Position numbers and translations under genes: made by a program. DNA of 64,000 nucleotides from Propionibacterium sp. (GTDB lineage: Bacteria; Actinomycetota; Actinomycetes; Propionibacteriales; Propionibacteriaceae), in the NCBI RefSeq assembly GCF_047719395.1, contig NZ_JBDNTB010000005.1, positions 1,431 to 65,430 on the forward strand, written 5' to 3'. The notes under the pieces are model-generated. The model did not search any database. It was not told the origin of the DNA and saw nothing but the letters and a program-made list of their open reading frames with translations. Numbering within the stretch: position 1 is the first letter of the stretch; the number at the start of each line of letters is the position of its first letter. This document shows positions 1 through 64,000 of the stretch, piece by piece.

Positions 1-151
1 GCACCAGCGCGGAGGCCAGGCCGTAGGCTGCGAAGTCGAACTGCTCGAGCATGGTGCCGATGCCGCCGGCCAGCGCATAGCGGCGCACCACTGCAGGATC
101 GGTTGTGGTGGGTACGGGCTGGATCTGGCCTGAGGAGGCAGATGTGGACAC
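1..151 (-). CDS. MFS transporter (metabolite:H+ symporter type), N-terminal fragment running off the left edge
   Basis: A GTG at 151 is preceded by AAAGGAA. The translation MSTSASSGQIQPVPTTTDPAVVRRYALAGGIGTMLEQFDFAAYGLASALV parallels the N-terminus of the complete MFS at 5262-6635 (VEWYDFFLYGTASALVF). It is absent from the ORF track because it has no stop in the window. Confidence 0.55.
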   Translation of the reverse strand, partial: MSTSASSGQIQPVPTTTDPAVVRRYALAGGIGTMLEQFDFAAYGLASALV

Positions 152-520
152 GTCATTCCTTTCTTGGAGAGGGAGTCGCTATGAACATTGACTGACCAGG
201 TCTGAGCACGATGCTTTGTGACCCATGGACTGGCACGTCAGAGCTGTGGTGTGGGACACAGGAGGCGGCGACGACTCCTGCGTCTTGCGGTGTGGCGATC
301 TTCGCCTCGGGCGCAGCACATCCGTGGGGATGACGTTTCGCTCGAAAGCGTCAGGCTAGCACTGTGCGGTGCGGGCATGGCCTTCAGCCCTGGACAAGCA
401 CAGGCCGTGAGTGACTTGACGGGCCAACGCCTGTGCACCCGTGTCTCTGGGGCCATGCGCACGACGCGGAGTGCAGCATCGTCGTCCTCCTCTCGGGTTC
501 TCGCAATCCTCCAGACATGC

Positions 521-568
521 GAACGGGCCCCGCAGCGCAATGCCCAAGGCATGCCGCGAGGCCCGTTC
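521..568 (-). terminator. Candidate operon-end hairpin
   Basis: Perfect 9-bp arms gaacgggcc / ggcccgttc with further internal pairing, 11 nt downstream of the flavin reductase stop (579). There is no U-tract. Confidence 0.35.
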
Positions 569-578
569 AGGTTTTCAG

Positions 579-1100
579 TCAGAATCTCCAGTGCATCTCG
601 TCGTGGCCGAAATCGTGGTAGCTGCCGAAATGCCCGGCGTTGAACACCAGTGGTTCACCGTTGCGATATCGCAGTTTTTCCACATGGCCGAAGAAGACCT
701 CGTGGTCTCCCAGCGACGCATGCTGCAGAACAGTGCAATCGGTTTGTACGAGGGCCCGCGCGATGAGTGGAATGCCCGATTCGGTGTGGTCGAACACCTC
801 GTTGGCGAACTTGTCCTCATCGTGCGAGGCGAACCGGCGCGCGACACTCTCCTGTTTCACCCCGAGGATCGACAGTCCGAATCTGCCCGAAGCCATGATC
901 GCATCGTGGGTGCGCGTCTGGTGGTGCAGCGAGATCATCAGGACCGCCGGATCCAGCGTGATCGAGGTCATCGAGTTGATCGTCATTCCCTCGGGGTGCT
1001 CACTGCCGGCGGCGGTGACCACGGCCACGCCAGTCACGAACCGCCCCATGGCATTGCGCATGTGCAATGCATCGGGCTCGACAAGTGCCAAGGTTTTCAT
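579..1100 (-). CDS. Flavin reductase (HpaC/NtaB-like FMN-binding split-barrel), reductase component of a two-component monooxygenase
   Basis: 173-aa ORF with the typical flavin-reductase core FVTGVAVVTA...GMTINSMTSITLDPAVLMISL. It lies in an operon with the HpaB-family oxygenase. Confidence 0.85.
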   Translation of the reverse strand: MKTLALVEPDALHMRNAMGRFVTGVAVVTAAGSEHPEGMTINSMTSITLDPAVLMISLHHQTRTHDAIMASGRFGLSILGVKQESVARRFASHDEDKFANEVFDHTESGIPLIARALVQTDCTVLQHASLGDHEVFFGHVEKLRYRNGEPLVFNAGHFGSYHDFGHDEMHWRF

Positions 1101-1106
1101 TTTCGC

Positions 1107-1460
1107 CTACTTCGGGTAGTAACGAACTTCGAACATTTTCGCGCCGGTCTTCGAGTACCAAGGACCATGTTCCATGCCCGGCGGACGGGTCGCGAATGAG
1201 CCGGCGAAGAACTGCTGGTGCAGCCGCTCGTCGACGAATTCGCCCTCGAAGATGAAGACTTCCTCCCAGAAATCATGGGTGAGCACACCATTCGGTGCCG
1301 TGGTCGTCCCTGGTTCGAATTTGAGGATACGTGTAATCGCGCCTGTTTCGTCATCACGCGAAAGGATCGCTTCACTCAGTCCGTCGATGGGCGGGTCACA
1401 TGGCTGGAATTCGAAGTCGGACCACTGGGTGAACTCGTGTTCTGTCTTCCCCATTGTCAT
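1107..1460 (-). CDS. Cupin domain protein
   Basis: Small beta-barrel-type ORF (HDFWEEVFIFEGEF...PPGMEHGPW). The ATG at 1460 shares its A with the upstream TGA (TGATG). The track start at 1463 is a TTG. Confidence 0.75.
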   Translation of the reverse strand: MTMGKTEHEFTQWSDFEFQPCDPPIDGLSEAILSRDDETGAITRILKFEPGTTTAPNGVLTHDFWEEVFIFEGEFVDERLHQQFFAGSFATRPPGMEHGPWYSKTGAKMFEVRYYPK

Positions 1461-2932
1461 CAACCTTCTTCCGAGATCGGTCCGTCGGGACCATAGCTGT
1501 TGAGGAAATCGTCCAGATCAGCGACCGCTGCTGGATAGTCGAAGTTCTGGTAGGCGTAGACGCCCTTGACGATGAAGGGAGCACCGGCATAGAACATCTC
1601 GTACTGCTGGTGGCGGCCGCCGAATTCAGAGCCGAGAATGTCCCAGGCGAGTTTGAACAGCTTGACGCGTTCCGTGCTGGGAGTCCCCGGCGATTGCACA
1701 TATCGGGCGACATCGTCCTTGGTGAAATCGCTCTCAAGATCCTTGACGCTCGAGGGCAGTTGCAGCACACCACCACCCACCAGGTCTCGAAGGATGTTGA
1801 TGACACGGGGGTAGACCTCTGACTGCAGGCCCATCGACGAGTACAGCGCCTTCGCCCCGGGAACGCAGGTGCCGGACTTGTCGATCTCCGCGGTGTACTC
1901 GGAGGCGAGTACTGCCGACTCGACCGAGGTGGCCAGCGCCGCCAGTTCTCCGAGCTTCTCGCGTACTCCCGGGATCCGGTTCGTCTGGTTGATCTGGGTG
2001 GCCTTGTGAGCGACCGCAGCGATGAACTTCAACTTCGTGGCGAGACGGATCTGTGCCTGCCAGTTGCCGAGCACATGCGCGGGGGTGTCGAAGAACTGCA
2101 GCTTGGTCTTCTCGACGTTCTGATTGATGAAGACCCGGTCCCAGGGGACGAGGACGTCATCGAAGACCACGAGGCAGTCGGATTCATCGAAGCGGGTGGT
2201 AAGCGGGTAGTCGAACGAACTGGTCGCGGCAGGCGCATACGGACGGCGCGAGTAGAGCTTGAGCCCCGTGGTCGCGATCGGCAGCGCGAAGCTGAGGGCC
2301 ACATCTGAATCGTCCGGGCTGAGCGGCTTGATGCAGGTGACGAGGATCTCGTCGGTGACAGGTGATGCAGTGGCCAGCATCTGCGAGCCCCGGACGATCA
2401 GGCCTTCCTCGGTTTCCTTCACAACGCCGACCTGGAGGAACTCGCCCTCCCAGCCTGAGGCGGTCGTCGCGCGAGAGATCTGCGGCGGAACGATCGCGTA
2501 GGTGATGTACCAGTCGTTGGCTGCTGCCTCAGCCTGATACGTGAGGACATTGGCCGCGTAGTCGTGCCCGTCCTCCTGCCCGTACAGATCCGATCTCGCA
2601 GCGAACCCGGCCAGGAAGCTCGAGACGTGGTCAGGGGTTCGACCCAGCCAACCGTGCGAATACTCCGCCCACTTCTCAATGACTTTCCTGCGCTCGGTGA
2701 GTTCTTCCCGAGACTTCGGGGCATAGAAGAGACGGTTCACATTTTTGCCGATTTCTTCGTTGTAGACCTGGAATCCGTTGTCGGGATCTGCTGAAATGTC
2801 GAACAGCGCGGCCACTGATCTTGTGAGGCCCTTGAAGGCAGGGTGCTCACGCACATTCTCAACGGGCTCACCGTCGATGATGACGGTTCTGCCGTCATCG
2901 AGAGAGTCGAGATATTCTTTCCCGCTTCGCAT
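1460..2932 (-). CDS. 4-hydroxyphenylacetate 3-monooxygenase (HpaB) family, FADH2/FMNH2-dependent oxygenase component
   Basis: 490 aa with end-to-end resemblance to HpaB-family proteins: MRSGKEYLDSL..., CLVVFDDVLVPWDRVF, LFKLAWDILGSEFGGRHQQYEMFYAG. Confidence 0.9.
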   Translation of the reverse strand: MRSGKEYLDSLDDGRTVIIDGEPVENVREHPAFKGLTRSVAALFDISADPDNGFQVYNEEIGKNVNRLFYAPKSREELTERRKVIEKWAEYSHGWLGRTPDHVSSFLAGFAARSDLYGQEDGHDYAANVLTYQAEAAANDWYITYAIVPPQISRATTASGWEGEFLQVGVVKETEEGLIVRGSQMLATASPVTDEILVTCIKPLSPDDSDVALSFALPIATTGLKLYSRRPYAPAATSSFDYPLTTRFDESDCLVVFDDVLVPWDRVFINQNVEKTKLQFFDTPAHVLGNWQAQIRLATKLKFIAAVAHKATQINQTNRIPGVREKLGELAALATSVESAVLASEYTAEIDKSGTCVPGAKALYSSMGLQSEVYPRVINILRDLVGGGVLQLPSSVKDLESDFTKDDVARYVQSPGTPSTERVKLFKLAWDILGSEFGGRHQQYEMFYAGAPFIVKGVYAYQNFDYPAAVADLDDFLNSYGPDGPISEEG

Positions 2933-2950
2933 TTTGTGTGCCCTTCTTTT

Positions 2951-3652
2951 CTACTTCATCGAGTAACTGTGGGAAATCGAGCGCCCGTCCTCGAATTCGA
3001 GGCTGAGCTTCCAGCGGGTCCCGCGTTGGAATTTTCCGTTGAGCAAGGGGACGGTGCCCCCCAGACAAATGAGCGTGTGGACGGTGGGGAATTTCTCGCG
3101 CAGTGGTCCGAGCGCGTCGGCAGGCGAGAGGATTTCGTTCAGGGTTCCCGATTGGTACAGCACGTCGTCCACCCAGCAGCGCACCTGGCAGGAATCCAGC
3201 GAGACCTGGTTGACATCTCCCATTGAGACCAGATCGGTGCCCACCGGCTTGGGGCAGGTGAGCTTCGATTCGGCGATGTCGACGGTCTCCAGTTCGCGGT
3301 CGGTGTGATCCGACCCGACGCCCACGTAGAACTCATCGCCGATGAGCACGTACAGCGGCTCAACCTCGCCGGAGGTCACATGGCTGGTCTTCGATTCGAA
3401 GGCATCTGCTGTGCTGAACAGCGACGGGGCCATCCGGTAGTACATCGGCACTTCGGGCGGCGGGGCGACCCCGATCTTCTGCAGCTCGGAAATGTGTGCC
3501 TGGACGGCTTCCGGGTCGCGACCGGTGTAGCCGGCGACGAATGCATTTTCGATGGGAACCGCGATGTCGTCCCCGGTGTTGATCACGTGGAACGAGAGTG
3601 CGCCGGTTCCTTGAGGGGTACTCTTCCGCTCGGCTCGTGGAATGGTGCTCAC
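2951..3652 (-). CDS. Hypothetical protein (possibly DUF2848 / FAH-fold-like; the name is tentative)
   Basis: 233-aa ORF with a GTG start, 1 nt after the upstream stop, inside the operon. I could read no diagnostic motif. The family name comes only from a remembered resemblance. Confidence 0.6.
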   Translation of the reverse strand: MSTIPRAERKSTPQGTGALSFHVINTGDDIAVPIENAFVAGYTGRDPEAVQAHISELQKIGVAPPPEVPMYYRMAPSLFSTADAFESKTSHVTSGEVEPLYVLIGDEFYVGVGSDHTDRELETVDIAESKLTCPKPVGTDLVSMGDVNQVSLDSCQVRCWVDDVLYQSGTLNEILSPADALGPLREKFPTVHTLICLGGTVPLLNGKFQRGTRWKLSLEFEDGRSISHSYSMK

Positions 3653-3653
3653 G

Positions 3654-5186
3654 TCAGTCTTCTTTCAAATTGTCGTAGTTGGTGAGCCGGTCGTTCAGAA
3701 CCGGGAAGGCATTGCGGCGGTCGTCGATGAGTTGAAGATCGATCGAGGCGTAGAGCGGTTCCTCCCCGCTGCCGGCGGTAGCGACGATCTCGCCGTTGGG
3801 GCCGATGATCCGGCTGTTCCCCCCGAGCTCCTCACCTCGCTGCACACCGGAGGCATTGCAGGCGACGAGGATGAGTTCACTTTCCGCTGCGCGGACCTGG
3901 GAGAACATGTTCCAGTGGTCGAGTCTTGCCTTGGGCCACGCCGCGGGAACGATGACGAGTTCGGCGCCGCGTTTTCCGATCTGGTCCCAGAGTCCGGGGA
4001 AGCGCAGGTCGAAGCACGTGGTGCTGGTGAACCGGGCGAAGGGGAGTTGGGCGATGGTGAGTTCATCGCCAGGCGTCAGGACTTCGGTCTCTTCCGAACC
4101 ATTGCCGAAGAGATGAATCTTGCTGTAGCGGTGGGCGATGCTGCCGGCGCGGTCGAGAAGCACTGATGTGTTCCGAATCAGTCCTTCGGCAGTGCGCTCG
4201 ACGAAACTTCCCATGTGCACATAGCAGCCGTGTGACCGGGCGAATGCTGCGCACATCGCCACGGTCGGCCCGCTGAGCGGCTCGGCGTCCTCCTGGTAGT
4301 GGTCGAAGTGGAAGTATCCTGTGTTCCAGAGCTCGGGGAGCACCACCAGGTCAACGTCATTGAGGGCGTCGAGCATGCCTGAGACGCGTGTGATGCGTTC
4401 GGCCTTCGTCTCGGTGTCTGGGCTCGCGACTTGGACGAGCGCCGTGCGAAGCGTGGTGCGTTCCACCCCCACGGCCGGCGCGGGGAGCGGTGTGGTGGCA
4501 AGACGCCTGCTCCCCGCACCGGTCAGCAGAGGTTCCTCGACCTGCGTCTTCTGGAGGAACGCTCGATTCGTCGATTCGAGGTGCCGCCGGGTCGCCAGCG
4601 CGGCGCCATCGGCATCCCCCGCGAGGATGCACCGCATGATCGTCTTGTGTTCTTCCACCACCTGCTCGGCGCGCGAGACCGAATGGCTCAGCGCGTTGAT
4701 CCCCAGACGCAGCTGCTGGTCCCTCTGTGAGCAGTACACGCGCTCGAGAGTCGGATTGTTCGCGGAATGCACGATCAGTTTGTGGAATTCGAGATCGAAT
4801 TTCATGAAGGCGATGGGATCGGCCGACACCTCTTTCTGCTGCTTCGTCAATGCGGTGAGCGCATTGCTCCCGGTTCCGGAGAGTGCACACTTCCGGACAG
4901 CCCATTCCTCGATGACGAGTCTGGTCTCCATCATCGTGCGGACATCGGCGATCGAGAGAGCCGGTACTTGTGCTCCCCGATTCGGCACTCTTCGGATGAT
5001 GCCGATCGCGTCGAGACGCAGGAGGGCCTCGCGAGCCGCAGTCCGGGACGTTCCTGATTCCTCTGCCACTTGATTTTCACTGAGGTTGGCCTCCTCGTTC
5101 CACGGCAGTTTGGAGACGAAATTACGAAGCCATTCATAGGCAATGTCTGTGGCTGTCGAGGGGATGACCGTTGGGAGAGAACTCAT
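3654..5186 (-). CDS. Fusion protein: GntR/FadR-type transcriptional regulator (wHTH + FCD-like) joined to a carbon-nitrogen hydrolase (nitrilase superfamily, omega-amidase/Nit-like) domain
   Basis: wHTH SENQVAEESGTSRTAAREALLRLDAIGIIRRVPNRGAQV. A helical effector region runs to about aa 235, followed by a P/A/T linker. The CN-hydrolase triad contexts are LVVLPELW, YSKIHLF and TTCFDLRFP. Start taken at ATG 5186 (MSSLPTV); the ORF is open to 5249. Confidence 0.85.
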   Translation of the reverse strand: MSSLPTVIPSTATDIAYEWLRNFVSKLPWNEEANLSENQVAEESGTSRTAAREALLRLDAIGIIRRVPNRGAQVPALSIADVRTMMETRLVIEEWAVRKCALSGTGSNALTALTKQQKEVSADPIAFMKFDLEFHKLIVHSANNPTLERVYCSQRDQQLRLGINALSHSVSRAEQVVEEHKTIMRCILAGDADGAALATRRHLESTNRAFLQKTQVEEPLLTGAGSRRLATTPLPAPAVGVERTTLRTALVQVASPDTETKAERITRVSGMLDALNDVDLVVLPELWNTGYFHFDHYQEDAEPLSGPTVAMCAAFARSHGCYVHMGSFVERTAEGLIRNTSVLLDRAGSIAHRYSKIHLFGNGSEETEVLTPGDELTIAQLPFARFTSTTCFDLRFPGLWDQIGKRGAELVIVPAAWPKARLDHWNMFSQVRAAESELILVACNASGVQRGEELGGNSRIIGPNGEIVATAGSGEEPLYASIDLQLIDDRRNAFPVLNDRLTNYDNLKED

Positions 5187-5261
5187 GGGATGACCCTTCT
5201 GTCTACAGGTGTGTGCAGCATCTGAACCGAGTGTGGGGCGAGTGTCCAAGTCGGTTCTGGG

Positions 5262-6635
5262 TCAGGCGGCTTCGGCCTCAACCGGGGTCAACTCGTGGGT
5301 CGACTCCTCGAGCTTCAGATCGACCTGCTTGAGCGTGAGCCCCTTCGTCTCGGGTGCGCACGAGATCGCCACAATCGAGATGAGGGCCATGAATCCCAGG
5401 TAGACCGCAATGGCATAGCCGGTGCCGAACGACCGATACAGGGCGAGGGCGATGATTGGCGACAGGGATCCTGCGATGAGGGAAGCGATGTTGTAGGCAA
5501 CCGACGTGCCGCTGTAACGCACCGGAGTGGGAAACAGCTCAGAGAAGAATGCCCCGATGGATGAACTGTAAACACCGAAGATGAACAATCCACCGACCGC
5601 AGCGGCGATCACCGCCGGGATTGTCTGCATGTTCAGCAGGAAGAAGAAGACGAACCCGTAGAAGACGGTCGCGATCGAAGCGGCGATCAGGATCGGCTTG
5701 CGGCCGACACGATCTGCGAGCAGGGCGAACAGCGGAATGGTGACAATGGCGACCGCTTGTCCGATCATCACCGCGTTGAGCACCGAGCCTCGACCCATAT
5801 GGTGAATCTGTGTCATGTACGTGATGATGAAGAGCGAGTAGAGATAGAAACCGGCGTTCTCACCCATCCGCATGCCGATAGCGATGAGAATGTGGCGCCA
5901 GTAGTCGCGGAACAACGGGATCAGCGGAACCTTGTTGATCTTTGACTGTTCCTGTGCGGAGTGTGTCTCAAGGTCTTTGAACAGTGGTGTCTCCTCGACG
6001 TAAAGCCGCAGCAGGAGCCCGATGATGACGAGCACGCTCGAGAGCGCGAAAGCTATCCGCCATCCCCACGCCATGAATGCGGATCCCGGCATTGCCACCG
6101 CAAGGACGGCAAGCACACCGGCGGAGATGAGGTTGCCGAGTGGCGGACCGACGTTTGGCCAGGATGCCCAGAAGGCACGCTTCGAGCTCTTTCCTTCGCT
6201 GTGTTCGGCGACCAGGAGGACTGCGCCGCTCCACTCCCCACCCAGGGCGAACCCCTGAATGAGCCGGAGGAGGAGCAGGATCAGGGGAGCGAAGATGCCG
6301 ATCATCGCGTAGGTCGGGATGAAGGCGATGAGCAGGGTTGCTCCGCCCATGAGCACCAGACTGGTGATCAGCGTCGCGCGGCGGCCGTGCTTGTCACCCA
6401 TGTGACCGAAGAAGATGGCGCCGAGCGGACGCGACAAGAAGCCGGCGGCGAATGTGCCAAGCGCCAGCATCGTGCCGACCAATGGGTCGCTGGTCGGGAA
6501 GAACAGGTGGTTGAAAACCAGAGCCGATGCAGTTCCGTAGAGGAAGAAGTCATACCATTCCACGGCCGTACCAGCGACGCTTGACGCGGCTACCAAACCC
6601 ATACTGGACGATCGCGTATGTGTTGTCGATGTCAT
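5262..6635 (-). CDS. MFS transporter, metabolite:H+ symporter (MHS) type
   Basis: 457 aa and about 12 hydrophobic segments, with the MFS loop motif GHMGDKHGRR. First gene of the operon. Confidence 0.9.
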   Translation of the reverse strand: MTSTTHTRSSSMGLVAASSVAGTAVEWYDFFLYGTASALVFNHLFFPTSDPLVGTMLALGTFAAGFLSRPLGAIFFGHMGDKHGRRATLITSLVLMGGATLLIAFIPTYAMIGIFAPLILLLLRLIQGFALGGEWSGAVLLVAEHSEGKSSKRAFWASWPNVGPPLGNLISAGVLAVLAVAMPGSAFMAWGWRIAFALSSVLVIIGLLLRLYVEETPLFKDLETHSAQEQSKINKVPLIPLFRDYWRHILIAIGMRMGENAGFYLYSLFIITYMTQIHHMGRGSVLNAVMIGQAVAIVTIPLFALLADRVGRKPILIAASIATVFYGFVFFFLLNMQTIPAVIAAAVGGLFIFGVYSSSIGAFFSELFPTPVRYSGTSVAYNIASLIAGSLSPIIALALYRSFGTGYAIAVYLGFMALISIVAISCAPETKGLTLKQVDLKLEESTHELTPVEAEAA

Positions 6636-6753
6636 GAGGATCCTTTGCTTGCGAATTCGGCCGGGGGCCTACCCTCGGCCGGTTCGAGGTTCTGAGATCA
6701 GATGCCAACTCGGGTCTCGGTTACGCAGCCTCTTGATGGAGAATGTAGACACA

Positions 6754-6783
6754 CTGTCGACAATCATCCAGGGCTGTCGACAG
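6754..6783. promoter_or_regulatory. Two adjacent TGTCGACA-core palindromes, candidate GntR operators
   Basis: ctgtcgacaat (6754-6764) and the perfect 10-bp palindrome ctgtcgacag (6774-6783). Their centres are 20 bp apart, 120-150 bp upstream of the MFS start codon. Confidence 0.5.
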
Positions 6784-6991
6784 TTGTTCACGAGTCTGTA
6801 ACGGATGAAACAGGCCCACAATCGGGCTGTAATGCTGCGGTTACAAGCGGCTAGAAACGGCTATGGCAAGCGAGTATGCGAGTCTTCATCATGAAATCTG
6901 TTGGCTTGGAGGCGTCGGTGGTGGAGTTGAGCCCAGAAGTCATCAGCATCCCTACCGGAGAGGCGGGCTCGGGTGTACGGCCAAGAGAGCT

Positions 6992-7009
6992 GAGATTGTC
7001 GACAATCTC
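6992..7009. promoter_or_regulatory. Perfect 18-bp palindrome gagattgtcgacaatctc with the same core as 6754-6783
   Basis: The sequence is exactly self-complementary. It shares the TTGTCGACAA core with the sites at 6754-6783 and lies in the same intergenic region. Confidence 0.45.
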
Positions 7010-7118
7010 TTCAGATCATGAAGTCATGTTCGAAGTGCAGCGATTGGCTGGGAAGGCTCCTCGAGAGCTCAATTCCACATCCACCAGGCTCAGACGGCGA
7101 TGGTGCGCACCCCAAAGG

Positions 7119-8375
7119 TCAGGAGCTCGTCCCACTCACCTGATGTGCCACGGGCTGCCAGGCCTCGTCCCGCTTGCCCAGCAGCGTCGCGGCCGACGGG
7201 AACACCAGCATGCTGAGTGCACCGCCTGCCACCAGGCATGACGCCAGTGGTCTGGCCATCAGCCCCTGGTTGACGGCAACTTCGGTGACTGCGACGATGA
7301 TCGGCAGACCAGCCGAGGCGTAGAGGGCCAGCTGAACTTGCTGTACCGGCCGGGTGAGTCCGGAGCCAGTGGTGGTGAAACGCTCTGCCAACCACACCGG
7401 TATTCCTCGAGTGAGGAGCACGGCTCCCAGCGTGCCCACCGTGATCCAGATGTGTGCACCCACCTCCGCCAGGTCGATGGACATTCCGCTGATCACGAAG
7501 AACACCGGCACGAAGAAGCTGTTGGCAAGCACTCCGATGCGGGTGTCCAGAGGCTTGGTGTCCTTGCCTGCGACCAGGCGGAGGCACAATCCGGCCATGA
7601 ATGCGCCCAGCGCCACGTCGATGTGGAAGAGCGCTGCCAGAGCCATCAGCCCCACCAGCAGCAGCATGATCAGGCGCAGAATCATCGCGTTGAGCTTTTC
7701 CCGGCCGGTCTTGTCGAACCACTCTTGCAGGCGCTCCACCTCGGCCCTTGGCAGGGCGGCGATGCGCCTGGCCCTGGACATTTGGTGTTTGCGCGTGGAC
7801 CAGGCCAGGAAGACGGTCAGCAGCGCGAAGCCGATGAGAACCAACGCCCCGATCCAGGGGCCGTTCCCCGACAGCAGCAGGGCCATCGCCACCACCGGGC
7901 CGAGCTCGCCGACCGTGCCGTGGGCCAGGACTGCGCGTCCCAGCTTCGAGTCGAGCAGACCGGAATCTCGCAGGATCGGCACCAGCGCGCCCAGGGCTGT
8001 GGAGCTGAACGCGATCCCGTGTGCCGTCGCGCTGAGCCACGACCCAGGATGCAGCACGAGCAGCGCGAGGGCCACACCAACCGCGAGGCTCACCAACCAG
8101 GTGAGCGAGGCGCGGTGCAGCTGGCGTTTCTGCAACTCTGCCGGGTCGATCTCGAACCCGGCAGCGAGGAACAACAGGCCGAGGCCCAGCTGCCTGATCA
8201 TCGGCAGGCCGTCCGGACTGGCCAGGCCCAGCACAGAGGGCCCGATGGCCACGCCCAGACCGAGCAGGCACACCACCTCAGGCAGCAGTGTCCGAGTGTT
8301 CCGGGCGATCAGTGGAGCGATCACCGCTGCCAGCACCACCCAGAACAGCGACAGGTCGGCCCCGTTTGTCACCAT
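7119..8375 (-). CDS. Cation:proton antiporter (CPA/Kef-type Na+/H+ exchanger family membrane domain)
   Basis: Polytopic membrane ORF. Start set at ATG 8375 (MVTNGADLSLFWVVLAAVIAPLIA), because the upstream 55 codons of the track ORF are non-membrane and low-complexity. Confidence 0.8.
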   Translation of the reverse strand: MVTNGADLSLFWVVLAAVIAPLIARNTRTLLPEVVCLLGLGVAIGPSVLGLASPDGLPMIRQLGLGLLFLAAGFEIDPAELQKRQLHRASLTWLVSLAVGVALALLVLHPGSWLSATAHGIAFSSTALGALVPILRDSGLLDSKLGRAVLAHGTVGELGPVVAMALLLSGNGPWIGALVLIGFALLTVFLAWSTRKHQMSRARRIAALPRAEVERLQEWFDKTGREKLNAMILRLIMLLLVGLMALAALFHIDVALGAFMAGLCLRLVAGKDTKPLDTRIGVLANSFFVPVFFVISGMSIDLAEVGAHIWITVGTLGAVLLTRGIPVWLAERFTTTGSGLTRPVQQVQLALYASAGLPIIVAVTEVAVNQGLMARPLASCLVAGGALSMLVFPSAATLLGKRDEAWQPVAHQVSGTSS

Positions 8376-8641
8376 GGGCAGGGGCTGGAGCACCCGATGA
8401 TTATGGCACGGAGTGAGTGAGGGATCGGTCAGGGAGCGATTTCCTGTGGTGGGGTCGAGGCCGTGATGGGGTCGAGGCCGTGGTGGGTGTGCCCCCTGCG
8501 TCGTCTGGTCCAGCAGCATCGGCATGCGGATGGACTTCACGCCCGACTCGCGAAACGCCGAAACGCAGCTACGATGAGAAACAGAACGGACATTCTGCTT
8601 TGTCCCGTTTCAACCCTCGATCCCTGGAGGTGGTCGCTGCG

Positions 8642-11600
8642 ATGACCGATGACGTGCTCAAGCTGGGTCTTGATGTCGGCTCGACAACGGTGAAAGCCGT
8701 GGTCATGAACAACGGGGAGATCGTCTTCAGCGACTACCGGCGGCACAACGCCGATGTGCGTGGCGAGATGAAGAAGCTCCTGCTCGACATCCGCGACCGA
8801 TTCCCCGACGACGTCTTCCGGGTGGCAATGACCGGTTCGGGCGGGCTCGGCGTGGCACGCCTGATGGGCATCGACTTCCACCAGGAAGTCATCGCAGCCA
8901 CCGCAGCCATCCAGCGACTGAACCCCGACATGGATGTCGTCATCGAGCTCGGCGGCGAGGACGCCAAGATCACCTACCTGCACCCCACCCCCGAGCAGCG
9001 CATGAACGGCACCTGCGCCGGCGGCACCGGAGCCTTCATCGACCAGATGGCCTCGCTGCTGCGCACCGACGCCTCGGGTATGGACGAACTGGCCTCCCAC
9101 TACGAGAATCTCTACCCGATCGCCTCCCGCTGCGGAGTCTTCGCGAAGTCCGATGTGCAGCCGCTGCTCAACCAGGGTGCGGCTCACGCCGACATCGCCG
9201 CCTCGGTTTTCCAGGCCGTTGCCACACAGACCGTCGCAGGGCTCGCCTGCGGGCGCCCCATCCGAGGCCGCGTCATTCTGCTCGGTGGGCCGCTGCACTT
9301 CCTGCCGCAGTTGCGCGCCGCCTTCGAGCGGGTGCTCGGCGACAAGGTGGATGAGTACGTCACGCCCGAGGCCGGCCAGCTCTATGTCGCCATGGGTGCG
9401 GCTTTCCTGGCAGGCGGCCCCGAGCTGTCGCTGCCGCACCTGGCGGCCGAACTGGACTCCGCCAACCAGATCGCGGTGGCGTCCAAGACCATGCGTCCGC
9501 TCTTCCAGGACGCGGCCGAGCGCGCCGAGTTCGACACCCGGCACGCCGCCACCCCGGTGCCCACCGCCGACATCTCGGAGGCCTCCGGCGGGCTCTATCT
9601 CGGCATCGACGCCGGATCCACCACCATCAAGTCGGTGCTGCTCGACGAGCAGGGCCGCATCGTGCACTCCAGCTACGGCTCCAACCAGGGCGACCCGGTG
9701 ACCGCTTCCGTGGGCATCGCGCGCTCCGTGCTCAGCGCACTGCCCGAGGGCGCCACCATTGCCCGGACGTGCATCACCGGTTACGGCGAGGCCTTGGTGA
9801 AGACCGCGCTGCACGCCGACGAGGGTGAGATCGAGACCATGGCGCACTACCGTGCCGCCCGCGCCGTGTGCCCCGAGGTGACCAGCATCGTCGACATCGG
9901 CGGGCAGGACATGAAGTTCCTGCGCATTCGCAATGGGGCCGTCGACTCGATCGCCGTCAACGAGGCCTGTTCCTCGGGTTGCGGCTCCTTCTTGCAGACC
10001 TTTGCCGAAACCATGGGCACCGATGTGCGCAAGTTCGCGCAACTTGGTGCTGCCTCAGATGCGCCAGTGGACCTCGGGTCTCGGTGCACGGTATTCATGA
10101 ACTCCTCGGTGAAGCAGGCCCAGAAGGAGGGTGCCGGCATCGGCGACATCTCCGCCGGGCTGTCCTACTCGGTGGTGCGAAACGCCCTCTACAAGGTGAT
10201 GAAGCTGCGCGACGCCGGGGAACTCGGTGACCACGTGGTGGTGCAGGGCGGGACCTTCCTCAACGATGCCGTGCTGCGCGCCTTCGAACTGCTGACCAGC
10301 GTCGAAGTGACTCGGCCGGCCATCGCCGGTCACATGGGCGCCTACGGTGCCGCGCTCACCGCCACGATGCACGCCGCCCCCGGAGATGTCTCGGCAGTGA
10401 TGTCGCGCAATCTCGATGACTTCAGCTGGAGCAGCAGCCAGCGGGTGTGCCGCCTGTGCCAGAACCGCTGCAAACTCACCGTCACCAGTTTCGACGACGA
10501 TTCGCGGCATGTGTCGGGCAATCGCTGCGAACGCGGTGCCTCGCTGGACCCGCGCCCGGCCAAGTCCGAGGTGCCGAATCTGTACGAGTACAAGTACAAG
10601 CGCTACTTCAACTATCGGCGCCTGGTGGGGGAGAAGGCCACCCGCGGTCAGATCGGTGTTCCGCGTGCGCTCGGCATGTACGAGGACTACCCGCTGTGGT
10701 TCACCGTGCTCACCAAGCTCGGCTTCAGCGTGGTGCTCTCGGGGCGCTCGAACCACAAGCTGTTCGAGTCGGGTATGGAATCGATCGCCTCTGAAAACGT
10801 GTGTTACCCCGCCAAGTTGGCACACGGGCACATCGAGTGGCTGCTCGACCACGGCATTGAGACGATTTTCATGCCGTGCGTGAGCTACGAGCAGCGGCAG
10901 TTCGCGGAGGCTGACAACTCCTTCAACTGCCCCATCGTGGCCTTCTATCCGCAGGTGCTCGCCAAGAATGTGGAGCGCCTGAACCGGCCGGGAGTGCGCT
11001 TCCTGGATCCATTCCTCAACCTCAACAAGCCCGACGTGCTGGCTCGGCGTCTGGTGGAGATCTTCGCCGACTGGCATGTCGGTCTGGTCGAGGCGAAGGC
11101 CGCAGTGGCGGCCGGTTTCGAGGAACTCGACAAGGTGCATGCCGATGTGAAGGCCGAGGGGGATCGGGCGCTGCGGTACATGCGCGAGCACTCGATGCGC
11201 GGCATCGTGCTGGCCGGGCGGCCCTACCACGTGGACCCCGAGGTGAACCACGGAATCCCCGAGGCCATCACCCAGCTCGGCATGGTGGTGCTCAGCGAGG
11301 ATGCACTCACCGCAGGCATGAAGACCACCGGTTTCAAGCGACCGCTTCGGGTGCGCGACCAGTGGGTCTACCACACCCGCCTCTACGAGGCTGCAGGCCA
11401 GGTGCGCGAGATGCCCGATGTGAATCTGGTGCAGCTGAACTCGTTCGGCTGTGGGCTCGACGCGGTGACCACCGACCAGGTGCAGGACATCCTCGAGCAG
11501 GGCGACGATGTGTACACCGTGCTGAAGATCGACGAGGTCTCCAACCTGGGCGCCGCCAAGATCAGGCTGCGCTCCTTGCAGGCGGCTGCCGCGGAACGGC

Positions 11601-13138
11601 CCGGGTCGGCGGAGGTCGACACGGCCGGTCTTGGCGAGGCCAGGGAGGCTGGGGCCTTCGACCGCTCAGATGTTGATACTTCCCATGAGGGTCATATGGG
11701 GGACGGCCAGGCGGCGGCCTCGTCTGGGCATGAGCCGATCACGGTGCCGGCGTCCGTCACCCCGGCGTACACCAAGCAGATGCGCTCCACCCACACCGTC
11801 TACGTGCCTCAGATGGCGCCGCTGCATTTCCGGGCCATCGAGCCGCTGTTCCAGCGCTTCGGCTACCGCATGCAGGTGCTGGAGCATGCCTCCCGCGAGG
11901 ACCTCGAATGCGGCCTCAAGTACGTCAACAATGACGCCTGCTTCCCCGCAATCATGGTGATCGGCCAGCTCATCAACAAGTTCGTCGACGGCGACGCCGA
12001 CCCCGAGCACTCGGTGGTGGGCATCTCCCAGACCGGCGGCATGTGCCGGGCCACCAACTATGTCGGCATGCTGCGCCGTGGCTTGTCGTCGGCCGGTTAT
12101 CCGAACATTCCGGTGCTTGCGATGTCGGCCCAGGGGTTGGAGTCCAATCCCGGGTTCAAGCTCACCTGGTCGCTCGTGCACTCTGCCTTCCAGGGGCTCG
12201 TGTTGATGGATCTGCTGCAGGAGGTGCTGCTGCGGGTGCGTCCCTACGAGCGCGACGAGGGCTCCACGATGGCTCTCTATGAGCGCTGGAGCAGCCTGGT
12301 GAGCGAGTACATGGCGCACCCCAGTCGCTCCGAGATCGAGGGGCGCCGGTTGAGCTTCGGGTGGCTGTGCACCCACATGGTCGCCGAGTTCGATGCGCTG
12401 CCGCTTCTTGACATTCCGCGTAAACCGCGAGTTGGCGTAGTCGGTGAGATCCTGGTGAAATTCCAGCCGGACGCCAACAACAATGTCATCGGTGTCATCG
12501 AGGACGAGGGCTGCGAGGCGGTGCTCCCCGGCCTGCTCGGATTCTTCCTGCAGAGCCTGGCCACCGGTGATTGGCAGTGGGACAACTTCGGGCTCGGCAA
12601 GAACTCACGCCACGTCAAGAAGATGGCGTTGTGGTACATCGAGCGTTTCCAGAGGACCGCGAACAAGGCGCTTGCCGCCGCCAAGGGCAAGTTCGACACA
12701 CCCGAGGACATCCGGACGATGGCCAGGCGTGCCCAGAAGGTGATCTCATTGGGTACCACGGCCGGCGAGGGCTGGCTGCTGGTGGCCGAGATGATGCATC
12801 TCATTGAGTCCGGGTGCCCGAACATCATCTGCGCCCAGCCGTTCGCCTGCCTGCCCAATCACGTGGTGGGGCGCGGTATGTTCAAGCAGCTGCGCGAGCT
12901 GTACCCGGAGGCAAACATCACCTCGATCGACTACGACCCGGGTGCCTCCGAGGTGAATCAGCTGAACCGCATCAAGTTGATGATCGCCACGGCCTTCCAG
13001 AATGTCTCGGATGCCGGTCTTGCCAGGTGGAGCACCGACTTCGACACCGACTCGCCCCTGGGTGGGACGGGTTCGGCCGCGCACTCCTGCGGGCTTCACC
13101 CCGGGACACCGGTCGTGGCCGCCCGGGGACTGAGTTAG
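8642..13138 (+). CDS. Giant fusion: two BcrAD/BadFG/HgdC-type activase ATPase domains plus a 2-hydroxyacyl-CoA-dehydratase (HgdB/D-component)-like region
   Basis: Two actin-fold ATPase starts, LGLDVGSTTVKAVV and LGIDAGSTTIKSVLL, with ELGGEDAKI / DIGGQDMKFL. Cys cluster CRLCQNRCKLTV...GNRCERG. The dehydratase-like C-terminal half follows a low-complexity linker. ATG 8642 has GGAGG upstream. Confidence 0.85.
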   Translation: MTDDVLKLGLDVGSTTVKAVVMNNGEIVFSDYRRHNADVRGEMKKLLLDIRDRFPDDVFRVAMTGSGGLGVARLMGIDFHQEVIAATAAIQRLNPDMDVVIELGGEDAKITYLHPTPEQRMNGTCAGGTGAFIDQMASLLRTDASGMDELASHYENLYPIASRCGVFAKSDVQPLLNQGAAHADIAASVFQAVATQTVAGLACGRPIRGRVILLGGPLHFLPQLRAAFERVLGDKVDEYVTPEAGQLYVAMGAAFLAGGPELSLPHLAAELDSANQIAVASKTMRPLFQDAAERAEFDTRHAATPVPTADISEASGGLYLGIDAGSTTIKSVLLDEQGRIVHSSYGSNQGDPVTASVGIARSVLSALPEGATIARTCITGYGEALVKTALHADEGEIETMAHYRAARAVCPEVTSIVDIGGQDMKFLRIRNGAVDSIAVNEACSSGCGSFLQTFAETMGTDVRKFAQLGAASDAPVDLGSRCTVFMNSSVKQAQKEGAGIGDISAGLSYSVVRNALYKVMKLRDAGELGDHVVVQGGTFLNDAVLRAFELLTSVEVTRPAIAGHMGAYGAALTATMHAAPGDVSAVMSRNLDDFSWSSSQRVCRLCQNRCKLTVTSFDDDSRHVSGNRCERGASLDPRPAKSEVPNLYEYKYKRYFNYRRLVGEKATRGQIGVPRALGMYEDYPLWFTVLTKLGFSVVLSGRSNHKLFESGMESIASENVCYPAKLAHGHIEWLLDHGIETIFMPCVSYEQRQFAEADNSFNCPIVAFYPQVLAKNVERLNRPGVRFLDPFLNLNKPDVLARRLVEIFADWHVGLVEAKAAVAAGFEELDKVHADVKAEGDRALRYMREHSMRGIVLAGRPYHVDPEVNHGIPEAITQLGMVVLSEDALTAGMKTTGFKRPLRVRDQWVYHTRLYEAAGQVREMPDVNLVQLNSFGCGLDAVTTDQVQDILEQGDDVYTVLKIDEVSNLGAAKIRLRSLQAAAAERPGSAEVDTAGLGEAREAGAFDRSDVDTSHEGHMGDGQAAASSGHEPITVPASVTPAYTKQMRSTHTVYVPQMAPLHFRAIEPLFQRFGYRMQVLEHASREDLECGLKYVNNDACFPAIMVIGQLINKFVDGDADPEHSVVGISQTGGMCRATNYVGMLRRGLSSAGYPNIPVLAMSAQGLESNPGFKLTWSLVHSAFQGLVLMDLLQEVLLRVRPYERDEGSTMALYERWSSLVSEYMAHPSRSEIEGRRLSFGWLCTHMVAEFDALPLLDIPRKPRVGVVGEILVKFQPDANNNVIGVIEDEGCEAVLPGLLGFFLQSLATGDWQWDNFGLGKNSRHVKKMALWYIERFQRTANKALAAAKGKFDTPEDIRTMARRAQKVISLGTTAGEGWLLVAEMMHLIESGCPNIICAQPFACLPNHVVGRGMFKQLRELYPEANITSIDYDPGASEVNQLNRIKLMIATAFQNVSDAGLARWSTDFDTDSPLGGTGSAAHSCGLHPGTPVVAARGLS

Positions 13139-13160
13139 GCGGGCGGCCGTGGCCGCCCGG
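13139..13160. terminator. GC-rich hairpin between convergent genes
   Basis: ggcgggcggcc gt ggccgcccgg, immediately after the TAG at 13136-13138 and 7 nt before the convergent stop at 13167. Confidence 0.4.
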
Positions 13161-13166
13161 GATCAG

Positions 13167-14732
13167 TCATTCTCCGATGGGCTGTGATGTCACGGAGAGC
13201 AGACCACGGGCATCGCAGCTGATGCTGATGGTGCGCCGCCACGAGTCGCTGGCTTCAGGGTGATCCGAACGCCGGTGCCAGCCGCGGGTTTCTGGCCTGG
13301 CGATGGCAGCGGCGGCGATCGCACCGCCCACCGTGCGAAGATTGGTGGTCGTGAGGTTCCGCTCGTCGAGCTCATCGTCAGCGGGCAGCCGCGACAGGAA
13401 GTCGAAGGCGCTGCGCAGCCGCTCGTGTTCGCGCACCATGCCGAGGGCGGTGTCGGCTGCGGTGTGGATGCCCTGCAGCGTGCTCACCGGGGTGCACCCA
13501 TCGGGTTCGCGCGGCACAGGTTCACCCGCCGCGGGCAACTGCCCGGATGCCAGCGCCTCACCGACCGCATCACCGGTGACCAGCGCCTGCAGCAGAGACA
13601 CATTGGCCGGGCCCTCGGCGCCCATCGCTCCCGTGCAACTGGCCTCGCCGGCAGCCCGCAGCCCGGGCACCGAGGTTGCGCCATGGGCATCCACCGCGAT
13701 CCCGCCGATCATCGTCTGGGTGGCCAGCCGGACGGGCACCGGCACATGAGCCGGGTCGACACCGTGCTCTCGGCAGGCCCGGGCGGTAGACAAATAGTCA
13801 TCGGAATCCCAGGCGTCCTCGCCGAGAATGCGCGTGTCCAGATAAATATCGCGATGTTTTGCGGCCCGGGCGTCGGCCACCGCGACAGCCAGTTCGCACG
13901 GCGAATGCGGCGGCAGCGACTCCGACCAGATCGGCTGCTGGTCGCCGTCCACCAGATCCGCGCCGTTTCGCCACAGCGTGGAGCCGAGCTCCACCAGGGG
14001 CTCGCCGGGCAGAGCCATCCGGCCCGAGACGGCGAGCGCGGTGGGGGTGAAGAAGACGAACTCCAGGTCTCGCAGGGTGGCACCTGCGCGCAACGCCATG
14101 GCAAGGCCATCGCCGGTGGCGGCCCGCGGCGTGGTGGTGTCTGTCCACAGCTGGCCGGCACCGCCACTGGCCAGCACCACGACGGGCGCCAGGTAGTCGC
14201 CCACAACTCCGTCGCGGCCGAGTACACGCAGTCCCGCCACATGGCCGGATTCGTCGGTCAGCACATCGACGGCCCGGCGGTCGGTGTCGATGCCCAGAGT
14301 GCCCGAGGGCTCGGCGGCCTCGGAGCGAACCAGCGATGACAAGGTGCGATACACCGTCATGCCAGCCGCCTGCCGCGGATCAGGGGTGCTCGGCATGGCT
14401 GCCGCAATGCGGTCGAACTGGTCGAGCACGCGGGGCACAGCATTGAGGAAATCCTTGGCAGCGGTCTGGTCGGCCAGTCCAGCGCCCTCGCGGACAAAGG
14501 CCTCGACGTCCGGCGGGGTGCGCCACTCGTCAAATGGCGAGGTTGCCCAGGCGGTGGCCGATGTGATGAGGCGTTCTCGACTGATCAACACCGAGGGCAC
14601 CCCGGAGGCCAGCAGCCGGGCCGACACGCTGAGGCCTGCAGCGCCGCCACCGACCACCACGACGCCGGTGCGCCGCGTCCACTCCGGCTCAGGCGTGGTG
14701 ATCTGCCGGGCCACTCGCATCGTCGTCGCCAT
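13167..14732 (-). CDS. FAD-dependent oxidoreductase, L-aspartate oxidase/fumarate reductase flavoprotein-like (divergent)
   Basis: Rossmann motif VVVVGGGAAGL. Clear NadB-like blocks VVLASGGAG...TGDGLAMALRAGATLRDLEF and RPETRGWHRRSDHPE. Several canonical catalytic positions appear substituted (see findings). Confidence 0.8.
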   Translation of the reverse strand: MATTMRVARQITTPEPEWTRRTGVVVVGGGAAGLSVSARLLASGVPSVLISRERLITSATAWATSPFDEWRTPPDVEAFVREGAGLADQTAAKDFLNAVPRVLDQFDRIAAAMPSTPDPRQAAGMTVYRTLSSLVRSEAAEPSGTLGIDTDRRAVDVLTDESGHVAGLRVLGRDGVVGDYLAPVVVLASGGAGQLWTDTTTPRAATGDGLAMALRAGATLRDLEFVFFTPTALAVSGRMALPGEPLVELGSTLWRNGADLVDGDQQPIWSESLPPHSPCELAVAVADARAAKHRDIYLDTRILGEDAWDSDDYLSTARACREHGVDPAHVPVPVRLATQTMIGGIAVDAHGATSVPGLRAAGEASCTGAMGAEGPANVSLLQALVTGDAVGEALASGQLPAAGEPVPREPDGCTPVSTLQGIHTAADTALGMVREHERLRSAFDFLSRLPADDELDERNLTTTNLRTVGGAIAAAAIARPETRGWHRRSDHPEASDSWRRTISISCDARGLLSVTSQPIGE

Positions 14733-14782
14733 ATCAGCTCCTGGAAGGCACAGTCGAGGTTCCCGCCCAGCATCCCACAGTG
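14710..14782. repeat. Left copy of the 73-bp direct repeat (contains the SD, ATG and first 7 codons of the nadB-like gene)
   Basis: gccactcgcatcgtcgtcgccatatcagctcctggaaggcacagtcgaggttcccgcccagcatcccacagtg matches 23294-23366 at 67 of 73 positions. Confidence 0.9.
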
Positions 14783-14803
14783 GCTCACCTCAACCCGTCG
14801 ACC

Positions 14804-16237
14804 TCAGCGCTTGTAGTCACCCACCTTGAGCCATCCATCTGAACCAGTCGTCTGGTCGCGGTTGGCGAACCGTACCGGAACCCCGCCATTCACTGGATTC
14901 TTCACCCGCACTGCCAATTCGTAGGTGTCCTTCGGGAGCTTCTCAACCTGGAGGGTCCCCTCTGCCGTGGCCTGCTGACCAGGCTGGATGTTGTCGATCG
15001 AGCGATTGGCGACTGTTGAGGCCACGACATTTCCCGCCTTGTTGAGGAGCGCGATGTCCATTGGCCATGAGTAGTAGAAGGGGGCGACGCCATTGTTCTT
15101 CAGAACCACATCGACATTGATGGGGCCTTGCAGCTCAGTCTTTATGCCGGCCTTTTCTACCTGCATGATGTAGCCCATGGATGCCTCGGACTCGAGAGCG
15201 CTCTGCCGAGAATCACCGCTCACTCCTGGGGCAAAAGCTTGCTGGTTGACGAGCCAGCTGACATGGGACTGCTGAATTGCATAGGACATCCACGGCACAC
15301 AACTCGTCGCCGCAAACAAGCACGATTGACTGTCCGGGTAGACCTCGCCGCCGATTGGAGCCGTTTGCCACTTGTCAAGGGCCCCGGCTGACTTCATCAT
15401 CGAAAGGAAATGCCAACTCTCGGTGGGTAAGGTGGACGGTCCGAACGAATCATCGTGGTAGCCATTGTTCAGTTGGGCATTCCATGTCTCCGGGTAGCGA
15501 GTCAACGTGCGGGTCTTGTGGAAGGAGGAATCCCACTGCTTCGTCAAAGCAACCAGAGTATCTTGATTGGCCAACCAATTCTCCGGGAGGTCCCAGCCAT
15601 TCATGGGATAGGTATGACCCTCACCCCAGAAACCGATCAGCCCCTGCGTGATGAAGCCAATCCGAGGATCGCCATCATAACGTTGCCCCAACGCGGAGAC
15701 CAAGTCCAGCATCATGTTCTTTATTCGGGGATCATCATAATCGGGTGAGAAACTTATGCCATTGTTGTTGTAATCGTCGTAGCGCCGGGTTGTGTCGATT
15801 CCCTCGTCGATCAAATACTGCGGCACGCCTGTTTCACGGCCAGGATAGTCCAGATACAGGCGAAATACGGATTGGTGTCCTCGGGCGGCGATGGCGTTGA
15901 GTTGTGCGTCGAGGGCAGTCCAGTCGTACTGCTTCTCGCCCTTGACGATGGCATTGACAGGTAGATAGAACCATTCCATCGAATAGGGAAGTGCATCTTC
16001 ACTGAACCCGGGTGGTGAGTTCGGATCCGGAGCAAATGGAATGTATCCCTTCAACGCCGTCTCGGCTGGCGGAGCTGCAGTGGGAACATTTGTCCAAGTT
16101 GTCGGCAAATATCGGCTGATAAAAATTCCGCTTGTTAAAGCGACAACTATCAAGATAGCGAATATCACCCACCTTCGAGCAGAGACCTGGTGGTTTGTTG
16201 AGGTCTTCTCAACGGCTGAGGCGGTGTCGCTGTCCAT
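14804..16237 (-). CDS. Membrane-anchored glycoside-hydrolase-like protein (DUF4832-type), paralog 1
   Basis: N-terminal TM anchor WVIFAILIVVALTSGIFI. Blocks shared with paralog 2: ALPYSMEWFYLPVNA, VFRLYLDYPGRETGVPQYLID, GFWGEGHTYPMNG, NGVAPFYYSWPM. Confidence 0.75.
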   Translation of the reverse strand: MDSDTASAVEKTSTNHQVSARRWVIFAILIVVALTSGIFISRYLPTTWTNVPTAAPPAETALKGYIPFAPDPNSPPGFSEDALPYSMEWFYLPVNAIVKGEKQYDWTALDAQLNAIAARGHQSVFRLYLDYPGRETGVPQYLIDEGIDTTRRYDDYNNNGISFSPDYDDPRIKNMMLDLVSALGQRYDGDPRIGFITQGLIGFWGEGHTYPMNGWDLPENWLANQDTLVALTKQWDSSFHKTRTLTRYPETWNAQLNNGYHDDSFGPSTLPTESWHFLSMMKSAGALDKWQTAPIGGEVYPDSQSCLFAATSCVPWMSYAIQQSHVSWLVNQQAFAPGVSGDSRQSALESEASMGYIMQVEKAGIKTELQGPINVDVVLKNNGVAPFYYSWPMDIALLNKAGNVVASTVANRSIDNIQPGQQATAEGTLQVEKLPKDTYELAVRVKNPVNGGVPVRFANRDQTTGSDGWLKVGDYKR

Positions 16238-16266
16238 GATTGTTAACGATACGCCAAGGCTTCACG

Positions 16267-16298
16267 GTGTGCCCATCGTCCTTCCAATCAGGGCACAC
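16267..16298 (-). terminator. Hairpin between the two paralogs
   Basis: Perfect 8-bp arms gtgtgccc / gggcacac with a 16-nt loop, 7 nt downstream of the stop at 16305. Confidence 0.3.
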
Positions 16299-16304
16299 AT
16301 TCAG

Positions 16305-18116
16305 TCAGGGAAGAAGATGACCAATAGTCTTCAGCAGATCCCAATTCACGTTCCCGTTGGCATAGGAGTACCCATTGCCATGCCCATATGACCAACCATC
16401 ACCTGACGCCCATGCGTAGTCAGGACCCCATCCGTAGTTGTAGCCCGGGCCGTAGCCATAACCATAGCCCTGATTGACGGTATTGCCGGCGTCCGTGGTC
16501 TGCCAACTCGTGTTGTAGTCGTGAGAAGCGGGTTGAGAGGTGGTTTGCGGTGCGGCAGTGATTGTGACAGTCGTGGTGGCGGTGGCGGTGGCGGTGGCGG
16601 TGGAGGGCATCGGAGCCGTGGATGCGGCCGTCGTTGCAGATGGAGTCACGGTGGGAATGGGCGTAGAAGTGTCATTCGACGGAGTGACTGAAGCCGAAGG
16701 GGTTGGCTGAGCCTCCGTGCTGCCGCTGCCACTGTTGGTGGCCAGCGTTCCCAGGGTGTCCCAGCCAGTGAGCGTCTGGTCCTGTCCAGCCGCCGCGAAT
16801 TTGAGCGGAACCCCATTTTCCAGAGGGTTCACAACACGCATCACCACGTGGTACGACGCGTTGGGAATGCCATTCAGGGAAATCTCGGTGGAGAATTCGT
16901 TGACTTGACCGGGAAGCACTGCTGACAGATCACCGGGAAGAGTCTTCTTGGCCGAGATTTTCCCGGCGCTGTCCACGAGCGCTACCTCCATTGGCCACGA
17001 ATAATAGAAGGGGGCGACACCGTCATTCTTGAGACGAACCCCGATGCTTGCCGTTCCTCCCTCGGCACTGATACGCGTCTCAGTCGGGCGGATGACATAG
17101 CCCATGGCGGCCTGAGAATCCAAAGCCTTGTTCCGTGCATCGCCGGAATATCCAGGCGCAAAGGCTTGCTGGTTGATGAGCCAACTGACATGGGTTTGCT
17201 GAATTGACGTGGGGATTGGATCGGGAGCGCAGTCCGATGAAAACATGCACGACTGAATATCGGGATAAACTTCCCCGCCGATCGGCTCAGCCTCCCACTT
17301 TTCAGTTGCGCCTGCAGCCTGCAGCTGCGACAAGAAGTGCCAACTGGCACTGGTCAACGTGGCCGAGCCGAAAGAATCATCGTTGTACCCACTGGCCGAC
17401 CCCGCATTCCAGGACTCCGGGTAGCGCACCACGGTGTGCGTGGTGTGGAAGGCGGCATCCCATGCCTCCATCACCTCCGACTGGGTTTCCTGCCCAGGCA
17501 TCCAGTTCTCCGGGGAAGCCGAGCCGTCCATCGGATAGGTGTGATCCTCTCCCCAGAAGCCGATCAAGCCCTGGCTGATGAACCCAATCCTCGGGTCGCC
17601 GTCGTAGCGCTGTCCCAGCGAGGACACGAGATTCAACATCATGCTCTTCACGCGAGGATCGTCGTAATTCGGGGAGAAACTCTTTCCGTTGTTCCCATAG
17701 TCGTTGTAGTGCCGACTGGTGTCGATCCCAGCGTCTATCAAATACTGGGGTACGCCCGTGTCGCGCCCCGGGTAATCGAGATACAACCGGAAAACTGCTT
17801 GGTGCCCACGTCCGGCAATGGCGTTGAGCTGAGAGTCCAGTGCAGTCCAGTCATATTGGCCCTGGCCCTTCACCACTGCGTTCACGGGCAAGTAGAACCA
17901 TTCCATCGAATACGGCAGCGCGTCGCTCCCCAACCCAGATGATGAGTTCGATTCCGGGGCAAAGGGCATGAAGCCCTTCAATGGGTTGCTCGTGGGCGCC
18001 GATGCGGCGGTGAGCGCTTGCCACGATCCTGGGTCGGCTCTCGCAGCGCTGGGCTGAGCGAGTATGGCGAACAGCGCGAGAACAATGGCGAGCAAACGCG
18101 ATGCGTGCTTGGGCAC
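16305..18116 (-). CDS. Secreted glycoside-hydrolase-like protein (DUF4832-type), paralog 2, with a Thr/Pro/Ser linker and a Gly/Tyr/Asn/Trp-rich C-terminal tail
   Basis: GTG start with GGGAG upstream. Signal peptide LLAIVLALFAILAQPSAARA. Same conserved blocks as paralog 1. The tail reads ...TATATATATTTVTITAAPQTT...GYGYGYGPGYNYGWGPDYAWASGDGWSYGHGNGYSYANGNVNW. Confidence 0.75.
   Translation of the reverse strand: MPKHASRLLAIVLALFAILAQPSAARADPGSWQALTAASAPTSNPLKGFMPFAPESNSSSGLGSDALPYSMEWFYLPVNAVVKGQGQYDWTALDSQLNAIAGRGHQAVFRLYLDYPGRDTGVPQYLIDAGIDTSRHYNDYGNNGKSFSPNYDDPRVKSMMLNLVSSLGQRYDGDPRIGFISQGLIGFWGEDHTYPMDGSASPENWMPGQETQSEVMEAWDAAFHTTHTVVRYPESWNAGSASGYNDDSFGSATLTSASWHFLSQLQAAGATEKWEAEPIGGEVYPDIQSCMFSSDCAPDPIPTSIQQTHVSWLINQQAFAPGYSGDARNKALDSQAAMGYVIRPTETRISAEGGTASIGVRLKNDGVAPFYYSWPMEVALVDSAGKISAKKTLPGDLSAVLPGQVNEFSTEISLNGIPNASYHVVMRVVNPLENGVPLKFAAAGQDQTLTGWDTLGTLATNSGSGSTEAQPTPSASVTPSNDTSTPIPTVTPSATTAASTAPMPSTATATATATTTVTITAAPQTTSQPASHDYNTSWQTTDAGNTVNQGYGYGYGPGYNYGWGPDYAWASGDGWSYGHGNGYSYANGNVNWDLLKTIGHLLP
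16575..16604. repeat. Hexanucleotide microsatellite (GGTGGC)x4 plus GGTGGA inside the paralog 2 linker
   Basis: Read directly from the sequence. It encodes the (Ala-Thr)n run and is in-frame, so slippage would change linker length only. Confidence 0.85.
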
Positions 18117-18230
18117 TATGAGCTCCCTGTGGTGGAGGTCTGCGTTAGAGGGGTGGAGGTCATCTCACGCGATGACTGAGCCTGGCGATACACCTGAAGA
18201 ATAATTGAGAATAACTTAGCTTGAGTTCAA

Positions 18231-18268
18231 TGTCCGCAGGGTGGTTGGTCACTGTCCGCAGGGTGGTT
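18231..18268. promoter_or_regulatory. Two perfect 16-bp direct repeats tgtccgcagggtggtt with a 22-bp period, upstream of paralog 2
   Basis: Copies at 18231-18246 and 18253-18268, 115-150 nt upstream of the GTG at 18116 and next to an AT-rich stretch (gaagaataattgagaataactt). Confidence 0.4.
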
Positions 18269-18389
18269 CGGATCCAGCGTGCTGTGCACGTACGTGGGCA
18301 ATGGTGGCCGTCCCGTGGGGCGCCGGAGGACATCGGAGCGTTGCCCCACGTGTGCCGCGCCGGTCCGAGCGTCATGGGCGCAGCCGGGT

Positions 18390-19472
18390 TCAAGAAGATT
18401 CGTTGTCGAGAGGTTTCTTCATGAAGATGCACTGCTGAGGAGGCAATCTGACCGTTGCGCCGTCATTGAATTCAGGGGGGAAAGTGAGGTCGACGTGGTG
18501 CGTGGAGGTGAGGTTGACCGCGGCATAGCCATCCTCGAAAGTGCGCGACCAGCATCCGCACTCTCCCTCGACGCCGCTGACCGGCGCACCGAGATCCCAG
18601 TCGGCCTCCGGCTGCCAAGGAGCTCCGTCGTAGCTGTCGTGGTCCGTCGCAGTGACGGCAAAGTCGCCTCCACCGCTGAATATCCAACCCGCAGCCAGTG
18701 CGGTCAGAAAACGATCGCGCTCGTTGGTCTCGTCGGCAGCAGTCCGCATGATGGAGAGGCCAGGGCCGTTGAGTTGCGACATCTGCGCATGGCACACTTC
18801 GGCGGGGAATGGTTCATTCGCGCTTGCAGCGAGCCACACTTCTTCAAATCCACCGCCGAATCGTGCATGACGATCCCAACGGCCGGATTCACGCCGGGAT
18901 TCGGCAATGTTCGGCACGAGGATCTTGTCAACCGCGTTGAGTGCAGCTCCGGCTTGCGTGATGAACTCGTCCAAGGCTTCACGAACCTCGGGCATTCCGT
19001 ATCCTCCTTCAAGAGGAAGGATTCCGTAGTAGTCCTCGAAGACGTCGTTGTCGGCCATCACTCCGTCGAACGGTCCCACAGAGATCTCGCGGACAACATT
19101 GCGGATCCAGCAGTCGCGATATCGCTGGTTCCACACCGCCATCTGCCAGTGGCCGGTGTAGCCGTTCCACTCGATCCGGGTCTTGCCAGCTGAGCCCTCA
19201 CGATGGGCGAACATGTCTTCGCCGATCTTCTCGGCCTCCCCGAACCCCACTCCTGAACTGCGAACGGGACCCGGCTCGAAGGAGCGGGTAGAACTCAGGC
19301 ACTTGTAAGCCAGCACCGTCACGGCCGGCTCCATGGCCTTCAGCTGAGCGGCTGCGACAGTCTCCCATGGCTGGAGGATTGCGACGCGGCAGTGTTCGGC
19401 GGCAAACCGAATCTCAGATTCGCGGATCTGCTCATCGCCGTAGCGCACCCACGCGGTGAAGCGACGGGTCAC
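18390..19472 (-). CDS. Hypothetical cytoplasmic protein. A polysaccharide-processing (TIM-barrel hydrolase-like) role is suggested by context only.
   Basis: 360-aa ORF without a signal peptide. Its ATG overlaps the PelF-like stop (ATGA), implying translational coupling. I recognised no diagnostic motif. Confidence 0.5.
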   Translation of the reverse strand: MTRRFTAWVRYGDEQIRESEIRFAAEHCRVAILQPWETVAAAQLKAMEPAVTVLAYKCLSSTRSFEPGPVRSSGVGFGEAEKIGEDMFAHREGSAGKTRIEWNGYTGHWQMAVWNQRYRDCWIRNVVREISVGPFDGVMADNDVFEDYYGILPLEGGYGMPEVREALDEFITQAGAALNAVDKILVPNIAESRRESGRWDRHARFGGGFEEVWLAASANEPFPAEVCHAQMSQLNGPGLSIMRTAADETNERDRFLTALAAGWIFSGGGDFAVTATDHDSYDGAPWQPEADWDLGAPVSGVEGECGCWSRTFEDGYAAVNLTSTHHVDLTFPPEFNDGATVRLPPQQCIFMKKPLDNESS

Positions 19473-21268
19473 AGGGCGTCCCGACCTGGCTGCGGGACCG
19501 AGGATTCATCAGAAGCGCGAGCGGCTTTGCCATCCGGGCCCTGAGAGATGTCCTCCCGAGTCCGGGCAGATTCAACTCTGGGAACAATGGCTGTCGCCCT
19601 CGACGCTTCTTCGTCAGCGGAGGATGAGGAGATCCAGTCGTCAGCGTTTGCTTCAGAGGCCGACTGCGCCACCGCACCGGTGAGGAATTGTGCTATATCG
19701 CTGGGATCGTTCATACGTCCGATTGCCCGGTACAGCGCGTGGTAACGCGCCATCACATCTTCCAGACGGAAGCTTGACTGGACACGACGATGAGCCATTT
19801 CGACATAGCGGCCGTAACGCGGCAGGTCATTGACAAGCGAAATCGTTTCTCTCGCCATTCCCTTGATGTCGCCGGCATCAATGAGCACGCCGCAAGGTCC
19901 GAGTTGTGTGCCGTCACGGTCGATCAGCACATCATCAAGAACCTGGCGCATACCGCCGACCTCGGTTCCGACCGTGGGAATGCCGCTGGCCATCGCTTCG
20001 AGCACCACAATCGGCTGACCCTCGTTGTAGCTCGCCATGAGCAACAGGTCATAGGAGGTGATGAGCTTTCGGACATTGACGGTGCCCAGGAGGTGCACGT
20101 AGTCCGACAACCCGAGATCGACGATGAGTTTCTCGCATTCAGCCGTGTATTCGGGCACATGTTCCTTGGGGCCCATCACGTCGAGGGTGAAGTTGGTGAA
20201 GCCCGAGTCAATCATGACCTTCGCCGCATGGATGAGGTCCAACACGCCCTTGATGGGCACGATCCGCACGATAGAGCACAGCTTCCACGTCTGCTTGCCG
20301 TGCGCAACGATCTCGGCAGTGATTTCCTTCCGGATCTCATAGCGGGGCTCGAACTCGGCAAGAGGCATACCGTTCGGCAGTACGATCGCGCGTTCGGTGG
20401 GGGACCCGAGGGCCCGGGCTTCGCTCAACGCCAGCGGGTACAGGTAGGTGATGATCTCGGCCTTCGGGTAGCAGAACGGCCCCATCTCGATCCACCAGGT
20501 CATCCAGGCGCGCTGCTTGGGCGTGGCCTCGAAGATCTTGTAGTCCTCCCGTAGCAACGGCAGCGCCATGTTGCGGTCGAGGAGCTCGTTGACGGTGTCG
20601 CGAATGTAGAGGTTGTGTTCGGTCAGCAGGAAATGAGTGCCATTCTGGCGCGCTGCGGCTGCAGCGGTCGCTGCCGCATAGCCAGTGGTGTGTGCGTGGT
20701 AAACCTTCGCCTTCGGGAAATCATGGTCCAAAATGGCATAGGCCAAGGAGAAGAAGTCGCGTAGCACCCAGAAGCAGTCCGACAATGACATTCCCAGGGC
20801 ATTCCAGCGATCGATGACCACATCCATGAATTCTTTGGTGCCCAGCAATGGCCAGATGCGGAATTTCCTCGTCCGGGGGTTCACGCCATCGTCATACAGA
20901 GACCACAAGGGTTCAACATCGTCTTGCTGGACGGCGGCCAATGCGTCGAGAAGGCGATTGGCGAGGTCGCGTCGCGCGCGTGAGCCGGTTGGTAGGTCAC
21001 GAGGGCCGAGGGACAGCAACGCTTTCCGATTGGTTTGAAAGCTCTGGAAGTGAACCTTCACCCACTTCACATTCTCCGGGACCTCGTACAGATCCTTCAG
21101 TGGTGAGTTCTCATCCCACGTGATGTGGATGATCCCGAAAGTGATGTCGGGATTCATGCTGATGATGTCATGGACGACAGCGGACACCCCACCCTTCAGG
21201 TATGGGTAAGTGGACTCCATGACAATGCACACGTCCACGTCGCAGAATTCAGTGCGGCTGTAAGTCAC
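19469..21268 (-). CDS. PelF-like glycosyltransferase (DUF3492-type N-domain plus GT4 domain)
   Basis: The N-terminus DVDVCIVMESTYPYLKGGVSAVVHDII...ITFGIIHI resembles the remembered PelF N-terminus (DVCLLLEGTWPYVRGGVSSW...). The GT4 E-x7-E region is NEGQPIVVLEAMASGIPTVGTEVGG. Confidence 0.75.
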   Translation of the reverse strand: MTYSRTEFCDVDVCIVMESTYPYLKGGVSAVVHDIISMNPDITFGIIHITWDENSPLKDLYEVPENVKWVKVHFQSFQTNRKALLSLGPRDLPTGSRARRDLANRLLDALAAVQQDDVEPLWSLYDDGVNPRTRKFRIWPLLGTKEFMDVVIDRWNALGMSLSDCFWVLRDFFSLAYAILDHDFPKAKVYHAHTTGYAAATAAAAARQNGTHFLLTEHNLYIRDTVNELLDRNMALPLLREDYKIFEATPKQRAWMTWWIEMGPFCYPKAEIITYLYPLALSEARALGSPTERAIVLPNGMPLAEFEPRYEIRKEITAEIVAHGKQTWKLCSIVRIVPIKGVLDLIHAAKVMIDSGFTNFTLDVMGPKEHVPEYTAECEKLIVDLGLSDYVHLLGTVNVRKLITSYDLLLMASYNEGQPIVVLEAMASGIPTVGTEVGGMRQVLDDVLIDRDGTQLGPCGVLIDAGDIKGMARETISLVNDLPRYGRYVEMAHRRVQSSFRLEDVMARYHALYRAIGRMNDPSDIAQFLTGAVAQSASEANADDWISSSSADEEASRATAIVPRVESARTREDISQGPDGKAARASDESSVPQPGRDAL

Positions 21269-21316
21269 TTGATTCTCCTTGCCGGTAAAGATTCAGAGCG
21301 CTGGGACAGGCGGCGC

Positions 21317-22768
21317 TCACCATTGCATGGCGAATCGCCAGAACATCTGATAGGGAATGCTCCCCCAGACTTGACGTGTGCGGATGTAACCGACTATGGA
21401 CAACACGACATCCACAGCAATGACGAACCAAATGGTCGAACTCACCGGGGGGACGAGCAAGGCGAACACGGCCAGCAGATGGATGCCGGCGAGCCAACAG
21501 GCCCAACCGCGATGCTGGATGTATTCAAGGTGATAGCAAAGGATTGTCACGACCAGGGCCGCGATCGGCCCGATGTAGAGACCAAGGGGCAGCTGGGGCC
21601 CGCCAATCACCTGGAGCAACAGGTGCAGGCCAAGTGCTGCGACAGCGGCAACCGCCAACGTGCGGGCAATTGCGTGGCCCACCACATCAGAGACGAGATT
21701 CGCCTGCCTGCGCAACTCCTTGGTCCCGCTTCTCTGCACCGCACCACTGGCCTGCTCCACGGCAAGATCAAGATTTGGGGCGAGTTGTGCAAAGTAGTAG
21801 CTGTACGCGAGTACGGCAGGGACCAGAGCCAGATACATGTCAAAGATGCCCATGGCGGATTGCGTCATGAGGAGGACCACGACCTTGTCCGCCCACAGGA
21901 CCGATCCGGTGAGGAAGCCACGCGCAGTGTCGGTTATGTATCCTCGGAATTCCTTGGCCGACGGCCGGTGCCAGTGCACATCTGAACTCACGGCGAGCAG
22001 GATGGCCACATTTGGGATGGTGCCTGCGATCGGTGCCAGCAGCCAGAGCTGAGGTGCGATGAAGATGACTGCTGCATAAGCGGCCCAGGAAACCACCAGC
22101 ATGACATCGAGCCGAGCCTGATTGATGACGACTTGCGACTGTGCGAAGAATGCGTGGGCGATAATGCCGAACATCACGTAGAGAAATGCCGCTGGTGGCC
22201 AGTGGGTGATGGCTTCGACGACCACCATGAAGATCGCGGCCACCGGCAGCGTTGCCAAAACGATGTTGGGCCACAATGCGAGGACCCGCCCTGCAACCAG
22301 ATGCGGATCACGCTGGTCCTTGAGATCCCAGAAGTATCTGTAGAACGCAACACAGACGGCCTGACTCATCCATGGCACGGTGACGGATACAGCCAGGAAA
22401 ACACTTCCAGCTTGGACCGAATTCACATCCTGCGCATCAATACGCGTGATGACAAGCGGGAAGACAATCATCAACAAGACAGTGGGCGACATCTTCGCCA
22501 AGAGGCCTCCGATGCCGCGCAGTGCATCAGGGGCCCCGGCATGAAATGGTGCCGCGTCATATCGTCCCCTCACCAGCATCAAAACAGTGATGCCGATCAC
22601 GACTGCCATGGCAGCGATGAGGTACGGCTTGGACAAGTGGATGTCTGGAGCCAACGCAAGAAGTGCGATTGCTACCGCTGATACCACCCACAGCATTGGG
22701 TGGGTGCGTTTGATCGTGATGATTTGTCCGGATGACGGTTTAATTGGTTTAATTTGTCCGGATGTCAC
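21317..22768 (-). CDS. Polytopic membrane protein, candidate polysaccharide exporter (PelG-like by position only)
   Basis: 483 aa and at least 10 hydrophobic segments. It lies directly upstream of the PelF-like gene with a 48-nt gap. I saw no sequence-level match to PelG. Confidence 0.45.
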   Translation of the reverse strand: MTSGQIKPIKPSSGQIITIKRTHPMLWVVSAVAIALLALAPDIHLSKPYLIAAMAVVIGITVLMLVRGRYDAAPFHAGAPDALRGIGGLLAKMSPTVLLMIVFPLVITRIDAQDVNSVQAGSVFLAVSVTVPWMSQAVCVAFYRYFWDLKDQRDPHLVAGRVLALWPNIVLATLPVAAIFMVVVEAITHWPPAAFLYVMFGIIAHAFFAQSQVVINQARLDVMLVVSWAAYAAVIFIAPQLWLLAPIAGTIPNVAILLAVSSDVHWHRPSAKEFRGYITDTARGFLTGSVLWADKVVVLLMTQSAMGIFDMYLALVPAVLAYSYYFAQLAPNLDLAVEQASGAVQRSGTKELRRQANLVSDVVGHAIARTLAVAAVAALGLHLLLQVIGGPQLPLGLYIGPIAALVVTILCYHLEYIQHRGWACWLAGIHLLAVFALLVPPVSSTIWFVIAVDVVLSIVGYIRTRQVWGSIPYQMFWRFAMQW

Positions 22769-23293
22769 GTGTAACTCCTTGGGGCGGGCGGCTTCGACAA
22801 TCGAGGTGCCGCTGGTTCTGCACAGTGAGCCTGCGCCGCCTCAGTGGCGCAGGACACCTCCAAGGCGTCACTGCACCAACCACCATAGAACAGAAGTCTT
22901 GCAGGTGCGGAACCTACGTAGAGGTAGGACCATTCCAGGACCCGGACGGGGCTCAGGTGGCTGGCAAGTCTCTGAAACCAGCGGCGTGTGGTTTGCGCCA
23001 ATCAGGCAGCGCGGCCATCAGATGATGTTCCTGGAAGGAAGGTATCCGCCCTTGCCAGAGGAACTCCCTGGTATGCAGTTGTTGCGAACTGATTCTCGCC
23101 GTCCTGGTTGAAGGAAGAGCCCGCTGATGGTAGCGGTAATCGTGCCTGATATCTGGCATATGTCAATTATTGGTTCAGAAATGGTTGTCAGCCCTCACGC
23201 AGGTGCTGTTGCACGGCCTTTTGCACAGGAGGTCATCTCCGGTTCGCCGCTCTGCGGGTCGGTCACCAGCTCAGCAGATGTGCGCACCAGATG

Positions 23294-23366
23294 GCCGCTC
23301 GCATCGTCGTCGCCATATCAGCTCCGGGAAGGCACAATCGAAGTTCCCGCCCGGCATCCCACGGTG
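23294..23366. repeat. Right copy of the 73-bp direct repeat (fossil SD + ATG; the frame ends after 17 codons)
   Basis: gccgctcgcatcgtcgtcgccatatcagctccgggaaggcacaatcgaagttcccgcccggcatcccacggtg. On the minus strand it reads AGGAG-N6-ATG GCG ACG ACG ATG CGA ..., giving MATTMRAAIWCAHLLSW-stop. Confidence 0.9.
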
Positions 23367-23504
23367 AAGGACCAGCGATCCAGGATGGCACAATTGTTCG
23401 GCGGAGCGCCTCAGCAGCAGGCCAGATGCCGGGAGCCATGGGATCGCCCTGATGCACTTTCGGGTTCGCCACCTGGCTTCCCATGACGATGTTGGTGAGG
23501 ATGG

Positions 23505-24272
23505 ATGATGACCGAAGACGGCGCTGACAGGAAGCAGGCTGACAGGAAGCAGGGCGCGAGCACGCGCCACATACCGCACCCGGAGGATGCCGACCAAACT
23601 TCGGCCAACACGCTGAACTGGCTGCGGGCAGGGGTGCTCGGCGCCAACGACGGCATCGTGTCGACGGCAGGTCTCGTGATGGGCGTTGCAGGCGCCAGCA
23701 CCAACGTGCAGGTCATCCTGGTTGCCGGCGTCGCGGGACTCGTGTCCGGTGCGTTGAGCATGGGTGCTGGGGAGTACATATCGGTGAGCACCCAGCGCGA
23801 CTCGGAGCGCGCCATGATCACCACCGAGAAGCAGGAACTCGCCACGGACCCGGAGGGTGAACTGGCCGAGTTGACCGGGATGTACGAGGAAAAGGGTCTG
23901 TCCCACGAGCTCGCGACGAAGGTCGCCGAGGAATTGACCGCGCGCGATGCACTGGCAGCCCACGCCGAGGTGGAGCTCGGTATCGACATGGAGGAGCTCG
24001 CGAACCCATGGCAAGCTGCCCTCGCCAGCGTGGTGAGTTTCTCGGTGGGTGCCCTGGTGCCGCTGGTCTTCATCCTGTTGTCGCCGCCATGGGCACGGCT
24101 GTGGGCGACGGTGGTCGCCGTGGCGATTGCGCTGGCGGTCACGGGAATCGTGAGTTCGAAACTGGGGCATTCGCCTGCTCGGGCTGCCACGATCCGCAAT
24201 GTTGTCGGCGGTTTCGTGGCCATGGGCGTCACCTTCGGAATCGGCACCCTCATTGGCCGGGGCGTCGCATGA
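23505..24272 (+). CDS. VIT1/CCC1 family iron/manganese transporter
   Basis: LNWLRAGVLGANDGIVSTAGLVMGVAGA followed by C-terminal TM segments. GAGGA lies upstream of the ATG. Confidence 0.85.
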   Translation: MMTEDGADRKQADRKQGASTRHIPHPEDADQTSANTLNWLRAGVLGANDGIVSTAGLVMGVAGASTNVQVILVAGVAGLVSGALSMGAGEYISVSTQRDSERAMITTEKQELATDPEGELAELTGMYEEKGLSHELATKVAEELTARDALAAHAEVELGIDMEELANPWQAALASVVSFSVGALVPLVFILLSPPWARLWATVVAVAIALAVTGIVSSKLGHSPARAATIRNVVGGFVAMGVTFGIGTLIGRGVA

Positions 24273-24293
24273 CGTGTGTGGTGGTGAGCCGTG

Positions 24294-25136
24294 ATGAGTG
24301 ATCCACATCCCTTCGCGCAGCGCTGGAACCACAACACCCACTACTACCCGCGCATCGCGGAGCTGGTGGAGGGCCGCCACCTGGTACTGGACGTGGGCTG
24401 CGGCGAGGGCACGCTGGCGCGCTATTTGGCGACGGGGGACACCGGCGTCGCGCAGGGTGCTGCTGGTGGCGGATCGTCGTCTGGGGCCCCTGGGACTGGC
24501 CCTTCGGATGACCAGGAGATTCCCAGCAGAGACGGCGGGGCCGGAGCGGCCCAGAATCTGGCACCAGTTGAAACTGACAGCCCTCTCGATGTCCACGACG
24601 CAACCCAGCCTGTTCAAGGCACTGGACATGACCGAGCTGCTGCTGCGCCCGGTGGCAGTACCTTCCGGCATGAGGTGATCGGTCTCGACATGGATGCGTC
24701 GGTGCTGCCCAAGGACTCGCCAGGAACTCACTTCGTGCTTGCCGACGGCCAGCAGATTCCCTATCCGGCGGGGTGCATCGACGCCGTGGTCTGCGTGGCT
24801 GCCCTGCATCACATGAACGCTCGGCTGGCGCTCACCGAAATGCACAGAGTGCTCCGCCCCGGAGGCCGCATCGTGATACTCGGCCTGGCGCATTGGGACT
24901 GGCGTCCCCAGGACGTCGCCGCCGACCTGCGAGACCTGGTGGTCAACACCTGGATGCGTACCCGCATGAAGCGCTGGGAACCCGATACCCTCAAGGAACC
25001 CGCCGAGTTGAACTGGTCCACCACACGAGCAACTGTCCAGGCGGCGTTGCCCGGGGCGAGCTTTCAGCGAGTGCGCATGTGGCGCTGGCTAGCGGTGTGG
25101 GACGACCCAGCGACACCGGGCGCCGCGCTCTCATGA
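24294..25136 (+). CDS. Class I SAM-dependent methyltransferase with a long low-complexity insertion
   Basis: Motif I VLDVGCGEGTLARYL, then about 85 aa of Gly/Ala/Ser/Pro-rich sequence before VIGLDMD, and later AALHHM...LRPGGRIVI. Confidence 0.8.
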   Translation: MSDPHPFAQRWNHNTHYYPRIAELVEGRHLVLDVGCGEGTLARYLATGDTGVAQGAAGGGSSSGAPGTGPSDDQEIPSRDGGAGAAQNLAPVETDSPLDVHDATQPVQGTGHDRAAAAPGGSTFRHEVIGLDMDASVLPKDSPGTHFVLADGQQIPYPAGCIDAVVCVAALHHMNARLALTEMHRVLRPGGRIVILGLAHWDWRPQDVAADLRDLVVNTWMRTRMKRWEPDTLKEPAELNWSTTRATVQAALPGASFQRVRMWRWLAVWDDPATPGAALS

Positions 25137-25222
25137 GCAAATGATCATCTTTTGACCGGTTCCGATTCGCGGTCAGCCAAGCCGACGCGCAACAATGGTT
25201 CGGGCTTATTTGAGGGGGATGC

Positions 25223-25699
25223 ATGCGGATCGCCATGGGCAGTGACCATGCTGGTTTCGAACTGAAGGAAATTCTGAAGGAGCACGTCGCGCAGCTCGGC
25301 CATGACGTGATCGATGTGGGTACTCACAGCCGCGAGAGCACCGACTACCCCACCTATGGTGCGGCTGCCGCACGCAAGGTTGTGGCCGGGGAAGCCGCGG
25401 TCGCCATCCTGGTGTGCGGCACCGGCATCGGTATCGGCATCGCCGCGAACAAGGTGCCCGGTGTGCGGTGCGCCATCGTGTCCGACGTGTACTCCGCGCA
25501 CATGGCGCGTTCCCACAACGAGGCGAATGCGATCGCGCTCGGTGGACGCGTGGTCGGGCCGGGGCTTGCCGAGGACATCGTCGACTCCTATCTGAATGCC
25601 GAATTCGCCGGGGGACGCCACGCCGAGCGCGTCGCCATGCTGAACGACCTCGACGCTGCGAGGGCCGAGGAGGGGCCGGCCACTCCGGCCGAGTGCTGA
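25223..25699 (+). CDS. rpiB: Ribose-5-phosphate isomerase B
   Basis: MRIAMGSDHAGFELKE...ILVCGTGIGIGIAANKVPGVRCA...ANAIALGGR. GAGGGGGA SD. Confidence 0.9.
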   Translation: MRIAMGSDHAGFELKEILKEHVAQLGHDVIDVGTHSRESTDYPTYGAAAARKVVAGEAAVAILVCGTGIGIGIAANKVPGVRCAIVSDVYSAHMARSHNEANAIALGGRVVGPGLAEDIVDSYLNAEFAGGRHAERVAMLNDLDAARAEEGPATPAEC

Positions 25700-25757
25700 T
25701 CCTGGGATGGATTCCGCGCGGTTTCGCGCCGGACGCCTGACACCCACATGCGAAAAC

Positions 25758-25786
25758 GCGGGCAGGGCCCCCTGGGCCCCACCCGC
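25758..25786. terminator. GC-rich hairpin between convergent rpiB and cysN
   Basis: gcggg-ca-gggcc / ggccc-ca-cccgc arms. Confidence 0.3.
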
Positions 25787-25806
25787 GTCCACCGCGTAAC
25801 AGGAAC

Positions 25807-27159
25807 TCAGAAACTCCAGTCGTCTGAGGGCTCAGCGGCGAAAGTGCCGCCGAAACCCTCATCGCCCTGCACCATGCCGGCGGCAAGGGTCCACCCCGAC
25901 TGGGGATCCACGAGAACGAATGCACCCCCGCGGCGGGTCTTCTGGTAGCTCTCGGCCATCACGGGCCCGGCCAGGCGGATACTCACCCGGCCGATGTCGT
26001 TCAGCTCCAAGGTGTCGCTCGGCGCCGGGCTCATGGTCTCCAGCTCCAGTTTCGCGGTGAGCTCGGACACAATCGCCTTGACCGTGGTGGTGCCATGCTT
26101 CAGCAGCACCCGCGCACCGGGCTTCAGCGGTTGCTCGCCCACCCAGCACAGCATCGCGTCGACATTCTTCACCGGTTTCGGCGCATCGGCAGCGGACGAG
26201 ATGAGCGTGCCGCGCGGCGCGTCGATCTCATCAGCCAGCCGCAGGGACACCGACTGCCCGGCCACCGCCTCGTCCAGCTGCTCGGCGGCGAGGTCGATGC
26301 CGACCACAGTGGAGTGCAGGCCCTTGGGCAGCACCACCACCTCGTCGCCGACACGAACTCGGCCGGCCGAAACCTGCCCTGCATAGCCGCGGTACTCGGC
26401 ATAGCTGGGGTCGATGGCGCCGGACTGCGGACGCAGCACCAGCTGCACCGGGAAGCGGAAACCCTCGATGTCGTCGTTCACAGGAACCAGCGAATCGAGT
26501 AGTTCCAGCAGGCTCGGCCCCTGGTACCAGGGCATGTTCGCCGACACGTGCACCACATTGTCACCGCCGAGTGCCGCGGTGGGGATGGTCACAATGCTGC
26601 TGATGCCCAGCTCGGTGGCAACCTGGCGTACGTCCTGCGAGATGGCGTCGTAAACGCTCTGGTCGAAGTCGACGAGGTCGATCTTGTTGATGGCCACGAT
26701 CACCTGCGGCACTCGCAGAAGCGCGGCGACTGCCAGATGACGGCGGGTCTGCTCCAACACGCCGTGGCGAGCGTCGATCAGCAGCACGAGCACATCGGCG
26801 GTCGATGAGCCGGTCACCGTGTTGCGCGTGTACTGCACATGCCCCGGGCAGTCGGCCAGGATGTAGGAGCGCTCGGCGGTGGAGAAGTAGCGGTAGGCGA
26901 CGTCGATGGTGATGCCCTGCTCGCGCTCGGCGCGCAGGCCGTCGGTGAGCAGCGCCAGGTCGACATGACCCAGACCGCGGGCTTTCGACACCCGCTCGAC
27001 ATCGGCGAGCTGGTCGGCCAGGATCGACTTCGAATCGGCCAACAGGCGTCCGACAAGGGTGGACTTTCCGTCGTCGACGGACCCGGCGGTGGCCAGGTGC
27101 AGCAGCACCCGGGGTTGCAGGGCGGCAGCGACGGAGTCGGGAACGGTGTCGGTGCTCAT
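25807..27159 (-). CDS. cysN: Sulfate adenylyltransferase subunit 1 (GTPase), without a fused APS kinase domain
   Basis: G1 GSVDDGKSTLVGRLL, G3 DCPGHVQY, G4 NKIDL. The ATG overlaps the cysD stop (ATGA). The upstream 145 codons of the track ORF are an artefact. Confidence 0.9.
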   Translation of the reverse strand: MSTDTVPDSVAAALQPRVLLHLATAGSVDDGKSTLVGRLLADSKSILADQLADVERVSKARGLGHVDLALLTDGLRAEREQGITIDVAYRYFSTAERSYILADCPGHVQYTRNTVTGSSTADVLVLLIDARHGVLEQTRRHLAVAALLRVPQVIVAINKIDLVDFDQSVYDAISQDVRQVATELGISSIVTIPTAALGGDNVVHVSANMPWYQGPSLLELLDSLVPVNDDIEGFRFPVQLVLRPQSGAIDPSYAEYRGYAGQVSAGRVRVGDEVVVLPKGLHSTVVGIDLAAEQLDEAVAGQSVSLRLADEIDAPRGTLISSAADAPKPVKNVDAMLCWVGEQPLKPGARVLLKHGTTTVKAIVSELTAKLELETMSPAPSDTLELNDIGRVSIRLAGPVMAESYQKTRRGGAFVLVDPQSGWTLAAGMVQGDEGFGGTFAAEPSDDWSF

Positions 27160-28088
27160 CAGAAGTAGCCCTCTTTCTTGCGGTCCTCCATGGCGGCCTC
27201 GGACAGCTTGTCGTCGGCGCGGGTGGCACCCCGCTCGGTGATGGTCGTGGTGGCGACATCGGCGAGCACGTCGTCGATGGTCTCGGCATCGGACTCCACG
27301 GCCCCGGTGCAGGACATGTCGCCGATGGTGCGGTAGCGCACCCGGCGGGTCACGACCTCTTCGCAGTCGCAGGGCTGGGTGACTGGCGAGACCGGCAGCA
27401 GCATGCCATTGCGCTCGAAGACCTCGCGGTCGTGCGAGAAGTACAGGCTCGGCAACTGGATGTTCTCCGCAGCGATGTAGTTCCACACGTCGAGCTCTGT
27501 CCAGTTCGACAACGGGAACACCCGCACGTGCTCGCCGACGCGGTGCCGCGGATTGTACAGATTCCACAACTCGGGACGCTGATTCCGCGGATCCCACTGG
27601 CCGAACTCGTCACGCAGACTCACCACGCGCTCCTTGGCGCGAGCCTTCTCCTCGTCGCGGCGACCACCGCCGAAGACGGCGTCGAAGCGGTTTTCGGCGA
27701 TGGCGTCCAGCAGTGGCTGGGTCTGCAGCGGGTTGCGGGTGCCGTCGGCGCGCTCCTGCAGACGACCGTCGTCGATGTAGTCCTGCACCTTGGCCACCAC
27801 GAGCTTGAGGCCCAGCTTCCGGACGACAGCGTCTCGGTAGTCGAGCACCTCGGGAAAGTTGTGGCCGGTGTCCACGTGCAGCAGCGGGAAGGGCACCCTG
27901 CCCGGCCAGAAGGCCTTGCATGCCAGGTGCAGCATGACGACCGAGTCCTTGCCGCCGCTGAACAGCAGGACAGGCCTCTCCAACTCGCCCACCGCCTCGC
28001 GGATGATGTGGATGGCCTCGCCCTCGAGGACTGCGAGGTGGGTGAGCGGTTTGGTATTCAATGTTGTGGTCACAGGTGGATCCCGCAT
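27159..28088 (-). CDS. cysD: Sulfate adenylyltransferase subunit 2
   Basis: PP-loop LLFSGGKDSVVMLHLA and a C-terminus ...RATRADDKLSEAAMEDRKKEGYF. Start is ATG 28088, or alternatively GTG 28073 overlapping the cysH stop. Confidence 0.9.
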   Translation of the reverse strand: MRDPPVTTTLNTKPLTHLAVLEGEAIHIIREAVGELERPVLLFSGGKDSVVMLHLACKAFWPGRVPFPLLHVDTGHNFPEVLDYRDAVVRKLGLKLVVAKVQDYIDDGRLQERADGTRNPLQTQPLLDAIAENRFDAVFGGGRRDEEKARAKERVVSLRDEFGQWDPRNQRPELWNLYNPRHRVGEHVRVFPLSNWTELDVWNYIAAENIQLPSLYFSHDREVFERNGMLLPVSPVTQPCDCEEVVTRRVRYRTIGDMSCTGAVESDAETIDDVLADVATTTITERGATRADDKLSEAAMEDRKKEGYF

Positions 28089-28957
28089 TCTGTCTTGGCT
28101 ACGCCCGCCCAACGGCCGGAGCGGGGGTCTTCGCCGGGGGCGACCGGCTTGGTGCAGGGCTCGCAGCCGATCGACGGGTAGCCCTCGGTCAGCAGCAGGT
28201 TGACGGGCACCTGGTGCTCGGACGCGTACCTGGTCATGTCGTCGAAGCTCCAGGCGGCAAGCGGATTGAGCTTGACCATCTGGTGCGTCTCGTCCCACTC
28301 GACCAGCTGTGCGTGGGAGCGAAAGGCGTTGTCCTCGCGACGGATGCCGGTGACCCAGGCCTCGTAGCCGGCCAACTCGCGGTTGATCGGTTCGACCTTG
28401 CGCATCTTGCAGCACAGCGTGGGATTGCGCGCATACAGCTTCTCGCCGTACTCGGCGTCCTGCTCGGCGACGCTCAGCTCGGGCAGTGCATCGATGATGT
28501 TCACGTCGACCGCGGCTTCCAGCGCGTCGCGCGTGCCGATGGTCTCGGCGAAGTGGTAGCCGGTGTTGAGGAACAGCACGTCGACGCCTGGGGAGTACTG
28601 CGCGATCAGGTGCGGCAGCACCGTGTCGCCGGCCATCGAACAGGCCACGATCATGGCCTCACCGAACTGCTCGTGTGCCCAGAGCGCGACGTCCTCGGCA
28701 GAGGCATCGGCGAGCGCGACGGCGGCCTCATCGGCGATGTACTTCAATTCGGCTGCGGACCGGCGCCGGCCGGGGCCATGGCTCTCGAAACGGCTCTCGG
28801 GTTTCCCGGCCTCGGCCTGTTTCTTGGCTGCCGCGCGGTTGGCGATCCGCTGCTTGGCCGCCTCTCGCTGGGCCGCCAGCTGCTCAGCTGGGCTGGGACC
28901 GGCCGACTGTCCGGTCGGCGCCTCCGGGCTCGCGGTCCGTGCACTCGTGTCGCTCAT
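28070..28957 (-). CDS. cysH: Adenylylsulfate (APS)/PAPS reductase, Fe-S (APS-reductase) type
   Basis: Cys pair LCCKMRK plus C-E-P-C and the terminal ECGIH motif. The ATG overlaps the sulfite reductase stop (ATGA). The N-terminal extension is long and low-complexity. Confidence 0.85.
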   Translation of the reverse strand: MSDTSARTASPEAPTGQSAGPSPAEQLAAQREAAKQRIANRAAAKKQAEAGKPESRFESHGPGRRRSAAELKYIADEAAVALADASAEDVALWAHEQFGEAMIVACSMAGDTVLPHLIAQYSPGVDVLFLNTGYHFAETIGTRDALEAAVDVNIIDALPELSVAEQDAEYGEKLYARNPTLCCKMRKVEPINRELAGYEAWVTGIRREDNAFRSHAQLVEWDETHQMVKLNPLAAWSFDDMTRYASEHQVPVNLLLTEGYPSIGCEPCTKPVAPGEDPRSGRWAGVAKTECGIHL

Positions 28958-30633
28958 CGCAGGCTGTCCTCCTCTGCTCTCTGAACCCACTGGGCAAATG
29001 TCTCATCGCTGCTGCGCTCTGCCAGGAAGCTCCTGGTGACGCGTTCCACATAGTCAGGCAGCTCCTTGACGGAGATCTTCAGGCCCCGCAGGGTGCGCCC
29101 GAGACCCGCCTCGCCGCGATCCAGCGACTCGAGGCCACCACCCAGGTGCACCTGGAAGTAGAACTGGGTCTTGCCCGCGTCGTCTGGTGCCACCTGTCCC
29201 TTGAGGCCGATGTCCGCGATCTGGATGCGTGCGCAGGAGTTGGGGCAGCCGTTGATGTTCAGCGTGATCGGGGCGGGCAGCTCCACACCCTCGAACCGCC
29301 TGTCCAAGTCCTCGATGGTCCTGCGGGCCAGTGCCTTGGTCTCGACGAAGGCGAACTTGCAGTACTCCAGGCCGGTGCAGGCCAGCGTGGCGCGGCGGAA
29401 CGGCCCCGGGTTCGCGGTGAGGCCGATGTCTTCCATGGTGGACAGCAGCTTGTTCACCTTGGTCTTGTAGACGTCCAGCACGACAAGCTTCTGCTGCGGG
29501 GTGAAGGTCACGCGGTGCGAGCCGGCGGCCTCGGCGGCCGTGGCGATGTCACCGAGCATCCCGCCACTCAGCCGGCCCACGACAGGGGCGAAGCCGACGA
29601 ACTTCTTGCCGTTCTTCTGGTCGTGGACGCCGATGTGGTCGCTCGGCCCGGTGGGCTGGGCGGGTGCTGGGCCATCGGGCAGCTGGTAGCCGAGGAACTC
29701 GTCCTGCAGGACCTGGCGGAACTTCTCAGGGCCCCAGTCGGCCATCAGGAACTTCAGCCGGGCCTTGGCGCGCAGCCGGCGGTAGCCGTACTCGCGGAAC
29801 AGCCGGATCATCGCGAACCAGACCTCGGGGGCCTGCTCCTGGGTGACGAAGGCGCCGAGCCGCTTGCCCAGCTTCGGGGCCACCGAGAGCGCGCCACCGG
29901 CCCAAAGATCGAAGCCAGGGCCGAGTTCGGGGTGCACCACGCCGACGAACGAGATGTCATTGATCTCGTGCAGGACGTCCAGGCTCGGGGAGCCGGTCAT
30001 CGCAGTCTTGAACTTGCGCGGCAGATTCGAGATCTCCTCGCGCCCGATGTAGCGCTCGCGGATCGCTTTGGCGACCGGGAGCGGATCGATGATCTCGTCG
30101 GCCGCGACACCGGCGACCGGGGAGACGAGGAAGCTGCGCGGAGTGTCGCCGCAGGCCTGCACGGTGGTGAGGCCGACGGCCTCGAGGCGGCGCCAGATCT
30201 CGGGGATCGATTCGATGTCGATCCAGTGCAGCTGGAGGTTCTGCCGATCGGTGATGTCGGCGGAGCCGCGGGCGAACTCTGTGGAGATGCCGGCCAGCAC
30301 CCGCAGCTGGCGGGTGGTGATGGGCTGGCCGTCGATGCGCACCCGCATCAGGAAGTGGGAATCGTTGAGGTCCTCGGGGGCGACGGTTCCGGTGCGTCCG
30401 CCCGAGATGCCCTGCTTGCGCTGGGTGTAGACGCCCCACCAGCGCAGCCGGCCGTTGAGATCGTCATCGGGGATGGACTTGAAGCCCTTTTTCGCGTACT
30501 CGGTGAGGACCCGCTCACGGACGTGAAGCCCGTTGTCGGCGGCCTTGAAGACCTCGTTGGCGTTGAGCGGATCGTGGCCGTCGACGGCCCACTGGCCCTC
30601 GGGGCGTCTCTTGTGAGTAATGGTGGTCATCAT
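28954..30633 (-). CDS. Ferredoxin-dependent sulfite reductase (nitrite/sulfite reductase hemoprotein family)
   Basis: 559 aa with siroheme/4Fe-4S cysteine motifs ACTGLEYCKFA and NGCPNSCARIQ. Confidence 0.9.
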   Translation of the reverse strand: MMTTITHKRRPEGQWAVDGHDPLNANEVFKAADNGLHVRERVLTEYAKKGFKSIPDDDLNGRLRWWGVYTQRKQGISGGRTGTVAPEDLNDSHFLMRVRIDGQPITTRQLRVLAGISTEFARGSADITDRQNLQLHWIDIESIPEIWRRLEAVGLTTVQACGDTPRSFLVSPVAGVAADEIIDPLPVAKAIRERYIGREEISNLPRKFKTAMTGSPSLDVLHEINDISFVGVVHPELGPGFDLWAGGALSVAPKLGKRLGAFVTQEQAPEVWFAMIRLFREYGYRRLRAKARLKFLMADWGPEKFRQVLQDEFLGYQLPDGPAPAQPTGPSDHIGVHDQKNGKKFVGFAPVVGRLSGGMLGDIATAAEAAGSHRVTFTPQQKLVVLDVYKTKVNKLLSTMEDIGLTANPGPFRRATLACTGLEYCKFAFVETKALARRTIEDLDRRFEGVELPAPITLNINGCPNSCARIQIADIGLKGQVAPDDAGKTQFYFQVHLGGGLESLDRGEAGLGRTLRGLKISVKELPDYVERVTRSFLAERSSDETFAQWVQRAEEDSLR

Positions 30634-30970
30634 TGAGCTCTCGGTCTTGGCCCATGCGTCCGGGGAGCGTGGTCACACGGCCGGGCGCGCGGGCCCGGCG
30701 GCATGGTTGGGGGGGAATGATCCAAGTGCTGGGCGCGCGATCAAGCAGCGCGACAACACATGCCGCCAGCGACAGAGGGCCCCTGGAAACTGGGCTGCTG
30801 GTCGGACGACACGGCGTCCACTGTAGCAGCGGACTCGGGCGCCTCTGCTGACGTCCGCGGGCAGGACGGTGGGCGGTGTGCATGGGTCGCGATCCATCCG
30901 GTCGTGCCCGATGGCTGTCCCACGACGGTGGTCGGTTACCCGCACCGTGTGGAGTCCATCCCGCGTCGGC

Positions 30971-31000
30971 CACGAGGGCATCGACCACGAGGGCATCGAA
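30971..31000. repeat. Tandem 15-mer cacgagggcatcgac / cacgagggcatcgaa
   Basis: Read directly. It lies in the 820-bp divergent intergenic region between sir and the sulfate-binding protein gene. Confidence 0.8.
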
Positions 31001-31383
31001 TTGGTCGTGCGTGCGATCGCGGGGTGGTCCTGCACGGTTCGTCCGGAAACCCCACGGCAGCGTCACCTCGGAACGGCCACAGCAGAGGGGAAGCACACAC
31101 TGACAGGTGCCTCCATCAGATGGGCACTGCTAGCGATCTGGCCGTCATGAGTTATGGTTGAGCCCATGACTGAACAGCTGCGAATTGCGCCCGTGTCGCG
31201 CCGCGCGCTGTGTTGTCTGTGTCCAGCGTGCTGTTGACCTCAACGGTCACTTCCATGTGCGCCATATCCGGTTCCTGTCTTCACGTCTCCGGAATGACCA
31301 GACCAGACAAGTTTTGATTCAATTCGGTCATCAGGAGTTTGAGTCCGGACTGGAAGCCATCTGCGCACAATCCGCGTTAAGTA

Positions 31384-31428
31384 CCCCTAAGAAATCTTCA
31401 CGGAGAATTTGACCCCCAAGAAATCTCC
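31384..31428 (+). promoter_or_regulatory. Two 16-bp direct repeats (cccctaagaaatcttc / cccccaagaaatctcc) with a 29-bp period, just upstream of the sulfate transporter operon
   Basis: 14 of 16 positions identical. The second copy ends 25 nt before the ATG at 31454. The local stretch is AT-rich. Confidence 0.4.
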
Positions 31429-31453
31429 GCTCATCTCCAAAGGATATCGATAC

Positions 31454-32485
31454 ATGATCACTCGGCGTTCACTGCTGACCACCACCGCTGCCCTGCTTCC
31501 CGCAGTGGGACTGGCCGCCTGCTCCAACGTCCCGAAGGGCCAAAGCGGCGCCAGCGCGGCGTCGGGCACTGTCAAACTGGTCGGCTACTCCACTCCAGCC
31601 GCTGCCAACTCGGCGGTCAGCGCAGCGTTCAACAAGACGAGTGCCGGTTCCGGGACCTCCTTCCAGACCTCCTACGGGGCCTCCGGAGACCAGAGCCGCA
31701 ATGTTGCCAACGGTCAGGCAGCCGACTACGTGCACTTCTCCGTCGGCTCCGATGTCACCCGCCTGTTGGACAAGGGTCTGGTCGCGAAGGACTGGGATTC
31801 GGGCACCTACAAGGGAATCGTCACGACGACACTGGTGGCCGTCGGGGTACGCCCGGGAAATCCGCTGGGCATCACCGGCTGGGATGATCTCACCAAGCCC
31901 GGTGTGCAAATCGTCACACCCAATCCCAGCTCATCCGGTTCGGCGCGATGGAACATCCTCGCCGTCTGGGCGCACATCGCGTCCCTGGGGGGCAGCGAAG
32001 ATGACGCCAAGACATTCCTCAACCAGGTGCTGAAGAATACCGTCTCGCTGCCCGGCAGCGGCCGGGACGCCACCACAGCCTTCACCGGCGGCACCGGGAA
32101 TGTCCTGCTCTCCTACGAGACCGAGGCCATCTATGCCCGCCAGCAGCAGGCGGGGGTCTTCGATTATCTGATCCCCGAAGACACCCTGCTCATCGAAAAT
32201 CCCGGTGCCGTCACTGTGAATTCCTCGGCGCCATCAAAACCCTGGCTCGATTACGTACTTTCCGAACCTGCTCAGCAGATATACGCCCAGTACGGATTCC
32301 GTCCGCTCATCGGCAAGGCCCCCACGGGTATCAAGGGGGTCAACGACGCGAACAATCCCTATCCCACACCCGAGCACCTCTTCACGATCGACAAAGATTT
32401 CGGTGGCTGGGCGGCGGCCAACACCAAGTTCTTCGGCGATTCCGGAATTGTGACCCAGGCGCTGTCCCAGGCGGGGAAGTCATGA
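31454..32485 (+). CDS. Sulfate/thiosulfate ABC transporter substrate-binding lipoprotein
   Basis: Signal/lipobox MITRRSLLTTTAALLPAVGLAAC. Operon with cysTWA, with an ATGA overlap to cysT. Confidence 0.85.
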   Translation: MITRRSLLTTTAALLPAVGLAACSNVPKGQSGASAASGTVKLVGYSTPAAANSAVSAAFNKTSAGSGTSFQTSYGASGDQSRNVANGQAADYVHFSVGSDVTRLLDKGLVAKDWDSGTYKGIVTTTLVAVGVRPGNPLGITGWDDLTKPGVQIVTPNPSSSGSARWNILAVWAHIASLGGSEDDAKTFLNQVLKNTVSLPGSGRDATTAFTGGTGNVLLSYETEAIYARQQQAGVFDYLIPEDTLLIENPGAVTVNSSAPSKPWLDYVLSEPAQQIYAQYGFRPLIGKAPTGIKGVNDANNPYPTPEHLFTIDKDFGGWAAANTKFFGDSGIVTQALSQAGKS

Positions 32486-33369
32486 GTGTCACAGCCGCCG
32501 TCGTGGCGGATCCGGACCCGTCGCTCCATGATGACCAGCAGCCCACGAAGAAATCCCGTCGGCGCACCATGAATCCGCGTCGCAAGCTGACCAAGACCTC
32601 AGGCCTGGGTCTCGGCATTGCGGTGGTGTGGTTCAGCATTCTGGTGCTCATCCCGCTCGCAGTGGTCGTCGGCACATCCGCCGCGGGCGGCCTGGCAAAT
32701 TTCATCGCCGCCCTCGCCAATGCCCAGACGCTCAATGCGATCGGGCTCACCGTGACGGTTTCCCTGGTGGTCACCGCACTCAACGTCGTCCTCGGGACGA
32801 TCATCGCCTGGGTGTTGGTGCGGGACCGGTTCTGGGGACACTCGGTCCTCAACATTGTCATCGACGTCCCCTTCGCGCTGCCCACCATCGTGGCCGGCCT
32901 TGTGCTGCTGTCCCTGTACGGGAACAGCTCCCCGCTCGGTGTCAACATCGCCAATACCCGCTGGTCGGTCGGTCTGGCCATCGCCTTCGTGACCCTGCCC
33001 TTCGTCGTGAGGTCGGTGCAGCCGGTGCTGGAGGAGCTGGAAACCGATGTCGAAGAGGCTGCCACCTGCTTGGGCGCCGGTGCCCTCGTCACCTTCAGCC
33101 GCATCGTGCTGCCCAGCCTCATCCCCGCGATCACCTCGGGAGCGGCGCTCTCCTTCGCCCGCGGGATCAGCGAATACGGATCGATGGTGCTTCTCAGCGG
33201 CAATCTCCCCAACAAGACCGAGGTGGTCAGCGTCCGGATGCTGACTCATATTGAGAATGGCGACATGGCCTCTGCCGCGGCGCTGGCCACAGGCATGCTG
33301 ATCATCGCCGCGGCCGTCATCGTCGCCCTCGATGTGCTACGCAGAACGGTGGATCGTCGTGATTCGTGA
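32482..33369 (+). CDS. cysT: Sulfate ABC transporter permease
   Basis: Six hydrophobic segments and the EAA-loop region EEAATCLGAGALVTFSRIVLP. Confidence 0.85.
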   Translation: MSVTAAVVADPDPSLHDDQQPTKKSRRRTMNPRRKLTKTSGLGLGIAVVWFSILVLIPLAVVVGTSAAGGLANFIAALANAQTLNAIGLTVTVSLVVTALNVVLGTIIAWVLVRDRFWGHSVLNIVIDVPFALPTIVAGLVLLSLYGNSSPLGVNIANTRWSVGLAIAFVTLPFVVRSVQPVLEELETDVEEAATCLGAGALVTFSRIVLPSLIPAITSGAALSFARGISEYGSMVLLSGNLPNKTEVVSVRMLTHIENGDMASAAALATGMLIIAAAVIVALDVLRRTVDRRDS

Positions 33370-34168
33370 ACCAGGTCCAGTCAAGTGGATGCTTCGGCTG
33401 GTGGCGATCGTCTATGTGGCCCTGCTCGTCGTGTGGCCGATCCTCATCGTCGCGCAGCGCACCTTCGCGCCGGGTTGGCAGGCCATCATGACCTCGCTTT
33501 CCAGCCCTGAGGTGCAGCACAGCCTTCAGCTCACCGCTCAGGCGACCTTCTGGTCGGTGCTGTGCAACTTGGTCTTCGGCGTCGGCATCTCGTTGCTGCT
33601 GGTGCGCTATGACTTCGCGGGCAAGGGGGTGCTGTCGGTGCTGCTCGACCTGCCGCTGTCGGTCTCCCCGCCTGTCGTCGGTCTCGCACTGATGCTCGTG
33701 TACTCGCGTGATTCGCCGGTGGGCAGCTGGCTGTACTCGGCCGGTTACCAGATCATCTTCGCCACACCGGGCATCGTGCTTGCCACCACCTTCGTGGCAC
33801 TGCCGCTGGTGATCCGGGAGGTCGTCCCCGTGCTCACCGAAATAGGCGACGACCAGGAGGTGGCCGCCACGAGCCTGGGCGCCAGCGGATGGCAGTCTTT
33901 CTGGCGGATCACCCTGCCAGGTATCAAGTGGGCCGTGGTCTACGGCGTCGTGCTCACGCTGGCGCGTTCGATTGGCGAGTTCGGGGCCGTCAAAGTGGTC
34001 TCCGGGAATATCTCGCTGCAGACCCAGACCTCAACCCTTGTCGTGCAGGACACCTACCAGAACTTCGAGCAGCAGACCGCGTACACCGTGTCCCTGCTGC
34101 TCACCCTGGTGGCAGTCGTCTGCATCACAGTCGTCACACTTCTTCGTCCCAAGGAGGACAAGGCATGA
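33359..34168 (+). CDS. cysW: Sulfate ABC transporter permease
   Basis: EAA-loop [22 protein letters not shown]. Start uncertain: GTG 33359 with GGTGGA upstream, or ATG 33332. Confidence 0.8.
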
Positions 34169-35190
34169 GTATCGAGATCCAGGACATCAACAAGAACTTC
34201 GGGGACTTCGTCGCCCTGTCACACGTGAACCTGAGCATCCCGTCGGGCAAGATCACTGCTTTGCTCGGGCCCTCGGGTGGCGGCAAGACCACCCTGCTGC
34301 GTATCATCGCCGGTCTCGAGGAGGCCGACACCGGCACAGTGAGCATCGAGGGCGTGGACGCCACCGACATGCCGGCGCAGAAGCGCAACATCGGCTTCGT
34401 GTTCCAGCACTATGCGGCCTTCAAGCACCTCACCGTGGCCAAGAATGTGGCCTTTGGATTGTCGATCCGGCACAAGCCCAAGGATGAGATCGAGCAGAAG
34501 GTGAAAGAGCTGCTGGAATTGGTGCACCTCGACCAGTTCGCGGACCGGCTGCCCTCCCAGCTGTCCGGCGGCCAGCGCCAGCGCATGGCACTGGCTCGTG
34601 CACTTGCCATCGAGCCCAAGGTGCTGCTGCTCGACGAGCCCTTCGGTGCCCTGGACGCCAAGGTGCGCAAGGAGCTGCGCGAGTGGCTGCGCCGGCTGCA
34701 CGAGCATGTGCACGTGACCACCTTGTTCGTGACGCACGACCAGGAAGAGGCGCTCGAACTCGCCGACCAGGTGATCGTGGTCAATCACGGGCGCGTGGAG
34801 CAGGCGGGTTCGCCGGTGGAGCTGTACGACGAGCCGGCCAGCCGGTTCGTGATGAGCTTCCTCGGCGAGGTCACCACCCTGGACAGCCACCTCATCCGGC
34901 CGCACGACATCACGGTGCACACCTCGCCGGTGCCGGGCACCGTGGCTGGCACCATCGAACGGTCGATGCGGGTCGGCTTCGAGGTGCGGCTGAGCGTGCG
35001 CCCCGAGGGTGCGGTCGATGACTCCCGGAATGTCACAGTCAACCTGACAAGGACTTTCGCCAGGGCTCTGGGCCTTGAGGATGGCGGCCAGGTGTGGCTG
35101 GAGCCTGAGAAGGGGGCCACCCGTATCCCATTGCTGGAGCCGGTGGCTGTTCCCGAGTCCGGGCAAGAACTTGACTCGGCGGTCGCCTGA
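34165..35190 (+). CDS. cysA: Sulfate ABC transporter ATP-binding protein
   Basis: Walker [10 protein letters not shown], signature LSGGQRQR, Walker B LLLDEPF. The ATG overlaps the cysW stop. Confidence 0.9.
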
Positions 35191-35568
35191 GCCAGGTTCC
35201 GGCGGTCCTGCAGAAGAAGTGCCCGCCGCACTGCGTGCGAAATCCATCGCGCGGTGGCCCCAGGACCAGAAAGTCGCCACCAGGGCGGAATCCAGTCGAT
35301 TCCTGTCCGCTCTGACTGGACCAGTCGCGCTCATGGAAGGTCTGGACGGCGGTGCGGAGGAATTCCGGCTGACAATCCTGCCCGCAACTCATACCAGGTG
35401 CCACGGATCGGCACGTCACACCGGGTGGCTCACTCCTTGGCGGGCACAGGACTGAAGGCCTCCGGAATATGGGCTGCGACAAGCGATTTCGGGCTTCCGG
35501 TGAGCGTCTCACAGGGAGCAGCCGTGGCGGTGTGAGGCGTGTCCGAGGCCGCCGGTAATCTCAGCCCC

Positions 35569-37113
35569 ATGAAAATAGGCATTCCGAGGGAATCGCTGCC
35601 CGGCGAACGCCGGGTCGCCGCCACCCCGAAGACATTGCCCCAACTCACCACACTGGGCTACGAGGTTGTTGTCGAGCACGGTGCAGGTGAGCGGGCCTCT
35701 CTCCCCGACCACGAATATGAAGCGGCCGGCGCGCAGCTGGCCGACACCGCCACCGTCTGGGGGTGCGACATCGTGCTCGCGGTCAACGAGCCCAGCGTCG
35801 AGGAACTGTCCGCAATGCACGCGGGCGCCACCCTCATCACCTTCCTGCACCCCCGGGAGAACCCCGGCCTGGTCGAGGCCCTGCAGAAGGCCGGTGTCAC
35901 CGGCATGAGTATGGACATGGTGCCCCGCATCAGCCGCGCCCAGTCGATGGACGCGCTGAGCTCCACCGCCAACATCTCCGGTTACCGGTCGGTCGTCGAG
36001 GCTGCCTATGCCTACGGACGTACCTTCGGTGGCCAGGTCACCGCGGCGGGCAAGGTCCCTCCGGCAAAGATCTTCGTGATCGGCACCGGCGTGGCAGGTC
36101 TTGCCGCACTCGGCGCGGCCAACTCGATGGGTGCCGAGGTGTATGCCACCGATGTGCGACCCGAGACCGCCGAGCAGGTCGAGTCGATGGGCGCCACCTT
36201 CGTGCACGTGCGTGCCGCCGGCGCCGACCAGGGCGTGAGCTCCGACGGCTACGCCAAGGAGACCAGCGACGACTTCAACAAGCGCGCCGCCGAGCTCTAC
36301 GCGGACCAGTGCCAGAAGGTCGATGTCATCGTCACCACCGCGGCCATTCCCGGACGCCCCAGCCCGAAGCTGATCACCGCCGAGATGGTCAGCACCATGA
36401 AGCCCGGGTCGGTCATCGTCGACCTGGCCGCACTCGGTGGCGGCAACTGCGAGCTCACCCGCCCGGGCGAGAAGTACACCACCGACAACGGCGTCACGAT
36501 CATCGGCTACACCGACATGGCAAGCCGGCTGCCCGGCCAGGCCAGCCAGTTGTACAGCACCAACCTGGTGAACCTTCTCAAGCTCGCCACCCCCGAGAAG
36601 GATGGCCACCTGGTCGTCGACTTCGACGACGAGGTGCTGCGCACCATGACGGTGGCCAAGGACGGTCAGATCACCTTCCCGCCGCCGCCCATCCAGGTGT
36701 CCGCCGCTCCGGTCGCTGCCGCGGCGCCTGCTCCGGTGAAAGCCGAGGCACCCGCGAAACCGCCGAAGCCCTGGTACGTGTCGTTCGCCATCGTCGGCGT
36801 GCTGGCCCTGGTGCTCATCGCGCTGCTCACCTTCGCACCGTCCTCATTCCTGGAGCTGTTCGGGGTGTTCGTGGTGGCGGTCGTGGTGGGCTACTACGTG
36901 GTCTGGAATGTCACGCATGCCTTGCACACGCCACTGATGAGCGTCACCAATGCCATCAGCGGCATCATCATCGTCGGCGCGATGCTGCAGCTGCCCAAGG
37001 ACAATCCGGCGATCATGATCATCGCCGCGCTCGGTGTGCTCATCGCATCGATCAACATCTTCGGCGGCTTCTCGGTGACGCGCCGGATGCTCAACATGTT
37101 CAGGAAGGCGTGA
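35569..37113 (+). CDS. pntA: NAD(P) transhydrogenase subunit alpha (full-length, with the C-terminal membrane part)
   Basis: [40 protein letters not shown] matches the E. coli PntA N-terminus pattern. TM helices at the C-terminus. Confidence 0.9.
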
Positions 37114-37119
37114 TCACCG

Positions 37120-38529
37120 ATGGTGCTTCTTCAGGCAAGCGTCAGCAATTTCATCAACGCCACATTCATCGTCTCCGGCCTGCTGTTCATCCTGGCGCTG
37201 GCCGGGCTCAGCAGGCATGAGACGTCACGGCGTGGCAACGCCTTCGGCATGCTCGGCATGGCGCTGGCAGTCATCGCCTCGGCCGTGTCGATGGCCCACC
37301 AGGACACCAGGCCGATCGCCTGGATCCTCATGGTCATCGCCATCATCATCGGTGCCTCCATCGGCCTGTTCAAGGCCGCCAAGGTCGAGATGACCGGCAT
37401 GCCCGAGCTGGTCGCCCAGCTGCACAGCTTCGTCGGTCTGGCCGCAGTGCTGGTGGGCATCAATGCCTACATCGAGCACCCGAACGCCGACGCCTTCTCG
37501 ATGTACGAGATGTGGATCGGCATCTTCATCGGCGCCGTCACCTTCACCGGTTCGATCATCGCCTGGGGCAAGCTGTCCGGCAACATCAAGTCGGCACCGC
37601 TCACCCTGCCCGGCCGCAACTGGCTCAACCTCGGTGGCCTGGTCGCCATCATCGCCTGTGGCATCTGGTTCGCCAACGGCGGCGGTTGGCTGCCGCTGAT
37701 CCTGCTCACCGTGGTCTCGCTGCTGCTCGGCATCCACCTGGTGGCGGCCATCGGCGGGGCGGACATGCCCGTGGTCATCTCGATGCTGAACAGCTACTCC
37801 GGCTGGGCCGCGGCCTTCAGCGGCTTCAGCCTGGGCCTGTCGGTGCTCATCGTCACCGGGGCGCTCGTCGGGGCGTCCGGCGCGATCCTGTCCTACATCA
37901 TGTGCAAGGCCATGAACCGCTCCTTCGTCTCGGTGATCCTGGGCGGCTTCGGTCAGGCTTCTGCCAGCGCCGATTCGGGTCCGCAGGGTGACATCCAGGA
38001 GGTGGACGCCGCAGGCGCCGCCGAGGAGCTGCGCAATGCCAGCTCGGTGGTCATCGCTCCCGGCTACGGCATGGCCGTCGCCCAGGCGCAGTATCCGGTG
38101 GCCGAGCTGGTCAAGAAGCTGCAGGCCCAGGGCACCGAGGTGCGTTTCGCCATTCACCCGGTTGCCGGGCGCCTGCCGGGCCACATGAATGTGCTGCTCG
38201 CCGAGGCCCACGTGCCCTACGACATCGTCATGGAGATGGACGAGATCAACGACGACTTCAAGGACACCGACGTCGCCCTGGTCATCGGCGCAAATGACAC
38301 CGTGAATCCCGCCGCCATGGAACCGGGCTCGCCCATCTCGGGCATGCCCGTGCTGCACGTGTGGGACGCCAAGCGGGTGATCGTGTTCAAGCGGTCGATG
38401 AATGCCGGCTACGCCGGTGTGCAGAACCCGTTGTTCTTCAACGACAACACCGAGATGCTCTTCGGCGACGCCAAGGCATCGGTGGACGGCATCAACAGCA
38501 ATCTGCCGGCGCTCGAAGCCGCCAAGTGA
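37120..38529 (+). CDS. pntB: NAD(P) transhydrogenase subunit beta
   Basis: [21 protein letters not shown] near the N-terminus and a soluble C-terminal NADP(H) domain. 6 nt after pntA. Confidence 0.9.
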
Positions 38530-38605
38530 TGCTGTTGGGTTGAGTTGATGTGGTGCTCTTCCCGTGTCCCGTGCGTTCAGGTGCTTCGGTGCAAGGCTCC
38601 GGTGA

Positions 38606-39502
38606 TCAGGGCGTCGGCATGCCACCGGTCACGGCGATCGTCGCGCCCAGCACATAGCTGGACTCGGCAGAGGCGAGGAAGACATAGGCCGGCGCCAGCT
38701 CGGCCGGCTGGCCGCTGCGTCCGATGGGGGTCTGGGTGCCGAAGTGAGCCAGCTTCTCGTGGGGCTGGCCACCACTGGGCTGCAGCGGAGTCCAGATCGG
38801 CCCCGGCGCCACGGCGTTGACGCGGATGCCCCTGGAGGCCAGCTGGGAGGCGAGCGCTTTGGTGAAGGCGTTGATGGCCGCCTTGGTGGTCGCGTAGTCG
38901 AGCAGCAGCGGCGACGGCTGGTAGGCCTGCACCGAGGTGGTGTTGATGATCGTCGACCCCGGCTCGAGGTAGGGGATCGCGGCCTTCGTGATCCGGAACA
39001 TCGCCAGCACATTGGTGTTGAGGGTCTGCTCGAACTGCTCGTCGGGAAGGTCCTCGATGGACTCGCAGAACAACTGCTTGCCGGCATTGTTCACCAGGAT
39101 GTCGAGACCGCCGAGCTCGCGCACCGCCTTGTTCACGAGCTGGGTGCAGAAGTCCCGGTCGGTGAGATCACCGGGGAGCAGCACGGCCTTGCGCCCGGCG
39201 GTTTCGATCTGGGTGCGCACGTGCTGGGCGTCGTCCTCTTCGTCGGGCAGGTAGGTGATCGCCACATCCGCGCCCTCGCGGGCGAAAGCGATCGCCACCG
39301 CCGCGCCGATGCCGGAGTCGCCACCGGTGATGAGCGCCTTGCGGTTCAGCAGCCTTGCGGACCCCCGATAGGTCTCCTCACCGTGGTCTGCGTGCGGCTC
39401 CAGGTCCGTGTCGGTGCCCGGCTCGGGGACATGCTTCTCAGGGGCTTCCACCTGCGGGTATCGCGTCACGGGGTTCTCGAAGGTGTATTGGCTTCGTGTC
39501 AT
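38606..39502 (-). CDS. SDR family oxidoreductase (YhxC/YdaD-like)
   Basis: ALITGGDSGIGAA cofactor motif and YATTKAAI (YxxxK) active site. Confidence 0.85.
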   Translation of the reverse strand: MTRSQYTFENPVTRYPQVEAPEKHVPEPGTDTDLEPHADHGEETYRGSARLLNRKALITGGDSGIGAAVAIAFAREGADVAITYLPDEEDDAQHVRTQIETAGRKAVLLPGDLTDRDFCTQLVNKAVRELGGLDILVNNAGKQLFCESIEDLPDEQFEQTLNTNVLAMFRITKAAIPYLEPGSTIINTTSVQAYQPSPLLLDYATTKAAINAFTKALASQLASRGIRVNAVAPGPIWTPLQPSGGQPHEKLAHFGTQTPIGRSGQPAELAPAYVFLASAESSYVLGATIAVTGGMPTP

Positions 39503-39582
39503 GGCTCAAGGCAACCACAACTTGGTGTTTTCCGAAGGGGTGCACGCGATGATGTCCCCTTGCAGAACCCCCGGGCGCACCT

Positions 39583-41523
39583 TCAGCGACGGGCACCCAG
39601 AATCCCCGCGAGATCGTGGATGAGCGGCCCGATCATGATCTCCTCGACCGGCCTGGGCAGCGCGATCGACCAATTGGGATATCTGCCCACGATGCTCGGG
39701 ATGTTCGGGCGTGCTCGCACCAGCGAGGCGTCCTCCAGCGAGGCCAGCACAATGATGCTCGGTGAGTCCGCCAGGGACTGATACCTCGCCCGCACCGCCC
39801 GATGCAGCTCCTCCTCGGTCACCCGCTCGGACGGCTTGTCCGGGTCGATCCCGGCCAGCTCGGCGACGCCGCGGCGGGACTGCTCGAACGCCTCCCAGTC
39901 GGTGTCCTTGCCGATCTTGCGCTGCTGATCCGCGTCGTAGCCGGTGAGCAGGCCGGCCAGCGTCACCTGGTCGTGGGTCGACGAGGTGCCCACGCACAGC
40001 ACGGGGAAATCGGCAGGCGAGGTGCGGCTCGCCGAGCGATTGGCCAGCAGTCCGATGTCGCGCATGCTGTGCTGCACCCCGCTGGGCACGGTGCCCATGT
40101 CCTCCCCGACCACCCACGCTCCGGCGCGCGCGGCCTCCAGCCGCAGGATGGCGAGCATGGCGTCTACGGGATAGTTCACGTACACGCCCTCGGACGCCGA
40201 GCCGTCCACCGGAATCCAGTACAGCCGCCACAGCTGCATCACGTGATCCACCCGCAGGGCCTTGGCGTGCGCCAGTCCCTCGCGCAGCATGTCGATGAAG
40301 GGGACGAAGCCGGCCTGGACGAGTTTCTGCGGCTGGAAGGGGGGCAGGCCCCATCGCTGGCCCTCGGGGTTGAGCAGGTCGGGCGGGCAGCCGATCTCGA
40401 AATCGAAGCAGAGCTCGTCCTGGTAGGCCCAGGCGTCCTGCGAGTTGAGGTCGAATCCGACCGCCAGATCGGCGATGACCTCGACTCCGCTGGTGCAGGC
40501 CTGGGCGTACTGCAGATCGGCCACCCATTGGCACCAGATGTAGAAGAGCACACGGTCGCGGTGTTCGAGGGTGAACTGCTTCACCGCCTGTGAGCCGGGA
40601 TGATGCAGCTCCTCAGGCCAGCTGCGCCAGTCCGACGAGTCCTGGTGCTCGGCGATCGCGCACCAGGCGGCAAAGGTTCGCAGCACGTGGCCCCGGCGGG
40701 CGCAGTAGCTGCGCAGCTCGGGGTTCGTGTCATTGCGCACCTGCTGCCAGATGCGTTCCAAGGCCTGTTTCTTCAGCGACCACACCGCGGGCCTGTCGAT
40801 GATGCGGTACTGGTTGAGCTCGCGTCCGGCGGCGGACAGATCGCTGAGGTCGATCCGCTCGGCCCCGGGCACCGCGCCCGGGGCCACGTGCAGCAGGTTG
40901 AGGAAGTTGCGGCTGGCCGGCGAATAGGGCGAGGCCTGCGGCGAGCTGACCGGCGCGACCGCGTGCACCGGGGAAACCTGGACGCAATCGGCGCCCAGAG
41001 TGGCGGCCTGCCTGCAGATCAGCGCGAGATCTCGGAAGTCGCCGATGCCCCAGGACTGGTTGGAGCGGGCTGCGTACAGCTGCACTTGTAGGCCCCAGCC
41101 CTTGTCAGGCGTCCGCAGGCGGTCGGGAGTACAGATGACGAGGTGATGGGCGCCATGCTCGTCGATCAGGCAGTAATAGCCGGGTTCGCTGATCCTGCCC
41201 TGGACTTCGCGACGCTGGCCGTTCTCCAGCACCAGGGTGCCGAACAGCTGCGGGCGGAACCGGCCGGGCGTACACACGAGTGTCTCGGGCACCGTTGCAG
41301 GGTCGACGGTGAAGTGTCGTTCCACCCTCAGCAGGGTGGAGATCTGGGCCTCGACGATCTGGCCGATCGAGTTGATGTAACTGCCGACCACACCCAGCGG
41401 TGCGAGGCGGGACAGCAGCTGGGTTCGCCAGATGTTCTGAAGAGTTCCGTCGCGGCGCACCTGGGGCGTATCGGGGTTGCCGGTACCGTCATCACGGCCT
41501 GGCAGGGGATACTGCGCACTCAC
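39583..41523 (-). CDS. malQ: 4-alpha-glucanotransferase (amylomaltase) with the actinobacterial N-terminal extension
   Basis: LQVQLYAARSNQSWGIGDFRDL and GH77-like blocks throughout. GTG start. Confidence 0.85.
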   Translation of the reverse strand: MSAQYPLPGRDDGTGNPDTPQVRRDGTLQNIWRTQLLSRLAPLGVVGSYINSIGQIVEAQISTLLRVERHFTVDPATVPETLVCTPGRFRPQLFGTLVLENGQRREVQGRISEPGYYCLIDEHGAHHLVICTPDRLRTPDKGWGLQVQLYAARSNQSWGIGDFRDLALICRQAATLGADCVQVSPVHAVAPVSSPQASPYSPASRNFLNLLHVAPGAVPGAERIDLSDLSAAGRELNQYRIIDRPAVWSLKKQALERIWQQVRNDTNPELRSYCARRGHVLRTFAAWCAIAEHQDSSDWRSWPEELHHPGSQAVKQFTLEHRDRVLFYIWCQWVADLQYAQACTSGVEVIADLAVGFDLNSQDAWAYQDELCFDFEIGCPPDLLNPEGQRWGLPPFQPQKLVQAGFVPFIDMLREGLAHAKALRVDHVMQLWRLYWIPVDGSASEGVYVNYPVDAMLAILRLEAARAGAWVVGEDMGTVPSGVQHSMRDIGLLANRSASRTSPADFPVLCVGTSSTHDQVTLAGLLTGYDADQQRKIGKDTDWEAFEQSRRGVAELAGIDPDKPSERVTEEELHRAVRARYQSLADSPSIIVLASLEDASLVRARPNIPSIVGRYPNWSIALPRPVEEIMIGPLIHDLAGILGARR

Positions 41524-41610
41524 TCAATCAGGTTAACCGAGGCTCGGGAAAGGCCTTGTGATCGGGCTTCACCCCATGAACTGACCGGGGTGCGGATGTC
41601 CCCGGAAGCA

Positions 41611-41766
41611 GCGTCAGATGCTTTGCAGCTGCGGAGGCCACATCCATACCCCGGGGTTCCACCATGACGACCAGTTGACGCAGGGTGGGGCCGGTACCAG
41701 CGGTGGGATGTGCATACGCCCTGCGGCTGACCTGCCTTTCATGCCGCTGCCGTGTTCCCCCACCGC
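41611..41766 (+). other. Conserved non-coding element, copy 1 (sub-motif B at 41611-41656, then sub-motif A at 41697-41766)
   Basis: About 80% identical by eye to 60855-60900 (B) and 60725-60800 (A). It ends 100 nt upstream of the Memo-like gene ATG. Confidence 0.6.
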
Positions 41767-41865
41767 GTCGCCATCGATGATCCACCGCCGACGGGACCGG
41801 CGTGTGCCTACCATCGGTGGGGAGGGCCGGCCAGTGTCGGTCCCGCAGGTGAGGATGTGAGGACC

Positions 41866-42663
41866 ATGACCAGCAGGCCGCCGGCAGTGGCGGGAAGCTT
41901 CTACCCGGCACGGCCCAGGGCGCTGGAAAAGGCCCTGACAAGTGCCTTCGAGGCGGCTGATCCACCGCCCGCCGAGCTCGATCCCTCTCAGGTGAAGGCG
42001 CTCATCGTGCCGCATGCGGGCTACGTCTACTCCGGCTCGACCGCCGCCTCCGGATACGCCCTGCTCAGGGACCGCACCATCGAGATGATCGTGCTGCTGG
42101 GCCCCACACACCGAGTGGGCATCCGTGGCATGGCGCTGCCAGGATGCGACCTCTTCGAGACCCCACTCGGCGAGGTGACCGTCGACGCCGAGCTGGCCAA
42201 GGCTGCCGCTGCGGTGCCGATGGTGGTCACCCGGCCGGATGTGCACGAGTACGAGCACAGCCTGGAGGTGCAGCTGCCCTTCCTGCAGACCGTCTGCCCG
42301 CAGGCCAGCGTGCTGCCGGTGGCTGTCGGCAGCGCGACACCCGCCGAGGTCGGTGCTCTTCTCAACGCCCTGTGGGGCGGCCCGGAGACCATCGTGATCA
42401 TCAGCTCCGACATGTCGCACTTTCACCGCTACGAGGAGGCCCGCCGTATCGATGCCGGCACCATCGACCAGATCCTCGCTTTCGACGACAGCGTCCAACC
42501 CGAGCAGGCCTGCGGCTGCCACCCGATGGACGGCCTGCTGCACGTCGCCGCCGCACACGAACTGCATCCCGCACTGCTTGCTGCGCGCAACAGTGGTGAC
42601 ACCGCTGGCGACCGCGCTCGGGTGGTCGGCTACGCCAGTTTCGCCTTCCAGGAGGCCTCATGA
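41866..42663 (+). CDS. Memo-family protein (AmmeMemoRadiSam system protein B)
   Basis: AGSFYPA...ALIVPHAGYVYSG...HSLEVQLPFLQ. ATGA overlap with the next gene. Confidence 0.85.
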   Translation: MTSRPPAVAGSFYPARPRALEKALTSAFEAADPPPAELDPSQVKALIVPHAGYVYSGSTAASGYALLRDRTIEMIVLLGPTHRVGIRGMALPGCDLFETPLGEVTVDAELAKAAAAVPMVVTRPDVHEYEHSLEVQLPFLQTVCPQASVLPVAVGSATPAEVGALLNALWGGPETIVIISSDMSHFHRYEEARRIDAGTIDQILAFDDSVQPEQACGCHPMDGLLHVAAAHELHPALLAARNSGDTAGDRARVVGYASFAFQEAS

Positions 42664-43352
42664 CCAAGAACGACGACCAGGCGGTGGATGCCCTGCCCGG
42701 CGACGCGGGCGCGGTTCTCGTCGGCATTGCGAGGCGCACCCTGGAGGAGGAGCTCGGCATCGAGAGGACGGGCAGCCCCGCTTCGACGCGCGATCACGAA
42801 CCCGCTGTGACGAGTGACGTTGAAGCCACCACCGTCGGATCAGGCCGGCCTGGCCGTCCGGCGTGGCTCGACCGGGACGGCGCGAGCTTCGTCACGCTGA
42901 CCATCGGGGGAGCGCTGCGCGGGTGCATCGGCTCGCTGACCGCCTACCGGCCACTGCGAGAAGATGTCGCCCGCAACGCCCACAATGCGGCCTTCGAGGA
43001 TCCGCGCTTCCCTCCCCTGGGGGCAGATGAGTACCCCGGCACCGCGGTGGAGGTCTCGGTGCTCGGCGCACCCGAACCCGTCCCTGCGCGCACCGAGGAC
43101 GAACTGATCGCTGCGCTGCGTCCCGGCACAGACGGGGTGATCCTGCGCGAGGGACACCATCGCGCCACCTTCCTCCCCCAGGTGTGGGAGCAGCTGCCCG
43201 ATCCACACGAATTCCTCCAGGCGCTTCGGCACAAGGCCGGGCTTCGCGCCGATCGGTGGGCCGGCAGTACAACCGCCGAGCGCTACACGGTGACCGCCTA
43301 CACCGATCTGGCAGGCGAGGACATGCTCGCCCATGATCACAAGGACTCTTGA
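42660..43352 (+). CDS. AMMECR1-family protein (AmmeMemoRadiSam system protein A)
   Basis: FVTLTIGGALRGCIGSL...NAAFEDPRFPPL. ATGA overlaps on both sides. Confidence 0.85.
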   Translation: MTKNDDQAVDALPGDAGAVLVGIARRTLEEELGIERTGSPASTRDHEPAVTSDVEATTVGSGRPGRPAWLDRDGASFVTLTIGGALRGCIGSLTAYRPLREDVARNAHNAAFEDPRFPPLGADEYPGTAVEVSVLGAPEPVPARTEDELIAALRPGTDGVILREGHHRATFLPQVWEQLPDPHEFLQALRHKAGLRADRWAGSTTAERYTVTAYTDLAGEDMLAHDHKDS

Positions 43353-44431
43353 TGATCCGGAATCCGGTCGATCTCACAGATGGCGGCGGCACGGACAGTG
43401 CGCCGCCCGCCAATGCCTTGCCGGCCCGCTGGTGGCATCGCCTTCCCGACGGGCGGCTGCGCTGCGATCTGTGCCCCCGAGCATGTTCGCTGCGTGACGG
43501 CCAGCGCGGTTTCTGCTTCGTGCGCGCCCGGCGCGGTGATCAGCTGTGGCTCGACGTGGCAGGGCCAGTCTCGGGGCTGGGTATCGATCCCATCGAGAAG
43601 AAGCCGCTCAACCACGTGCTGCCCGGCACCAGAGTGCTGAGTTTCGGCACCGTCGGTTGTAACCTCGGTTGCCGGTTCTGCCAGAACTGGCAGATCTCCA
43701 CCGCTTCCTCGATGGTGGCGCTCCAGGTTGAAGCAAGTCCCGAACACATCGTCCAGACCGCATTGAGAGAGGGTTGCCAGGCGATCGCCTTCACCTACAA
43801 CGACCCCATCATCTTCGCCGAGTACGCCATTGAGGTGGCCCACGCCGCCCACGAGGCCGGGTTGCTGAGCATCGCGGTGACCGCCGGATACCTCAACCCG
43901 GAACCGCGTGCGGAATTCTTCGGCTGCATGGACGCCGCCAACATCGACCTCAAGGCCTTCTCCGACGCTTTCTATCGACGCATCACAGGGGCGCGGCTGC
44001 AGGTGGTGCTCGACACGATCAGCTCGGTGGTCGCCTCGGGACGCACCTGGGTTGAACTGACCACGCTGCTGATCCCCGGCCACAACGACTCCGACCATGA
44101 ACTCACGGCCATGTGCCGCTGGATATCCGCCGAACTCGGCACGGAGGTGCCGCTGCACTTCTCGGCTTTCCACCCCTCACACCGGATGAGAGACGTACCG
44201 AGCACCTCGCCGGCCGCCCTGGAGCGAGCTCGTGACATTGCGCTCGCCGAAGGGCTGCACTTCGTCTACACCGGAAATGTGCACGACCCCCAGGGCCAGA
44301 GCACCTGGTGCCCGGCTTGCGGTCAGACCCTCATCGAGCGCGACAGATATGCCATCGGCACGAAACACATTGACGAAAACAATCTCTGCACCCGCTGCGG
44401 CTACCGTCTGCCGGGCATCTTCCAGCGCTGA
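43349..44431 (+). CDS. AmmeMemoRadiSam system radical SAM enzyme (PFL-activase-like)
   Basis: CxxxCxxC cluster CNLGCRFCQNW, preceded by an N-terminal Cys pair (RCDLCPRAC) and followed by a C-terminal Cys pair (WCPACG...CTRCG). Confidence 0.85.
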   Translation: MMIRNPVDLTDGGGTDSAPPANALPARWWHRLPDGRLRCDLCPRACSLRDGQRGFCFVRARRGDQLWLDVAGPVSGLGIDPIEKKPLNHVLPGTRVLSFGTVGCNLGCRFCQNWQISTASSMVALQVEASPEHIVQTALREGCQAIAFTYNDPIIFAEYAIEVAHAAHEAGLLSIAVTAGYLNPEPRAEFFGCMDAANIDLKAFSDAFYRRITGARLQVVLDTISSVVASGRTWVELTTLLIPGHNDSDHELTAMCRWISAELGTEVPLHFSAFHPSHRMRDVPSTSPAALERARDIALAEGLHFVYTGNVHDPQGQSTWCPACGQTLIERDRYAIGTKHIDENNLCTRCGYRLPGIFQR

Positions 44432-44454
44432 ATAGAAGGCTTCACGAGCAGAAA

Positions 44455-44492
44455 CGCCCCGGCTGCGCCGACATGCGGCGATGCCCGGGGCG
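44455..44492. terminator. Long GC hairpin between convergent genes
   Basis: cgccccgg...ccggggcg (8 bp) with an inner cgccg/cggcg pairing, 24 nt after the radical SAM stop. Confidence 0.45.
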
Positions 44493-44580
44493 CTTCAGGA
44501 TGAGATGTGCGCAAGGGGTACCGACGGTGGAACCAAGCCGAAGCCTGGAGCAACGGGCCACCCCCAGCAGCTGTGCGGGC

Positions 44581-44901
44581 TCAGGAGCCCTGGGTGAGGC
44601 CGGTGGCCAGGTCCAGGATCGCCTCGCCGCGAACCAGGCCGTAATCGGTCATCGGGATGACCGCCACCTTGATGCCCTTGGGCTCCAGCACCTCGCGGGC
44701 GTGGTCCAGCTCGTAACCAACCTGCGGGCCGAGCAGCGCGACGTCCAGGCTGTCCTTGGTCTCGGCACCAATGCTGGAGATCGGGCCAGACTCCACCTCG
44801 GCGTCGACACCCTTCTTCTCGGCGGCTTCGCGCAGGCTGCGCACCACCATTGCCGTCGAAATTCCTGCTGCGCAGAAAAGCTTGATCTTGGTCATGGTCA
44901 T
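44581..44901 (-). CDS. PTS lactose/cellobiose-family EIIB component
   Basis: Active-site context KIKLFCAAGISTAMVV (compare ChbB LFCSAGMSTS). Confidence 0.85.
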   Translation of the reverse strand: MTMTKIKLFCAAGISTAMVVRSLREAAEKKGVDAEVESGPISSIGAETKDSLDVALLGPQVGYELDHAREVLEPKGIKVAVIPMTDYGLVRGEAILDLATGLTQGS

Positions 44902-45293
44902 TCCTCCATGGGATGCGGGTGATCGGTTGCGGTTGCGAGTTTTTGGTACAGGTCGATGAACACCCGGGCGTTCTCAATGGCCATGTTCGCCATCGTGAGG
45001 TGGTCCTGGGCATGAACCAGGAGGATGTCGACGGGCAGTTGAACTCCGCGAGCCTGCACTGTGAGCCCCTCGGTCTGGATGTCGTGGCTGTCCGAGAAAT
45101 CCTTCTCGGCATGTTCCAGCAGTGAGGCTGCCTCGGGGAAATCCCCAGCTCGTGCGGCCTTGATCGACTGCATGGCGAAGCTGTGCGCCTCACCGGCCAG
45201 TGCAATGATGCGAAAAGAGAAGGTCGTGAAATCCTCTGAAGGTGTGTTTTCTGCTGCCGCAGCAGAATCGGCAGATGACACGCCCTCGTCCAT
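44898..45293 (-). CDS. PTS lactose/cellobiose-family EIIA component
   Basis: LLVHAQDHL phospho-His context. Start set at ATG 45293 (MDEGVSS). Overlaps the EIIB start by 4 nt. Confidence 0.8.
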   Translation of the reverse strand: MDEGVSSADSAAAAENTPSEDFTTFSFRIIALAGEAHSFAMQSIKAARAGDFPEAASLLEHAEKDFSDSHDIQTEGLTVQARGVQLPVDILLVHAQDHLTMANMAIENARVFIDLYQKLATATDHPHPMEE

Positions 45294-45605
45294 GCCCCCG
45301 ACTTTACTGGATGGAGTCTGGCGTAGCAGGACCGGGCAGGCGACGGGACGCGGTTCTCGTGGGCAAGCGTGCCCAGCCGGGATGGCTGAACGCTGACGAC
45401 CCACGAAGAGCTTGCGAGAGTGCCCCGCAACCGCCTGCGGATCTGATGATTGCCAGCCTCATCGCGGACCACTCCGCATCCACGGGCCGCCGTCGATTCC
45501 CCCTCGCTGGAGGAAAGTCGGATGGCTGCCGCGCTGTACCCTGATGTGGGTTTGACGTGCCCGGCCACACCGATTCAACTCGCGCCGATCCAGCAAGGAG
45601 CGCAG

Positions 45606-45767
45606 ATGTCCCTCAGGTTCAATGCCCCGCGACGGGGTGCAGGCGCCAACCGCGCGCAGGGAAGTCGTGGCGGCCGGGGTGAGGGACTGGCTGCACTGGC
45701 AATTCTTGCGGTGGTCAGCGTGTTTTCCGCAGCGGTCGCTGGCGCGCGTCGCAGCCGTCGCAGCTGA
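45606..45767 (+). CDS. Possible small membrane protein (53 aa)
   Basis: AAGGAG lies 5 nt upstream of the ATG. MSLRFNAPRRGAGANRAQGSRGGRGEGLAALAILAVVSVFSAAVAGARRSRRS has an Arg-rich N-terminus, one hydrophobic helix and an Arg-rich tail. Third-position G+C is lower than in neighbouring genes, so the call is uncertain. Confidence 0.3.
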   Translation: MSLRFNAPRRGAGANRAQGSRGGRGEGLAALAILAVVSVFSAAVAGARRSRRS

Positions 45768-45816
45768 GCCGAGTTGTCCGCATGCTGCGCCCCTTGACCT
45801 CCTCGACTGCGCAGTC

Positions 45817-46902
45817 TCAGCTATCCGCTTCGCCCGGCTGGGCCGGATAGACATCCCAGCTGTGCTGTGGGATGTGGATCCACACCGAGCTGCCGGGCCG
45901 GGGCGCATTCTCCGGAGCAGCGGCGATGTCGGAGATCAAACCGGTCTCGTCGCCATCGCCGGAGCCATCCCGATGAGGAGCAAGGCTGACGCGCGCACCA
46001 TGACGCTGCCTGACCAGGTGGGTCACGGTGGCTGGCGCCGCCTCCTCGGCAGCTGAATCGAGCACCTGCACGTCCTCGGGTTGGCAGCAGCCCAGCACCG
46101 GCCCATCGGGCACACCCGGCGCGCGAAGCCTGAATGGTCCGAGCTGTGCCTGGCCGTCGCGAACCTGCCCGGCCACCAGGTTGAGGCTCAGCAGACGCGC
46201 GATGAAAGGCGACCGGGGACGCCGGATCACCTCTGCCATCGGCCCACGGTCGACCGCCCTCCCGCCGGAGAGCACCAGCAGCTCGTCGGCGAGCGCCAGC
46301 GCGTCGTTCGGATCGTGGGTGACGACCACCGCCTGCCCGCTGAAGGCATCGAGGATGTCACTCAGGTCGGTGCGCAGTTCCAGCCTGCCCTGGGCGTCCA
46401 GTGCGGCGAAGGGCTCATCGAGCAGCAGCACCGTGGGCTGCGGCGCCAGAGCTCTGGCCAGCGCTACCCGCTGGGCCTGGCCACCGGACAGCGCATCGGG
46501 CCTGGCCTGCGCACGGGAGGCCACGCCCACCCGCTCCAGCCAGTCCCGCGCGACGGCCTCGGCCTCGCGCTTGGCCATCCTGCGGGCGCGCAGTCCGAAG
46601 GCCACGTTCTCCAGTGCCGACATGGTGGGGAACAGCCGATAGTCCTGGAAGAGCACGCCCACGGAACGGTGCGCAGGTGTGGTGAAATCCCGTGTGGCAG
46701 CGTTGTCCCAGGTGACCTCATCAACGGTGATGGTGCCCTCGTCGATGTGGCGAAGGCCCGCCAGGCAGCGCAGCAGGGTGCTCTTGCCGGCGCCATTGGG
46801 GCCCACCACGGCCAACACCCGGCTGGCCTCCAGAGTGACCAGGAGATCGAGGGTGAAAGTGCCCTGGCGAGCCACGATGTCGGCCCTGAGATCCCCGCTC
46901 AC
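45817..46902 (-). CDS. modC: Molybdate ABC transporter ATP-binding protein with a C-terminal TOBE-like domain
   Basis: Walker A GPNGAGKST, LSGGQAQR, LLLDEPF. Operon with modB and modA. Confidence 0.85.
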   Translation of the reverse strand: MSGDLRADIVARQGTFTLDLLVTLEASRVLAVVGPNGAGKSTLLRCLAGLRHIDEGTITVDEVTWDNAATRDFTTPAHRSVGVLFQDYRLFPTMSALENVAFGLRARRMAKREAEAVARDWLERVGVASRAQARPDALSGGQAQRVALARALAPQPTVLLLDEPFAALDAQGRLELRTDLSDILDAFSGQAVVVTHDPNDALALADELLVLSGGRAVDRGPMAEVIRRPRSPFIARLLSLNLVAGQVRDGQAQLGPFRLRAPGVPDGPVLGCCQPEDVQVLDSAAEEAAPATVTHLVRQRHGARVSLAPHRDGSGDGDETGLISDIAAAPENAPRPGSSVWIHIPQHSWDVYPAQPGEADS

Positions 46903-47804
46903 GCGGGTGCCGCCTGGTGTTTGCGCAGCACGATGAGCACCAGCAGCGAGATGACGAACAGCATCAGGCTGAGCACCACGGCATCCCCGGGCGTGGTCTG
47001 AAGGGCCAGGAAGATCGCCAGTGGCGTGGTCTGGGTGGTGCCGGGAAGGTTCCCGGCGAAGGTGATGGTGGCCCCCAACTCACCGAGTGCGCGCGCCCAG
47101 GTGAGGGTTGCACCGGCAGCCAGCGAGGGCCCGAGCATCGGCAGCGTGACGCGGCGCAGGATGAGCCATCGGCTCGCCCCCAATGTCTGGGCTGCCTCCT
47201 CGTAGGTCATGCCCACGTGACTGAGGCCGGCCTCGGCGGTGAGCACGAAGAAGGGCATCGCCACGAAGGAGCAGGCCACGATGACACCCATCGTCGTATA
47301 GGGCAGCGAAATACCGAGCAGACGATAACCCCATGAGCCGATGAGGCCGCCGCGCCCATAGGCATAGAGCAGGGCGACGCCGCCGACCACCGGCGGCAGA
47401 ATCATCGGCAGCATGACGAAGGCCCGCAGCACCTTGACCCCGGGGAACTCGCCCCTGGCGAGCAACCAGGCGAGCGGCAGGCCCAGAATCACGACGAGGA
47501 TGGTGGCTCCGGTGGGGCAGATCAGTGAGAGCAGCAGAGCGCTGCGCACGGTGGGTTTGGAGAGTTGTGCAGGCACCTGTGACCAGTGCACATTGGCCAG
47601 CAGGCCGATCAGCGGGAAGACCAGGAAGGCGACGGCAATGCTGCCCAGCAGCACCGACCACAGCGGAAGGGATTGTCCTTTCGCTGCAGCCGGTGAGTGC
47701 CTGGCGCGGTGCGGACCCCGGCGCGCAGCGCCATCCTGTGCACCGCCCGCAGCAGCACCTTGGGCATCGCCTGCAGCGTCGCGCCGTCCACCGCGTTCGG
47801 TCAT
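46899..47804 (-). CDS. modB: Molybdate ABC transporter permease
   Basis: Permease with the EAA-loop EEAAQTLGASRWLILRRVTLP. Overlaps the modC start by 4 nt. Gly/Ala/Arg-rich N-terminal extension. Confidence 0.85.
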   Translation of the reverse strand: MTERGGRRDAAGDAQGAAAGGAQDGAARRGPHRARHSPAAAKGQSLPLWSVLLGSIAVAFLVFPLIGLLANVHWSQVPAQLSKPTVRSALLLSLICPTGATILVVILGLPLAWLLARGEFPGVKVLRAFVMLPMILPPVVGGVALLYAYGRGGLIGSWGYRLLGISLPYTTMGVIVACSFVAMPFFVLTAEAGLSHVGMTYEEAAQTLGASRWLILRRVTLPMLGPSLAAGATLTWARALGELGATITFAGNLPGTTQTTPLAIFLALQTTPGDAVVLSLMLFVISLLVLIVLRKHQAAPA

Positions 47805-47807
47805 GGA

Positions 47808-48644
47808 TCAGGGAGCGAGGAATTGCATGCCCTGAAGGACCTGCTGCCCGGCCGCGCTGTTCAGGAAGTTGACATAGGCCTGCGCAGCTTTCGGATTGTT
47901 CGACTTGGCGAGCGTCGCGGCCTCGTACAGCACCGGAACCTGCTGATCGTCAGGAATCGGGATCCCCTCGACCTGGTCGTTGCCCTGCACGTCGGTCTCG
48001 AAGGCGAGTCCCGCATCGGCATTGCCGGTGGCGACCTTCTGCACGACGGCCGGCGGGCCCTGCTCACGTGAGACGGGGTTGACCGTGACGTTGTCCTTCT
48101 TGAGCAGCTGGTCGGTCATCATGCCGCCAGGGGTGGAGGTGTCGGCGAGCACCGTGGTGACATTCGGCAGGTCCGACACCGCAGTGATGTGTTTGGGGTT
48201 GCCCTTGGGCACCACGATCACGAAGCGGTTGCGAGCGAAGATCACCGGACTGCTGGACAGCAGGCTGGACGACTGCGCCTGGACCATCGAGTCGGCCCCG
48301 ATGGTGATGAAGACATCCCCAGGTGAACCCTGTTGCAGAGCGATGACCTGCGCCGGTGAATGGCCCAGATTGGGCGTCACCGTGGCATCCGGGTTGGAAG
48401 AAGTGAAGGACCCGTTGAGCGCCGGAACGGCGTTGGCGAGGGTGCCTGGCGCCAGGACGGTGATCGAACCCGTGGCGGGTGGAGTCGATGCGCTCGGGGT
48501 GGGAGTTCTCGACGAAGTCTCCGTGGCAGAACCCGTGGGGGTGCTCGAGCTCTGTGATGTCGACGGCGCGCAGGCTCCCAAAAGCAGCAGGAGCACAGAG
48601 GCGGTTGCGGCAAGGCATCGACGAACTGTGGTGGATTGCTTCAT
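47808..48644 (-). CDS. modA: Molybdate ABC transporter substrate-binding lipoprotein
   Basis: Lipobox LLLLLGAC after MKQSTTVRRCLAATASV. Start set at ATG 48644. Confidence 0.8.
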   Translation of the reverse strand: MKQSTTVRRCLAATASVLLLLLGACAPSTSQSSSTPTGSATETSSRTPTPSASTPPATGSITVLAPGTLANAVPALNGSFTSSNPDATVTPNLGHSPAQVIALQQGSPGDVFITIGADSMVQAQSSSLLSSSPVIFARNRFVIVVPKGNPKHITAVSDLPNVTTVLADTSTPGGMMTDQLLKKDNVTVNPVSREQGPPAVVQKVATGNADAGLAFETDVQGNDQVEGIPIPDDQQVPVLYEAATLAKSNNPKAAQAYVNFLNSAAGQQVLQGMQFLAP

Positions 48645-48830
48645 GCCCGGGATGCTAGCGGCAATTGAGAGATTCGTGGGTCGCTCATTCGGATTCATCA
48701 CGCAATTCCTCGCGAATTCTCGGTTGACTGGTGACAAGTGTTCCGCAGGCGCGTTTCACCTCTGCTATCGGGCGAATGGGAATAACCGCATGGCCTTTCT
48801 GCGCGGCTCCGGGTGCGGTTCACTGGGTGT

Positions 48831-49685
48831 ATGAGTGCCGCGACATCGAAGAAGAATCACTGGCGCGCCGGGTTTTTCGTGTCCCACACACTGGAGCAGC
48901 TGCTGGATGCGATTGACGAGAGGACAGCGGAGTTCCGCGAGGACCAGGGCGTTGATCCCGTGCACGATCTGCGCGTCTCCGTGCGGCGGCTGCGCGCCCT
49001 GCTGTCCTTCCTCAATCCCCTGGTCAGGAGCAAAGTCGAGCAGGCCCGTGGCGACATCCGGGTACAGGCGCTGCCGCTGGGCCGACTGCGGGATGTGGAC
49101 GTCTTCCTGGAGCACATGGCCGAGGGCAAGGCGCCTGTCCGGGTCAGGGACGCGGCCGAACTGCGCCGATTGCTGGTGGAACGCAGACAAGAATTGGCCC
49201 AGGATGTGCTCGGGCAGTTACCCACCCGGGAGTGGACGCAGCCTTTCGACACGATACGTAAGGCGGTACGCAAGCAGTCCTGGCGGGGGCCGGAGCATCG
49301 TCGGGCACAGAAATTCTGTGTCGATCGACTGGATGACTGGTGGAAGAGCTGGCTGAAGAATTCGCGCGACGTGGAATCATTGTCCTTCCATGCCCTGCAC
49401 CAGGTGAGGATTCGCGCGAAGAAACTGCGTTACGCCTGCGAGGTGAGCGCGGAATTGTTCTGGCCCGATTCGCAGTCAGCCGCAGCCATCATCGAAGGGT
49501 TCAAGCAATTCCAGGACGAACTCGGAGCGGTCAATGACATCGCCACCGCTCGCGCCATCGTCGTCGATGAGGGTTTCCAGTTGCCGGAAGGCTTCGAGCA
49601 CCAGGTGGATCTGTCGACGGCGGATGCCCTGCGTGCCGACATGATCGCGGTGGGGCGTTTCTGGCGGGACGAGAAGAGCACCTGA
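48831..49685 (+). CDS. CHAD domain-containing protein (stand-alone)
   Basis: VHDLRVSVRRLRALLSF and HQVRIRAKKLRYACEV helices, typical of CHAD. Confidence 0.75.
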   Translation: MSAATSKKNHWRAGFFVSHTLEQLLDAIDERTAEFREDQGVDPVHDLRVSVRRLRALLSFLNPLVRSKVEQARGDIRVQALPLGRLRDVDVFLEHMAEGKAPVRVRDAAELRRLLVERRQELAQDVLGQLPTREWTQPFDTIRKAVRKQSWRGPEHRRAQKFCVDRLDDWWKSWLKNSRDVESLSFHALHQVRIRAKKLRYACEVSAELFWPDSQSAAAIIEGFKQFQDELGAVNDIATARAIVVDEGFQLPEGFEHQVDLSTADALRADMIAVGRFWRDEKST

Positions 49686-49823
49686 ACCCAGTTGACCAGC
49701 CCGTCGGCCAAGTTGGCTGGCGTCCATCGCCATCAGCCCGAGAACGACCGAGCAGGGCATGGTTCGCCCCTCGCGGTCAGAACCTGTGAATGTCGGCGTG
49801 CCCCTCCAGCATGGGGCCAGGCA

Positions 49824-51245
49824 TCAGGTGAGGGTCTCCTCCAGAGCCTCCGGCGGGGCCGCAGGCAGTTTCATGGTGAACAGGGCACCACCGCCGGGCA
49901 TGTTCCCGGCGCTGATCTGCCCGCCGTGCGCCTGCACGGTGTGGGCGACGATCGAAAGGCCGAGACCGGTGCCAGGGGTGTTGCGGGCCTTGTTGGACCG
50001 GAAGAAGCGGTCGAAGATGTGCGGCAGATCGTCTTCGGCGATGCCCGGGCCCTCATCTGAGACGGTCAGTGTGCCGTCGTCCAGTCTCACGTGCACAGTG
50101 CCGTTCTCGGGGCTGAACTTGACCGCATTGTCCAGCAGATTGGTCACCGCCCGCTCCAGGGTGTCCGGCTCGCCGACCACATAGAAGGGACGCGTGACGA
50201 CGTCGAAGGTCAGGCCGTTGCCGCGTCTCTTCGCCCTTGTCACGGCGGCATTGACCACGTGAGCGAAGTTGAGTGGTTCCAGGCTCGGGGTGACCACGTC
50301 GTCGCGGCTGAGCTGCACGAGGTCACCGACCAGGGAGGTGAACTCACCCAGCTGGGCCGCCACATCGGTGAGGATCTCGGCCCGGGCGCCCTCCGGAAGC
50401 ATGCCCGTCTTCTCGTCGGCTGCCAGCAGCTCGACATTGGTGCGCATCGAGGTGAGTGGGGTGCGCAGCTCATGGCCTGCGTCCGCGATGAGGCGCTGCT
50501 GGCGGTGTCTGCTGGACGCCAGCGAATGCATCATGGTGTCGAAGCTGCGCGACAGATCGCCCAGTTCGTCCTGCCGGGTTGAGCAGATCGGGGCCAGGTC
50601 GTCGGTTTCGGTGACATGCGCGACGGCCAGCGACAGCCGTCTCAACGGATGCATCACTGCGGAGCCGACACGGTGGCCGGCTGCGGCGCCGACAACGATG
50701 AACAGTGCACCGAGGCTGATCATGATGATCTGCAACTGGTGGAGTGTGGACAGCAGCGGCGAGAGCGGGCGGGCCAGCACGAGTGCGTAGTAGCCGTTGT
50801 CCTCGCTCTTGAGGGGCACCGCAACCAGCCGGTACATGGCGCCATTCGGGCCGAGTTCCACGGTGCGGGTCGAGGTTCCGAATTGGAGCCGCGCGATGGC
50901 GATCTCGGGAGCACCGGGCTCGATGTCCAGCTGCGCATTCTGCAGCCTCACGATGGAGCGGTCTGCCTTGACCAGGACGATGTTCACATTCGCAGCCTGC
51001 AGGGCGGACGAGTTGAGGCCGCCCATCCCGGCGATGTCCGAGGCGATGGGGTTGACCATCAGGCCCGCGACGCCGATCAGCTCGTCATCCATCTCCTGGT
51101 ACAGAGAACTCTGCGTGGCGAAATAGGCCGTGACTCCCACCACGAACACTGCAATGGCGACTCCGGCCGCGCTGAGCGAGGCCAGACGTTCCTGGATCGA
51201 GCGACGGTGGCGAAAATCCCACAGCCGGTGCAACAGATCGATCAC
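49824..51245 (-). CDS. Sensor histidine kinase (HAMP + HisKA + HATPase)
   Basis: H-box [15 protein letters not shown] boxes [22 protein letters not shown]. The GTG start overlaps the regulator stop (GTGA). Confidence 0.85.
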
Positions 51246-51946
51246 GGTGTCGTGTCGCGCAGCACGTAGCCCACACCACGCACGGTGTGGATGAGGCGGG
51301 GTTCGCCGTCCTGCTCGGTCTTGCGCCGCAGGTAGCCGATGTAGACCTCGAGGGAGTTCGCCGTGGTGGGGAAGTCGAAACCCCACACCTCGTTGAGCAG
51401 CCAGCTGCGTTCGAGCACCCGCCGGGGATGGGTCATGAAGGTCTGCAACAGGGCGAATTCGGTGCGGGTGAGGGAGATGTGCCGCTCGCCGCGTGTGACA
51501 TCGCGGGTCTGCGGGTCGAGGCTGAGGTCTGCGAAGACGAGCGCCTCGCTGACCGGTTCCTGGTCGGGGTGGGACCGCCGGGTCAGTGCCCGCAGCCTGG
51601 CCAGCAGCTCGTCCAGACTGAACGGCTTGACGAGGTAGTCGTCTGCTCCGGCGTCGAGCCCATCCACCCGATCACCTACCGCATCGCGCGCCGTGAGGAT
51701 GAGGATTGGCACGTCGTTGCCGGTGGAGCGGAGCATCTTGGTGGTCTCGAGCCCGTCGAGGCGGGGCATCATCACGTCCATGATCACCGCATCCGGGCGT
51801 GCGGTGGACAGCTGGGCGAGCGCCGCGAGGCCATCCTCGGCGGTCTCAACCTCGTAGCCGCTGTACTGCAGGGAGCGCACCAAGGAATCGCGCACCGCCT
51901 GGTCGTCGTCAACCACCAAGATCTGCATGGACATAGCTTGCACCAT
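51242..51946 (-). CDS. OmpR-family response regulator
   Basis: ILVVDDD...[14 protein letters not shown] receiver domain and w[14 protein letters not shown]. The start may instead be ATG 51934 or 51928. Confidence 0.9.
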
Positions 51947-52692
51947 CAGGAGGCCGTAGTGGCCTGATCGGGGATGACGGCCATCGAACTGCGTACCCGC
52001 ACCTCGTCACCATCACGGGTCAGCCAGTGCACCGCCCCCGGTCCGAGAATTTCGGTGCTGCCGCTCGTCACGTCGACGGTGAGACCGGTGTCCTCGTCGA
52101 TGGTCACTGCAGAACTGGCATGGCCTGCCAGCAGCGCGGAGATGGCCCGCTCCAGCAGATGCTGGGAATCGGTGTGCACATCGATGGCCGGCCCGACCAG
52201 CCCGAGGCCCTCGCGCACGATGAGTTCTGTGGAGCCGTCCCCTGCCAGCTCCGGTCCGATGGCCCGGCCGTGCCACTGCCAGCCACCGGCGATGGCCTTC
52301 TTCGCCACCACCTGGGCACCGGCACTGAAGCCGAGATAGGCGGTACCACCGCGGATCAACCGGGTGATGGTGTCCTTGTGCGGCATGAGGGCGTCCAAAT
52401 AGCCGGGTGCCCACCCCGCGGCGACCACCAGCCCGGCCAGCTCCTCAGGATTGGCCGGCCACACGATCTGGCCTTCGTCCTCGTCGACGAGCCAGACGGG
52501 TTCGATGAGGACCTCGGGCCAGCGTTGGACGATCGGGTCTGCGTACAAATTCAGGTAGCCGCCCGCCTCTGACTGCGTTCCGAGGATCGCGATGGCGACG
52601 CGGTTGCCGCGCTGCTTCGCAGCGGCCACGAAATGGTCGACCACCGGCCCCGTCGCCTGTGAGGGGCCGCCTCCCACCAGAAAGAGAGTCAT
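51946..52692 (-). CDS. Peptidase S51 / type-1 glutamine-amidotransferase-like protein
   Basis: [11 protein letters not shown]...[10 protein letters not shown] pattern, similar to dipeptidase E/cyanophycinase-like proteins. The stop overlaps the regulator start. Confidence 0.6.
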
Positions 52693-52773
52693 GGAGCCAG
52701 CCTACCCAGGATGTACTTGCATGGTCGGGGGCTGCGCCCGGCAATGATTCTGCAGCGCGTCCAGGGCCGCCGG

Positions 52774-53247
52774 TCAGGCCAGCTCGCGCACAGCCGCCAC
52801 GATGCCGGGTGCGGCCGCTTCGATCGTTGCGAGGGTGGCCTCGAACTCTGCGCGTCCGCCGTACCAGGGATCAGGCGTGGCAGCGCCCTCGCGTCCGGGG
52901 ATGAAGTCGGTCAGCAGGTGCACCCTGGAGTCGTCCGCGCCCATCGAGAGCAGCCGTGCGGAGTGCATGCCCTCCATGGCGATGAGCAGATCGGCGGACA
53001 GCTCCTCGGAGGTGATCTTGTGCGCCCGGTGATCGCCGATCTCGTAGCCGTGCGCCCTGAGGCACTGCGCGGCGCGAGAGTCGAGCCGGCTGCCCTGCTC
53101 CTCCCTGCTCACCCCGGCCGAGCCGACACTCGCCCCGAGCCCCACGTCAGCGAGCTTCGCCCGCATCACCTGCTCGGCCATCGTGGAGCGGCAGATGTTG
53201 CCCCAGCAGACGAAGACAATCCAGGGCCGCCCGCTCGGTGTGCTCAT
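52774..53247 (-). CDS. Low-molecular-weight protein-tyrosine phosphatase
   Basis: P-loop VCWGNICRS (CX5R-S) and DPWYG. Start set at ATG 53247. The longer track ORF is an artefact. Confidence 0.9.
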   Translation of the reverse strand: MSTPSGRPWIVFVCWGNICRSTMAEQVMRAKLADVGLGASVGSAGVSREEQGSRLDSRAAQCLRAHGYEIGDHRAHKITSEELSADLLIAMEGMHSARLLSMGADDSRVHLLTDFIPGREGAATPDPWYGGRAEFEATLATIEAAAPGIVAAVRELA

Positions 53248-53618
53248 CGGATGCTCGCAGGCAGGAAGCGCCCGAGAACCATCGCGACCACCGAGATGAT
53301 CAGCGAGCCGCCGAAGGCGGAATTCCAGTTGAGCACCTGCCAGCCCACACCCAGCACGCCGCACAGCGAGCTGGTGAGCATGAGCAGCGCCGCGTTGATG
53401 GCCCACAGGAACAGGCCGAAGGTGATCACGATCAGGCAGGATCCGAGCAAGTGCAGAATCGGCTTGACGAAGGAATTGAGAAAGCCGAGCACCAGCGCGA
53501 CGATCACGAGGCTGAGTGCCTGCTTGGCCGGAGGATCCCAGGGCGCAAGGATGATGCCCGATATCAGCCAGGTGGCGATGGCCACTGCAAGGGCATTGAC
53601 GAGGGTTCGTGCGAACAT
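53244..53618 (-). CDS. Small 4-TM membrane protein (phage-holin-4/YvlD-like)
   Basis: [22 protein letters not shown]... with four hydrophobic segments. ATGA overlap with the phosphatase gene. Confidence 0.6.
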
Positions 53619-53689
53619 GCGTCCAGACTGCCAGCTCGGTCCGGCGGAAAGTCGGTAGGCTGTCTGCCTTGTCGTCGATGGAGGATTTG

Positions 53690-54712
53690 ATGTCGTTTGA
53701 TTTGGCCGCACTGCCCGACCTGCAGGGCCGCAGCTTCCTGAAGGAAGCCGACTTCGCGCCCCAGGAATGGGCCGGACTGCTCGACCTCGCGGCCGAGCTC
53801 AAGGCCGCCAAGCGCGCCGGCGCCGAGCAGCAGACCCTGACGGGCCTCAACATCGCCCTGATCTTCGAGAAGACCTCCACCCGTACTCGCTGCGCCTTCG
53901 AGGTGGGCGCCCATGACCAGGGCGCCCATGTCACCTATCTCGACCCCTCCGGTTCCCAACTCGGGCACAAGGAATCCATCGCCGACACCGCACGGGTGCT
54001 CGGGCGGATGTTCGACGGCATCGAATACCGCGGCTTCGGCCAGGAGCGCGTCGAGGAGCTCGCCGCCAATGCCGGCGTCCCGGTGTGGAACGGCCTCACC
54101 GACGAGTGGCACCCCACTCAGATGCTCGCCGACCAGCTCACCATGCGCGAGCACTCCGGCAAGCCGCTACCTGAGCTGTCGATCGCCTATGTGGGTGATG
54201 CCCGTTTCAACGAGGGGAATTCCACCCTGGTGTCCGCAGCGCTGTCCGGGATGGATGTGCGCATCGTCTCGCCGGCATCCTTGCAGTGCGCCGCCGAGGT
54301 GCAGCAGACGGCCCGGAAGATCGCCGAGCAGACCGGCGCCCACATCACCGTCACCGACTCCCTGGATGCAGTGCAGGATGCGGACTACCTCTACACCGAT
54401 GTGTGGGTGTCGATGGGGGAGGACAAGAGCGTCTGGACTGAGCGCATCGACCTGCTGCGCCCCTACCAGGTGAACTCGGAGCTGCTGGCCCGCACCGGAA
54501 ATCCCGATGTCAAGGTGATGCACTGCCTACCCGCCTTCCACGACCTCGGCACATCGGTGGGACGCCAGATCCATGAACTCACCGGCATGACCGCCCTGGA
54601 GATCACCGACGAGGTCTTCGAGGCGAACGCCCAGGTGATCTTCGACGAGGCCGAGAACCGCATGCACACCATCAAGGCGGTCATGGTGGCAACGCTTGGG
54701 CGGCGCGGCTGA
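53690..54712 (+). CDS. Ornithine carbamoyltransferase
   Basis: [13 protein letters not shown] (STRTR), [21 protein letters not shown] lies 4 nt upstream of ATG 53690. Confidence 0.9.
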
Positions 54713-54716
54713 GACC

Positions 54717-55322
54717 ATGGGCTTCACCAGACAGGAGCTGGAGCAGTACCGAGGTGCCACTCTGCCCGACCTGCTGCCGCAGCACCTGGGTCTGCTGTTC
54801 GTCGGGATCAACCCGAGTCTGTGGTCGGCAGCGGCCGGGGCGCACTTCGCACGTCCCGGGAACCGCTTCTACCCGGCGCTCGCCCAGGCCGGTATCGTCT
54901 CCCATGTCATCGACGCCTCCACGGGCTGGCCGGCGGACGCTGCGGCAGAGTTCGAGGCACAGGGTCTGGGCATCAGCAATTTCGTGCACCGGGCCACGGC
55001 CCGCGCCGACGAACTGGGCCGAGACGAGGTCAGGGCCGGTGCTCGGGATCTCACCCGGCTGATCGCCCACCGAAAGCCCGCAGTGGTGGCCGTGCTCGGG
55101 GTGGGCGCCTACCGGCTCGGTTTCGCCAGGCCCAGGGCTGCAGTGGGGGAGCAGCCCGAGCAGGTCGGCTGGGATGAGGCGAGTGGTTCCAGCCGGGTGT
55201 TCGTGCTCCCCAATCCGAGCGGCCTGAACGCCCACGAGACGGTGGCCAGCCTGGCGGCTGCGTACGTCCTCGCCGCGCAGGCCGCGGGAGTGCTGTCTTG
55301 CTCAGCTGGGACGGCTGACTGA
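54717..55322 (+). CDS. mug: Mismatch-specific (G:T/U) uracil-DNA glycosylase, Mug family
   Basis: FVGINPS...PGNRFYPAL and VLPNPSGLNAH motifs. Confidence 0.8.
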   Translation: MGFTRQELEQYRGATLPDLLPQHLGLLFVGINPSLWSAAAGAHFARPGNRFYPALAQAGIVSHVIDASTGWPADAAAEFEAQGLGISNFVHRATARADELGRDEVRAGARDLTRLIAHRKPAVVAVLGVGAYRLGFARPRAAVGEQPEQVGWDEASGSSRVFVLPNPSGLNAHETVASLAAAYVLAAQAAGVLSCSAGTAD

Positions 55323-55501
55323 GCGGGCTGGGCGCCGGGCCACCCCTGCCCTCACCGGTGACTCGGCAGTGCGGATTCTGCCGGTGCCCCGACAGTGCGT
55401 GTCATGCAAGCGTCCTCTCCTGCTGCGGACCGGCAGCCATAATGGACAACGTCGCCGTTCTTTCAGCGATGTCTTCGACAGCGCACAACTCAGGAGTGGA
55501 C

Positions 55502-56128
55502 ATGGACAACACCGTGGTTGGAATCCTGTCCCTGCTCGTGGGCATCATCCTGGTGATGCGCGGATACCCAGCGATGAGAATCGCCATCAGTGCGCTGGGC
55601 GCACTCATCGGCTTCTCGATAGGTGCCGGCATGGTGTCAGAGCTGACGCAGACCGAATTCCTCGCCGGCCCCGGTGGCTGGATCGGTGGGATCATCGGTT
55701 GCCTCCTGCTGGGCGCGCTGGCTTTCACCTTCTACCGAGTAGGTATCGCCCTCGGCCTGGCTGGCACCGGCTATGCCATGGGCACCCTGCTGATGACCGC
55801 CCTGCGGGTGGATCAGCAATGGGCAGTGATCGCTGTCGGATGCCTGGGCGCCCTGGTGATGCTCGTCCTGGCCATTGCCCTGGATCTTCCCGGCCTGATC
55901 ATCATCATTGCGACCTCGCTGGCCGGCGCGGATCTGATCGTCTTCGCCGTGCGGGTGCTGACCGGAAATCTTGTCGTCGAGGGGCTGACTCCTGCGAGTT
56001 CTTCGCTACGTCTGGTGAGCTGGTGGTGGATTCTTGGGATTGGTCTTGGTCTGGTCGGCATCGTCGTCCAATCGCGATATCTCAGGCTGGGTGCCAGGTC
56101 GTCAGCGCGGAGCCAGTGGAGCCGCTGA
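55502..56128 (+). CDS. Multi-pass membrane protein of unknown function
   Basis: AGGAG lies 7 nt upstream of ATG 55502. Six Gly/Ala/Leu-rich hydrophobic segments. Confidence 0.65.
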   Translation: MDNTVVGILSLLVGIILVMRGYPAMRIAISALGALIGFSIGAGMVSELTQTEFLAGPGGWIGGIIGCLLLGALAFTFYRVGIALGLAGTGYAMGTLLMTALRVDQQWAVIAVGCLGALVMLVLAIALDLPGLIIIIATSLAGADLIVFAVRVLTGNLVVEGLTPASSSLRLVSWWWILGIGLGLVGIVVQSRYLRLGARSSARSQWSR

Positions 56129-56177
56129 CCACCCCGCGGGAACCGAGCCGTGGGCGCGTGAGGAGGAGAATGAGCGC

Positions 56178-57392
56178 ATGCTGTACGCCACGCACCTGAC
56201 CATCGATCTCGATGCGGTCCGGCACAATGCCAGGGTCATCAGGGCCAAGGCCGGGGACCGTCTGCTGCTCGCCGCCGTCAAGGCCGACGGATATGGCCAC
56301 GGTGCAGTCGAGATAAGTCGGCTCCTCGAACGCGAACAGCTGGTGGACTGGCTGGGCGTGGCCACGGTGCCCGAGGCCATCGCATTGCGCGAGGCCGGCA
56401 TCGGCCTGCCCATCCTCAAGCTCTCCCATGCTTTCGCTGAGGAGATCCCGGCAGCACTCGACGCAGAACTCACGCTGACCGTGGTCGATGACGAATCGCT
56501 GGGCGAAGTCGCGGCGGCGGCTCGAGCCAGGGTGAGGCCGACAAGAGTGCACATGGCCATCGACACCGGCATGCGAAGGATCGGCTGCGAACCGGAACGA
56601 GCAGTCGAGCTGGCCCGGCAGGTGACGGATTCGGGACTGGAACTGGAGGGCATCTCCACCCATCTGCCCGTCTCGGACACCCCGCAGGGGAAGGACTTCA
56701 CCGTCGCCCAGATCGCAGAATTCATGGCTGCGGTCGCGCGCGTCCAGTCCGACAGGACATCTCACGGCCTCGCCCCGGTGCCGCTGGTGCACGGCGCGGC
56801 CTCCGCCGGAGCGATGTGGCATGACATTTCAGGCATGACGATGGTGCGTCCTGGCATCATCCTCTACGGCCTGTACCCCGATCCGGCGACACCGCGCACC
56901 GTTGCGCTGCGCCCGGCCCTGACCATGCGCTCCCGGGTGAGCCTGGTCAAGCACGTCCGGGCGCACGAGACCGTGGGTTATGGGCGCTCCTGGGAGGCGC
57001 CGACCGACCGCTGGATCGGCACAGTGCCGGTGGGCTATGCGGACGGGTTCAACCGGCTGAACTCCAATCGGGGCAGGATGCTCGTCAACGGCCGCAGCTT
57101 CCCGGTGGCCGGCCGGGTGTGCATGGACCAGACCATGCTCGATCTCGGCGAATCCGATGACCACGGCGTGCATCGCGGGGACGAGGTGGTCGTGATCGGG
57201 AGCAGTGGGGCGGAATCGATCGACTGCGATGAGCTGGCCCGGCTGGCAGGCACCATCAACTACGAGGTGACCACAGTCATCCCGCCCCGGGTGCGGCGGT
57301 ATTACATGAATGGTGCGGGTGACGCAGGCACATCTTCTTCGGGGTCGGGCAGCACCGGCGTCGAAGATTCCGGGAACAGCAGCGCTTCATAG
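56178..57392 (+). CDS. alr: Alanine racemase
   Basis: PLP-lysine context LAAVKADGYGHG. C-terminal block VGYADG...GRVCMDQ. AGGAGGAG SD. Confidence 0.9.
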   Translation: MLYATHLTIDLDAVRHNARVIRAKAGDRLLLAAVKADGYGHGAVEISRLLEREQLVDWLGVATVPEAIALREAGIGLPILKLSHAFAEEIPAALDAELTLTVVDDESLGEVAAAARARVRPTRVHMAIDTGMRRIGCEPERAVELARQVTDSGLELEGISTHLPVSDTPQGKDFTVAQIAEFMAAVARVQSDRTSHGLAPVPLVHGAASAGAMWHDISGMTMVRPGIILYGLYPDPATPRTVALRPALTMRSRVSLVKHVRAHETVGYGRSWEAPTDRWIGTVPVGYADGFNRLNSNRGRMLVNGRSFPVAGRVCMDQTMLDLGESDDHGVHRGDEVVVIGSSGAESIDCDELARLAGTINYEVTTVIPPRVRRYYMNGAGDAGTSSSGSGSTGVEDSGNSSAS

Positions 57393-57502
57393 TCGCTGGC
57401 CGGACGGGGGCGTGCCCATCTGATGGGCGCGCCGGAATTCCGGAGCCGGCACCTCAGGTTTCGGTGCTTCCGAAGGTTCCAGCGAATCAGAACCGGGTTG
57501 GT

Positions 57503-58222
57503 TCAGGCCTCGGGACCGTGTGGCCGTCCCGTCCGGCGTCGCACGATGAACTCATGCTTGGCGTACTCGGCGACCGCCCACGTGGCCCAGCCGTCGGCCG
57601 CCAGCCCCACACCCCCGCCCAAAATCGGGATGCGCTTGCCGATGAGGGCCACCGTCTGCTTGCCACTGGTGCGGGCGGCCAGGGTGCGGAGCACCTGCTC
57701 GGCGATCTGCTGTTCCAGACGCGGATCTGAGACCGGCGCCGTGGCCACCCCCATCGGTGAACTCGGCAGTTTGCCCTTCCCGACCAGCTCCTCGACGCCC
57801 CGCCGCCCGAGCAGAACCATCCAGATCGCCTCACGGACGCGGGGATCGTCCAGGTTGTAACCCCTCAGATGCGCGATGGAGGCCACCAGCCGGGTCTGCA
57901 CCACCGCGACACCTGCGAGGTTCGCAGGGACCGCGACGACCGTGCTGACCAGCCCGCCGAGGTTCGTGACGAAGCCCTGCGCCCCGGCCATCGCCGTATG
58001 AGACATCACCAGTGCGTTGATCGCAGCCTCGACATCGCCGGTCTTGTGCTCCAGGGCGTGTCCCGCAGAATGGCGCGCCCCTGGCAGCAGGGACACCCCG
58101 TCGATGGCGAGGTCGGCCAGCTTGCGCAGCACCTGGGCTGAGGGCCCGGGGGCAATGGCGGGGGCAATGGAGACCACTGCACTTCCGATGGTGCCGATCG
58201 CCGGCTTTTTGAAGACGGGCAT
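57503..58222 (-). CDS. EcsC-family protein
   Basis: 239 aa from ATG 58222. The pattern TAMAGAQGFVTNLGGL...LAGVAVVQTRLVASIAHLRGYNLDD is as in EcsC-like proteins (remembered resemblance). Confidence 0.55.
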   Translation of the reverse strand: MPVFKKPAIGTIGSAVVSIAPAIAPGPSAQVLRKLADLAIDGVSLLPGARHSAGHALEHKTGDVEAAINALVMSHTAMAGAQGFVTNLGGLVSTVVAVPANLAGVAVVQTRLVASIAHLRGYNLDDPRVREAIWMVLLGRRGVEELVGKGKLPSSPMGVATAPVSDPRLEQQIAEQVLRTLAARTSGKQTVALIGKRIPILGGGVGLAADGWATWAVAEYAKHEFIVRRRTGRPHGPEA

Positions 58223-58450
58223 GGGAGACCTCCTGAATATGGTTTCCACGGTAGTCGTCGAGGGTGCCTGCGCCGCGTGACCGACCCCCCGGCCATGCCC
58301 TGAAGCACTTGGCCGCCATGTGAAATCCCTGTGCGAAACGGGCTGAGGCGCCACAATGAGCACCGAATGCAGTGGGATTGTGTCCACAAGCCGAGGACAC
58401 GGTCCGCGGGAAGGTAGGCAGCCATGGGGCTGCAGTGAGGTGGCTCGCAC

Positions 58451-59737
58451 ATGGCTGACATCGCAAGGTTGCAGGTTGACGGCAAGGTCTACGAGTTCCC
58501 AGTGGTGGTGGGGACCAACGGTGACCGGTCCATCGACATCAGCTCATTGCGACGAGATTCCGGCCTGGTCACCCTGGATGTCGGCTACATGAACACGGCA
58601 TCGTGCAAGTCGGCGATCACCTACATCGATGGCGAGAAGGGCATCCTGGCCTACCGGGGCATTCCCATCGAGGTGCTTGCCGAGCACTCGGATTTCATCG
58701 ACACCGCTTTCCTCCTCATCTTCGGGCACCTGCCCGATGTGGGGGAGCGTGAGAATTTCAGCGGGATGCTCGCCGCGAACGCGGCCCTGCACACGCACAT
58801 GCGGAATCACTACGAGGCCTTCCCCGAGCGCGCCCACCCGATGGCGATCCTCTCGGCCATGATCAACGCGTTGTCGGCGCATGATCGCCCGCGCATCGAA
58901 CCCAATGACGACGTCACCTTCGAGAAATACGCCGCCAACCTGATGAGCAAGGTGCGCACCATCGCCGCTGGCTCCTACAAGACCTCGATCGGCCAGCCCC
59001 TCATCTATCCGCGTACCGACCTTCTGTATGCCGAGAACTTCCTGCACATGATGTTCTCGCTGCCGTACCACAAGTTCGAGCTCAGGCCCGAGATGGTGAA
59101 GGCACTCGACTTGTTCTGGCTGCTGCACGCAGACCACGAGCAGAACTGCTCCACCTCGACGGTGCGGATGGTCGCCTCCGGCGAGGCGAATCTGTACGGG
59201 GCATGCTCGGCCGGTGTCGTGGCACTGTGGGGTTCGCGCCACGGTGGTGCGAATACCGGCGTGGTGCAGATGCTGCAGCACATGCGCCGGGAGAACATCT
59301 CCCCAGAGTCCTTCGTGAAAATGGTCAAGGACCGCAAGACACCGGTCAAGCTGATGGGCTTCGGGCACCGCGTGTACAAGAACGTCGACCCGCGGGCGCG
59401 CATCCTGAAGAAGGCGGCCGAAGACCTGCTCGAAGTCATGCACATCGACGATCCGTTGCTCGATCTGGCTCACCAGCTGGCGGATGTGGCGCTGGCGGAC
59501 GACTACTTCGTCCAACGGCGGCTGTACCCGAATGTGGACTTCTACTCAGGCATCATTCTGCGGGCGTTGGGTATCCCGCTCAACATGTTCACCGTGATGT
59601 TCGCGATCGGGCGGATGCCTGGCTGGATCGCCAATTGGCGCGAGATCCACAACGATCCTCAGGGGAAGATCTACCGTCCCCGCCAGATCTACATCGGCCC
59701 CGTGGACGTTGCCTGGCAGGACCAGGAAGCCCGCTGA
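58451..59737 (+). CDS. gltA: Citrate synthase (type II)
   Basis: 428 aa with GFGHRVYK, LLHADHEQN and MPGWIANW blocks. Confidence 0.9.
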   Translation: MADIARLQVDGKVYEFPVVVGTNGDRSIDISSLRRDSGLVTLDVGYMNTASCKSAITYIDGEKGILAYRGIPIEVLAEHSDFIDTAFLLIFGHLPDVGERENFSGMLAANAALHTHMRNHYEAFPERAHPMAILSAMINALSAHDRPRIEPNDDVTFEKYAANLMSKVRTIAAGSYKTSIGQPLIYPRTDLLYAENFLHMMFSLPYHKFELRPEMVKALDLFWLLHADHEQNCSTSTVRMVASGEANLYGACSAGVVALWGSRHGGANTGVVQMLQHMRRENISPESFVKMVKDRKTPVKLMGFGHRVYKNVDPRARILKKAAEDLLEVMHIDDPLLDLAHQLADVALADDYFVQRRLYPNVDFYSGIILRALGIPLNMFTVMFAIGRMPGWIANWREIHNDPQGKIYRPRQIYIGPVDVAWQDQEAR

Positions 59738-59785
59738 GACATCCGCCAGGCCCCTCGGGCGCTGCAGGTGGAACGCCGATCCTGA

Positions 59786-60628
<843 letters not shown>

Positions 60629-60655
60629 GACAACTGAGTTCTCCGGCTCACCATT

Positions 60656-60684
60656 GAGGCCCCGCGGCAATGCCCCGGGGCCTC
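60656..60684 (+). terminator. rpf terminator hairpin
   Basis: gaggccccg / cggggcctc, a perfect 9-bp stem, 28 nt after the stop. No clear U-tract. Confidence 0.5.
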
Positions 60685-60724
60685 TGTCATGCCCGGGCAG
60701 CCTTCCATCAGGTCGCACCTGGTT

Positions 60725-60900
60725 CCAGCGGTTGGGGTGTGCATACGCTCTGCGGCTGAAATGCCCTTTACGCCGCTGCCGTGTTTCCTCGCACCACCGC
60801 AATCGGTGAATCGGTGTTCTTCACGATCAAGACCCGGGCGGCTGCGCGCAAGCAGCGTAGGACGCCTTGCAGCTGCGGAGGGCACATCCGTTCCCCGGGC
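60725..60900 (+). other. Conserved non-coding element, copy 2 (sub-motif A at 60725-60800, then sub-motif B at 60855-60900)
   Basis: Same two sub-motifs as 41611-41766 but in the opposite order. It ends 30 nt upstream of the aat ATG. Confidence 0.6.
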
Positions 60901-60929
60901 GGGGTCGACGGCGGTGACAGACTGGGGTC

Positions 60930-61736
60930 ATGCTCGCCCATGCGTTCGGCCCAGTTGATGCGTGGCCGGACCAGGACCTCGTGGGGTTCAGCAACGATCT
61001 GGACGTCGACATCACCATGGCCGCCTACTCCTCGGGGCTGTTCCCGATGCCGCTGCATGAGTCGGGTTTCGGGGGCATGTGCTGGTGGTCGCCGATGAAC
61101 CGGGGCGTGATCGAGCTGTCCGCGCTGCGAGTTCATCGCAGTCTGCGCAAGATGGCGAAGCATTACACCACCACTGTGGACACGGCCTTCGACCGAGTCA
61201 TCCTCGCGTGCGCGGATCCGCATCGTCCTGGCGGCTGGATCGACGACGAGATCACCCGGGTGTACACCGAGCTGTTCGGCCGGGGCATCGTGCACAGCGT
61301 CGAGACCTGGGACCCCGAGGGCAGGCTGGTCGGCGGGCTCTATGGAGTCTCGATGGGTGGCCTGTTCGCCGGGGAATCGATGTTCCATGATCCTGAGGCC
61401 GGACGGGATGCCTCCAAGGTGGCCTTGGTGCGGCTGGCCGGCATCCTGGGTGCAAGCACAGGAACTGGGCTGACGAGTGAGGTCATGGCCCCGGCCACAC
61501 CGGCAGGCTCCCTGGTGGGGGCTCAACTTTCCGGACCAGGCGGTGCCGGTGCGCTGCTCGACGTGCAGTGGCTCACGCCACACCTGGCGACGATGGGCGC
61601 CGTCGAGATTCCCCGGCGGCGCTATCTGCACCTGCTGGGCGCTGCCTTGGATCGTCCTGGTGCGGTGTGGCCGACGGCCGACGACTCCCGGCGCCGGGGT
61701 TACGGTGTGTTGCCGGAGGGCATCGGCCATGGCTGA
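60930..61736 (+). CDS. aat: Leucyl/phenylalanyl-tRNA--protein transferase
   Basis: AYSSGLFPM...WWSP...LVGGLYGVSMGGLFAGESMF...VEIPRRRYL. Contains a Gly/Ala-rich insertion before LLDVQW. Confidence 0.85.
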   Translation: MLAHAFGPVDAWPDQDLVGFSNDLDVDITMAAYSSGLFPMPLHESGFGGMCWWSPMNRGVIELSALRVHRSLRKMAKHYTTTVDTAFDRVILACADPHRPGGWIDDEITRVYTELFGRGIVHSVETWDPEGRLVGGLYGVSMGGLFAGESMFHDPEAGRDASKVALVRLAGILGASTGTGLTSEVMAPATPAGSLVGAQLSGPGGAGALLDVQWLTPHLATMGAVEIPRRRYLHLLGAALDRPGAVWPTADDSRRRGYGVLPEGIGHG

Positions 61737-61840
61737 GCGGCTGACGAGCTGGCGCGGGCCATTCGCCGAGGTTCGCAATGTGGCCGAAAGCCCGGTCGGC
61801 CCCGAATTCCATGCCCTGATCTCCTGGGGAGGCGGCGATC

Positions 61841-62704
61841 ATGCCTGAGTTGCCGCAGGTGGAGGCCCTGGTGCGGTTGCTGCGCGGCGACCTCGTGGGG
61901 CATGTCATCACGCGGGTGGAAGTGGGTTCCCCCAGCGTCCTCAAGACCTTCGCGTACCCGCCCGAGCGGCTTGTGGGCCAGGAAATCACCGCAGTGACGC
62001 GGCACGGAAAATTCCTCGACATCGGGGCGCCGCCGCTGCACTCGGTATTCCACCTGGCGCGGGCGGGCTGGCTGGTCTGGCACGATGACCTGCCGGAGCG
62101 GAAAGCAGGGCCGGGCAGGGGACGCATTGCCTTGCGCATCGGGCTCGACAGTGGTGCGGGTTTCGACCTCACCGAGGCCGGCACAAAACATCGTCTGGCG
62201 GTGTACATCGTCGTTGATCCCTGCGAGGTACCAGCCATCCAGGGGCTCGGCATCGATCCACTGACCCCAGAATTCACGGTCAACGCGTTGCAAGAACTGC
62301 TGTCAGCAGCGGGACGCACGCGACTGAAGGGTTTGCTGCGCGACCAGCGGGTCATTGCCGGGATCGGCAATGCCTACAGCGACGAGATCCTGCACGACGC
62401 GCGGCTGAGCCCCTTCAAGCCCTGTTCGGCACTCAGCCCAGAGGAGGTGAAGCGCCTGTACACGGCCATCGTCGGTGGTCTGAAGGATGCTCTCGACCAC
62501 ACCCAGGAACTCACCGCAGCCCAGCTCAAGGCCGACAAGCGCACTCGCCTGCGCATCCACGGCCGCACGGGCGAGCCATGCCCCGATTGCGGCATGGCCA
62601 TCGCCGAAGTGAGCTTCGCCGACTCTTCGCTGCAGTATTGCCCGCACTGCCAGACCGGTGGCAAGGTGCTGGCGGACAGAAGGATGAGTCGGCTGCTCAA
62701 GTGA
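61841..62704 (+). CDS. Fpg/Nei-family DNA glycosylase/AP lyase
   Basis: N-terminal MPELPQVE, H2TH region, and C-terminal zinc finger CPDCG...CPHCQ. Confidence 0.85.
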   Translation: MPELPQVEALVRLLRGDLVGHVITRVEVGSPSVLKTFAYPPERLVGQEITAVTRHGKFLDIGAPPLHSVFHLARAGWLVWHDDLPERKAGPGRGRIALRIGLDSGAGFDLTEAGTKHRLAVYIVVDPCEVPAIQGLGIDPLTPEFTVNALQELLSAAGRTRLKGLLRDQRVIAGIGNAYSDEILHDARLSPFKPCSALSPEEVKRLYTAIVGGLKDALDHTQELTAAQLKADKRTRLRIHGRTGEPCPDCGMAIAEVSFADSSLQYCPHCQTGGKVLADRRMSRLLK

Positions 62705-63018
62705 GCCGAGGAGATGCGGAAGATCGTGGCAGTGCCCCGGTTCGCACCCGGGGTGGCTCAGCTCCGTTGGCCGGACGGCGTGGGCGCAGAAGGGCCGAGG
62801 GACCTCGTCGGGACTCGACTCGGTTGTCCTGCACGCGAGGGAGCCCCATCACGCGGCAGCGCTCATTCCATCCCAGGACGACTGAGAACGGCACTGACAT
62901 GCCGGGCACCCCGTAAAAGGGTCGCCCGTGACGTCAGGCCCGATCGTGTGGTCCAGTCTGTCGCATTGCCCCCTTGCCGATGCGGCATCCGACCGGCTGG
63001 CCCAATAGGCTCGTAGTC

Positions 63019-64000
63019 ATGCTCGGCTACTTCGGCCCGGAGGGCACCTTCACCCACCAGGCACTGCTCACCGTCAGCGATGCTCCCGCCAGGCCATTTC
63101 TCACAGTGGCGGCCGCCCTCGATGCCGTGCGTGATCGCGAGGTCGAAGCGTCCATGGTGCCCATCGAGAACTCGGTGGAGGGCGGCGTCTCGGCATCCCT
63201 GGACAACCTCGGCGATCCTGAGCGTTCGCCGCTTCGCATCATCCAGGAGGCTCTCGTCGACGTCCGTTTCGATCTGTGCGTGCGACCCGGAACTGCGTTG
63301 GACCAGGTGAACAAGGTCATCACCCATCCGCATGCCGCCGCGCAGGTGCGCGAATGGCTGGCCGTGCACCTTCCCGACGCCCACATCGTGGAGCGAGGGT
63401 CCACGGCCGCAGCCGCCAAGACTGTGTCGGATCCCGACTCGGGATACGACGCGGCGGTCTGCGCGTCCATCGCGGGGGAATTGTACGGACTGGTCTCGCT
63501 GGAGCATGACATCGCCGACAACGACTCCGCCGTGACCCGTTTCGTGCTCGCCGCACGACCAGGATGGATGCCTGCCCGCACAGGTGCCGACAAGACCACG
63601 CTGGTGGCCTACATGCGCCACGACGAACCCGGTGCTCTGCTGGCCATCCTCCAGCAGTTCGCCGTGCGAGGGGTGAACCTGTGCCGCATCGAGTCCAGAC
63701 CCACCCGCACCACGCTGGGCAGTTACTGTTTCAGCATCGATGCCGAGGGCCACTTGGAAGACGACAGGATTGCCGAAACCCTCATGGGGCTGAAGCGCAT
63801 CTGCAAGGACGTGGTCTTCCTGGGCAGCTATCCGCGCGCCGACCGTCAGCGCCCGACGCTGCGATATGGAGGCAAGAACGCCGACTACCGGTCTGCGGCA
63901 GAATGGCTGTCAGGGCTGGGCGGCAACATGACGAGCAATGCACCTGGATCGACCTCGGCCTCGAAGAAACGGCCCTCGCCCACCGTGTCGCCGTCCAACT
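63019..64000 (+). CDS. pheA: Prephenate dehydratase (PDT + ACT), open at the right edge
   Basis: MLGYFGPEGTFTHQA...ENSVEGGV...TRFVL...IESRPT. There is no in-frame stop before position 64000, so it is absent from the ORF track. Confidence 0.85.
   Translation, partial: MLGYFGPEGTFTHQALLTVSDAPARPFLTVAAALDAVRDREVEASMVPIENSVEGGVSASLDNLGDPERSPLRIIQEALVDVRFDLCVRPGTALDQVNKVITHPHAAAQVREWLAVHLPDAHIVERGSTAAAAKTVSDPDSGYDAAVCASIAGELYGLVSLEHDIADNDSAVTRFVLAARPGWMPARTGADKTTLVAYMRHDEPGALLAILQQFAVRGVNLCRIESRPTRTTLGSYCFSIDAEGHLEDDRIAETLMGLKRICKDVVFLGSYPRADRQRPTLRYGGKNADYRSAAEWLSGLGGNMTSNAPGSTSASKKRPSPTVSPSN

Follow-up and report, generated by a model that had tools for sequence, protein, structure and literature searches.

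The question raised by this locus is how a block of polysaccharide-type genes came to lie between two copies of the start of a neighboring gene when the block carries no recombinase of its own. The window, by which we mean the whole stretch of DNA that was analyzed, is 64,000 nucleotides of contig NZ_JBDNTB010000005.1 from a Propionibacterium species. The block, here called the island, is flanked on one side by a nadB-like gene and on the other by a VIT gene.

The duplicated gene start and its single-copy counterparts

The features that define the site are as follows.

13167 to 14732, minus strand: intact gene for a nadB-like FAD-binding flavoprotein of 521 aa (Pfam FAD_binding_2)
14709 to 14782, minus strand: left repeat copy, −50 to +24 of the nadB-like gene, codons 1 to 8 included
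14783 to 23292, minus strand: island-specific DNA, 8,510 bp, lower in G+C and atypical in tetranucleotides, absent from the orthologous site in four relatives
23263 to 23316, minus strand: remnant 17-codon ORF, MATTMRAAIWCAHLLSW and a stop, read from the sequence as a stub of the duplicated nadB-like start
23293 to 23366, minus strand: right repeat copy, contiguous with native VIT-side intergenic DNA
23367 to 23504, no strand assigned: remaining native VIT/nadB-like intergenic DNA, with the second copy (23379 to 23394) of a 16-mer that also occurs inside the 74-bp repeat
23505 to 24272, plus strand: VIT1-family transporter gene (Pfam), the ancestral divergent neighbor of the nadB-like gene

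The nadB-like protein matches the NCBIfam L-aspartate oxidase models well under their cut-offs, and its name at NCBI is "FAD-binding protein". The repeats at its start are in direct orientation, begin 8,584 bp apart, and share 68 of their 74 bases; the six differences comprise 5 transitions and 1 transversion. A sequence-only reading of this DNA had described them as 73 bp with 67 identities and the same count of substitution types, which is right except that the repeat runs one base further. Similarity stops abruptly at both ends. A longer duplication that has since decayed was considered and rejected, as beyond the coding-side end there are only about 15 matches in 27 positions, a gap being needed to obtain them, and that is the level of chance. 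A degenerate pattern made from the 74-mer finds exactly 2 sites in the window, which are the two copies, and 0 in 100 shuffles. A search of 185,579 species genomes with the 27-nt core of the repeat gave a single occurrence, at the start of the orthologous nadB-like gene of one other species, and the JGI metagenomes gave none. The 74-mer is thus not a dispersed generic repeat, a possibility that the earlier reading had raised against itself.

The left copy contains an upstream motif (GGGATGCTGGGC), the Shine-Dalgarno sequence AGGAG, the ATG (14732), and the gene up to codon 8; the reading had the Shine-Dalgarno sequence and ATG correct and counted 7 codons. The right copy retains ATG GCG ACG ACG ATG CGA as it had been read, but not the identical Shine-Dalgarno sequence credited to it, since one of the six differences turns AGGAG into CGGAG. 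Another changes the final T of the upstream motif to C (GATGCC). Outgroups polarize 3 of the 6 differences, 1 being derived in the left copy and 2 in the right. Derived changes in both copies fit divergence after a duplication in situ. As a test of which copy is native, the outgroups were set aside because the polarized differences split in this way, and the 8% divergence fits a copy imported with the island equally well. Conspecific contigs, assembled independently from eight sequencing runs, are all occupied and show the same two repeat variants, so the island and its repeats are not an assembly artifact.

In P. cyclohexanicum, P. freudenreichii, and one Propionibacterium metagenome-assembled genome, the VIT and nadB-like genes are adjacent and divergent, with a single homologous leader between them and no island. 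The gene order of methyltransferase, VIT, nadB-like gene, and BcrAD-type activase is kept. A fourth relative has no VIT gene at the locus and also lacks the island. The adjacency with one leader copy, and the ancestral order of VIT, shared intergenic region, and nadB-like gene, had been predicted from the window and are borne out by the three relatives. If the island and one repeat copy are removed from the occupied locus, the native intergenic region is reconstructed as 23317 to 23504, and its 188 nt are the length found in P. cyclohexanicum. No empty site was found within the species, every conspecific contig being occupied, and the species itself was not found in the JGI metagenomes. Nor did a strain or sister species close enough to date the insertion turn up, with the nearest nadB-like orthologue at 63% identity.

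Composition sets the same DNA apart. The island has a G+C fraction of 0.52 to 0.64 against 0.65 to 0.71 outside, GC3 of its genes is 0.65 to 0.74 against 0.74 to 0.85 for flanking genes, and the tetranucleotide distance from the window background peaks over it; no other part of the window is as atypical in composition. The lower G+C claimed earlier between the repeats is therefore one of three outlying measures. Neither a uniform composition nor an island carried by all relatives is what we find. Its atypical composition, its occurrence in a single lineage, and the empty sites of the relatives make this a horizontally acquired genomic island in the descriptive sense of the term.

Island genes and related clusters

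The island consists of five co-directional genes and a leader.

22769 to 23292, minus strand: island leader, 524 nt, non-coding, separating the right repeat from the first island gene
21317 to 22768, minus strand: first island gene, polytopic membrane protein of 483 aa, 5′ of pelF in the position of PelG
19469 to 21268, minus strand: PelF-type GT4 glycosyltransferase, 599 aa (Pfam DUF3492 and Glycos_transf_1, the GT1 domain; NF038011)
18390 to 19472, minus strand: GHL15 putative glycoside hydrolase, 360 aa (PF14885, 138.7 bits), overlapping the pelF stop by 4 nt
16305 to 18116, minus strand: DUF4832 protein X1, 603 aa (Pfam), with a signal-like N-terminus
14804 to 16237, minus strand: DUF4832 protein X2, 477 aa as the longest ORF (Pfam), the last island gene

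The glycosyltransferase scores 233.4 bits over residues 12 to 513 against the NCBIfam PelF model NF038011, for which the cut-off is 100. The 483-aa protein is polytopic by its hydrophobic segments and has no sequence match in Pfam, NCBIfam, or PDB; the Pfam and NCBIfam PelG models match neither it nor ten homologues, and the homologues are named "hypothetical protein" in their sources. Its AlphaFold model (pLDDT 78.8, pTM 0.80) was searched by Foldseek with best hits to 4mlb, 6nc6, and 3vvp at E = 3 × 10−4 to 3 × 10−3 and TM scores of 0.39 to 0.48, so that the predicted fold matches the MOP-superfamily transporter class of MATE, MurJ, and Wzx. An assignment as PelG by sequence thus failed by every route tried, and the fold class alone is assignable. 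The GHL15 protein has no sequence match to solved structures, PelA included. X1 and X2 are exported paralogues; X1 has a Thr/Pro-rich linker and a Gly/Tyr-rich tail behind its signal-like segment, and X2 has an N-terminal membrane anchor and a stop codon 21 nt from the left repeat.

The description of five minus-strand polysaccharide-type genes with no integrase, transposase, or tRNA holds in all its parts. There is no tRNA in the window, Pfam and NCBIfam find no integrase, transposase, or recombinase domain either in the genes of the island or in ORFs from its non-coding DNA, and no terminal inverted repeats are present at the island ends.

The best comparison for the gene content is to the pel loci of Gram-positive bacteria, among them Actinobacteria, which likewise have a PelF-type GT4 beside a membrane protein of the 12-helix class and a glycoside hydrolase. 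DUF4832 genes are reported as accessory genes of Gram-positive pel loci, and Gram-positive operons in which just pelF and pelG were identified are on record (Whitfield et al. 2020, PMC7112168; Bundalovic-Torma et al. 2020, PMC7112194). Unlike pel loci, the island lacks PelD, the c-di-GMP receptor, and PelE, neither of which is matched among its five proteins; no deacetylase domain of the PelA type is found in them, and no further island ORF has a family match. The likeness of the membrane protein to PelG is limited to its position and its predicted class of fold, no curated PelG model recognizing it, and the GHL15 hydrolase has no demonstrated link to the PelA hydrolase domain. The five are Pel-type exopolysaccharide genes in content, and a Pel-like polymer may be produced from them.

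The nearest PelF homologues are 70 to 75% identical in protein and their clusters about 70% identical in DNA. They lie on high-G+C metagenome contigs, at a different locus and in a different module order, beside a gene whose product ends like what we take to be a Clp-type chaperone. The trio of membrane protein, PelF, and GHL15 genes (G, F, and A) is also found in Arthrobacter agilis and metagenome relatives, Arthrobacter having this core only and no DUF4832 genes. In the related cluster L010, the order is X1-X2-G-F-A as against G-F-A-X1-X2 in this island, and no homologue of the 74-mer lies between its X2 and G. The non-coding parts of related clusters, L010 included, have no similarity to those of the island, and no integrase adjoins them. 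A PelF-type cluster is present on a Paenarthrobacter plasmid. A phage or plasmid origin was rejected, there being no phage match and only distant plasmid matches, to the Paenarthrobacter pelF region and an Actinomyces DUF4832 gene. No donor of the island was found.

Routes of entry

Together these findings show an insertion of about 8.5 kb of foreign DNA in the 5′ region of the nadB-like gene and a 74-bp duplication, from −50 to +24. On balance it is probable that the cassette, which encodes no recombinase, entered independently of any recombinase and duplicated the target in doing so, in an ancestor of this Propionibacterium species. The gene is intact because the left, proximal copy keeps the genus-conserved motif, the ribosome-binding site, and the start codon. 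The right, distal copy stayed joined to the native intergenic region and now heads the island as a defunct 17-codon stub. By this account the copies later drifted apart by their six substitutions, which are fixed in all strains sampled. How the joints were made is conjecture. The two joints of the incoming DNA would have been staggered by 74 bp, through capture of an illegitimate or end-joining type or with the joints on sister chromosomes, and selection would have kept an event that left the nadB-like gene functional. A duplication of 74 bp is, to our knowledge, far longer than those made by known transposases, and a transposon or insertion sequence was rejected on that length and on the lack of a transposase and of inverted repeats at the ends. 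We know of no well-characterized bacterial pathway that routinely gives a target duplication of 74 bp.

Non-mobile foreign DNA can reach a chromosome without a recombinase by Campbell integration or by homology-facilitated or double illegitimate recombination (e.g. PMC3240628). Homology-facilitated illegitimate recombination normally deletes target DNA, whereas here the target is duplicated. Campbell integration does leave its homologous segment as flanking direct repeats, as seen here, and an unlikely alternative, the one that survives best, is that a circular DNA, either a plasmid-borne or an excised cluster, carried a segment of about 74 bp with about 92% identity to the leader and start of the nadB-like gene and was integrated by a single homologous crossover. 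Direct repeats made of target copies, abrupt ends, and 8% divergence are the leftovers to be expected of a homeologous single crossover; PelF-type clusters are known on plasmids, and the opposite module order of L010 is a permutation that a circular intermediate could give. That order difference may also be simple module shuffling, given that Arthrobacter has the core without the DUF4832 genes, and the dissimilar non-coding parts of L010 weigh the same way. The homology would be very short as well as 8% diverged, and RecA-dependent recombination works poorly on 74 bp at 92% identity. Moreover, the donor molecule, of which none was found, would need the island ends beside a nadB-like leader 92% identical to this one, hence would come from a very close relative in which the island is equally foreign, and the original insertion would still have to be explained.

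A second alternative is a degraded site-specific island, in which the repeats would be the attL and attR sites of an integrative element that was targeted to the 5′ end of the nadB-like gene, provided it with a substitute, and has since lost its integrase. The layout to compare is that of the dusA-specific islands, which insert at the 5′ end of their target, leave imperfect direct repeats, and keep the 5′ end of the gene complete, and which have a dedicated tyrosine integrase, a 21-bp att core, detectable excision, and a distribution over hundreds of genomes (Farrugia et al. 2015, PMC4482086). Our island agrees in its protein-gene target, imperfect repeats, and intact gene, and its lower G+C also suits that layout. 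It differs in that it lacks a recombinase, has a repeat of 74 bp, is known from one site only, and has no empty counterpart within the species. No integrase, excisionase, or remnant of either is present in an island tightly packed with five polysaccharide genes, as ORFs of the 524-nt and 273-nt non-coding stretches match no family at E up to 1; conspecific contigs show no variation at the repeats, and the related clusters have no neighboring integrase. No family of such elements exists in the 185,579 genomes, the 27-nt core being at no other locus. An integrase-mediated element was accordingly rejected despite its flanking repeats, there being neither recombinase gene nor recurrent att site in other genomes, and the degraded form of it is very improbable. 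That the island is ancestral in the genus and was deleted precisely elsewhere, by a recombination between 74-bp repeats that would regenerate exactly the empty-site structure of the relatives, is scarcely credible against four separate lineages without it (P. freudenreichii included), GC3 and tetranucleotide usage far from those of the host, and nearest homologues that are not in Propionibacterium genomes at this locus.

Considered as recombinase-independent insertion with a target duplication, this is a clear case of horizontal acquisition, rather ordinary apart from its unusual junction, and it does not overturn current understanding. Its value is as a well-documented natural entry of a non-mobile biosynthetic cluster lacking its own recombinase, in which the empty site and the two junctions have all survived. 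With its long duplication of the target and its undamaged recipient gene, the locus is a concrete system in which recombinase-independent integration could be tested in actinobacteria. The island further suggests that this species may, in contrast to its relatives from dairy and fermentation, produce a Pel-like matrix polysaccharide, with possible effects on aggregation or biofilm behavior.

Expression across the junctions

The last island gene is 71 nt from the nadB-like ATG (14733 to 14803), the distance given in the sequence-only reading, which had gone on to propose that the island separates the nadB-like gene from its presumed original promoter, placed in 23367 to 23504. That consequence is doubtful. 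The four relatives share one conserved intergenic element and no other, GGCAT(G/T)CTGAGC (GGCATGCTGAGC) at about −50 to −39. It belongs to the distal margin of the 74 bp that were duplicated and is therefore still present in the left copy, where it is a candidate promoter of the nadB-like gene. With six genes in one co-directional array, we infer that the native promoter region may read the island and that read-through into the nadB-like gene could occur.

It is also conceivable, though quite unlikely, that the 74-bp duplication is functional design and not a scar. One regulatory region would then have become two. The native VIT/nadB-like control region would drive the imported Pel-type operon, a self-sufficient core promoter in the 74-mer (TGG and GATGCT, at about −50 to −39) would keep nadB-like expression independent, and the T-to-C change on the right would be a sign that the two promoters have diverged. 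If true, an island without an integrase would have captured a promoter in nature by way of a long target duplication, and this could indicate an unrecognized end-joining or staggered-break route of gene acquisition in actinobacteria.

The 524-nt leader contains no recognizable RNA family or protein remnant, an Rfam scan of 14000 to 24500 giving nothing relevant, and its RNA fold at z = −2.55 is only moderately better than shuffles. Sites from promoter and terminator scans are no commoner than in shuffles, and none is at a junction. One weak terminator-like hairpin lies at 23136 to 23121.

Direct repeats and the empty site

The island (14783..23292, minus strand, 8,510 bp) lies between two copies of a 74-mer, at 14709-14782 and 23293-23366, which are in the same orientation with starts 8,584 bp apart. 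The copies are identical at 68 of 74 positions, the 6 differences being 5 transitions and 1 transversion, and similarity ends abruptly on both sides, where the sole possible extension has about 15 matches in 27 positions and includes a gap. Searched with a degenerate pattern that allows for both variants, the 64-kb window yields just these 2 sites, and 100 shuffles yield none. Read on the minus strand, the left copy spans -50 to +24 of a 521-codon ORF (13167..14732), the nadB-like gene, and contains the Shine-Dalgarno sequence AGGAG and the codons ATG GCG ACG ACG ATG CGA GTG GCC. In the right copy the ATG and six codons are preserved, CGGAG replaces AGGAG, and the reading frame reaches a stop after 17 codons.

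The sequence-only reading predicted that some relatives would have the VIT gene adjacent to the nadB-like gene with a single copy of the repeat, and such an empty site, with one homologous leader, is found in three of them.

Arrangement of the locus in four relatives
P. cyclohexanicum: VIT and nadB-like genes adjacent, divergent, 188 nt apart
Propionibacterium MAG: VIT and nadB-like genes adjacent, divergent, 120 nt apart
P. freudenreichii: VIT and nadB-like genes adjacent, divergent, 674 nt apart
Further relative (L027): VIT absent at the locus; rpiB beside the nadB-like gene; no island

Synteny in the first three is conserved on one side through sulfate-assimilation genes, rpiB, a methyltransferase gene and VIT, and on the other side through a BcrAD-type activase. 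Removing the island and one repeat copy from the window leaves a 188-nt intergenic region, which is the P. cyclohexanicum length. The homologous leader is a single copy in each of the four relatives, with the protein start MATTMR common to P. cyclohexanicum and the MAG and more diverged in P. freudenreichii and L027. Insertion with duplication of the target is shown.

The repeat itself is neither a generic element nor an artefact. The possibility that it recurs at many unrelated loci is not borne out: among 185,579 species genomes, a 27-nt core with one degenerate position matches once, where the orthologous gene of the MAG begins, and it has no match in JGI metagenome contigs. Conspecific contigs, assembled independently for eight sequencing runs, match the window at 99.6-100% identity, and among them neither an empty site nor any polymorphism within either repeat copy was found, although the island shows polymorphism of about 0.2-0.35%. 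Because every conspecific contig that extends to a junction carries the island with an unchanged left or right repeat variant, the structure is fixed in the species as sampled.

Between the nadB-like and BcrAD-type genes, P. cyclohexanicum has an MFS_3 transporter and ThuA (L002 11585-13664), the MAG has ThuA only, and neither gene is present in P. freudenreichii or in the window, where the gap is 28 nt (13139-13166), so that variation within the genus extends to the downstream flank of the site. In the conspecific metagenome contig L022, the methyltransferase gene downstream of VIT (2089-2931, corresponding to window 24291-25136) is called as three fragments and may be a strain-specific pseudogene; the contig differs from the window at only three positions, one of which is 24516.

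Composition and cargo of the island

The sequence-only reading had noticed repeats bracketing a lower-G+C island in the 5' end of the nadB-like gene, and this is confirmed. G+C is 0.52-0.64 in the island versus 0.65-0.71 outside, GC3 is 0.65-0.74 in the island genes versus 0.74-0.85 in the neighbours, and the tetranucleotide distance from the window background has its maximum over 14-24 kb. The island is foreign. Between the repeats are five genes, all co-directional.

Genes of the island
21317..22768, minus strand: membrane protein, 483 aa, polytopic
19469..21268, minus strand: PelF-type GT4 glycosyltransferase (NCBI PelF model, 233 bits versus a cut-off of 100)
18390..19472, minus strand: GHL15 putative glycoside hydrolase
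16305..18116, minus strand: DUF4832 protein with an N-terminal signal or anchor segment, paralogue of 14804..16237
14804..16237, minus strand: DUF4832 protein with an N-terminal signal or anchor segment, paralogue of 16305..18116

The 483-aa membrane protein is labelled "hypothetical protein" in the sources; it has no Pfam, NCBIfam or PDB sequence match, and a Pfam match is absent in ten of its homologues too. Its AlphaFold model (pLDDT 78.8, pTM 0.80) has best structural matches to MOP-superfamily transporters (MATE, MurJ, Wzx) with E = 3e-4 to 3e-3 and TM 0.39-0.48, and the MOP-superfamily fold is the fold class predicted for PelG. The identity of PelF is confirmed, and the membrane protein is a candidate PelG, assigned by position and fold class only.

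The trio of membrane protein, PelF and GHL15 is also found in Arthrobacter agilis and metagenome relatives. DUF4832 genes are accessory genes of Gram-positive pel loci (PMC7112168), and there are published Gram-positive operons with no pel gene identified other than pelF and pelG (PMC7112194). On this evidence the island is a reduced actinobacterial pel-type cluster, its cargo belonging to the known Gram-positive and actinobacterial pel-type clusters; PelD, PelE and a deacetylase are all absent from it.

No donor was identified. The closest PelF proteins, 70-75% identical, are from metagenome contigs, and the next closest, about 55% identical, belong to Arthrobacter, Kocuria and Kineococcus. 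In L010, the best related contig, G+C is 67% and the cluster adjoins a gene whose product, by our own reading, appears to resemble a Clp-type chaperone at its end. Its DUF4832 pair is upstream of the core formed by the membrane protein, pelF and GHL15 genes, versus downstream in the window.

In the window, the DUF4832 genes are tandem paralogues, 71-76% identical in DNA (15020-15776 versus 16950-17703) at an offset of 1,927 bp, and L010 has the same pair. An in-frame indel polymorphism of 6 nt or 12 nt among conspecific strains, at 16575-16586, falls in a GGTGGC repeat within the last (C-terminal) third of the DUF4832 protein of 603 aa.

Origin of the insertion and the nadB-like leader

No integrase, transposase, tRNA, terminal inverted repeats or recognisable RNA family is found in the island. 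The mechanism we favour is an insertion that needed no recombinase and had its joints staggered by 74 bp; with the nadB-like gene still intact, it would have been retained. Outgroups polarise 3 of the 6 repeat differences, giving the left copy one derived change and the right copy two, and derived changes in both copies fit divergence after duplication in situ, being compatible also with an imported copy. A Campbell-type single crossover could supply such a copy, but it requires a very close donor already having the island beside a nadB-like leader, and we consider it unlikely. The dusA-specific islands (PMC4482086) resemble the present one in that they insert at a 5' end, have imperfect direct repeats and restore the gene, but an integrase is their defining feature, and the present island does not belong to them because it has none; with no integrase remnant, no recurrence and no evidence of excision, a degraded att-type island is quite improbable. 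Least credible is an ancestral island followed by four losses, which would account for the empty sites but is at odds with composition and distribution. The event as a whole is of a type already known; its junction is unusually long and clean, and the empty site is verified.

When the leaders from the four relatives are aligned with both window copies, a single intergenic block is conserved, GGCAT(G/T)CTGAGC, located about -50 to -39 and followed by the Shine-Dalgarno sequence and the start codon. The block reads like a candidate extended -10 element (TGn + cATGCT). It is inside the 74-mer, 5 nt from the distal end, and is therefore retained by the left copy (GGGATGCTGGGC); in the right copy the final T of GATGCT is C. 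The earlier interpretation, insertion at the VIT/nadB-like site with duplication, stands in that part, and its further claim, that the nadB-like gene was severed from its promoter, is doubtful: it is unsupported because the left copy keeps the block, yet unrefuted. The 71 nt that separate the last island gene from the nadB-like ATG contain no terminator-like site, so that read-through from the island would also be possible.

The native VIT/nadB-like intergenic region also has two copies, 56 nt apart, of a 16-mer, ATTGTGCC(T/A)TCC(C/T)GGA on the minus strand, at 23323-23338 and 23379-23394, which may be an operator. The proximal copy falls within the 74-mer and is thus present also in the left repeat, at 14739-14754.

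Further features of the window

The NadB assignment of the 13167-14732 product is doubtful. The protein falls far short of the cut-offs of all curated L-aspartate oxidase models (at best 270 bits versus 639), its gene adjoins neither nadA nor nadC, and its NCBI name is only "FAD-binding protein".

A second lower-G+C stretch (about 0.61) with atypical tetranucleotide usage, at 1-8000, encodes an HpaB-type hydroxylase, a DUF2848 protein, a GntR/FCD-carbon-nitrogen hydrolase fusion and an MFS transporter, and may be another acquired segment, adjoining the BcrAD-type gene. Two repeated blocks, 77 nt at 79% and 53 nt at 85%, are shared by 41603-41780 and 60733-60899, which have the same orientation and lie some 19 kb from each other. 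Three 36-nt units in tandem at 60266-60376 (ACC ACA ACN ... CAG GCC TCG) are probably a Thr/Ser-rich coding repeat. Inverted repeats at 34262-34680 and 46372-46808, 71-75% complementary and with a Walker-A-like coding motif, probably represent paralogous genes for ABC ATPases, one on each strand.

Follow-up and report, generated by a model that had tools for sequence, protein, structure and literature searches.

A probable minimal Pel/GAG-like exopolysaccharide system on a horizontally inserted island of Propionibacterium sp.

Introduction

Among the polysaccharides of biofilms, Pel has been studied in particular depth. PelD, PelE, PelF and PelG are believed to be needed jointly for its synthase, under the control of c-di-GMP; the canonical system requires PelD, PelE and the PelA deacetylase, and the route by which the polymer is polymerised and exported is still unsolved. 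The systems closest to the locus described here are pelABCDEFG of Pseudomonas aeruginosa, the Gram-positive pelDEA(DA)FG loci of Bacillus cereus and Streptococcus intermedius, of which a DUF4832 gene is a known accessory (PMC7112168, PMC12345266), and the fungal GAG cluster, i.e., Uge3, Gtb3, Sph3 (GH135), Ega3 (GH114) and Agd3 (CE18) (PMC11356417). The DUF4832 hydrolase SIR_1591 of S. intermedius experimentally disperses Pel aggregates (PMC12345266), and GH114 and GH135 enzymes cut alpha-1,4-GalN and alpha-1,4-GalNAc polymers (PMC11356417).

Here we analyse a five-gene locus in a 64-kb window, the whole stretch of DNA analysed, from a Propionibacterium sp. genome. We read it as an actinobacterial type of minimal Pel/GAG-like exopolysaccharide system that was inserted horizontally and whose function we infer, and give this reading a probability of about 0.6. 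The locus is real and apparently an undescribed variant of a Pel-type system; no published description of the cassette was found in the literature searched, in line with the novelty suggested by a first-pass annotation. The five minus-strand genes listed in that annotation were all present in a check of the open reading frames, and the features of the locus are as follows.

14709..14782, no strand: 74-nt direct repeat, left copy, downstream edge of the island
14804..16237, minus strand: membrane-anchored DUF4832-type hydrolase, 477 aa (Pfam DUF4832, E 2e-12)
16305..18116, minus strand: secreted DUF4832-type hydrolase, 603 aa (Pfam DUF4832, E 9.6e-11)
18231..18267, minus strand: pair of identical direct repeats of 15 nt each (ACCACCCTGCGGACA), 22 nt apart, candidate regulator binding site
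18390..19472, minus strand: GHL15/GH168-like (beta/alpha)8 glycoside-hydrolase-like protein, 360 aa, GTG start
19469..21268, minus strand: PelF-type cytoplasmic GT4 glycosyltransferase, 599 aa, proposed polymerase
21317..22768, minus strand: PelG-like polytopic membrane protein, 483 aa, MOP-superfamily fold, proposed translocation component
22769..23292, minus strand: non-coding, putative leader or promoter region, about 520 bp, inside the island and upstream of the pelG-like gene
23293..23366, no strand: 74-nt direct repeat, right copy, upstream edge of the island

Like the Gram-positive Pel loci, the island encodes a PelF-family GT4 enzyme, a PelG-related MOP-type protein and a TM-anchored extracytoplasmic DUF4832 hydrolase, and has no outer-membrane PelB or PelC. 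It differs from them in lacking PelD (a c-di-GMP receptor or epimerase-like protein), PelE and the PelA deacetylase, in a PelG too divergent for the family HMMs, in the position of the pelG-like gene before pelF, and in a cytoplasmic GHL15 protein that is the invariable third member of a trio confined to Actinomycetota. PelF, a PelG relative and a synthase-associated glycoside hydrolase (compare the hydrolase domain of PelA) are common to the island and P. aeruginosa, but the hydrolase-like partner in the island core is cytoplasmic and GHL15/GH168-like, not GH166, and the deacetylase, the PelB/PelC export pore, PelD and PelE are missing. The likeness to the fungal GAG cluster lies in related trio loci and not in the window: they carry a GalE-type epimerase, Spherulin4/GH135 and GH114 next to the synthase, and the need of fungal GAG synthesis for the hydrolase Sph3 parallels the hydrolase-like core member GHL15. 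Unlike the fungal GAG synthase, the trio has a soluble PelF and a separate membrane protein; no CE18 deacetylase was found, and in the window DUF4832 hydrolases stand where GH135 or GH114 might be expected from the fungal cluster.

Results

Repeats and base composition place the locus as an 8.5-kb insert in the 5' region of nadB. The two copies of the 74-nt repeat are identical at 68/74 positions (92% identity) with a spacing of 8584 in the repeat search, and their pairwise alignment has sharp ends, outside which the sequence is unrelated. The left copy includes the functional start of nadB (14732) along with the region upstream of it, while the right copy duplicates this upstream region and the first 8 nadB codons. 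GC content is 0.583 in the island against 0.645 and 0.656 in the flanks, and GC3 is 0.65-0.735 against 0.74-0.85. The locus is read as an insertion because of the direct repeat and the low GC, and the horizontally acquired island supposed earlier is thus upheld. The open reading frames of the island are the five genes only, with no integrase or transposase among them; the 64-kb window contains no tRNA that could be a target, and no galE or galU. Related copies of the trio adjoin IS21 or ride a conjugative plasmid, pTC2 of Paenarthrobacter aurescens, on which galE, galU and a DUF4832 gene accompany the trio. The leader contains no convincing ORF, Rfam family or consensus promoter, and no c-di-GMP receptor is encoded in the locus.

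A GHL15 profile search matched at least 139 species, all Actinomycetota, and 80 loci were fetched, 78 of which contain PelG-like, PelF and GHL15 genes together. The order PelG-like, PelF, GHL15 is kept in 59 of 83 loci, and in the related loci the pelG-like gene always lies directly upstream of pelF (adjacency 83/83). Among the carriers are Rothia mucilaginosa, Kocuria and Corynebacterium, which are associated with humans, and Arthrobacter from soil. DUF4832 is absent from most loci with the trio; conservation extends to the three genes PelG-like→PelF→GHL15, not to all five. In about 49 of the 83 loci a hydrolase (DUF4832, GH114 or GH135) is added to the trio. Counted by family, DUF4832-type genes are found in 27 trio loci, GalE in 17, GalU in 10, GH114 in 4 and Spherulin4/GH135 in 7, three of which have GH135 between PelF and GHL15.

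The 599-aa glycosyltransferase, described from the start as PelF-like, falls inside the PelF family: it matches the NCBIfam PelF equivalog NF038011 with 233.4 bits (cut-off 100, model positions 1-489, its full length) and Pfam DUF3492 (E 1.4e-39) plus Glycos_transf_1. The N-terminal string DVDVCIVMESTYPYLKGGVSAVVHDII quoted for it is found in the product, an EX7E motif lies at E416-E424, no hydrophobic or TM segment is present, and the C-terminal tail looks disordered. Its stop overlaps the GHL15 start by 4 nt. The junction reads GTGA (CTG TGA / GTG ACC) instead of the ATGA given earlier, and the 4-nt overlap recurs in the Kocuria, Paenarthrobacter and Propionibacteriaceae loci examined.

The 483-aa protein has about 14 hydrophobic helices and gave no Pfam or NCBIfam match even at E=10; PelG-family matches were likewise absent among 10 distant relatives (Pfam) and 60 family members (NCBIfam). 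The best Foldseek matches of its AF2 model (pLDDT 78.8, pTM 0.80) are MATE, MurJ and WzxE, each with probability 1.0. When the 60-member family alignment was compared by hhalign with four annotated PelG proteins, the C-terminal half only was aligned (Prob 93%, E 3.3e-7), with a common W-x-D-K motif, whereas the Wzx control gave E 0.53. Judged by profile alignment and predicted structure, the protein is a remote PelG homolog with a MOP-flippase fold.

The MurJ and WzxE matches are also what could be expected if the trio built a cell-envelope glycoconjugate, with PelF making a lipid-linked oligosaccharide, wall-anchored glycopolymer or glycolipid, the MOP-type protein flipping it and GHL15 editing it. 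The nearest solved folds are indeed flippases of lipid-linked oligosaccharides besides MATE transporters, and glycolipids and wall glycopolymers are common products of GT4 enzymes, as in the secondary NCBIfam matches. However, the remote homology points specifically to PelG rather than Wzx, no gene for a polyprenyl-phosphate priming transferase, ligase or polymerase recurs near the trio, and the genes that do recur there encode endo-acting polysaccharide hydrolases with Pel/GAG specificity. We consider such a glycoconjugate quite unlikely.

The earlier view that the other Pel parts are unrecognisable stands for PelD, PelE and PelA, but not for PelG, which is present as the remote homolog described above. 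Low-sensitivity phmmer searches with three proteobacterial queries found PelD and PelE neither in the window nor in the 83 related loci, and Pfam and NCBIfam found no PelD or PelE domain in the five island proteins. No PelA deacetylase domain was detected in the island or in the scanned recurrent neighbour families, and a partial PelA query was negative; PelA was equally absent from the 83 related loci at this sensitivity. The locus could instead be a fragment of an ordinary Gram-positive Pel system in which PelD, PelE and PelA(DA) are unlinked or too divergent to be recognised. This would be consistent with a PelF that passes the equivalog model, with a remote PelG homolog, with DUF4832 genes as known pelDEA(DA)FG accessories, and with the insensitivity of the PelD/E/A search, made within 64 kb of the host genome. 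Yet the trio travels alone on pTC2 and as the 8.5-kb island, and in more than 80 species it occurs in varied chromosomal contexts with no PelD/E/A-like neighbour. The pelG-like gene precedes pelF, the reverse of the canonical order, GHL15 is universal in the trio and unreported in described pel loci, and the island PelF is merely 26-30% identical to the annotated proteobacterial PelF matches. This makes an ordinary Pel system an unlikely explanation.

The 360-aa protein had been left as an unassigned hypothetical, but it matches Pfam GHL15 (PF14885) with E 4.6e-40 and 138.7 bits (cut-off 27, model positions 1-270/271). It has no signal peptide or TM segment, in agreement with the cytoplasmic location given earlier. 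The open frame upstream of its start has only 11 codons, and four residues near the N-terminus (A7, W8, R10 and Y11) do not vary and belong to the fold according to the alignment and the AF2 model (pLDDT 91.6). Foldseek aligned this model with 9jom, 9nhf, 9f9v and 8rg3 at E 1e-13 to 1e-12 and TM 0.67-0.70, with GH168 endo-fucanases first, followed by GH191, TM1410, GH114 Ega3 and GH66, and the family profile matches PDB 9nhf, named 'GHL15 protein'. These alignments and models place the protein in GHL15/GH168, within the alpha-glycanase TIM-barrel superfamily that also includes GH114 and GH191. The GH168 endo-alpha-1,3-L-fucanases (PDB 9nhf, 8ya7, 9jom) have the same (beta/alpha)8 barrel with a C-terminal beta-sheet (TM about 0.67-0.70), and Pfam GHL15 is common to both groups; an Asp aligned with the presumed nucleophile and a Glu at matching spacing are candidate counterparts of the GH168 catalytic pair. 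In contrast, the GH168 enzymes are secreted, catabolic and act on sulfated fucans, whereas the island GHL15 is without signal peptide and tied to a biosynthetic GT, and identity between GH168 and its subfamily is only about 14-18%.

Four acidic residues, D141, D143, E191 and E211, are invariant in the GHL15 family alignment. In MeGH168 the nucleophile is Asp167 and the acid/base Glu237 (PMC12210190). The Asp of its 'FMD' motif, which aligns with D141 in HMMER, we take as Asp167, the numbering of the chain and of the paper (PMC12210190) being different. E211 follows D141 by ~70 residues, the same spacing as for Glu237, and was matched by this spacing and not by residue alignment. D141 and E211 are candidates for the catalytic Asp and Glu.

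With such residues, GHL15 could be the real polymerase or elongase, a GlgE-like cytoplasmic retaining transglycosylase, and PelF, like GlgM, would then supply no more than an activated or primed short donor. The pairing of a GT4 enzyme with a retaining glycoside hydrolase is established in Actinobacteria in the GlgE pathway of alpha-glucan synthesis, where GlgM is the GT4 member, and GHL15 is cytoplasmic, appears to retain invariant retaining-type catalytic residues and has its translation coupled to that of a GT4 enzyme. Against this, no sugar-1-phosphate donor pathway is in evidence in the trio loci, the polymerisation of Pel is attributed to PelF-family enzymes, and the nearest solved relatives of GHL15 (GH168, GH191, GH114) are hydrolases, and we regard a GlgE-like role as rather improbable.

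The DUF4832 pair conforms to its first description: Pfam DUF4832 is found in both proteins above the cut-off, they are paralogous (56% protein identity, 71-76% DNA identity), and one is secreted and the other membrane-anchored, with a signal-like hydrophobic segment at residues 1-25 of the 603-aa protein and one TM anchor at residues 24-42 of the 477-aa protein. Weak N-terminal DUF4874 matches were obtained for the former (E 0.09) and the latter (E 0.045), and in both DUF4832 is probably a C-terminal beta-domain behind a TIM barrel. The 603-aa protein consists of the signal peptide, a catalytic region, a Thr/Ser/Pro-rich linker and a Gly/Tyr/Trp-rich C-terminal tail, and the equivalents of the candidate catalytic E206/E298 are invariant in the family alignment. 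The layout (TM, TIM barrel, DUF4832) and size of the 477-aa protein are like those of SIR_1591 as described (PMC12345266); by shared Pfam family and this described architecture, the island proteins may be likened to the SIR_1591 type. The supposition that the pair takes the place of PelD, PelE and PelA has to be abandoned: DUF4832 is an established accessory of pelDEA(DA)FG loci (PMC7112168, PMC12345266), and it is missing from most loci with the conserved core. The 273-bp gap between the GHL15 gene and the first DUF4832 gene contains the repeats ACCACCCTGCGGACA, and no further copies with <=2 mismatches occur in the 64-kb window.

Close homologs of the DUF4832 proteins are also found in catabolic sugar-uptake loci (Kribbella) and in Wzx/Wzy-type loci, and the family is therefore not Pel-specific. 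The pair could be a catabolic glycan-foraging one beside an unrelated biosynthetic trio, so that the five genes are not one system. A ~45%-identical pair of Kribbella flavida lies in an ABC-transporter/GH36/GH31/ROK utilisation locus without PelF, Actinomyces oris has a stand-alone DUF4832 copy, and the gap with its own repeat motif separates the pair from the GHL15 gene. However, the pair accompanies the trio in other Propionibacteriaceae in a different order and genomic context, and single copies stand beside the trio on pTC2 and in 11 loci of the Pseudarthrobacter/Arthrobacter type. Moreover, one repeat-bounded island encloses all five genes and contains no transporter or sugar-catabolism gene in its ORF list, which leaves a foraging pair very unlikely.

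Discussion

In the minimal Pel/GAG-like system that we propose, soluble PelF would work on the cytoplasmic side of the membrane and polymerise hexosamine or galactose into an alpha-linked chain, the product most likely being rich in alpha-1,4-GalNAc, as in Pel. An alpha-1,4-GalNAc polymer is proposed because DUF4832, GH114, GH135 and GalE recur near the trio, an analogy that points to this linkage. The PelG-like protein would move the chain across the membrane, as its fold, remote homology and invariable adjacency to PelF suggest. Outside the cell, the anchored and secreted DUF4832 hydrolases would trim, release or disperse the polymer, a role comparable with that of PelA(H), Sph3 and SIR_1591 in known systems. 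Since the locus encodes no deacetylase, the polymer may stay N-acetylated, or it may be modified by genes elsewhere in the genome.

The weakest step is that of GHL15, a cytoplasmic and probably catalytically competent, retaining alpha-glycanase-like partner, which would be made in step with PelF through translational coupling. It would likeliest act on the nascent chain, in chain-length control, release of a primer or end, or transglycosylation, and/or scaffold the complex where PelD and PelE are absent. We know of no precedent for a cytoplasmic glycanase in Pel systems, and the role of GHL15 is for this reason a conjecture. Tentatively, we go one step further: PelG-like, PelF and GHL15 may possibly form a self-sufficient, actinobacteria-specific synthase that works without PelD, PelE and a deacetylase, with GHL15 as an obligatory catalytic or scaffolding subunit that may act in chain initiation, release or transglycosylation-based elongation. 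The module could be a bacterial counterpart of the fungal GAG pathway, which is suggested because of its GH135, GH114 and GalE partners.

To our knowledge, a cytoplasmic retaining glycanase-like synthase subunit is known for no synthase-dependent exopolysaccharide system, and the trio raises the concrete question of why such an enzyme is tied to a synthase. A three-gene version without PelD and PelE would be much simpler for the reconstitution of synthesis and export. The DUF4832, GH114 and GH135 enzymes that accompany the trio are candidates for antibiofilm reagents, and the trio would widen the range of GalNAc-type matrix polymers to include a phylum in which they have hardly been studied.

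An acquired island with five genes

Five intact open reading frames lie on the minus strand at the positions reported by the first-pass annotation:

21317-22768, minus strand: polytopic membrane protein, 483 aa, intact ORF
19469-21268, minus strand: glycosyltransferase, 599 aa, intact ORF
18390-19472, minus strand: cytoplasmic protein, 360 aa, intact ORF
16305-18116, minus strand: first DUF4832 protein, 603 aa, intact ORF
14804-16237, minus strand: second DUF4832 protein, 477 aa, intact ORF

Hydropathy analysis finds about 14 hydrophobic helices in the 483-aa protein, none in the 599-aa and 360-aa proteins, a signal-like N-terminal segment in the 603-aa protein and one N-terminal anchor in the 477-aa protein. 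The glycosyltransferase gene and the 360-aa gene are translationally coupled by a four-base overlap as claimed, but the motif reads GTGA (…CTG TGA / GTG ACC…) instead of ATGA; a four-base overlap also joins the two genes in Kocuria, in Paenarthrobacter and in Propionibacteriaceae loci.

The locus is an insertion, as proposed earlier, because it is bounded by direct repeats, deviates in composition and stands in another context in a related genome. An imperfect 74-nt direct repeat (68/74 identical), made up of the nadB upstream region and the first eight nadB codons, occurs at 14709-14782 and 23293-23366, and the outer flanks of the two copies are unrelated. The 8.5-kb segment between them holds exactly the five genes and a leader of ~520 bp. 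Its GC content is 0.583 vs 0.645 and 0.656 in the flanks, and the GC3 of its genes is 0.65-0.735 vs 0.74-0.85 outside. In a related Propionibacteriaceae metagenome-assembled genome (MAG) the five gene types are reordered, with the DUF4832 pair first, in a different chromosomal context. We found neither an integrase in the island nor a tRNA integration target, and a search for an empty site via the exact NadB and VIT1-family proteins returned no informative contig. Elsewhere in the window, an ORF at 8417-13138 (plus strand, 1573 aa) looks by eye like a fusion of a BcrAD/BadFG-type activase ATPase and a 2-hydroxyacyl-CoA-dehydratase-like protein.

The 273-bp gap between the stop codon of the 360-aa gene and the first DUF4832 gene contains two exact copies of ACCACCCTGCGGACA, 22 nt apart (18231-18267, minus strand), with no further close copies in the window. 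Because OmpR-type regulators recur near related loci, this pair is possibly a response-regulator binding site. An Rfam scan of the whole window, covering for example c-di-GMP riboswitches, gave zero matches, and consensus promoter and terminator scans gave hits at chance level only.

PelF and a divergent PelG relative

The 599-aa glycosyltransferase carries the PelF-like N-terminus described in the first-pass annotation and is a genuine member of the PelF family. It scores 233 bits over the whole NCBIfam PelF equivalog model (cut-off 100 bits; next family 86 bits) and has the Pfam DUF3492 and GT4 domains with an EX7E motif at E416-E424, while its identity to annotated proteobacterial PelF is only 26-30%. 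A sub-threshold GT4-conflict Pfam match on this protein prompted a PADLOC search, which gave no defence-system match.

The 483-aa membrane protein matched nothing in Pfam and NCBIfam scans, even at E=10. A word-indexed search returned 7 relatives, and a profile searched exhaustively against 1.84 billion representatives returned 160, none of which was recognised as PelG among those scanned. Its AlphaFold model (pLDDT 78.8, pTM 0.80) matched only MOP-superfamily transporters (MATE, MurJ and WzxE, all with probability 1.0). Profile-profile comparison of a 60-member family alignment with four annotated PelG proteins, drawn from canonical proteobacterial pel loci that lie on plasmids, gave a probability of 93% and E 3.3e-7 across ~200 C-terminal columns, vs E 0.53 for a Wzx flippase control. 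A single PelG matched the family profile in the same region with E 0.006, and both families have a W-x-D-K motif (W292, D294 and K295 in the window protein). An hhalign run of a 7-sequence alignment against one PelG showed no signal, which emerged only when 60 sequences were set against four PelG. The membrane protein is a very divergent PelG relative. Its homologs start ~14-17 residues after the GTG at 22768, and translation may therefore begin at a later codon. An imperfect 27-nt tandem repeat (22708-22764) at the beginning of the ORF encodes a repeated SGQI..K peptide.

A cytoplasmic GHL15 protein

The 360-aa protein, previously left unassigned, belongs to Pfam GHL15 (E 4.6e-40). It has no signal peptide: the invariant residues 7-11 sit in the first beta-strand, and the open frame upstream of the start offers only 11 in-frame codons. 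A model built from a 40-sequence alignment (pLDDT 91.6) folds as a (beta/alpha)8 barrel with a C-terminal beta domain. The best structural matches are GH168 endo-alpha-1,3-fucanases (TM 0.67-0.70), followed by a GH191 alpha-galactosaminidase, TM1410, the GH114 endo-alpha-1,4-galactosaminidase Ega3 and GH66 dextranases, all of these listed neighbours being alpha-glycan-active TIM barrels.

A PDB sequence search with the single protein gave nothing useful, and the family profile matched weakly to 9nhf, called a GHL15 protein by its depositors. In this alignment the 'FMD' aspartate of the enzyme falls on the invariant D141 of the family; we take it to be the nucleophile named Asp167 (PMC12210190), chain and paper being numbered differently. 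The invariant E211 lies ~70 residues downstream of D141, the same spacing as that of the acid/base Glu237 (PMC12210190). Judging by alignment for D141 and by spacing for E211, the protein appears to keep the catalytic pair.

A trio conserved across Actinomycetota

The gene contexts of the membrane-protein relatives gave the first indication of a three-gene core of PelG-like, PelF and GHL15 genes, hereafter the trio. The GHL15 alignment was scanned against 185,579 species, each represented by one genome, and relatives are encoded in 139 of these genomes. The 80 loci fetched are all from Actinomycetota, namely Rothia including R. mucilaginosa, Kocuria, Arthrobacter, Pseudarthrobacter, Kineococcus, Acidimicrobiales, Pseudonocardiales, Micromonosporaceae and Corynebacterium. 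The one record labelled otherwise (L052, WNZI01000020.1, Vibrio cholerae strain 35D) has a trio of the Arthrobacter type and is probably a contaminant or a mis-binned actinobacterial contig.

By our own HMMs, PelG-like and PelF genes accompany GHL15 in 78/80 loci, the two exceptions being short contigs. Among 83 non-redundant loci the PelG-like and PelF genes are adjacent in all, with the PelG-like gene directly first in 81, and the whole order PelG-like, PelF, GHL15 holds in 59, GHL15 being upstream or divergent in most others. The five-gene cassette sought elsewhere does recur as gene types in the related MAG, but the widely conserved unit is the trio. Kocuria has only these three genes, and on one metagenomic contig they adjoin an IS21 element. 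Two PelF-family paralogs occur in Corynebacterium antarcticum (locus L088) and, in tandem and followed by a Rib-domain surface protein, in C. cystitidis (L002/L003).

Partner genes and the likely polymer

Clustering the ORFs around the trio and scanning representatives revealed no further universal gene in the 83 loci; the partners are variable:

GalE-type epimerase: 17 loci
GalU-type nucleotidyltransferase: 10 loci
OmpR-type response regulator: 10 loci
Window-type DUF4832 hydrolase: 15 loci
Classical DUF4874+DUF4832 protein: 12 loci
Secreted protein of ~484 aa (cluster 9), directly downstream of GHL15: 12 loci, L030:11156-12643 and 11 more (Arthrobacter, Kocuria)
GH114 (PF03537, E 1e-38 to 1e-42): 4 loci, Acidimicrobiales
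Spherulin4/GH135 (E 1e-35 to 1e-42): 7 loci, in three of them between PelF and GHL15

A hydrolase partner is present in about 49/83 loci, and for three partner families activity on polymers of the Pel/GAG type is documented. GH135 (Sph3) cuts GalNAc-rich alpha-1,4 polymers and GH114 (Ega3) GalN-rich ones (PMC11356417, PMC12345266). Mainly because of these hydrolases, an indirect argument, there is reason to think that the product may be an alpha-1,4-GalNAc(/Gal)-type polymer. The cluster-9 protein, also encoded in L052, has no Pfam match; its FDGIFLDDA motif and the order of its strands recall GH114/GHL TIM barrels. Compared with GHL15 as a possible relative, it gave a suggestive motif alignment but an hhalign probability of only 6%.

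On the conjugative plasmid pTC2 of Paenarthrobacter aurescens TC1 (L008), galU precedes the trio, and galE and a DUF4832 gene follow it. A PAS-GGDEF-EAL protein, an Hpt protein, a SpoIIE phosphatase and a response regulator adjoin this trio, a possible sign that c-di-GMP or a phosphorelay controls it in this strain.

Both proteins downstream of the window trio are of the DUF4832 type, as annotated. They are paralogs with 56% identity; each has a C-terminal DUF4832 domain (Pfam) and matches DUF4874 weakly in its N-terminal part. Published work connects the family with Pel: in streptococci and clostridia, DUF4832 genes directly adjoin pelDEA(DA)FG (PMC7112168), and the Streptococcus intermedius protein SIR_1591 (468 aa; TM helix, TIM barrel and DUF4832 domain) has hydrolase activity and disperses Pel aggregates (PMC12345266). 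The 477-aa protein resembles SIR_1591 in layout and size, as compared with its published description only. PDB searches with the single DUF4832 proteins and a DUF4832 profile gave nothing useful, and no pel-linked DUF4832 gene that could bridge to SIR_1591 was found on Firmicute plasmids. The last ~150 aa of the 603-aa protein (16305-16750), a Thr/Ser/Pro-rich linker followed by a Gly/Tyr/Trp-rich tail (…GYGYGYGPGYNYGWGPDYAWASGDGWSYGHGNGYSY…), have no Pfam match, and the tail may be a module that binds the cell wall or a polymer. Related Propionibacteriaceae also encode longer homologs (601-613 aa). In Kribbella flavida (L005, CP001736.1), two DUF4832 proteins with ~45% identity to those of the window, one of them bearing CBM6/35/13 modules, are encoded as a pair in a sugar-uptake locus that lacks PelF and includes GH36, GH31, an ABC transporter and a ROK regulator. 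This context suggests that the family is also used catabolically, possibly on GalNAc/Gal polymers.

Relation to Pel and proposed mechanism

Judging from its genes, we propose that the trio system works like Pel, with which it has PelF and a PelG relative in common. It differs in that PelG models miss the membrane protein, in that the canonical order pelF-pelG is reversed, and in the invariable addition of cytoplasmic GHL15. The island also has no recognisable PelD, PelE or PelA deacetylase, as first noted, according to domain scans and phmmer; the latter, a low-sensitivity test with proteobacterial PelA, PelB, PelC, PelD and PelE, found no homolog in the window, i.e., the 64 kb of this genome inspected, or in the 83 loci. 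The actinobacterial loci in Gram-positive Pel surveys are pelDEA(DA)FG with an extended PelD, e.g., in Bifidobacterium.

In the proposed mechanism, PelF would polymerise an alpha-linked chain from a UDP-sugar at the membrane, and the PelG-like protein would carry it across. On the cytoplasmic side GHL15 may process or transglycosylate the chain and/or serve as a scaffold in place of PelD and PelE, which is the least certain step. The hydrolase Sph3 is required for fungal GAG synthesis (PMC11356417), a precedent for a glycanase as an integral part of such a pathway, but Sph3 is extracytoplasmic and GHL15 cytoplasmic. Outside the cell, the membrane-anchored and secreted DUF4832 enzymes would trim or release the polymer. 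We found no published description of the trio in the searchable literature, and the module is apparently an undescribed variant of the Pel-type system.

What the first reader, a model, noticed from the sequence alone, without database searches (positions are those of the whole stretch)
41611..41766. Bipartite conserved non-coding element shared by the AmmeMemoRadiSam and aat leaders, with its two sub-motifs in swapped order
Sub-motif A reads, in the two copies:
- ccagcggtgggatgtgcatacgccctgcggctgacctgcctttcatgccgctgccgtgttcccccaccgc (41697-41766)
- ccagcggttggggtgtgcatacgctctgcggctgaaatgccctttacgccgctgccgtgtttcctcgcaccaccgc (60725-60800)

Sub-motif B reads:
- gcgtcagatgctttgcagctgcggaggccacatccataccccgggg (41611-41656)
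- gcgtaggacgccttgcagctgcggagggcacatccgttccccgggc (60855-60900)

Each pair is about 80% identical, and all four lie on the same strand as the downstream operon. The order is B-A at 41.6 kb and A-B at 60.8 kb.

Structure hints:
- In A, GCGGUGG near the 5' end can pair with CCACCGC at the 3' end, enclosing a GCGGC/GCCGC hairpin.
- CACAUCC in B is complementary to GGAUGUG (copy 1) or GGGUGUG (copy 2, one G-U pair) in A. The same long-range helix is therefore possible in both permutations.

This is the behaviour expected of a circularly permuted structured RNA, or of a dispersed repeat family. I do not recognise it as any known riboswitch class.
Basis: seen in the sequence. Interest (0 to 1): 0.7.

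Follow-up and report, generated by a model that had tools for sequence, protein, structure and literature searches.

The report
Permuted two-hairpin intergenic DNA repeat
Two intergenic spacers of an uncultured Propionibacterium carry the same ~200-base non-coding insert, made of two hairpin-forming blocks joined in opposite order; it looks like a lineage-specific repeat inserted upstream of the promoters, not a riboswitch or ribozyme in the mRNA leaders.

Summary
The sequence observation is real. Block A (41697-41780 / 60725-60809, about 80% identical) and block B (41603-41655 / 60847-60899, 85%) are each present exactly twice in the 64 kb, on the same strand, in the order B-A and then A-B.

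The "shared leader RNA" reading does not hold:
- The three nearest available Propionibacterium species lack both blocks at the orthologous spacers and in about 98 kb of flanking DNA.
- In the rpf-aat spacer, the element fills almost exactly a 209-nt lineage-specific segment, between a conserved terminator and a conserved -10-like box 6 nt before the aat ATG.
- At Memo it lies upstream of a conserved TACCAT box.

Each block is a self-contained imperfect palindrome of about 70 nt. B's CACAUCC pairs inside B, not with A. Rfam gives nothing, and no coding signal was found.

The best reading is a species-specific, DNA-level palindromic repeat of the MITE/REPIN/BIME type, sitting in permissive spacers. 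The clean block permutation remains a curiosity. It suggests either independent modules or a tandem or circular intermediate. Interest is low to moderate.

The parts
41561..41656 (+). Block Q, copy 1 (contains sub-motif B). The imperfect palindrome runs 41585-41654, with basal stem CCGGGG/CCCCGG, middle stem GGATGT/ACATCC and apical stem AGCAGC..GCTGC. The strongly conserved core is 41603-41655.
   Evidence: 85% identity, E 2e-9. Hairpin -43.5 kcal/mol, z -3.5. The 5' extension to 41561 is only suggestive (p 0.016).
41657..41780 (+). Block P, copy 1 (contains sub-motif A). The imperfect palindrome runs 41700-41766, with GCGGTGGG/CCCACCGC closing GCGGC/GCCGC. The strongly conserved part is 41693-41780.
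   Evidence: 79.8% identity, E 2.7e-14. Hairpin z -1.7. The 5' extension TTCCACCATGACG.. is only suggestive (p 0.03).
60703..60809 (+). Block P, copy 2 (sub-motif A). The palindrome runs 60728-60800. The block starts right after the conserved left anchor ..CCCGGGCAGCC (ends at 60702).
   Evidence: Hairpin z -2.7. The boundary comes from the cross-species alignment.
60810..60906 (+). Block Q, copy 2 (sub-motif B). The palindrome runs 60833-60899, with basal stem CCCGGG/CCCGGG. Relative to copy 1, this basal stem carries one G-C to C-G compensatory change.
   Evidence: The majority-allele hairpin is -47.2 kcal/mol, z -3.6.
60801..60816 (+). Perfect 8-nt tandem duplication, AATCGGTG AATCGGTG, exactly at the P|Q junction of locus 2. 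In locus 1, related ATCGRTG / ATCGGGC sequences sit at the two outer ends of the element (41561-41567 and 41772-41779).
   Evidence: TRF; sequence.
60656..60684 (+). rpf terminator-like hairpin. It is ancestral and not part of the repeat. The window carries a G-to-C SNP that fortuitously creates CCCCGGGG.
   Evidence: Conserved in L016 and L019. SNP seen. 29-nt, 90% palindrome.
60918..60923 (+). Conserved -10-like hexamer CAGACT, 6 nt before the aat ATG (60930). This is the geometry of a leaderless mRNA. It lies downstream of the whole element.
   Evidence: CGGTGnCAGACT is conserved in three species while the rest of the spacer is not. Assignment as a promoter is inference.
41809..41814 (+). 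Conserved -10-like hexamer TACCAT (within CCTACCATCG), upstream of the Memo RBS and ATG (41866). It lies 29 nt downstream of the end of block P.
   Evidence: Conserved in L033 and L035, and as TACCCT in P. freudenreichii L036. Assignment as a promoter is inference.
41530..41535 (-). -10-like hexamer TAACCT, 6 nt before the malQ GTG (41523). The 37 nt left between malQ and the element would be enough for a leaderless core promoter.
   Evidence: Read from the sequence. Inference only.

Best explanation
The two loci carry copies of one lineage-specific, non-coding DNA repeat of about 205-220 bp. It is built from two blocks, P (about 107-124 bp, containing motif A) and Q (about 96 bp, containing motif B). 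Each block is organised around an imperfect palindrome of about 70 nt. The repeat was inserted at the DNA level into two 'permissive' spacers. One lies between the divergent core promoters of malQ and the Memo/AMMECR1/radical-SAM operon. The other lies between the rpf terminator and the aat core promoter. It therefore behaves like a miniature palindromic repeat of the MITE / REPIN / BIME kind, with the hairpins presumably serving as the structure recognised by whatever copies it. The swapped order arises either because P and Q are separable modules, or because the copies derive from a tandem or circular PQPQ intermediate. It is most likely not part of the mature 5' UTRs, and it has no riboswitch-like role.

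Shown: the repeat itself, its limits, its palindromes, its absence from relatives, and its position relative to conserved promoter-proximal boxes.

Inferred: the promoter assignments, the mobility, and any copies elsewhere in the genome.
For: 1. Significant two-copy similarity of both blocks.
2. At rpf-aat, the spacer is 301 nt here, against 135 nt and 182 nt in Propionibacterium sp. GCA_049297835 and P. cyclohexanicum. The alignment keeps the terminator hairpin, the left anchor and the 20 nt before the ATG. It leaves a window-specific segment, 60703-60911, of which the element (60703-60906) fills 204 of 209 nt.
3. No trace of A or B was found by nhmmer or by covariance models in about 98 kb from four related genomes, including both orthologous spacers. 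The exact cores are absent from 185,579 species-representative genomes and from JGI metagenomes, where only chance hits appeared.
4. The 19 kb between the loci is ordinary syntenic core genome. Memo and aat lie 16.6 kb apart on one contig in the relative, with the same gene order. The repeats are therefore not island att sites.
5. Each block folds as a local hairpin. B has z -3.5 and -3.6, A has z -1.7 and -2.7. There is one compensatory change in B's basal stem (sequence). Plus and minus strands fold about equally well once the blocks are trimmed to the palindromes, as expected for a DNA palindrome.
6. The covariance models of A and B have as their best non-self hits in the window the reverse strand of the other block, at 15.6-18.8 bits. 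This hints at an inverted pair of related units.
7. There is no coding signal. A six-frame pseudo-protein search and a full HMMER search both found nothing. The indels between the copies are not multiples of three.
8. Both insertion points leave the conserved -10-like boxes and the terminator intact.
Against: - Only two loci are known. A 'family' and mobility are not demonstrated.
- No target-site duplication, terminal inverted repeats of transposon quality, or parent transposase/RAYT was found.
- The A versus reverse-complement-of-B similarity is weak. Smith-Waterman shuffle p values are 0.03-0.5, and covariance-model noise in unrelated coding DNA reaches 17 bits.
- The nearest relatives are distant (62-69% amino-acid identity for Memo and Aat), so absence there shows lineage specificity but not recent insertion.
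- At the malQ-Memo spacer no clean empty site can be reconstructed.
- The same orientation relative to the downstream operon in both loci is compatible with an RNA-level role.
- The promoter positions are inferred from conservation and were not mapped.
Confidence: 0.55

Rival explanations
1. This is a one-off ectopic duplication rather than a mobile family. A ~200-bp intergenic patch was copied once between two spacers 19 kb apart, for example by templated repair or via a short tandem or circularised intermediate. That intermediate would explain the permutation and the AATCGGTG-AATCGGTG joint. The patch has simply drifted to about 80-85% identity and has no function.
For: - There are exactly two copies of each block in 64 kb, even with covariance models and filters off.
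- A and B show similar divergence.
- Both permutations have clean block junctions, and there is an 8-nt tandem at the internal joint.
- A third, unrelated, sharply bounded 74-nt duplicate (92% identical) exists in the same window. This shows that small ectopic duplications do occur here.
Against: - The hairpin potential, including a compensatory change, is retained after about 15-20% divergence.
- A permuted copy needs an extra step, either a circle or a tandem.
- The genome-wide copy number is unknown, so this cannot be separated from a low-copy family.
Confidence: 0.22
2. This is a cis-acting structured RNA in long 5' UTRs or read-through transcripts. It could be a species-specific regulatory or stabilising element, possibly circularly permuted, that co-regulates the Memo operon and aat.
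For: - It has the same orientation as the downstream genes at both loci.
- B hairpins are significantly more stable than shuffles (z about -3.5).
- With untrimmed flanks, the plus strand folds somewhat better than the minus strand.
- A 7-nt A-B complementarity is preserved, with one G-U, in both copies (sequence).
Against: - It is not conserved at the orthologous leaders.
- It lies upstream of the conserved -10-like boxes, and aat has leaderless geometry.
- There is no Rfam family, hammerhead, twister, pistol, hatchet or credible HDV match.
- There is no terminator or RBS-sequestering platform.
- Whole-locus folds are not better than shuffles.
- The strand asymmetry disappears for the trimmed palindromes.
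- B's CACAUCC pairs locally.
- Covariation is untestable with two sequences.
Confidence: 0.1
3. These are independent small RNA genes or protein-binding DNA sites, for example binding sites of a nucleoid-associated or regulatory protein that recognises the palindromes, duplicated at two promoters.
For: - They are palindromic, as many operator or binding arrays are.
- They sit immediately upstream of the -35 regions of three promoters, by inference.
Against: - Homology extends over 50-90 nt, far more than an operator needs.
- There is no conserved TANNNT box inside the blocks and no U-tailed terminator (sequence).
- There is no conservation in relatives.
Confidence: 0.08

Closest known systems
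REP / BIME / REPIN elements of Proteobacteria (REP doublets mobilised by RAYT transposases; PMC3116915, PMC3337134; BIME mosaic architecture from my own knowledge)
   Same: - Extragenic, non-coding, imperfect palindromes.
- Units that occur as inverted pairs joined by short conserved linkers, so that both unit orders occur in arrays.
- Lineage-specific.
- Tolerated in spacers next to terminators and promoters.
   Different: - The palindromes here are about 70 nt (REP units are about 20-40 nt).
- No GTAG-type conserved head.
- Only two loci are seen, not tens to hundreds.
- The inverted relationship of A and B is weak.
- No RAYT gene is known. This is an actinobacterium, whereas RAYT/REPIN systems are described mainly in Proteobacteria.
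- One copy sits between divergent promoters, which is unusual for REPs.
Bacterial MITEs (e.g. Correia, ERIC, Nezha; from my own knowledge)
   Same: - Size of about 200 bp.
- No coding capacity.
- Strong secondary-structure potential.
- Appears as an insertion relative to related genomes.
- Located in intergenic DNA.
   Different: - No clear terminal inverted repeats.
- No target-site duplication at the outer ends. The only short duplication is internal in locus 2.
- No related IS was identified.
- The two copies are circular permutations, which ordinary cut-and-paste or copy-and-paste MITEs do not produce.
BOX elements of Streptococcus pneumoniae (modular boxA-boxB-boxC repeats; from my own knowledge)
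   Same: A modular repeat whose sub-blocks combine differently at different loci and fold into stable hairpins.
   Different: - BOX keeps the A-B-C order and varies module number, not order.
- BOX has more than 100 copies.
- The sequence and the phylum are unrelated.
Circularly permuted small ribozymes (hammerhead types I-III, twister P1/P3/P5) and riboswitch leaders
   Same: Only the idea that the same helices could form in two permutations. Both are upstream of genes and on the sense strand.
   Different: - No match to any Rfam model.
- No conserved catalytic-core motifs.
- Not conserved across species.
- Probably upstream of the transcription start.

Membership tests
REP/BIME/REPIN | Short imperfect palindrome units in extragenic DNA | tested here: met
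   A and B are each about 70-nt imperfect palindromes in spacers with no gene calls. They are longer than classical REPs.
REP/BIME/REPIN | Two related units in inverted orientation forming a doublet | tested here: inconclusive
   Covariance-model cross-hits of A on the reverse strand of B, and vice versa, score 15.6-18.8 bits. Noise elsewhere reaches 17 bits, and Smith-Waterman shuffle p values are 0.03-0.5.
REP/BIME/REPIN | Tens to hundreds of copies per genome | not testable with these tools
   There are only 2 loci in 64 kb.
REP/BIME/REPIN | Cognate RAYT (IS200/IS605-like TnpA) in the genome | not testable with these tools
   The whole genome is not available. Pfam families are on record only for window genes from about 41.2 kb on and in the first ~13 kb, and none of them is a transposase.
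MITE | Terminal inverted repeats at the element ends | tested here: not met
   The outer ends of the element (41561.. / ..41780; 60703.. / ..60906) are not inverted copies of each other.
MITE | Target-site duplication flanking the insertion | tested here: not met
   No flanking direct repeat was found at locus 2. ATCGGGC / ATCGATG at the ends of locus 1 match at only 5 of 8 positions. The perfect 8-nt duplication is internal.
MITE | Presence/absence polymorphism relative to related genomes (insertion) | tested here: met
   A 209-nt window-specific segment lies between conserved anchors at rpf-aat. All same-species assemblies carry the element, so no intraspecific empty site was seen.
MITE | No coding capacity | tested here: met
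   The six-frame search and the full HMMER search found nothing. There are non-triplet indels between the copies.
Riboswitch / cis-regulatory leader RNA | Conserved in the orthologous leader of related species | tested here: not met
   Absent upstream of aat in L016 and L019, and upstream of Memo in L033, L035 and L036.
Riboswitch / cis-regulatory leader RNA | Lies between the transcription start and the start codon, with an expression platform | tested here: inconclusive
   The element lies upstream of conserved -10-like boxes, and no terminator-like site was found. The transcription start sites are inferred, not measured.
Riboswitch / cis-regulatory leader RNA | Helices supported by covariation | tested here: inconclusive
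   Only two diverged sequences per block. There is one both-sides change per block.
Permuted self-cleaving ribozymes (hammerhead, twister, etc.) | Match to the family covariance model or catalytic core | tested here: not met
   Rfam 15 gives nothing at the gathering threshold. At E<=10 there is only a 16.5-bit HDV-like hit on the opposite strand, against a gathering score of 50.

The most novel reading that the evidence does not exclude
The two copies are exact circular permutations (QP versus PQ), with gap-free block junctions and an 8-nt duplicated joint. The most novel reading is that this is a tiny non-autonomous element which moves through a circular or tandem ~210-bp intermediate that can be opened at either of two hairpin-flanked points. 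That would be a mode of spread not described for bacterial miniature repeats. Alternatively, it could be a species-specific permuted structured RNA.
Probability: 0.08. Interest if true: 0.6.

Novelty: new member of a known kind. Interest (0 to 1): 0.22.

Why it matters
The main value is as a correction. Sequence shared by two 'leaders' here is not a new riboswitch or ribozyme class. It is a lineage-specific palindromic insert sitting upstream of the promoters. If the complete genome shows many copies, it would document a REPIN/BIME-like repeat family in Propionibacterium, a group for which I found no such family in one literature search. The permuted arrangement could then inform how such repeats are copied. 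If only two copies exist, it is a neutral curiosity.

Tried and rejected
- **Rfam.** Searched at the gathering threshold on the whole window and at E<=10 on both loci. Nothing meaningful was found.
- **Exact-core scans.** The A core was scanned against 185,579 representative genomes and the B core against JGI metagenomes. Only chance hits in unrelated taxa or in coding DNA appeared. A viral-contig scan also gave chance hits only. blastn against plasmids and phages found nothing.
- **Looking for other copies through spurious ORF calls.** A 921-aa six-frame pseudo-protein was searched against 5.8 billion proteins, and the 89-aa ORF spanning A2-B2 against 1.84 billion representatives. Neither found anything. 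These negatives are weak.
- **Island att-site idea.** Rejected, because the intervening 19 kb is syntenic core genome.
- **CCCCGGGG as a repeat edge at 60672.** Rejected. It is a strain-specific SNP in the ancestral rpf terminator.
- **Long-range A-B helix.** Rejected as the preferred fold.
- **Strand asymmetry as evidence for RNA.** It vanished once the sequences were trimmed to the palindromes.
- **Promoter and terminator consensus scans.** No sites were found in either spacer.
- **tRNA scan.** None found.
- **Extending the same-species sequence beyond the window.** The contigs end at the window edges.
- **Literature search for a Propionibacterium palindromic intergenic repeat.** Nothing relevant was found.

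Full report
**Source and context.** The window comes from a 66.6-kb contig of an uncultured Propionibacterium sp. MAG. Exact protein matches are WP_415630533 (AmmeMemoRadiSam protein B), WP_415630555 (Aat) and WP_415630532 (4-alpha-glucanotransferase). Locus 1 (41524-41865) is the divergent spacer between malQ (39583-41523, minus strand) and the Memo/AMMECR1/radical-SAM operon (ATG at 41866). Locus 2 (60629-60929) lies between an rpf-like transglycosylase/LysM gene (59807-60628) and aat (ATG at 60930), followed by fpg.

**The observation.**
- Sub-motif A: 41693-41780 vs 60721-60809, 79.8% identity over 89 nt, E 2.7e-14.
- Sub-motif B: 41603-41655 vs 60847-60899, 84.9% identity over 53 nt, E 2e-9.
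- These figures come, with alignments.
- The core 22-23-mers occur twice each, even with three mismatches allowed, against 0.01 and 0.00 expected.
- nhmmer and covariance models with filters off find no further copy in the 64 kb.
- All four copies lie on the plus strand. The order is B-A at 41.6 kb and A-B at 60.8 kb.

**Extent and anatomy.** A permissive gapped comparison suggests that similarity continues at a lower level on the 5' side of both motifs. Semi-global alignment against shuffles gives p 0.03 and p 0.016 for these extensions.
- If the extensions are accepted, each locus is made of two abutting blocks. Q (with B) is 41561-41656 / 60810-60906. P (with A) is 41657-41780 / 60703-60809.
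- Locus 1 is then QP and locus 2 is PQ, with no unrelated spacer.
- The P|Q joint in locus 2 is a perfect 8-nt tandem, AATCGGTG AATCGGTG. In locus 1, related ATCGGGC / ATCGATG sequences lie at the two outer ends.
- An apparent further extension of A into CCCCGGGG at 60672 is an artefact. That sequence belongs to the rpf terminator, which is conserved in other species. The CCCC is a SNP of this assembly; three other same-species assemblies read GCCGCGGGGC.

**Structure.** Each motif is a self-contained imperfect palindrome.
- B1 (41585-41654) folds at -43.5 kcal/mol, z -3.5.
- B2 in the majority allele (GGCGGATG) folds at -47.2 kcal/mol, z -3.6, with 0 of 200 shuffles as good.
- A1 and A2 have z -1.7 and -2.7.
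- Full-locus minimum-energy folds consist of two local hairpins, and are not better than shuffles (z -1.2, -0.7 and -1.3).
- The basal stem of B shows one compensatory change: CCGGGG/CCCCGG versus CCCGGG/CCCGGG.
- With two sequences per block, covariation is otherwise uninformative.
- When trimmed to the palindromes, plus and minus strands fold about equally well, with equal G-U counts. Nothing therefore favours RNA over DNA as the level at which the palindrome matters.
- The covariance models of A and B have as their best non-self hits the reverse strand of the other block, at 15.6-18.8 bits. The central 30 nt match at 22 of 30 positions. This hints that A and B are diverged inverted copies of one unit.
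- That evidence is weak. Noise in unrelated coding DNA reaches 17 bits, and Smith-Waterman shuffle tests give p 0.03-0.5.

**Comparison with relatives.** The nearest available genomes are distant. Aat is 64-68% identical and Memo 62-69% identical at the amino-acid level. I fetched the orthologous regions from four genomes:
- Propionibacterium sp. GCA_049297835
- P. cyclohexanicum
- GCA_034286655
- P. freudenreichii

At rpf-aat the spacer is 135 nt and 182 nt in the relatives, against 301 nt here.
- The alignment conserves the terminator hairpin, a left anchor (..ATG.CCGGGC...) and the 20 nt before the ATG (CGGTGnCAGACTnG...ATG).
- It leaves a window-specific segment, 60703-60911.
- The PQ element (60703-60906) fills 204 of those 209 nt. 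Its limits, derived from the intragenomic comparison, therefore coincide with limits derived independently from the cross-species comparison.
- CAGACT (60918-60923) sits 6 nt before the ATG. This is the geometry typical of actinobacterial leaderless mRNAs (established knowledge; the assignment here is inference). The element is thus probably upstream of the aat transcription start.

Upstream of Memo, the only conserved non-coding stretch is CCTACCATCG... plus the RBS region.
- TACCAT (41809-41814) fits the TANNNT -10 pattern and lies 29 nt downstream of the end of block P.
- On the other side, 37 nt remain between the element and the malQ GTG. They contain TAACCT, 6 nt from the start codon.
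- In both loci the element therefore occupies the dispensable part of the spacer and leaves core promoters and the terminator intact.

No similarity to A or B was found elsewhere.
- nhmmer and both covariance models find nothing credible in about 98 kb of the relatives.
- The exact cores are absent from 185,579 species-representative genomes and from JGI metagenomes, apart from chance hits.
- They are also absent from plasmid, phage and viral collections.
- The 19 kb between the loci has the same gene order as in the relatives. The repeats therefore do not bracket an island.

**What it is not.**
- Rfam 15 gives no hit at the gathering threshold. At E<=10 it gives only noise, such as miRNA and snoRNA models and a 16.5-bit HDV-like match on the opposite strand.
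- There is no promoter-like or U-tailed terminator-like site in either spacer.
- No tRNA or tmRNA was found.
- There is no protein-coding signal, and the indels between the copies are not multiples of three.

**Interpretation.** The best-supported reading (about 0.55) is a lineage-specific, DNA-level palindromic repeat of the MITE / REPIN / BIME kind, inserted into two permissive spacers. The permuted order reflects either separable modules or a tandem or circular intermediate.
- It cannot be filed as a MITE in the strict sense, because no terminal inverted repeats and no flanking target duplication were found.
- REP/REPIN membership cannot be tested for its defining features, namely copy number and a cognate RAYT.
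- A one-off ectopic duplication (about 0.22) cannot be separated from a low-copy family. The same window holds a third, unrelated, sharply bounded 74-nt duplicate (14709-14782 / 23293-23366, 92% identical).
- A cis-acting RNA (about 0.10) is disfavoured by the lack of conservation, the position relative to the conserved -10 boxes, the lack of any Rfam relation and the unremarkable whole-locus folds. Without transcript mapping it is not excluded.
- An sRNA gene or a protein-binding array is the least likely reading (about 0.08).

**Limits.**
- The rest of this MAG could not be searched, so copy number is the main open point.
- Same-species Logan contigs end at the window edges and are identical at locus 1. 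At locus 2 they differ by two SNPs.

**Verdict.** The 'permuted structured leader RNA' interpretation is not supported. The element is a new, so far two-copy, member of the general class of bacterial palindromic intergenic repeats. The clean PQ/QP permutation is its only unusual trait.

Noticed in passing
window 14709-14782 and 23293-23366 (minus strand): A sharply bounded 74-nt duplicate, 92% identical. At 14.7 kb it forms the RBS, the first 8 codons (MATTMRVA) and about 45 nt of upstream sequence of a 540-aa FAD-type ORF (13167-14789). The second copy lies in a 736-nt divergent spacer (22769-23504) and opens only a 17-codon ORF. It is either a copied promoter and 5' end or a shared leader. 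There is no Rfam hit.
   Followed up: partly
window 60801-60816: A perfect 8-nt tandem duplication, AATCGGTG x2, exactly at the junction of the A and B blocks. Related ATCGRTG sequences lie at the outer ends of the locus-1 copy.
   Followed up: partly
window 60675 and 60842 (vs L008, L010, L037): Two SNPs separate this assembly from three other same-species assemblies. One weakens the rpf terminator stem (GCCGCGGGGC to GCCCCGGGGC). The other removes a base pair from hairpin B2 (GGCGGATG to GGCGGCTG).
   Followed up: yes
window 59872-59924: An AT-rich 19-nt inverted repeat, 95% complementary (GGAAAAGCCTGAGAAATTC / GAATTTCTCAGGCTTTCCC). It lies inside the annotated 5' part of the rpf-like ORF, whose real start is probably at [10 protein letters not shown], near 59942. 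It may be a 5'-UTR hairpin of rpf. No Rfam family, including ydaO-yuaA, matched.
   Followed up: no
window 60277-60376: A 36-nt tandem repeat of 2.8 copies (93% matches), encoding the Ser/Thr-rich linker of the rpf-like protein.
   Followed up: no
window 15020-16054 vs 16950-17981: Tandem paralogous genes, about 71% identical over about 900 nt, with a spacing of 1927 nt.
   Followed up: no
window 61729-61848 (L005 3800-3919): Gene callers place a 39-codon ORF that bridges and overlaps the end of aat and the start of fpg in all same-species assemblies. No Pfam family is on record for it.
   Followed up: no
window 1177-1241: A weak hit of the A covariance model (21 bits, E 0.013), in the spacer between convergent genes 441-1199 (+) and 1460-2932 (-). 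The core of the model is deleted in the match. It is probably just a terminator-like hairpin.
   Followed up: partly
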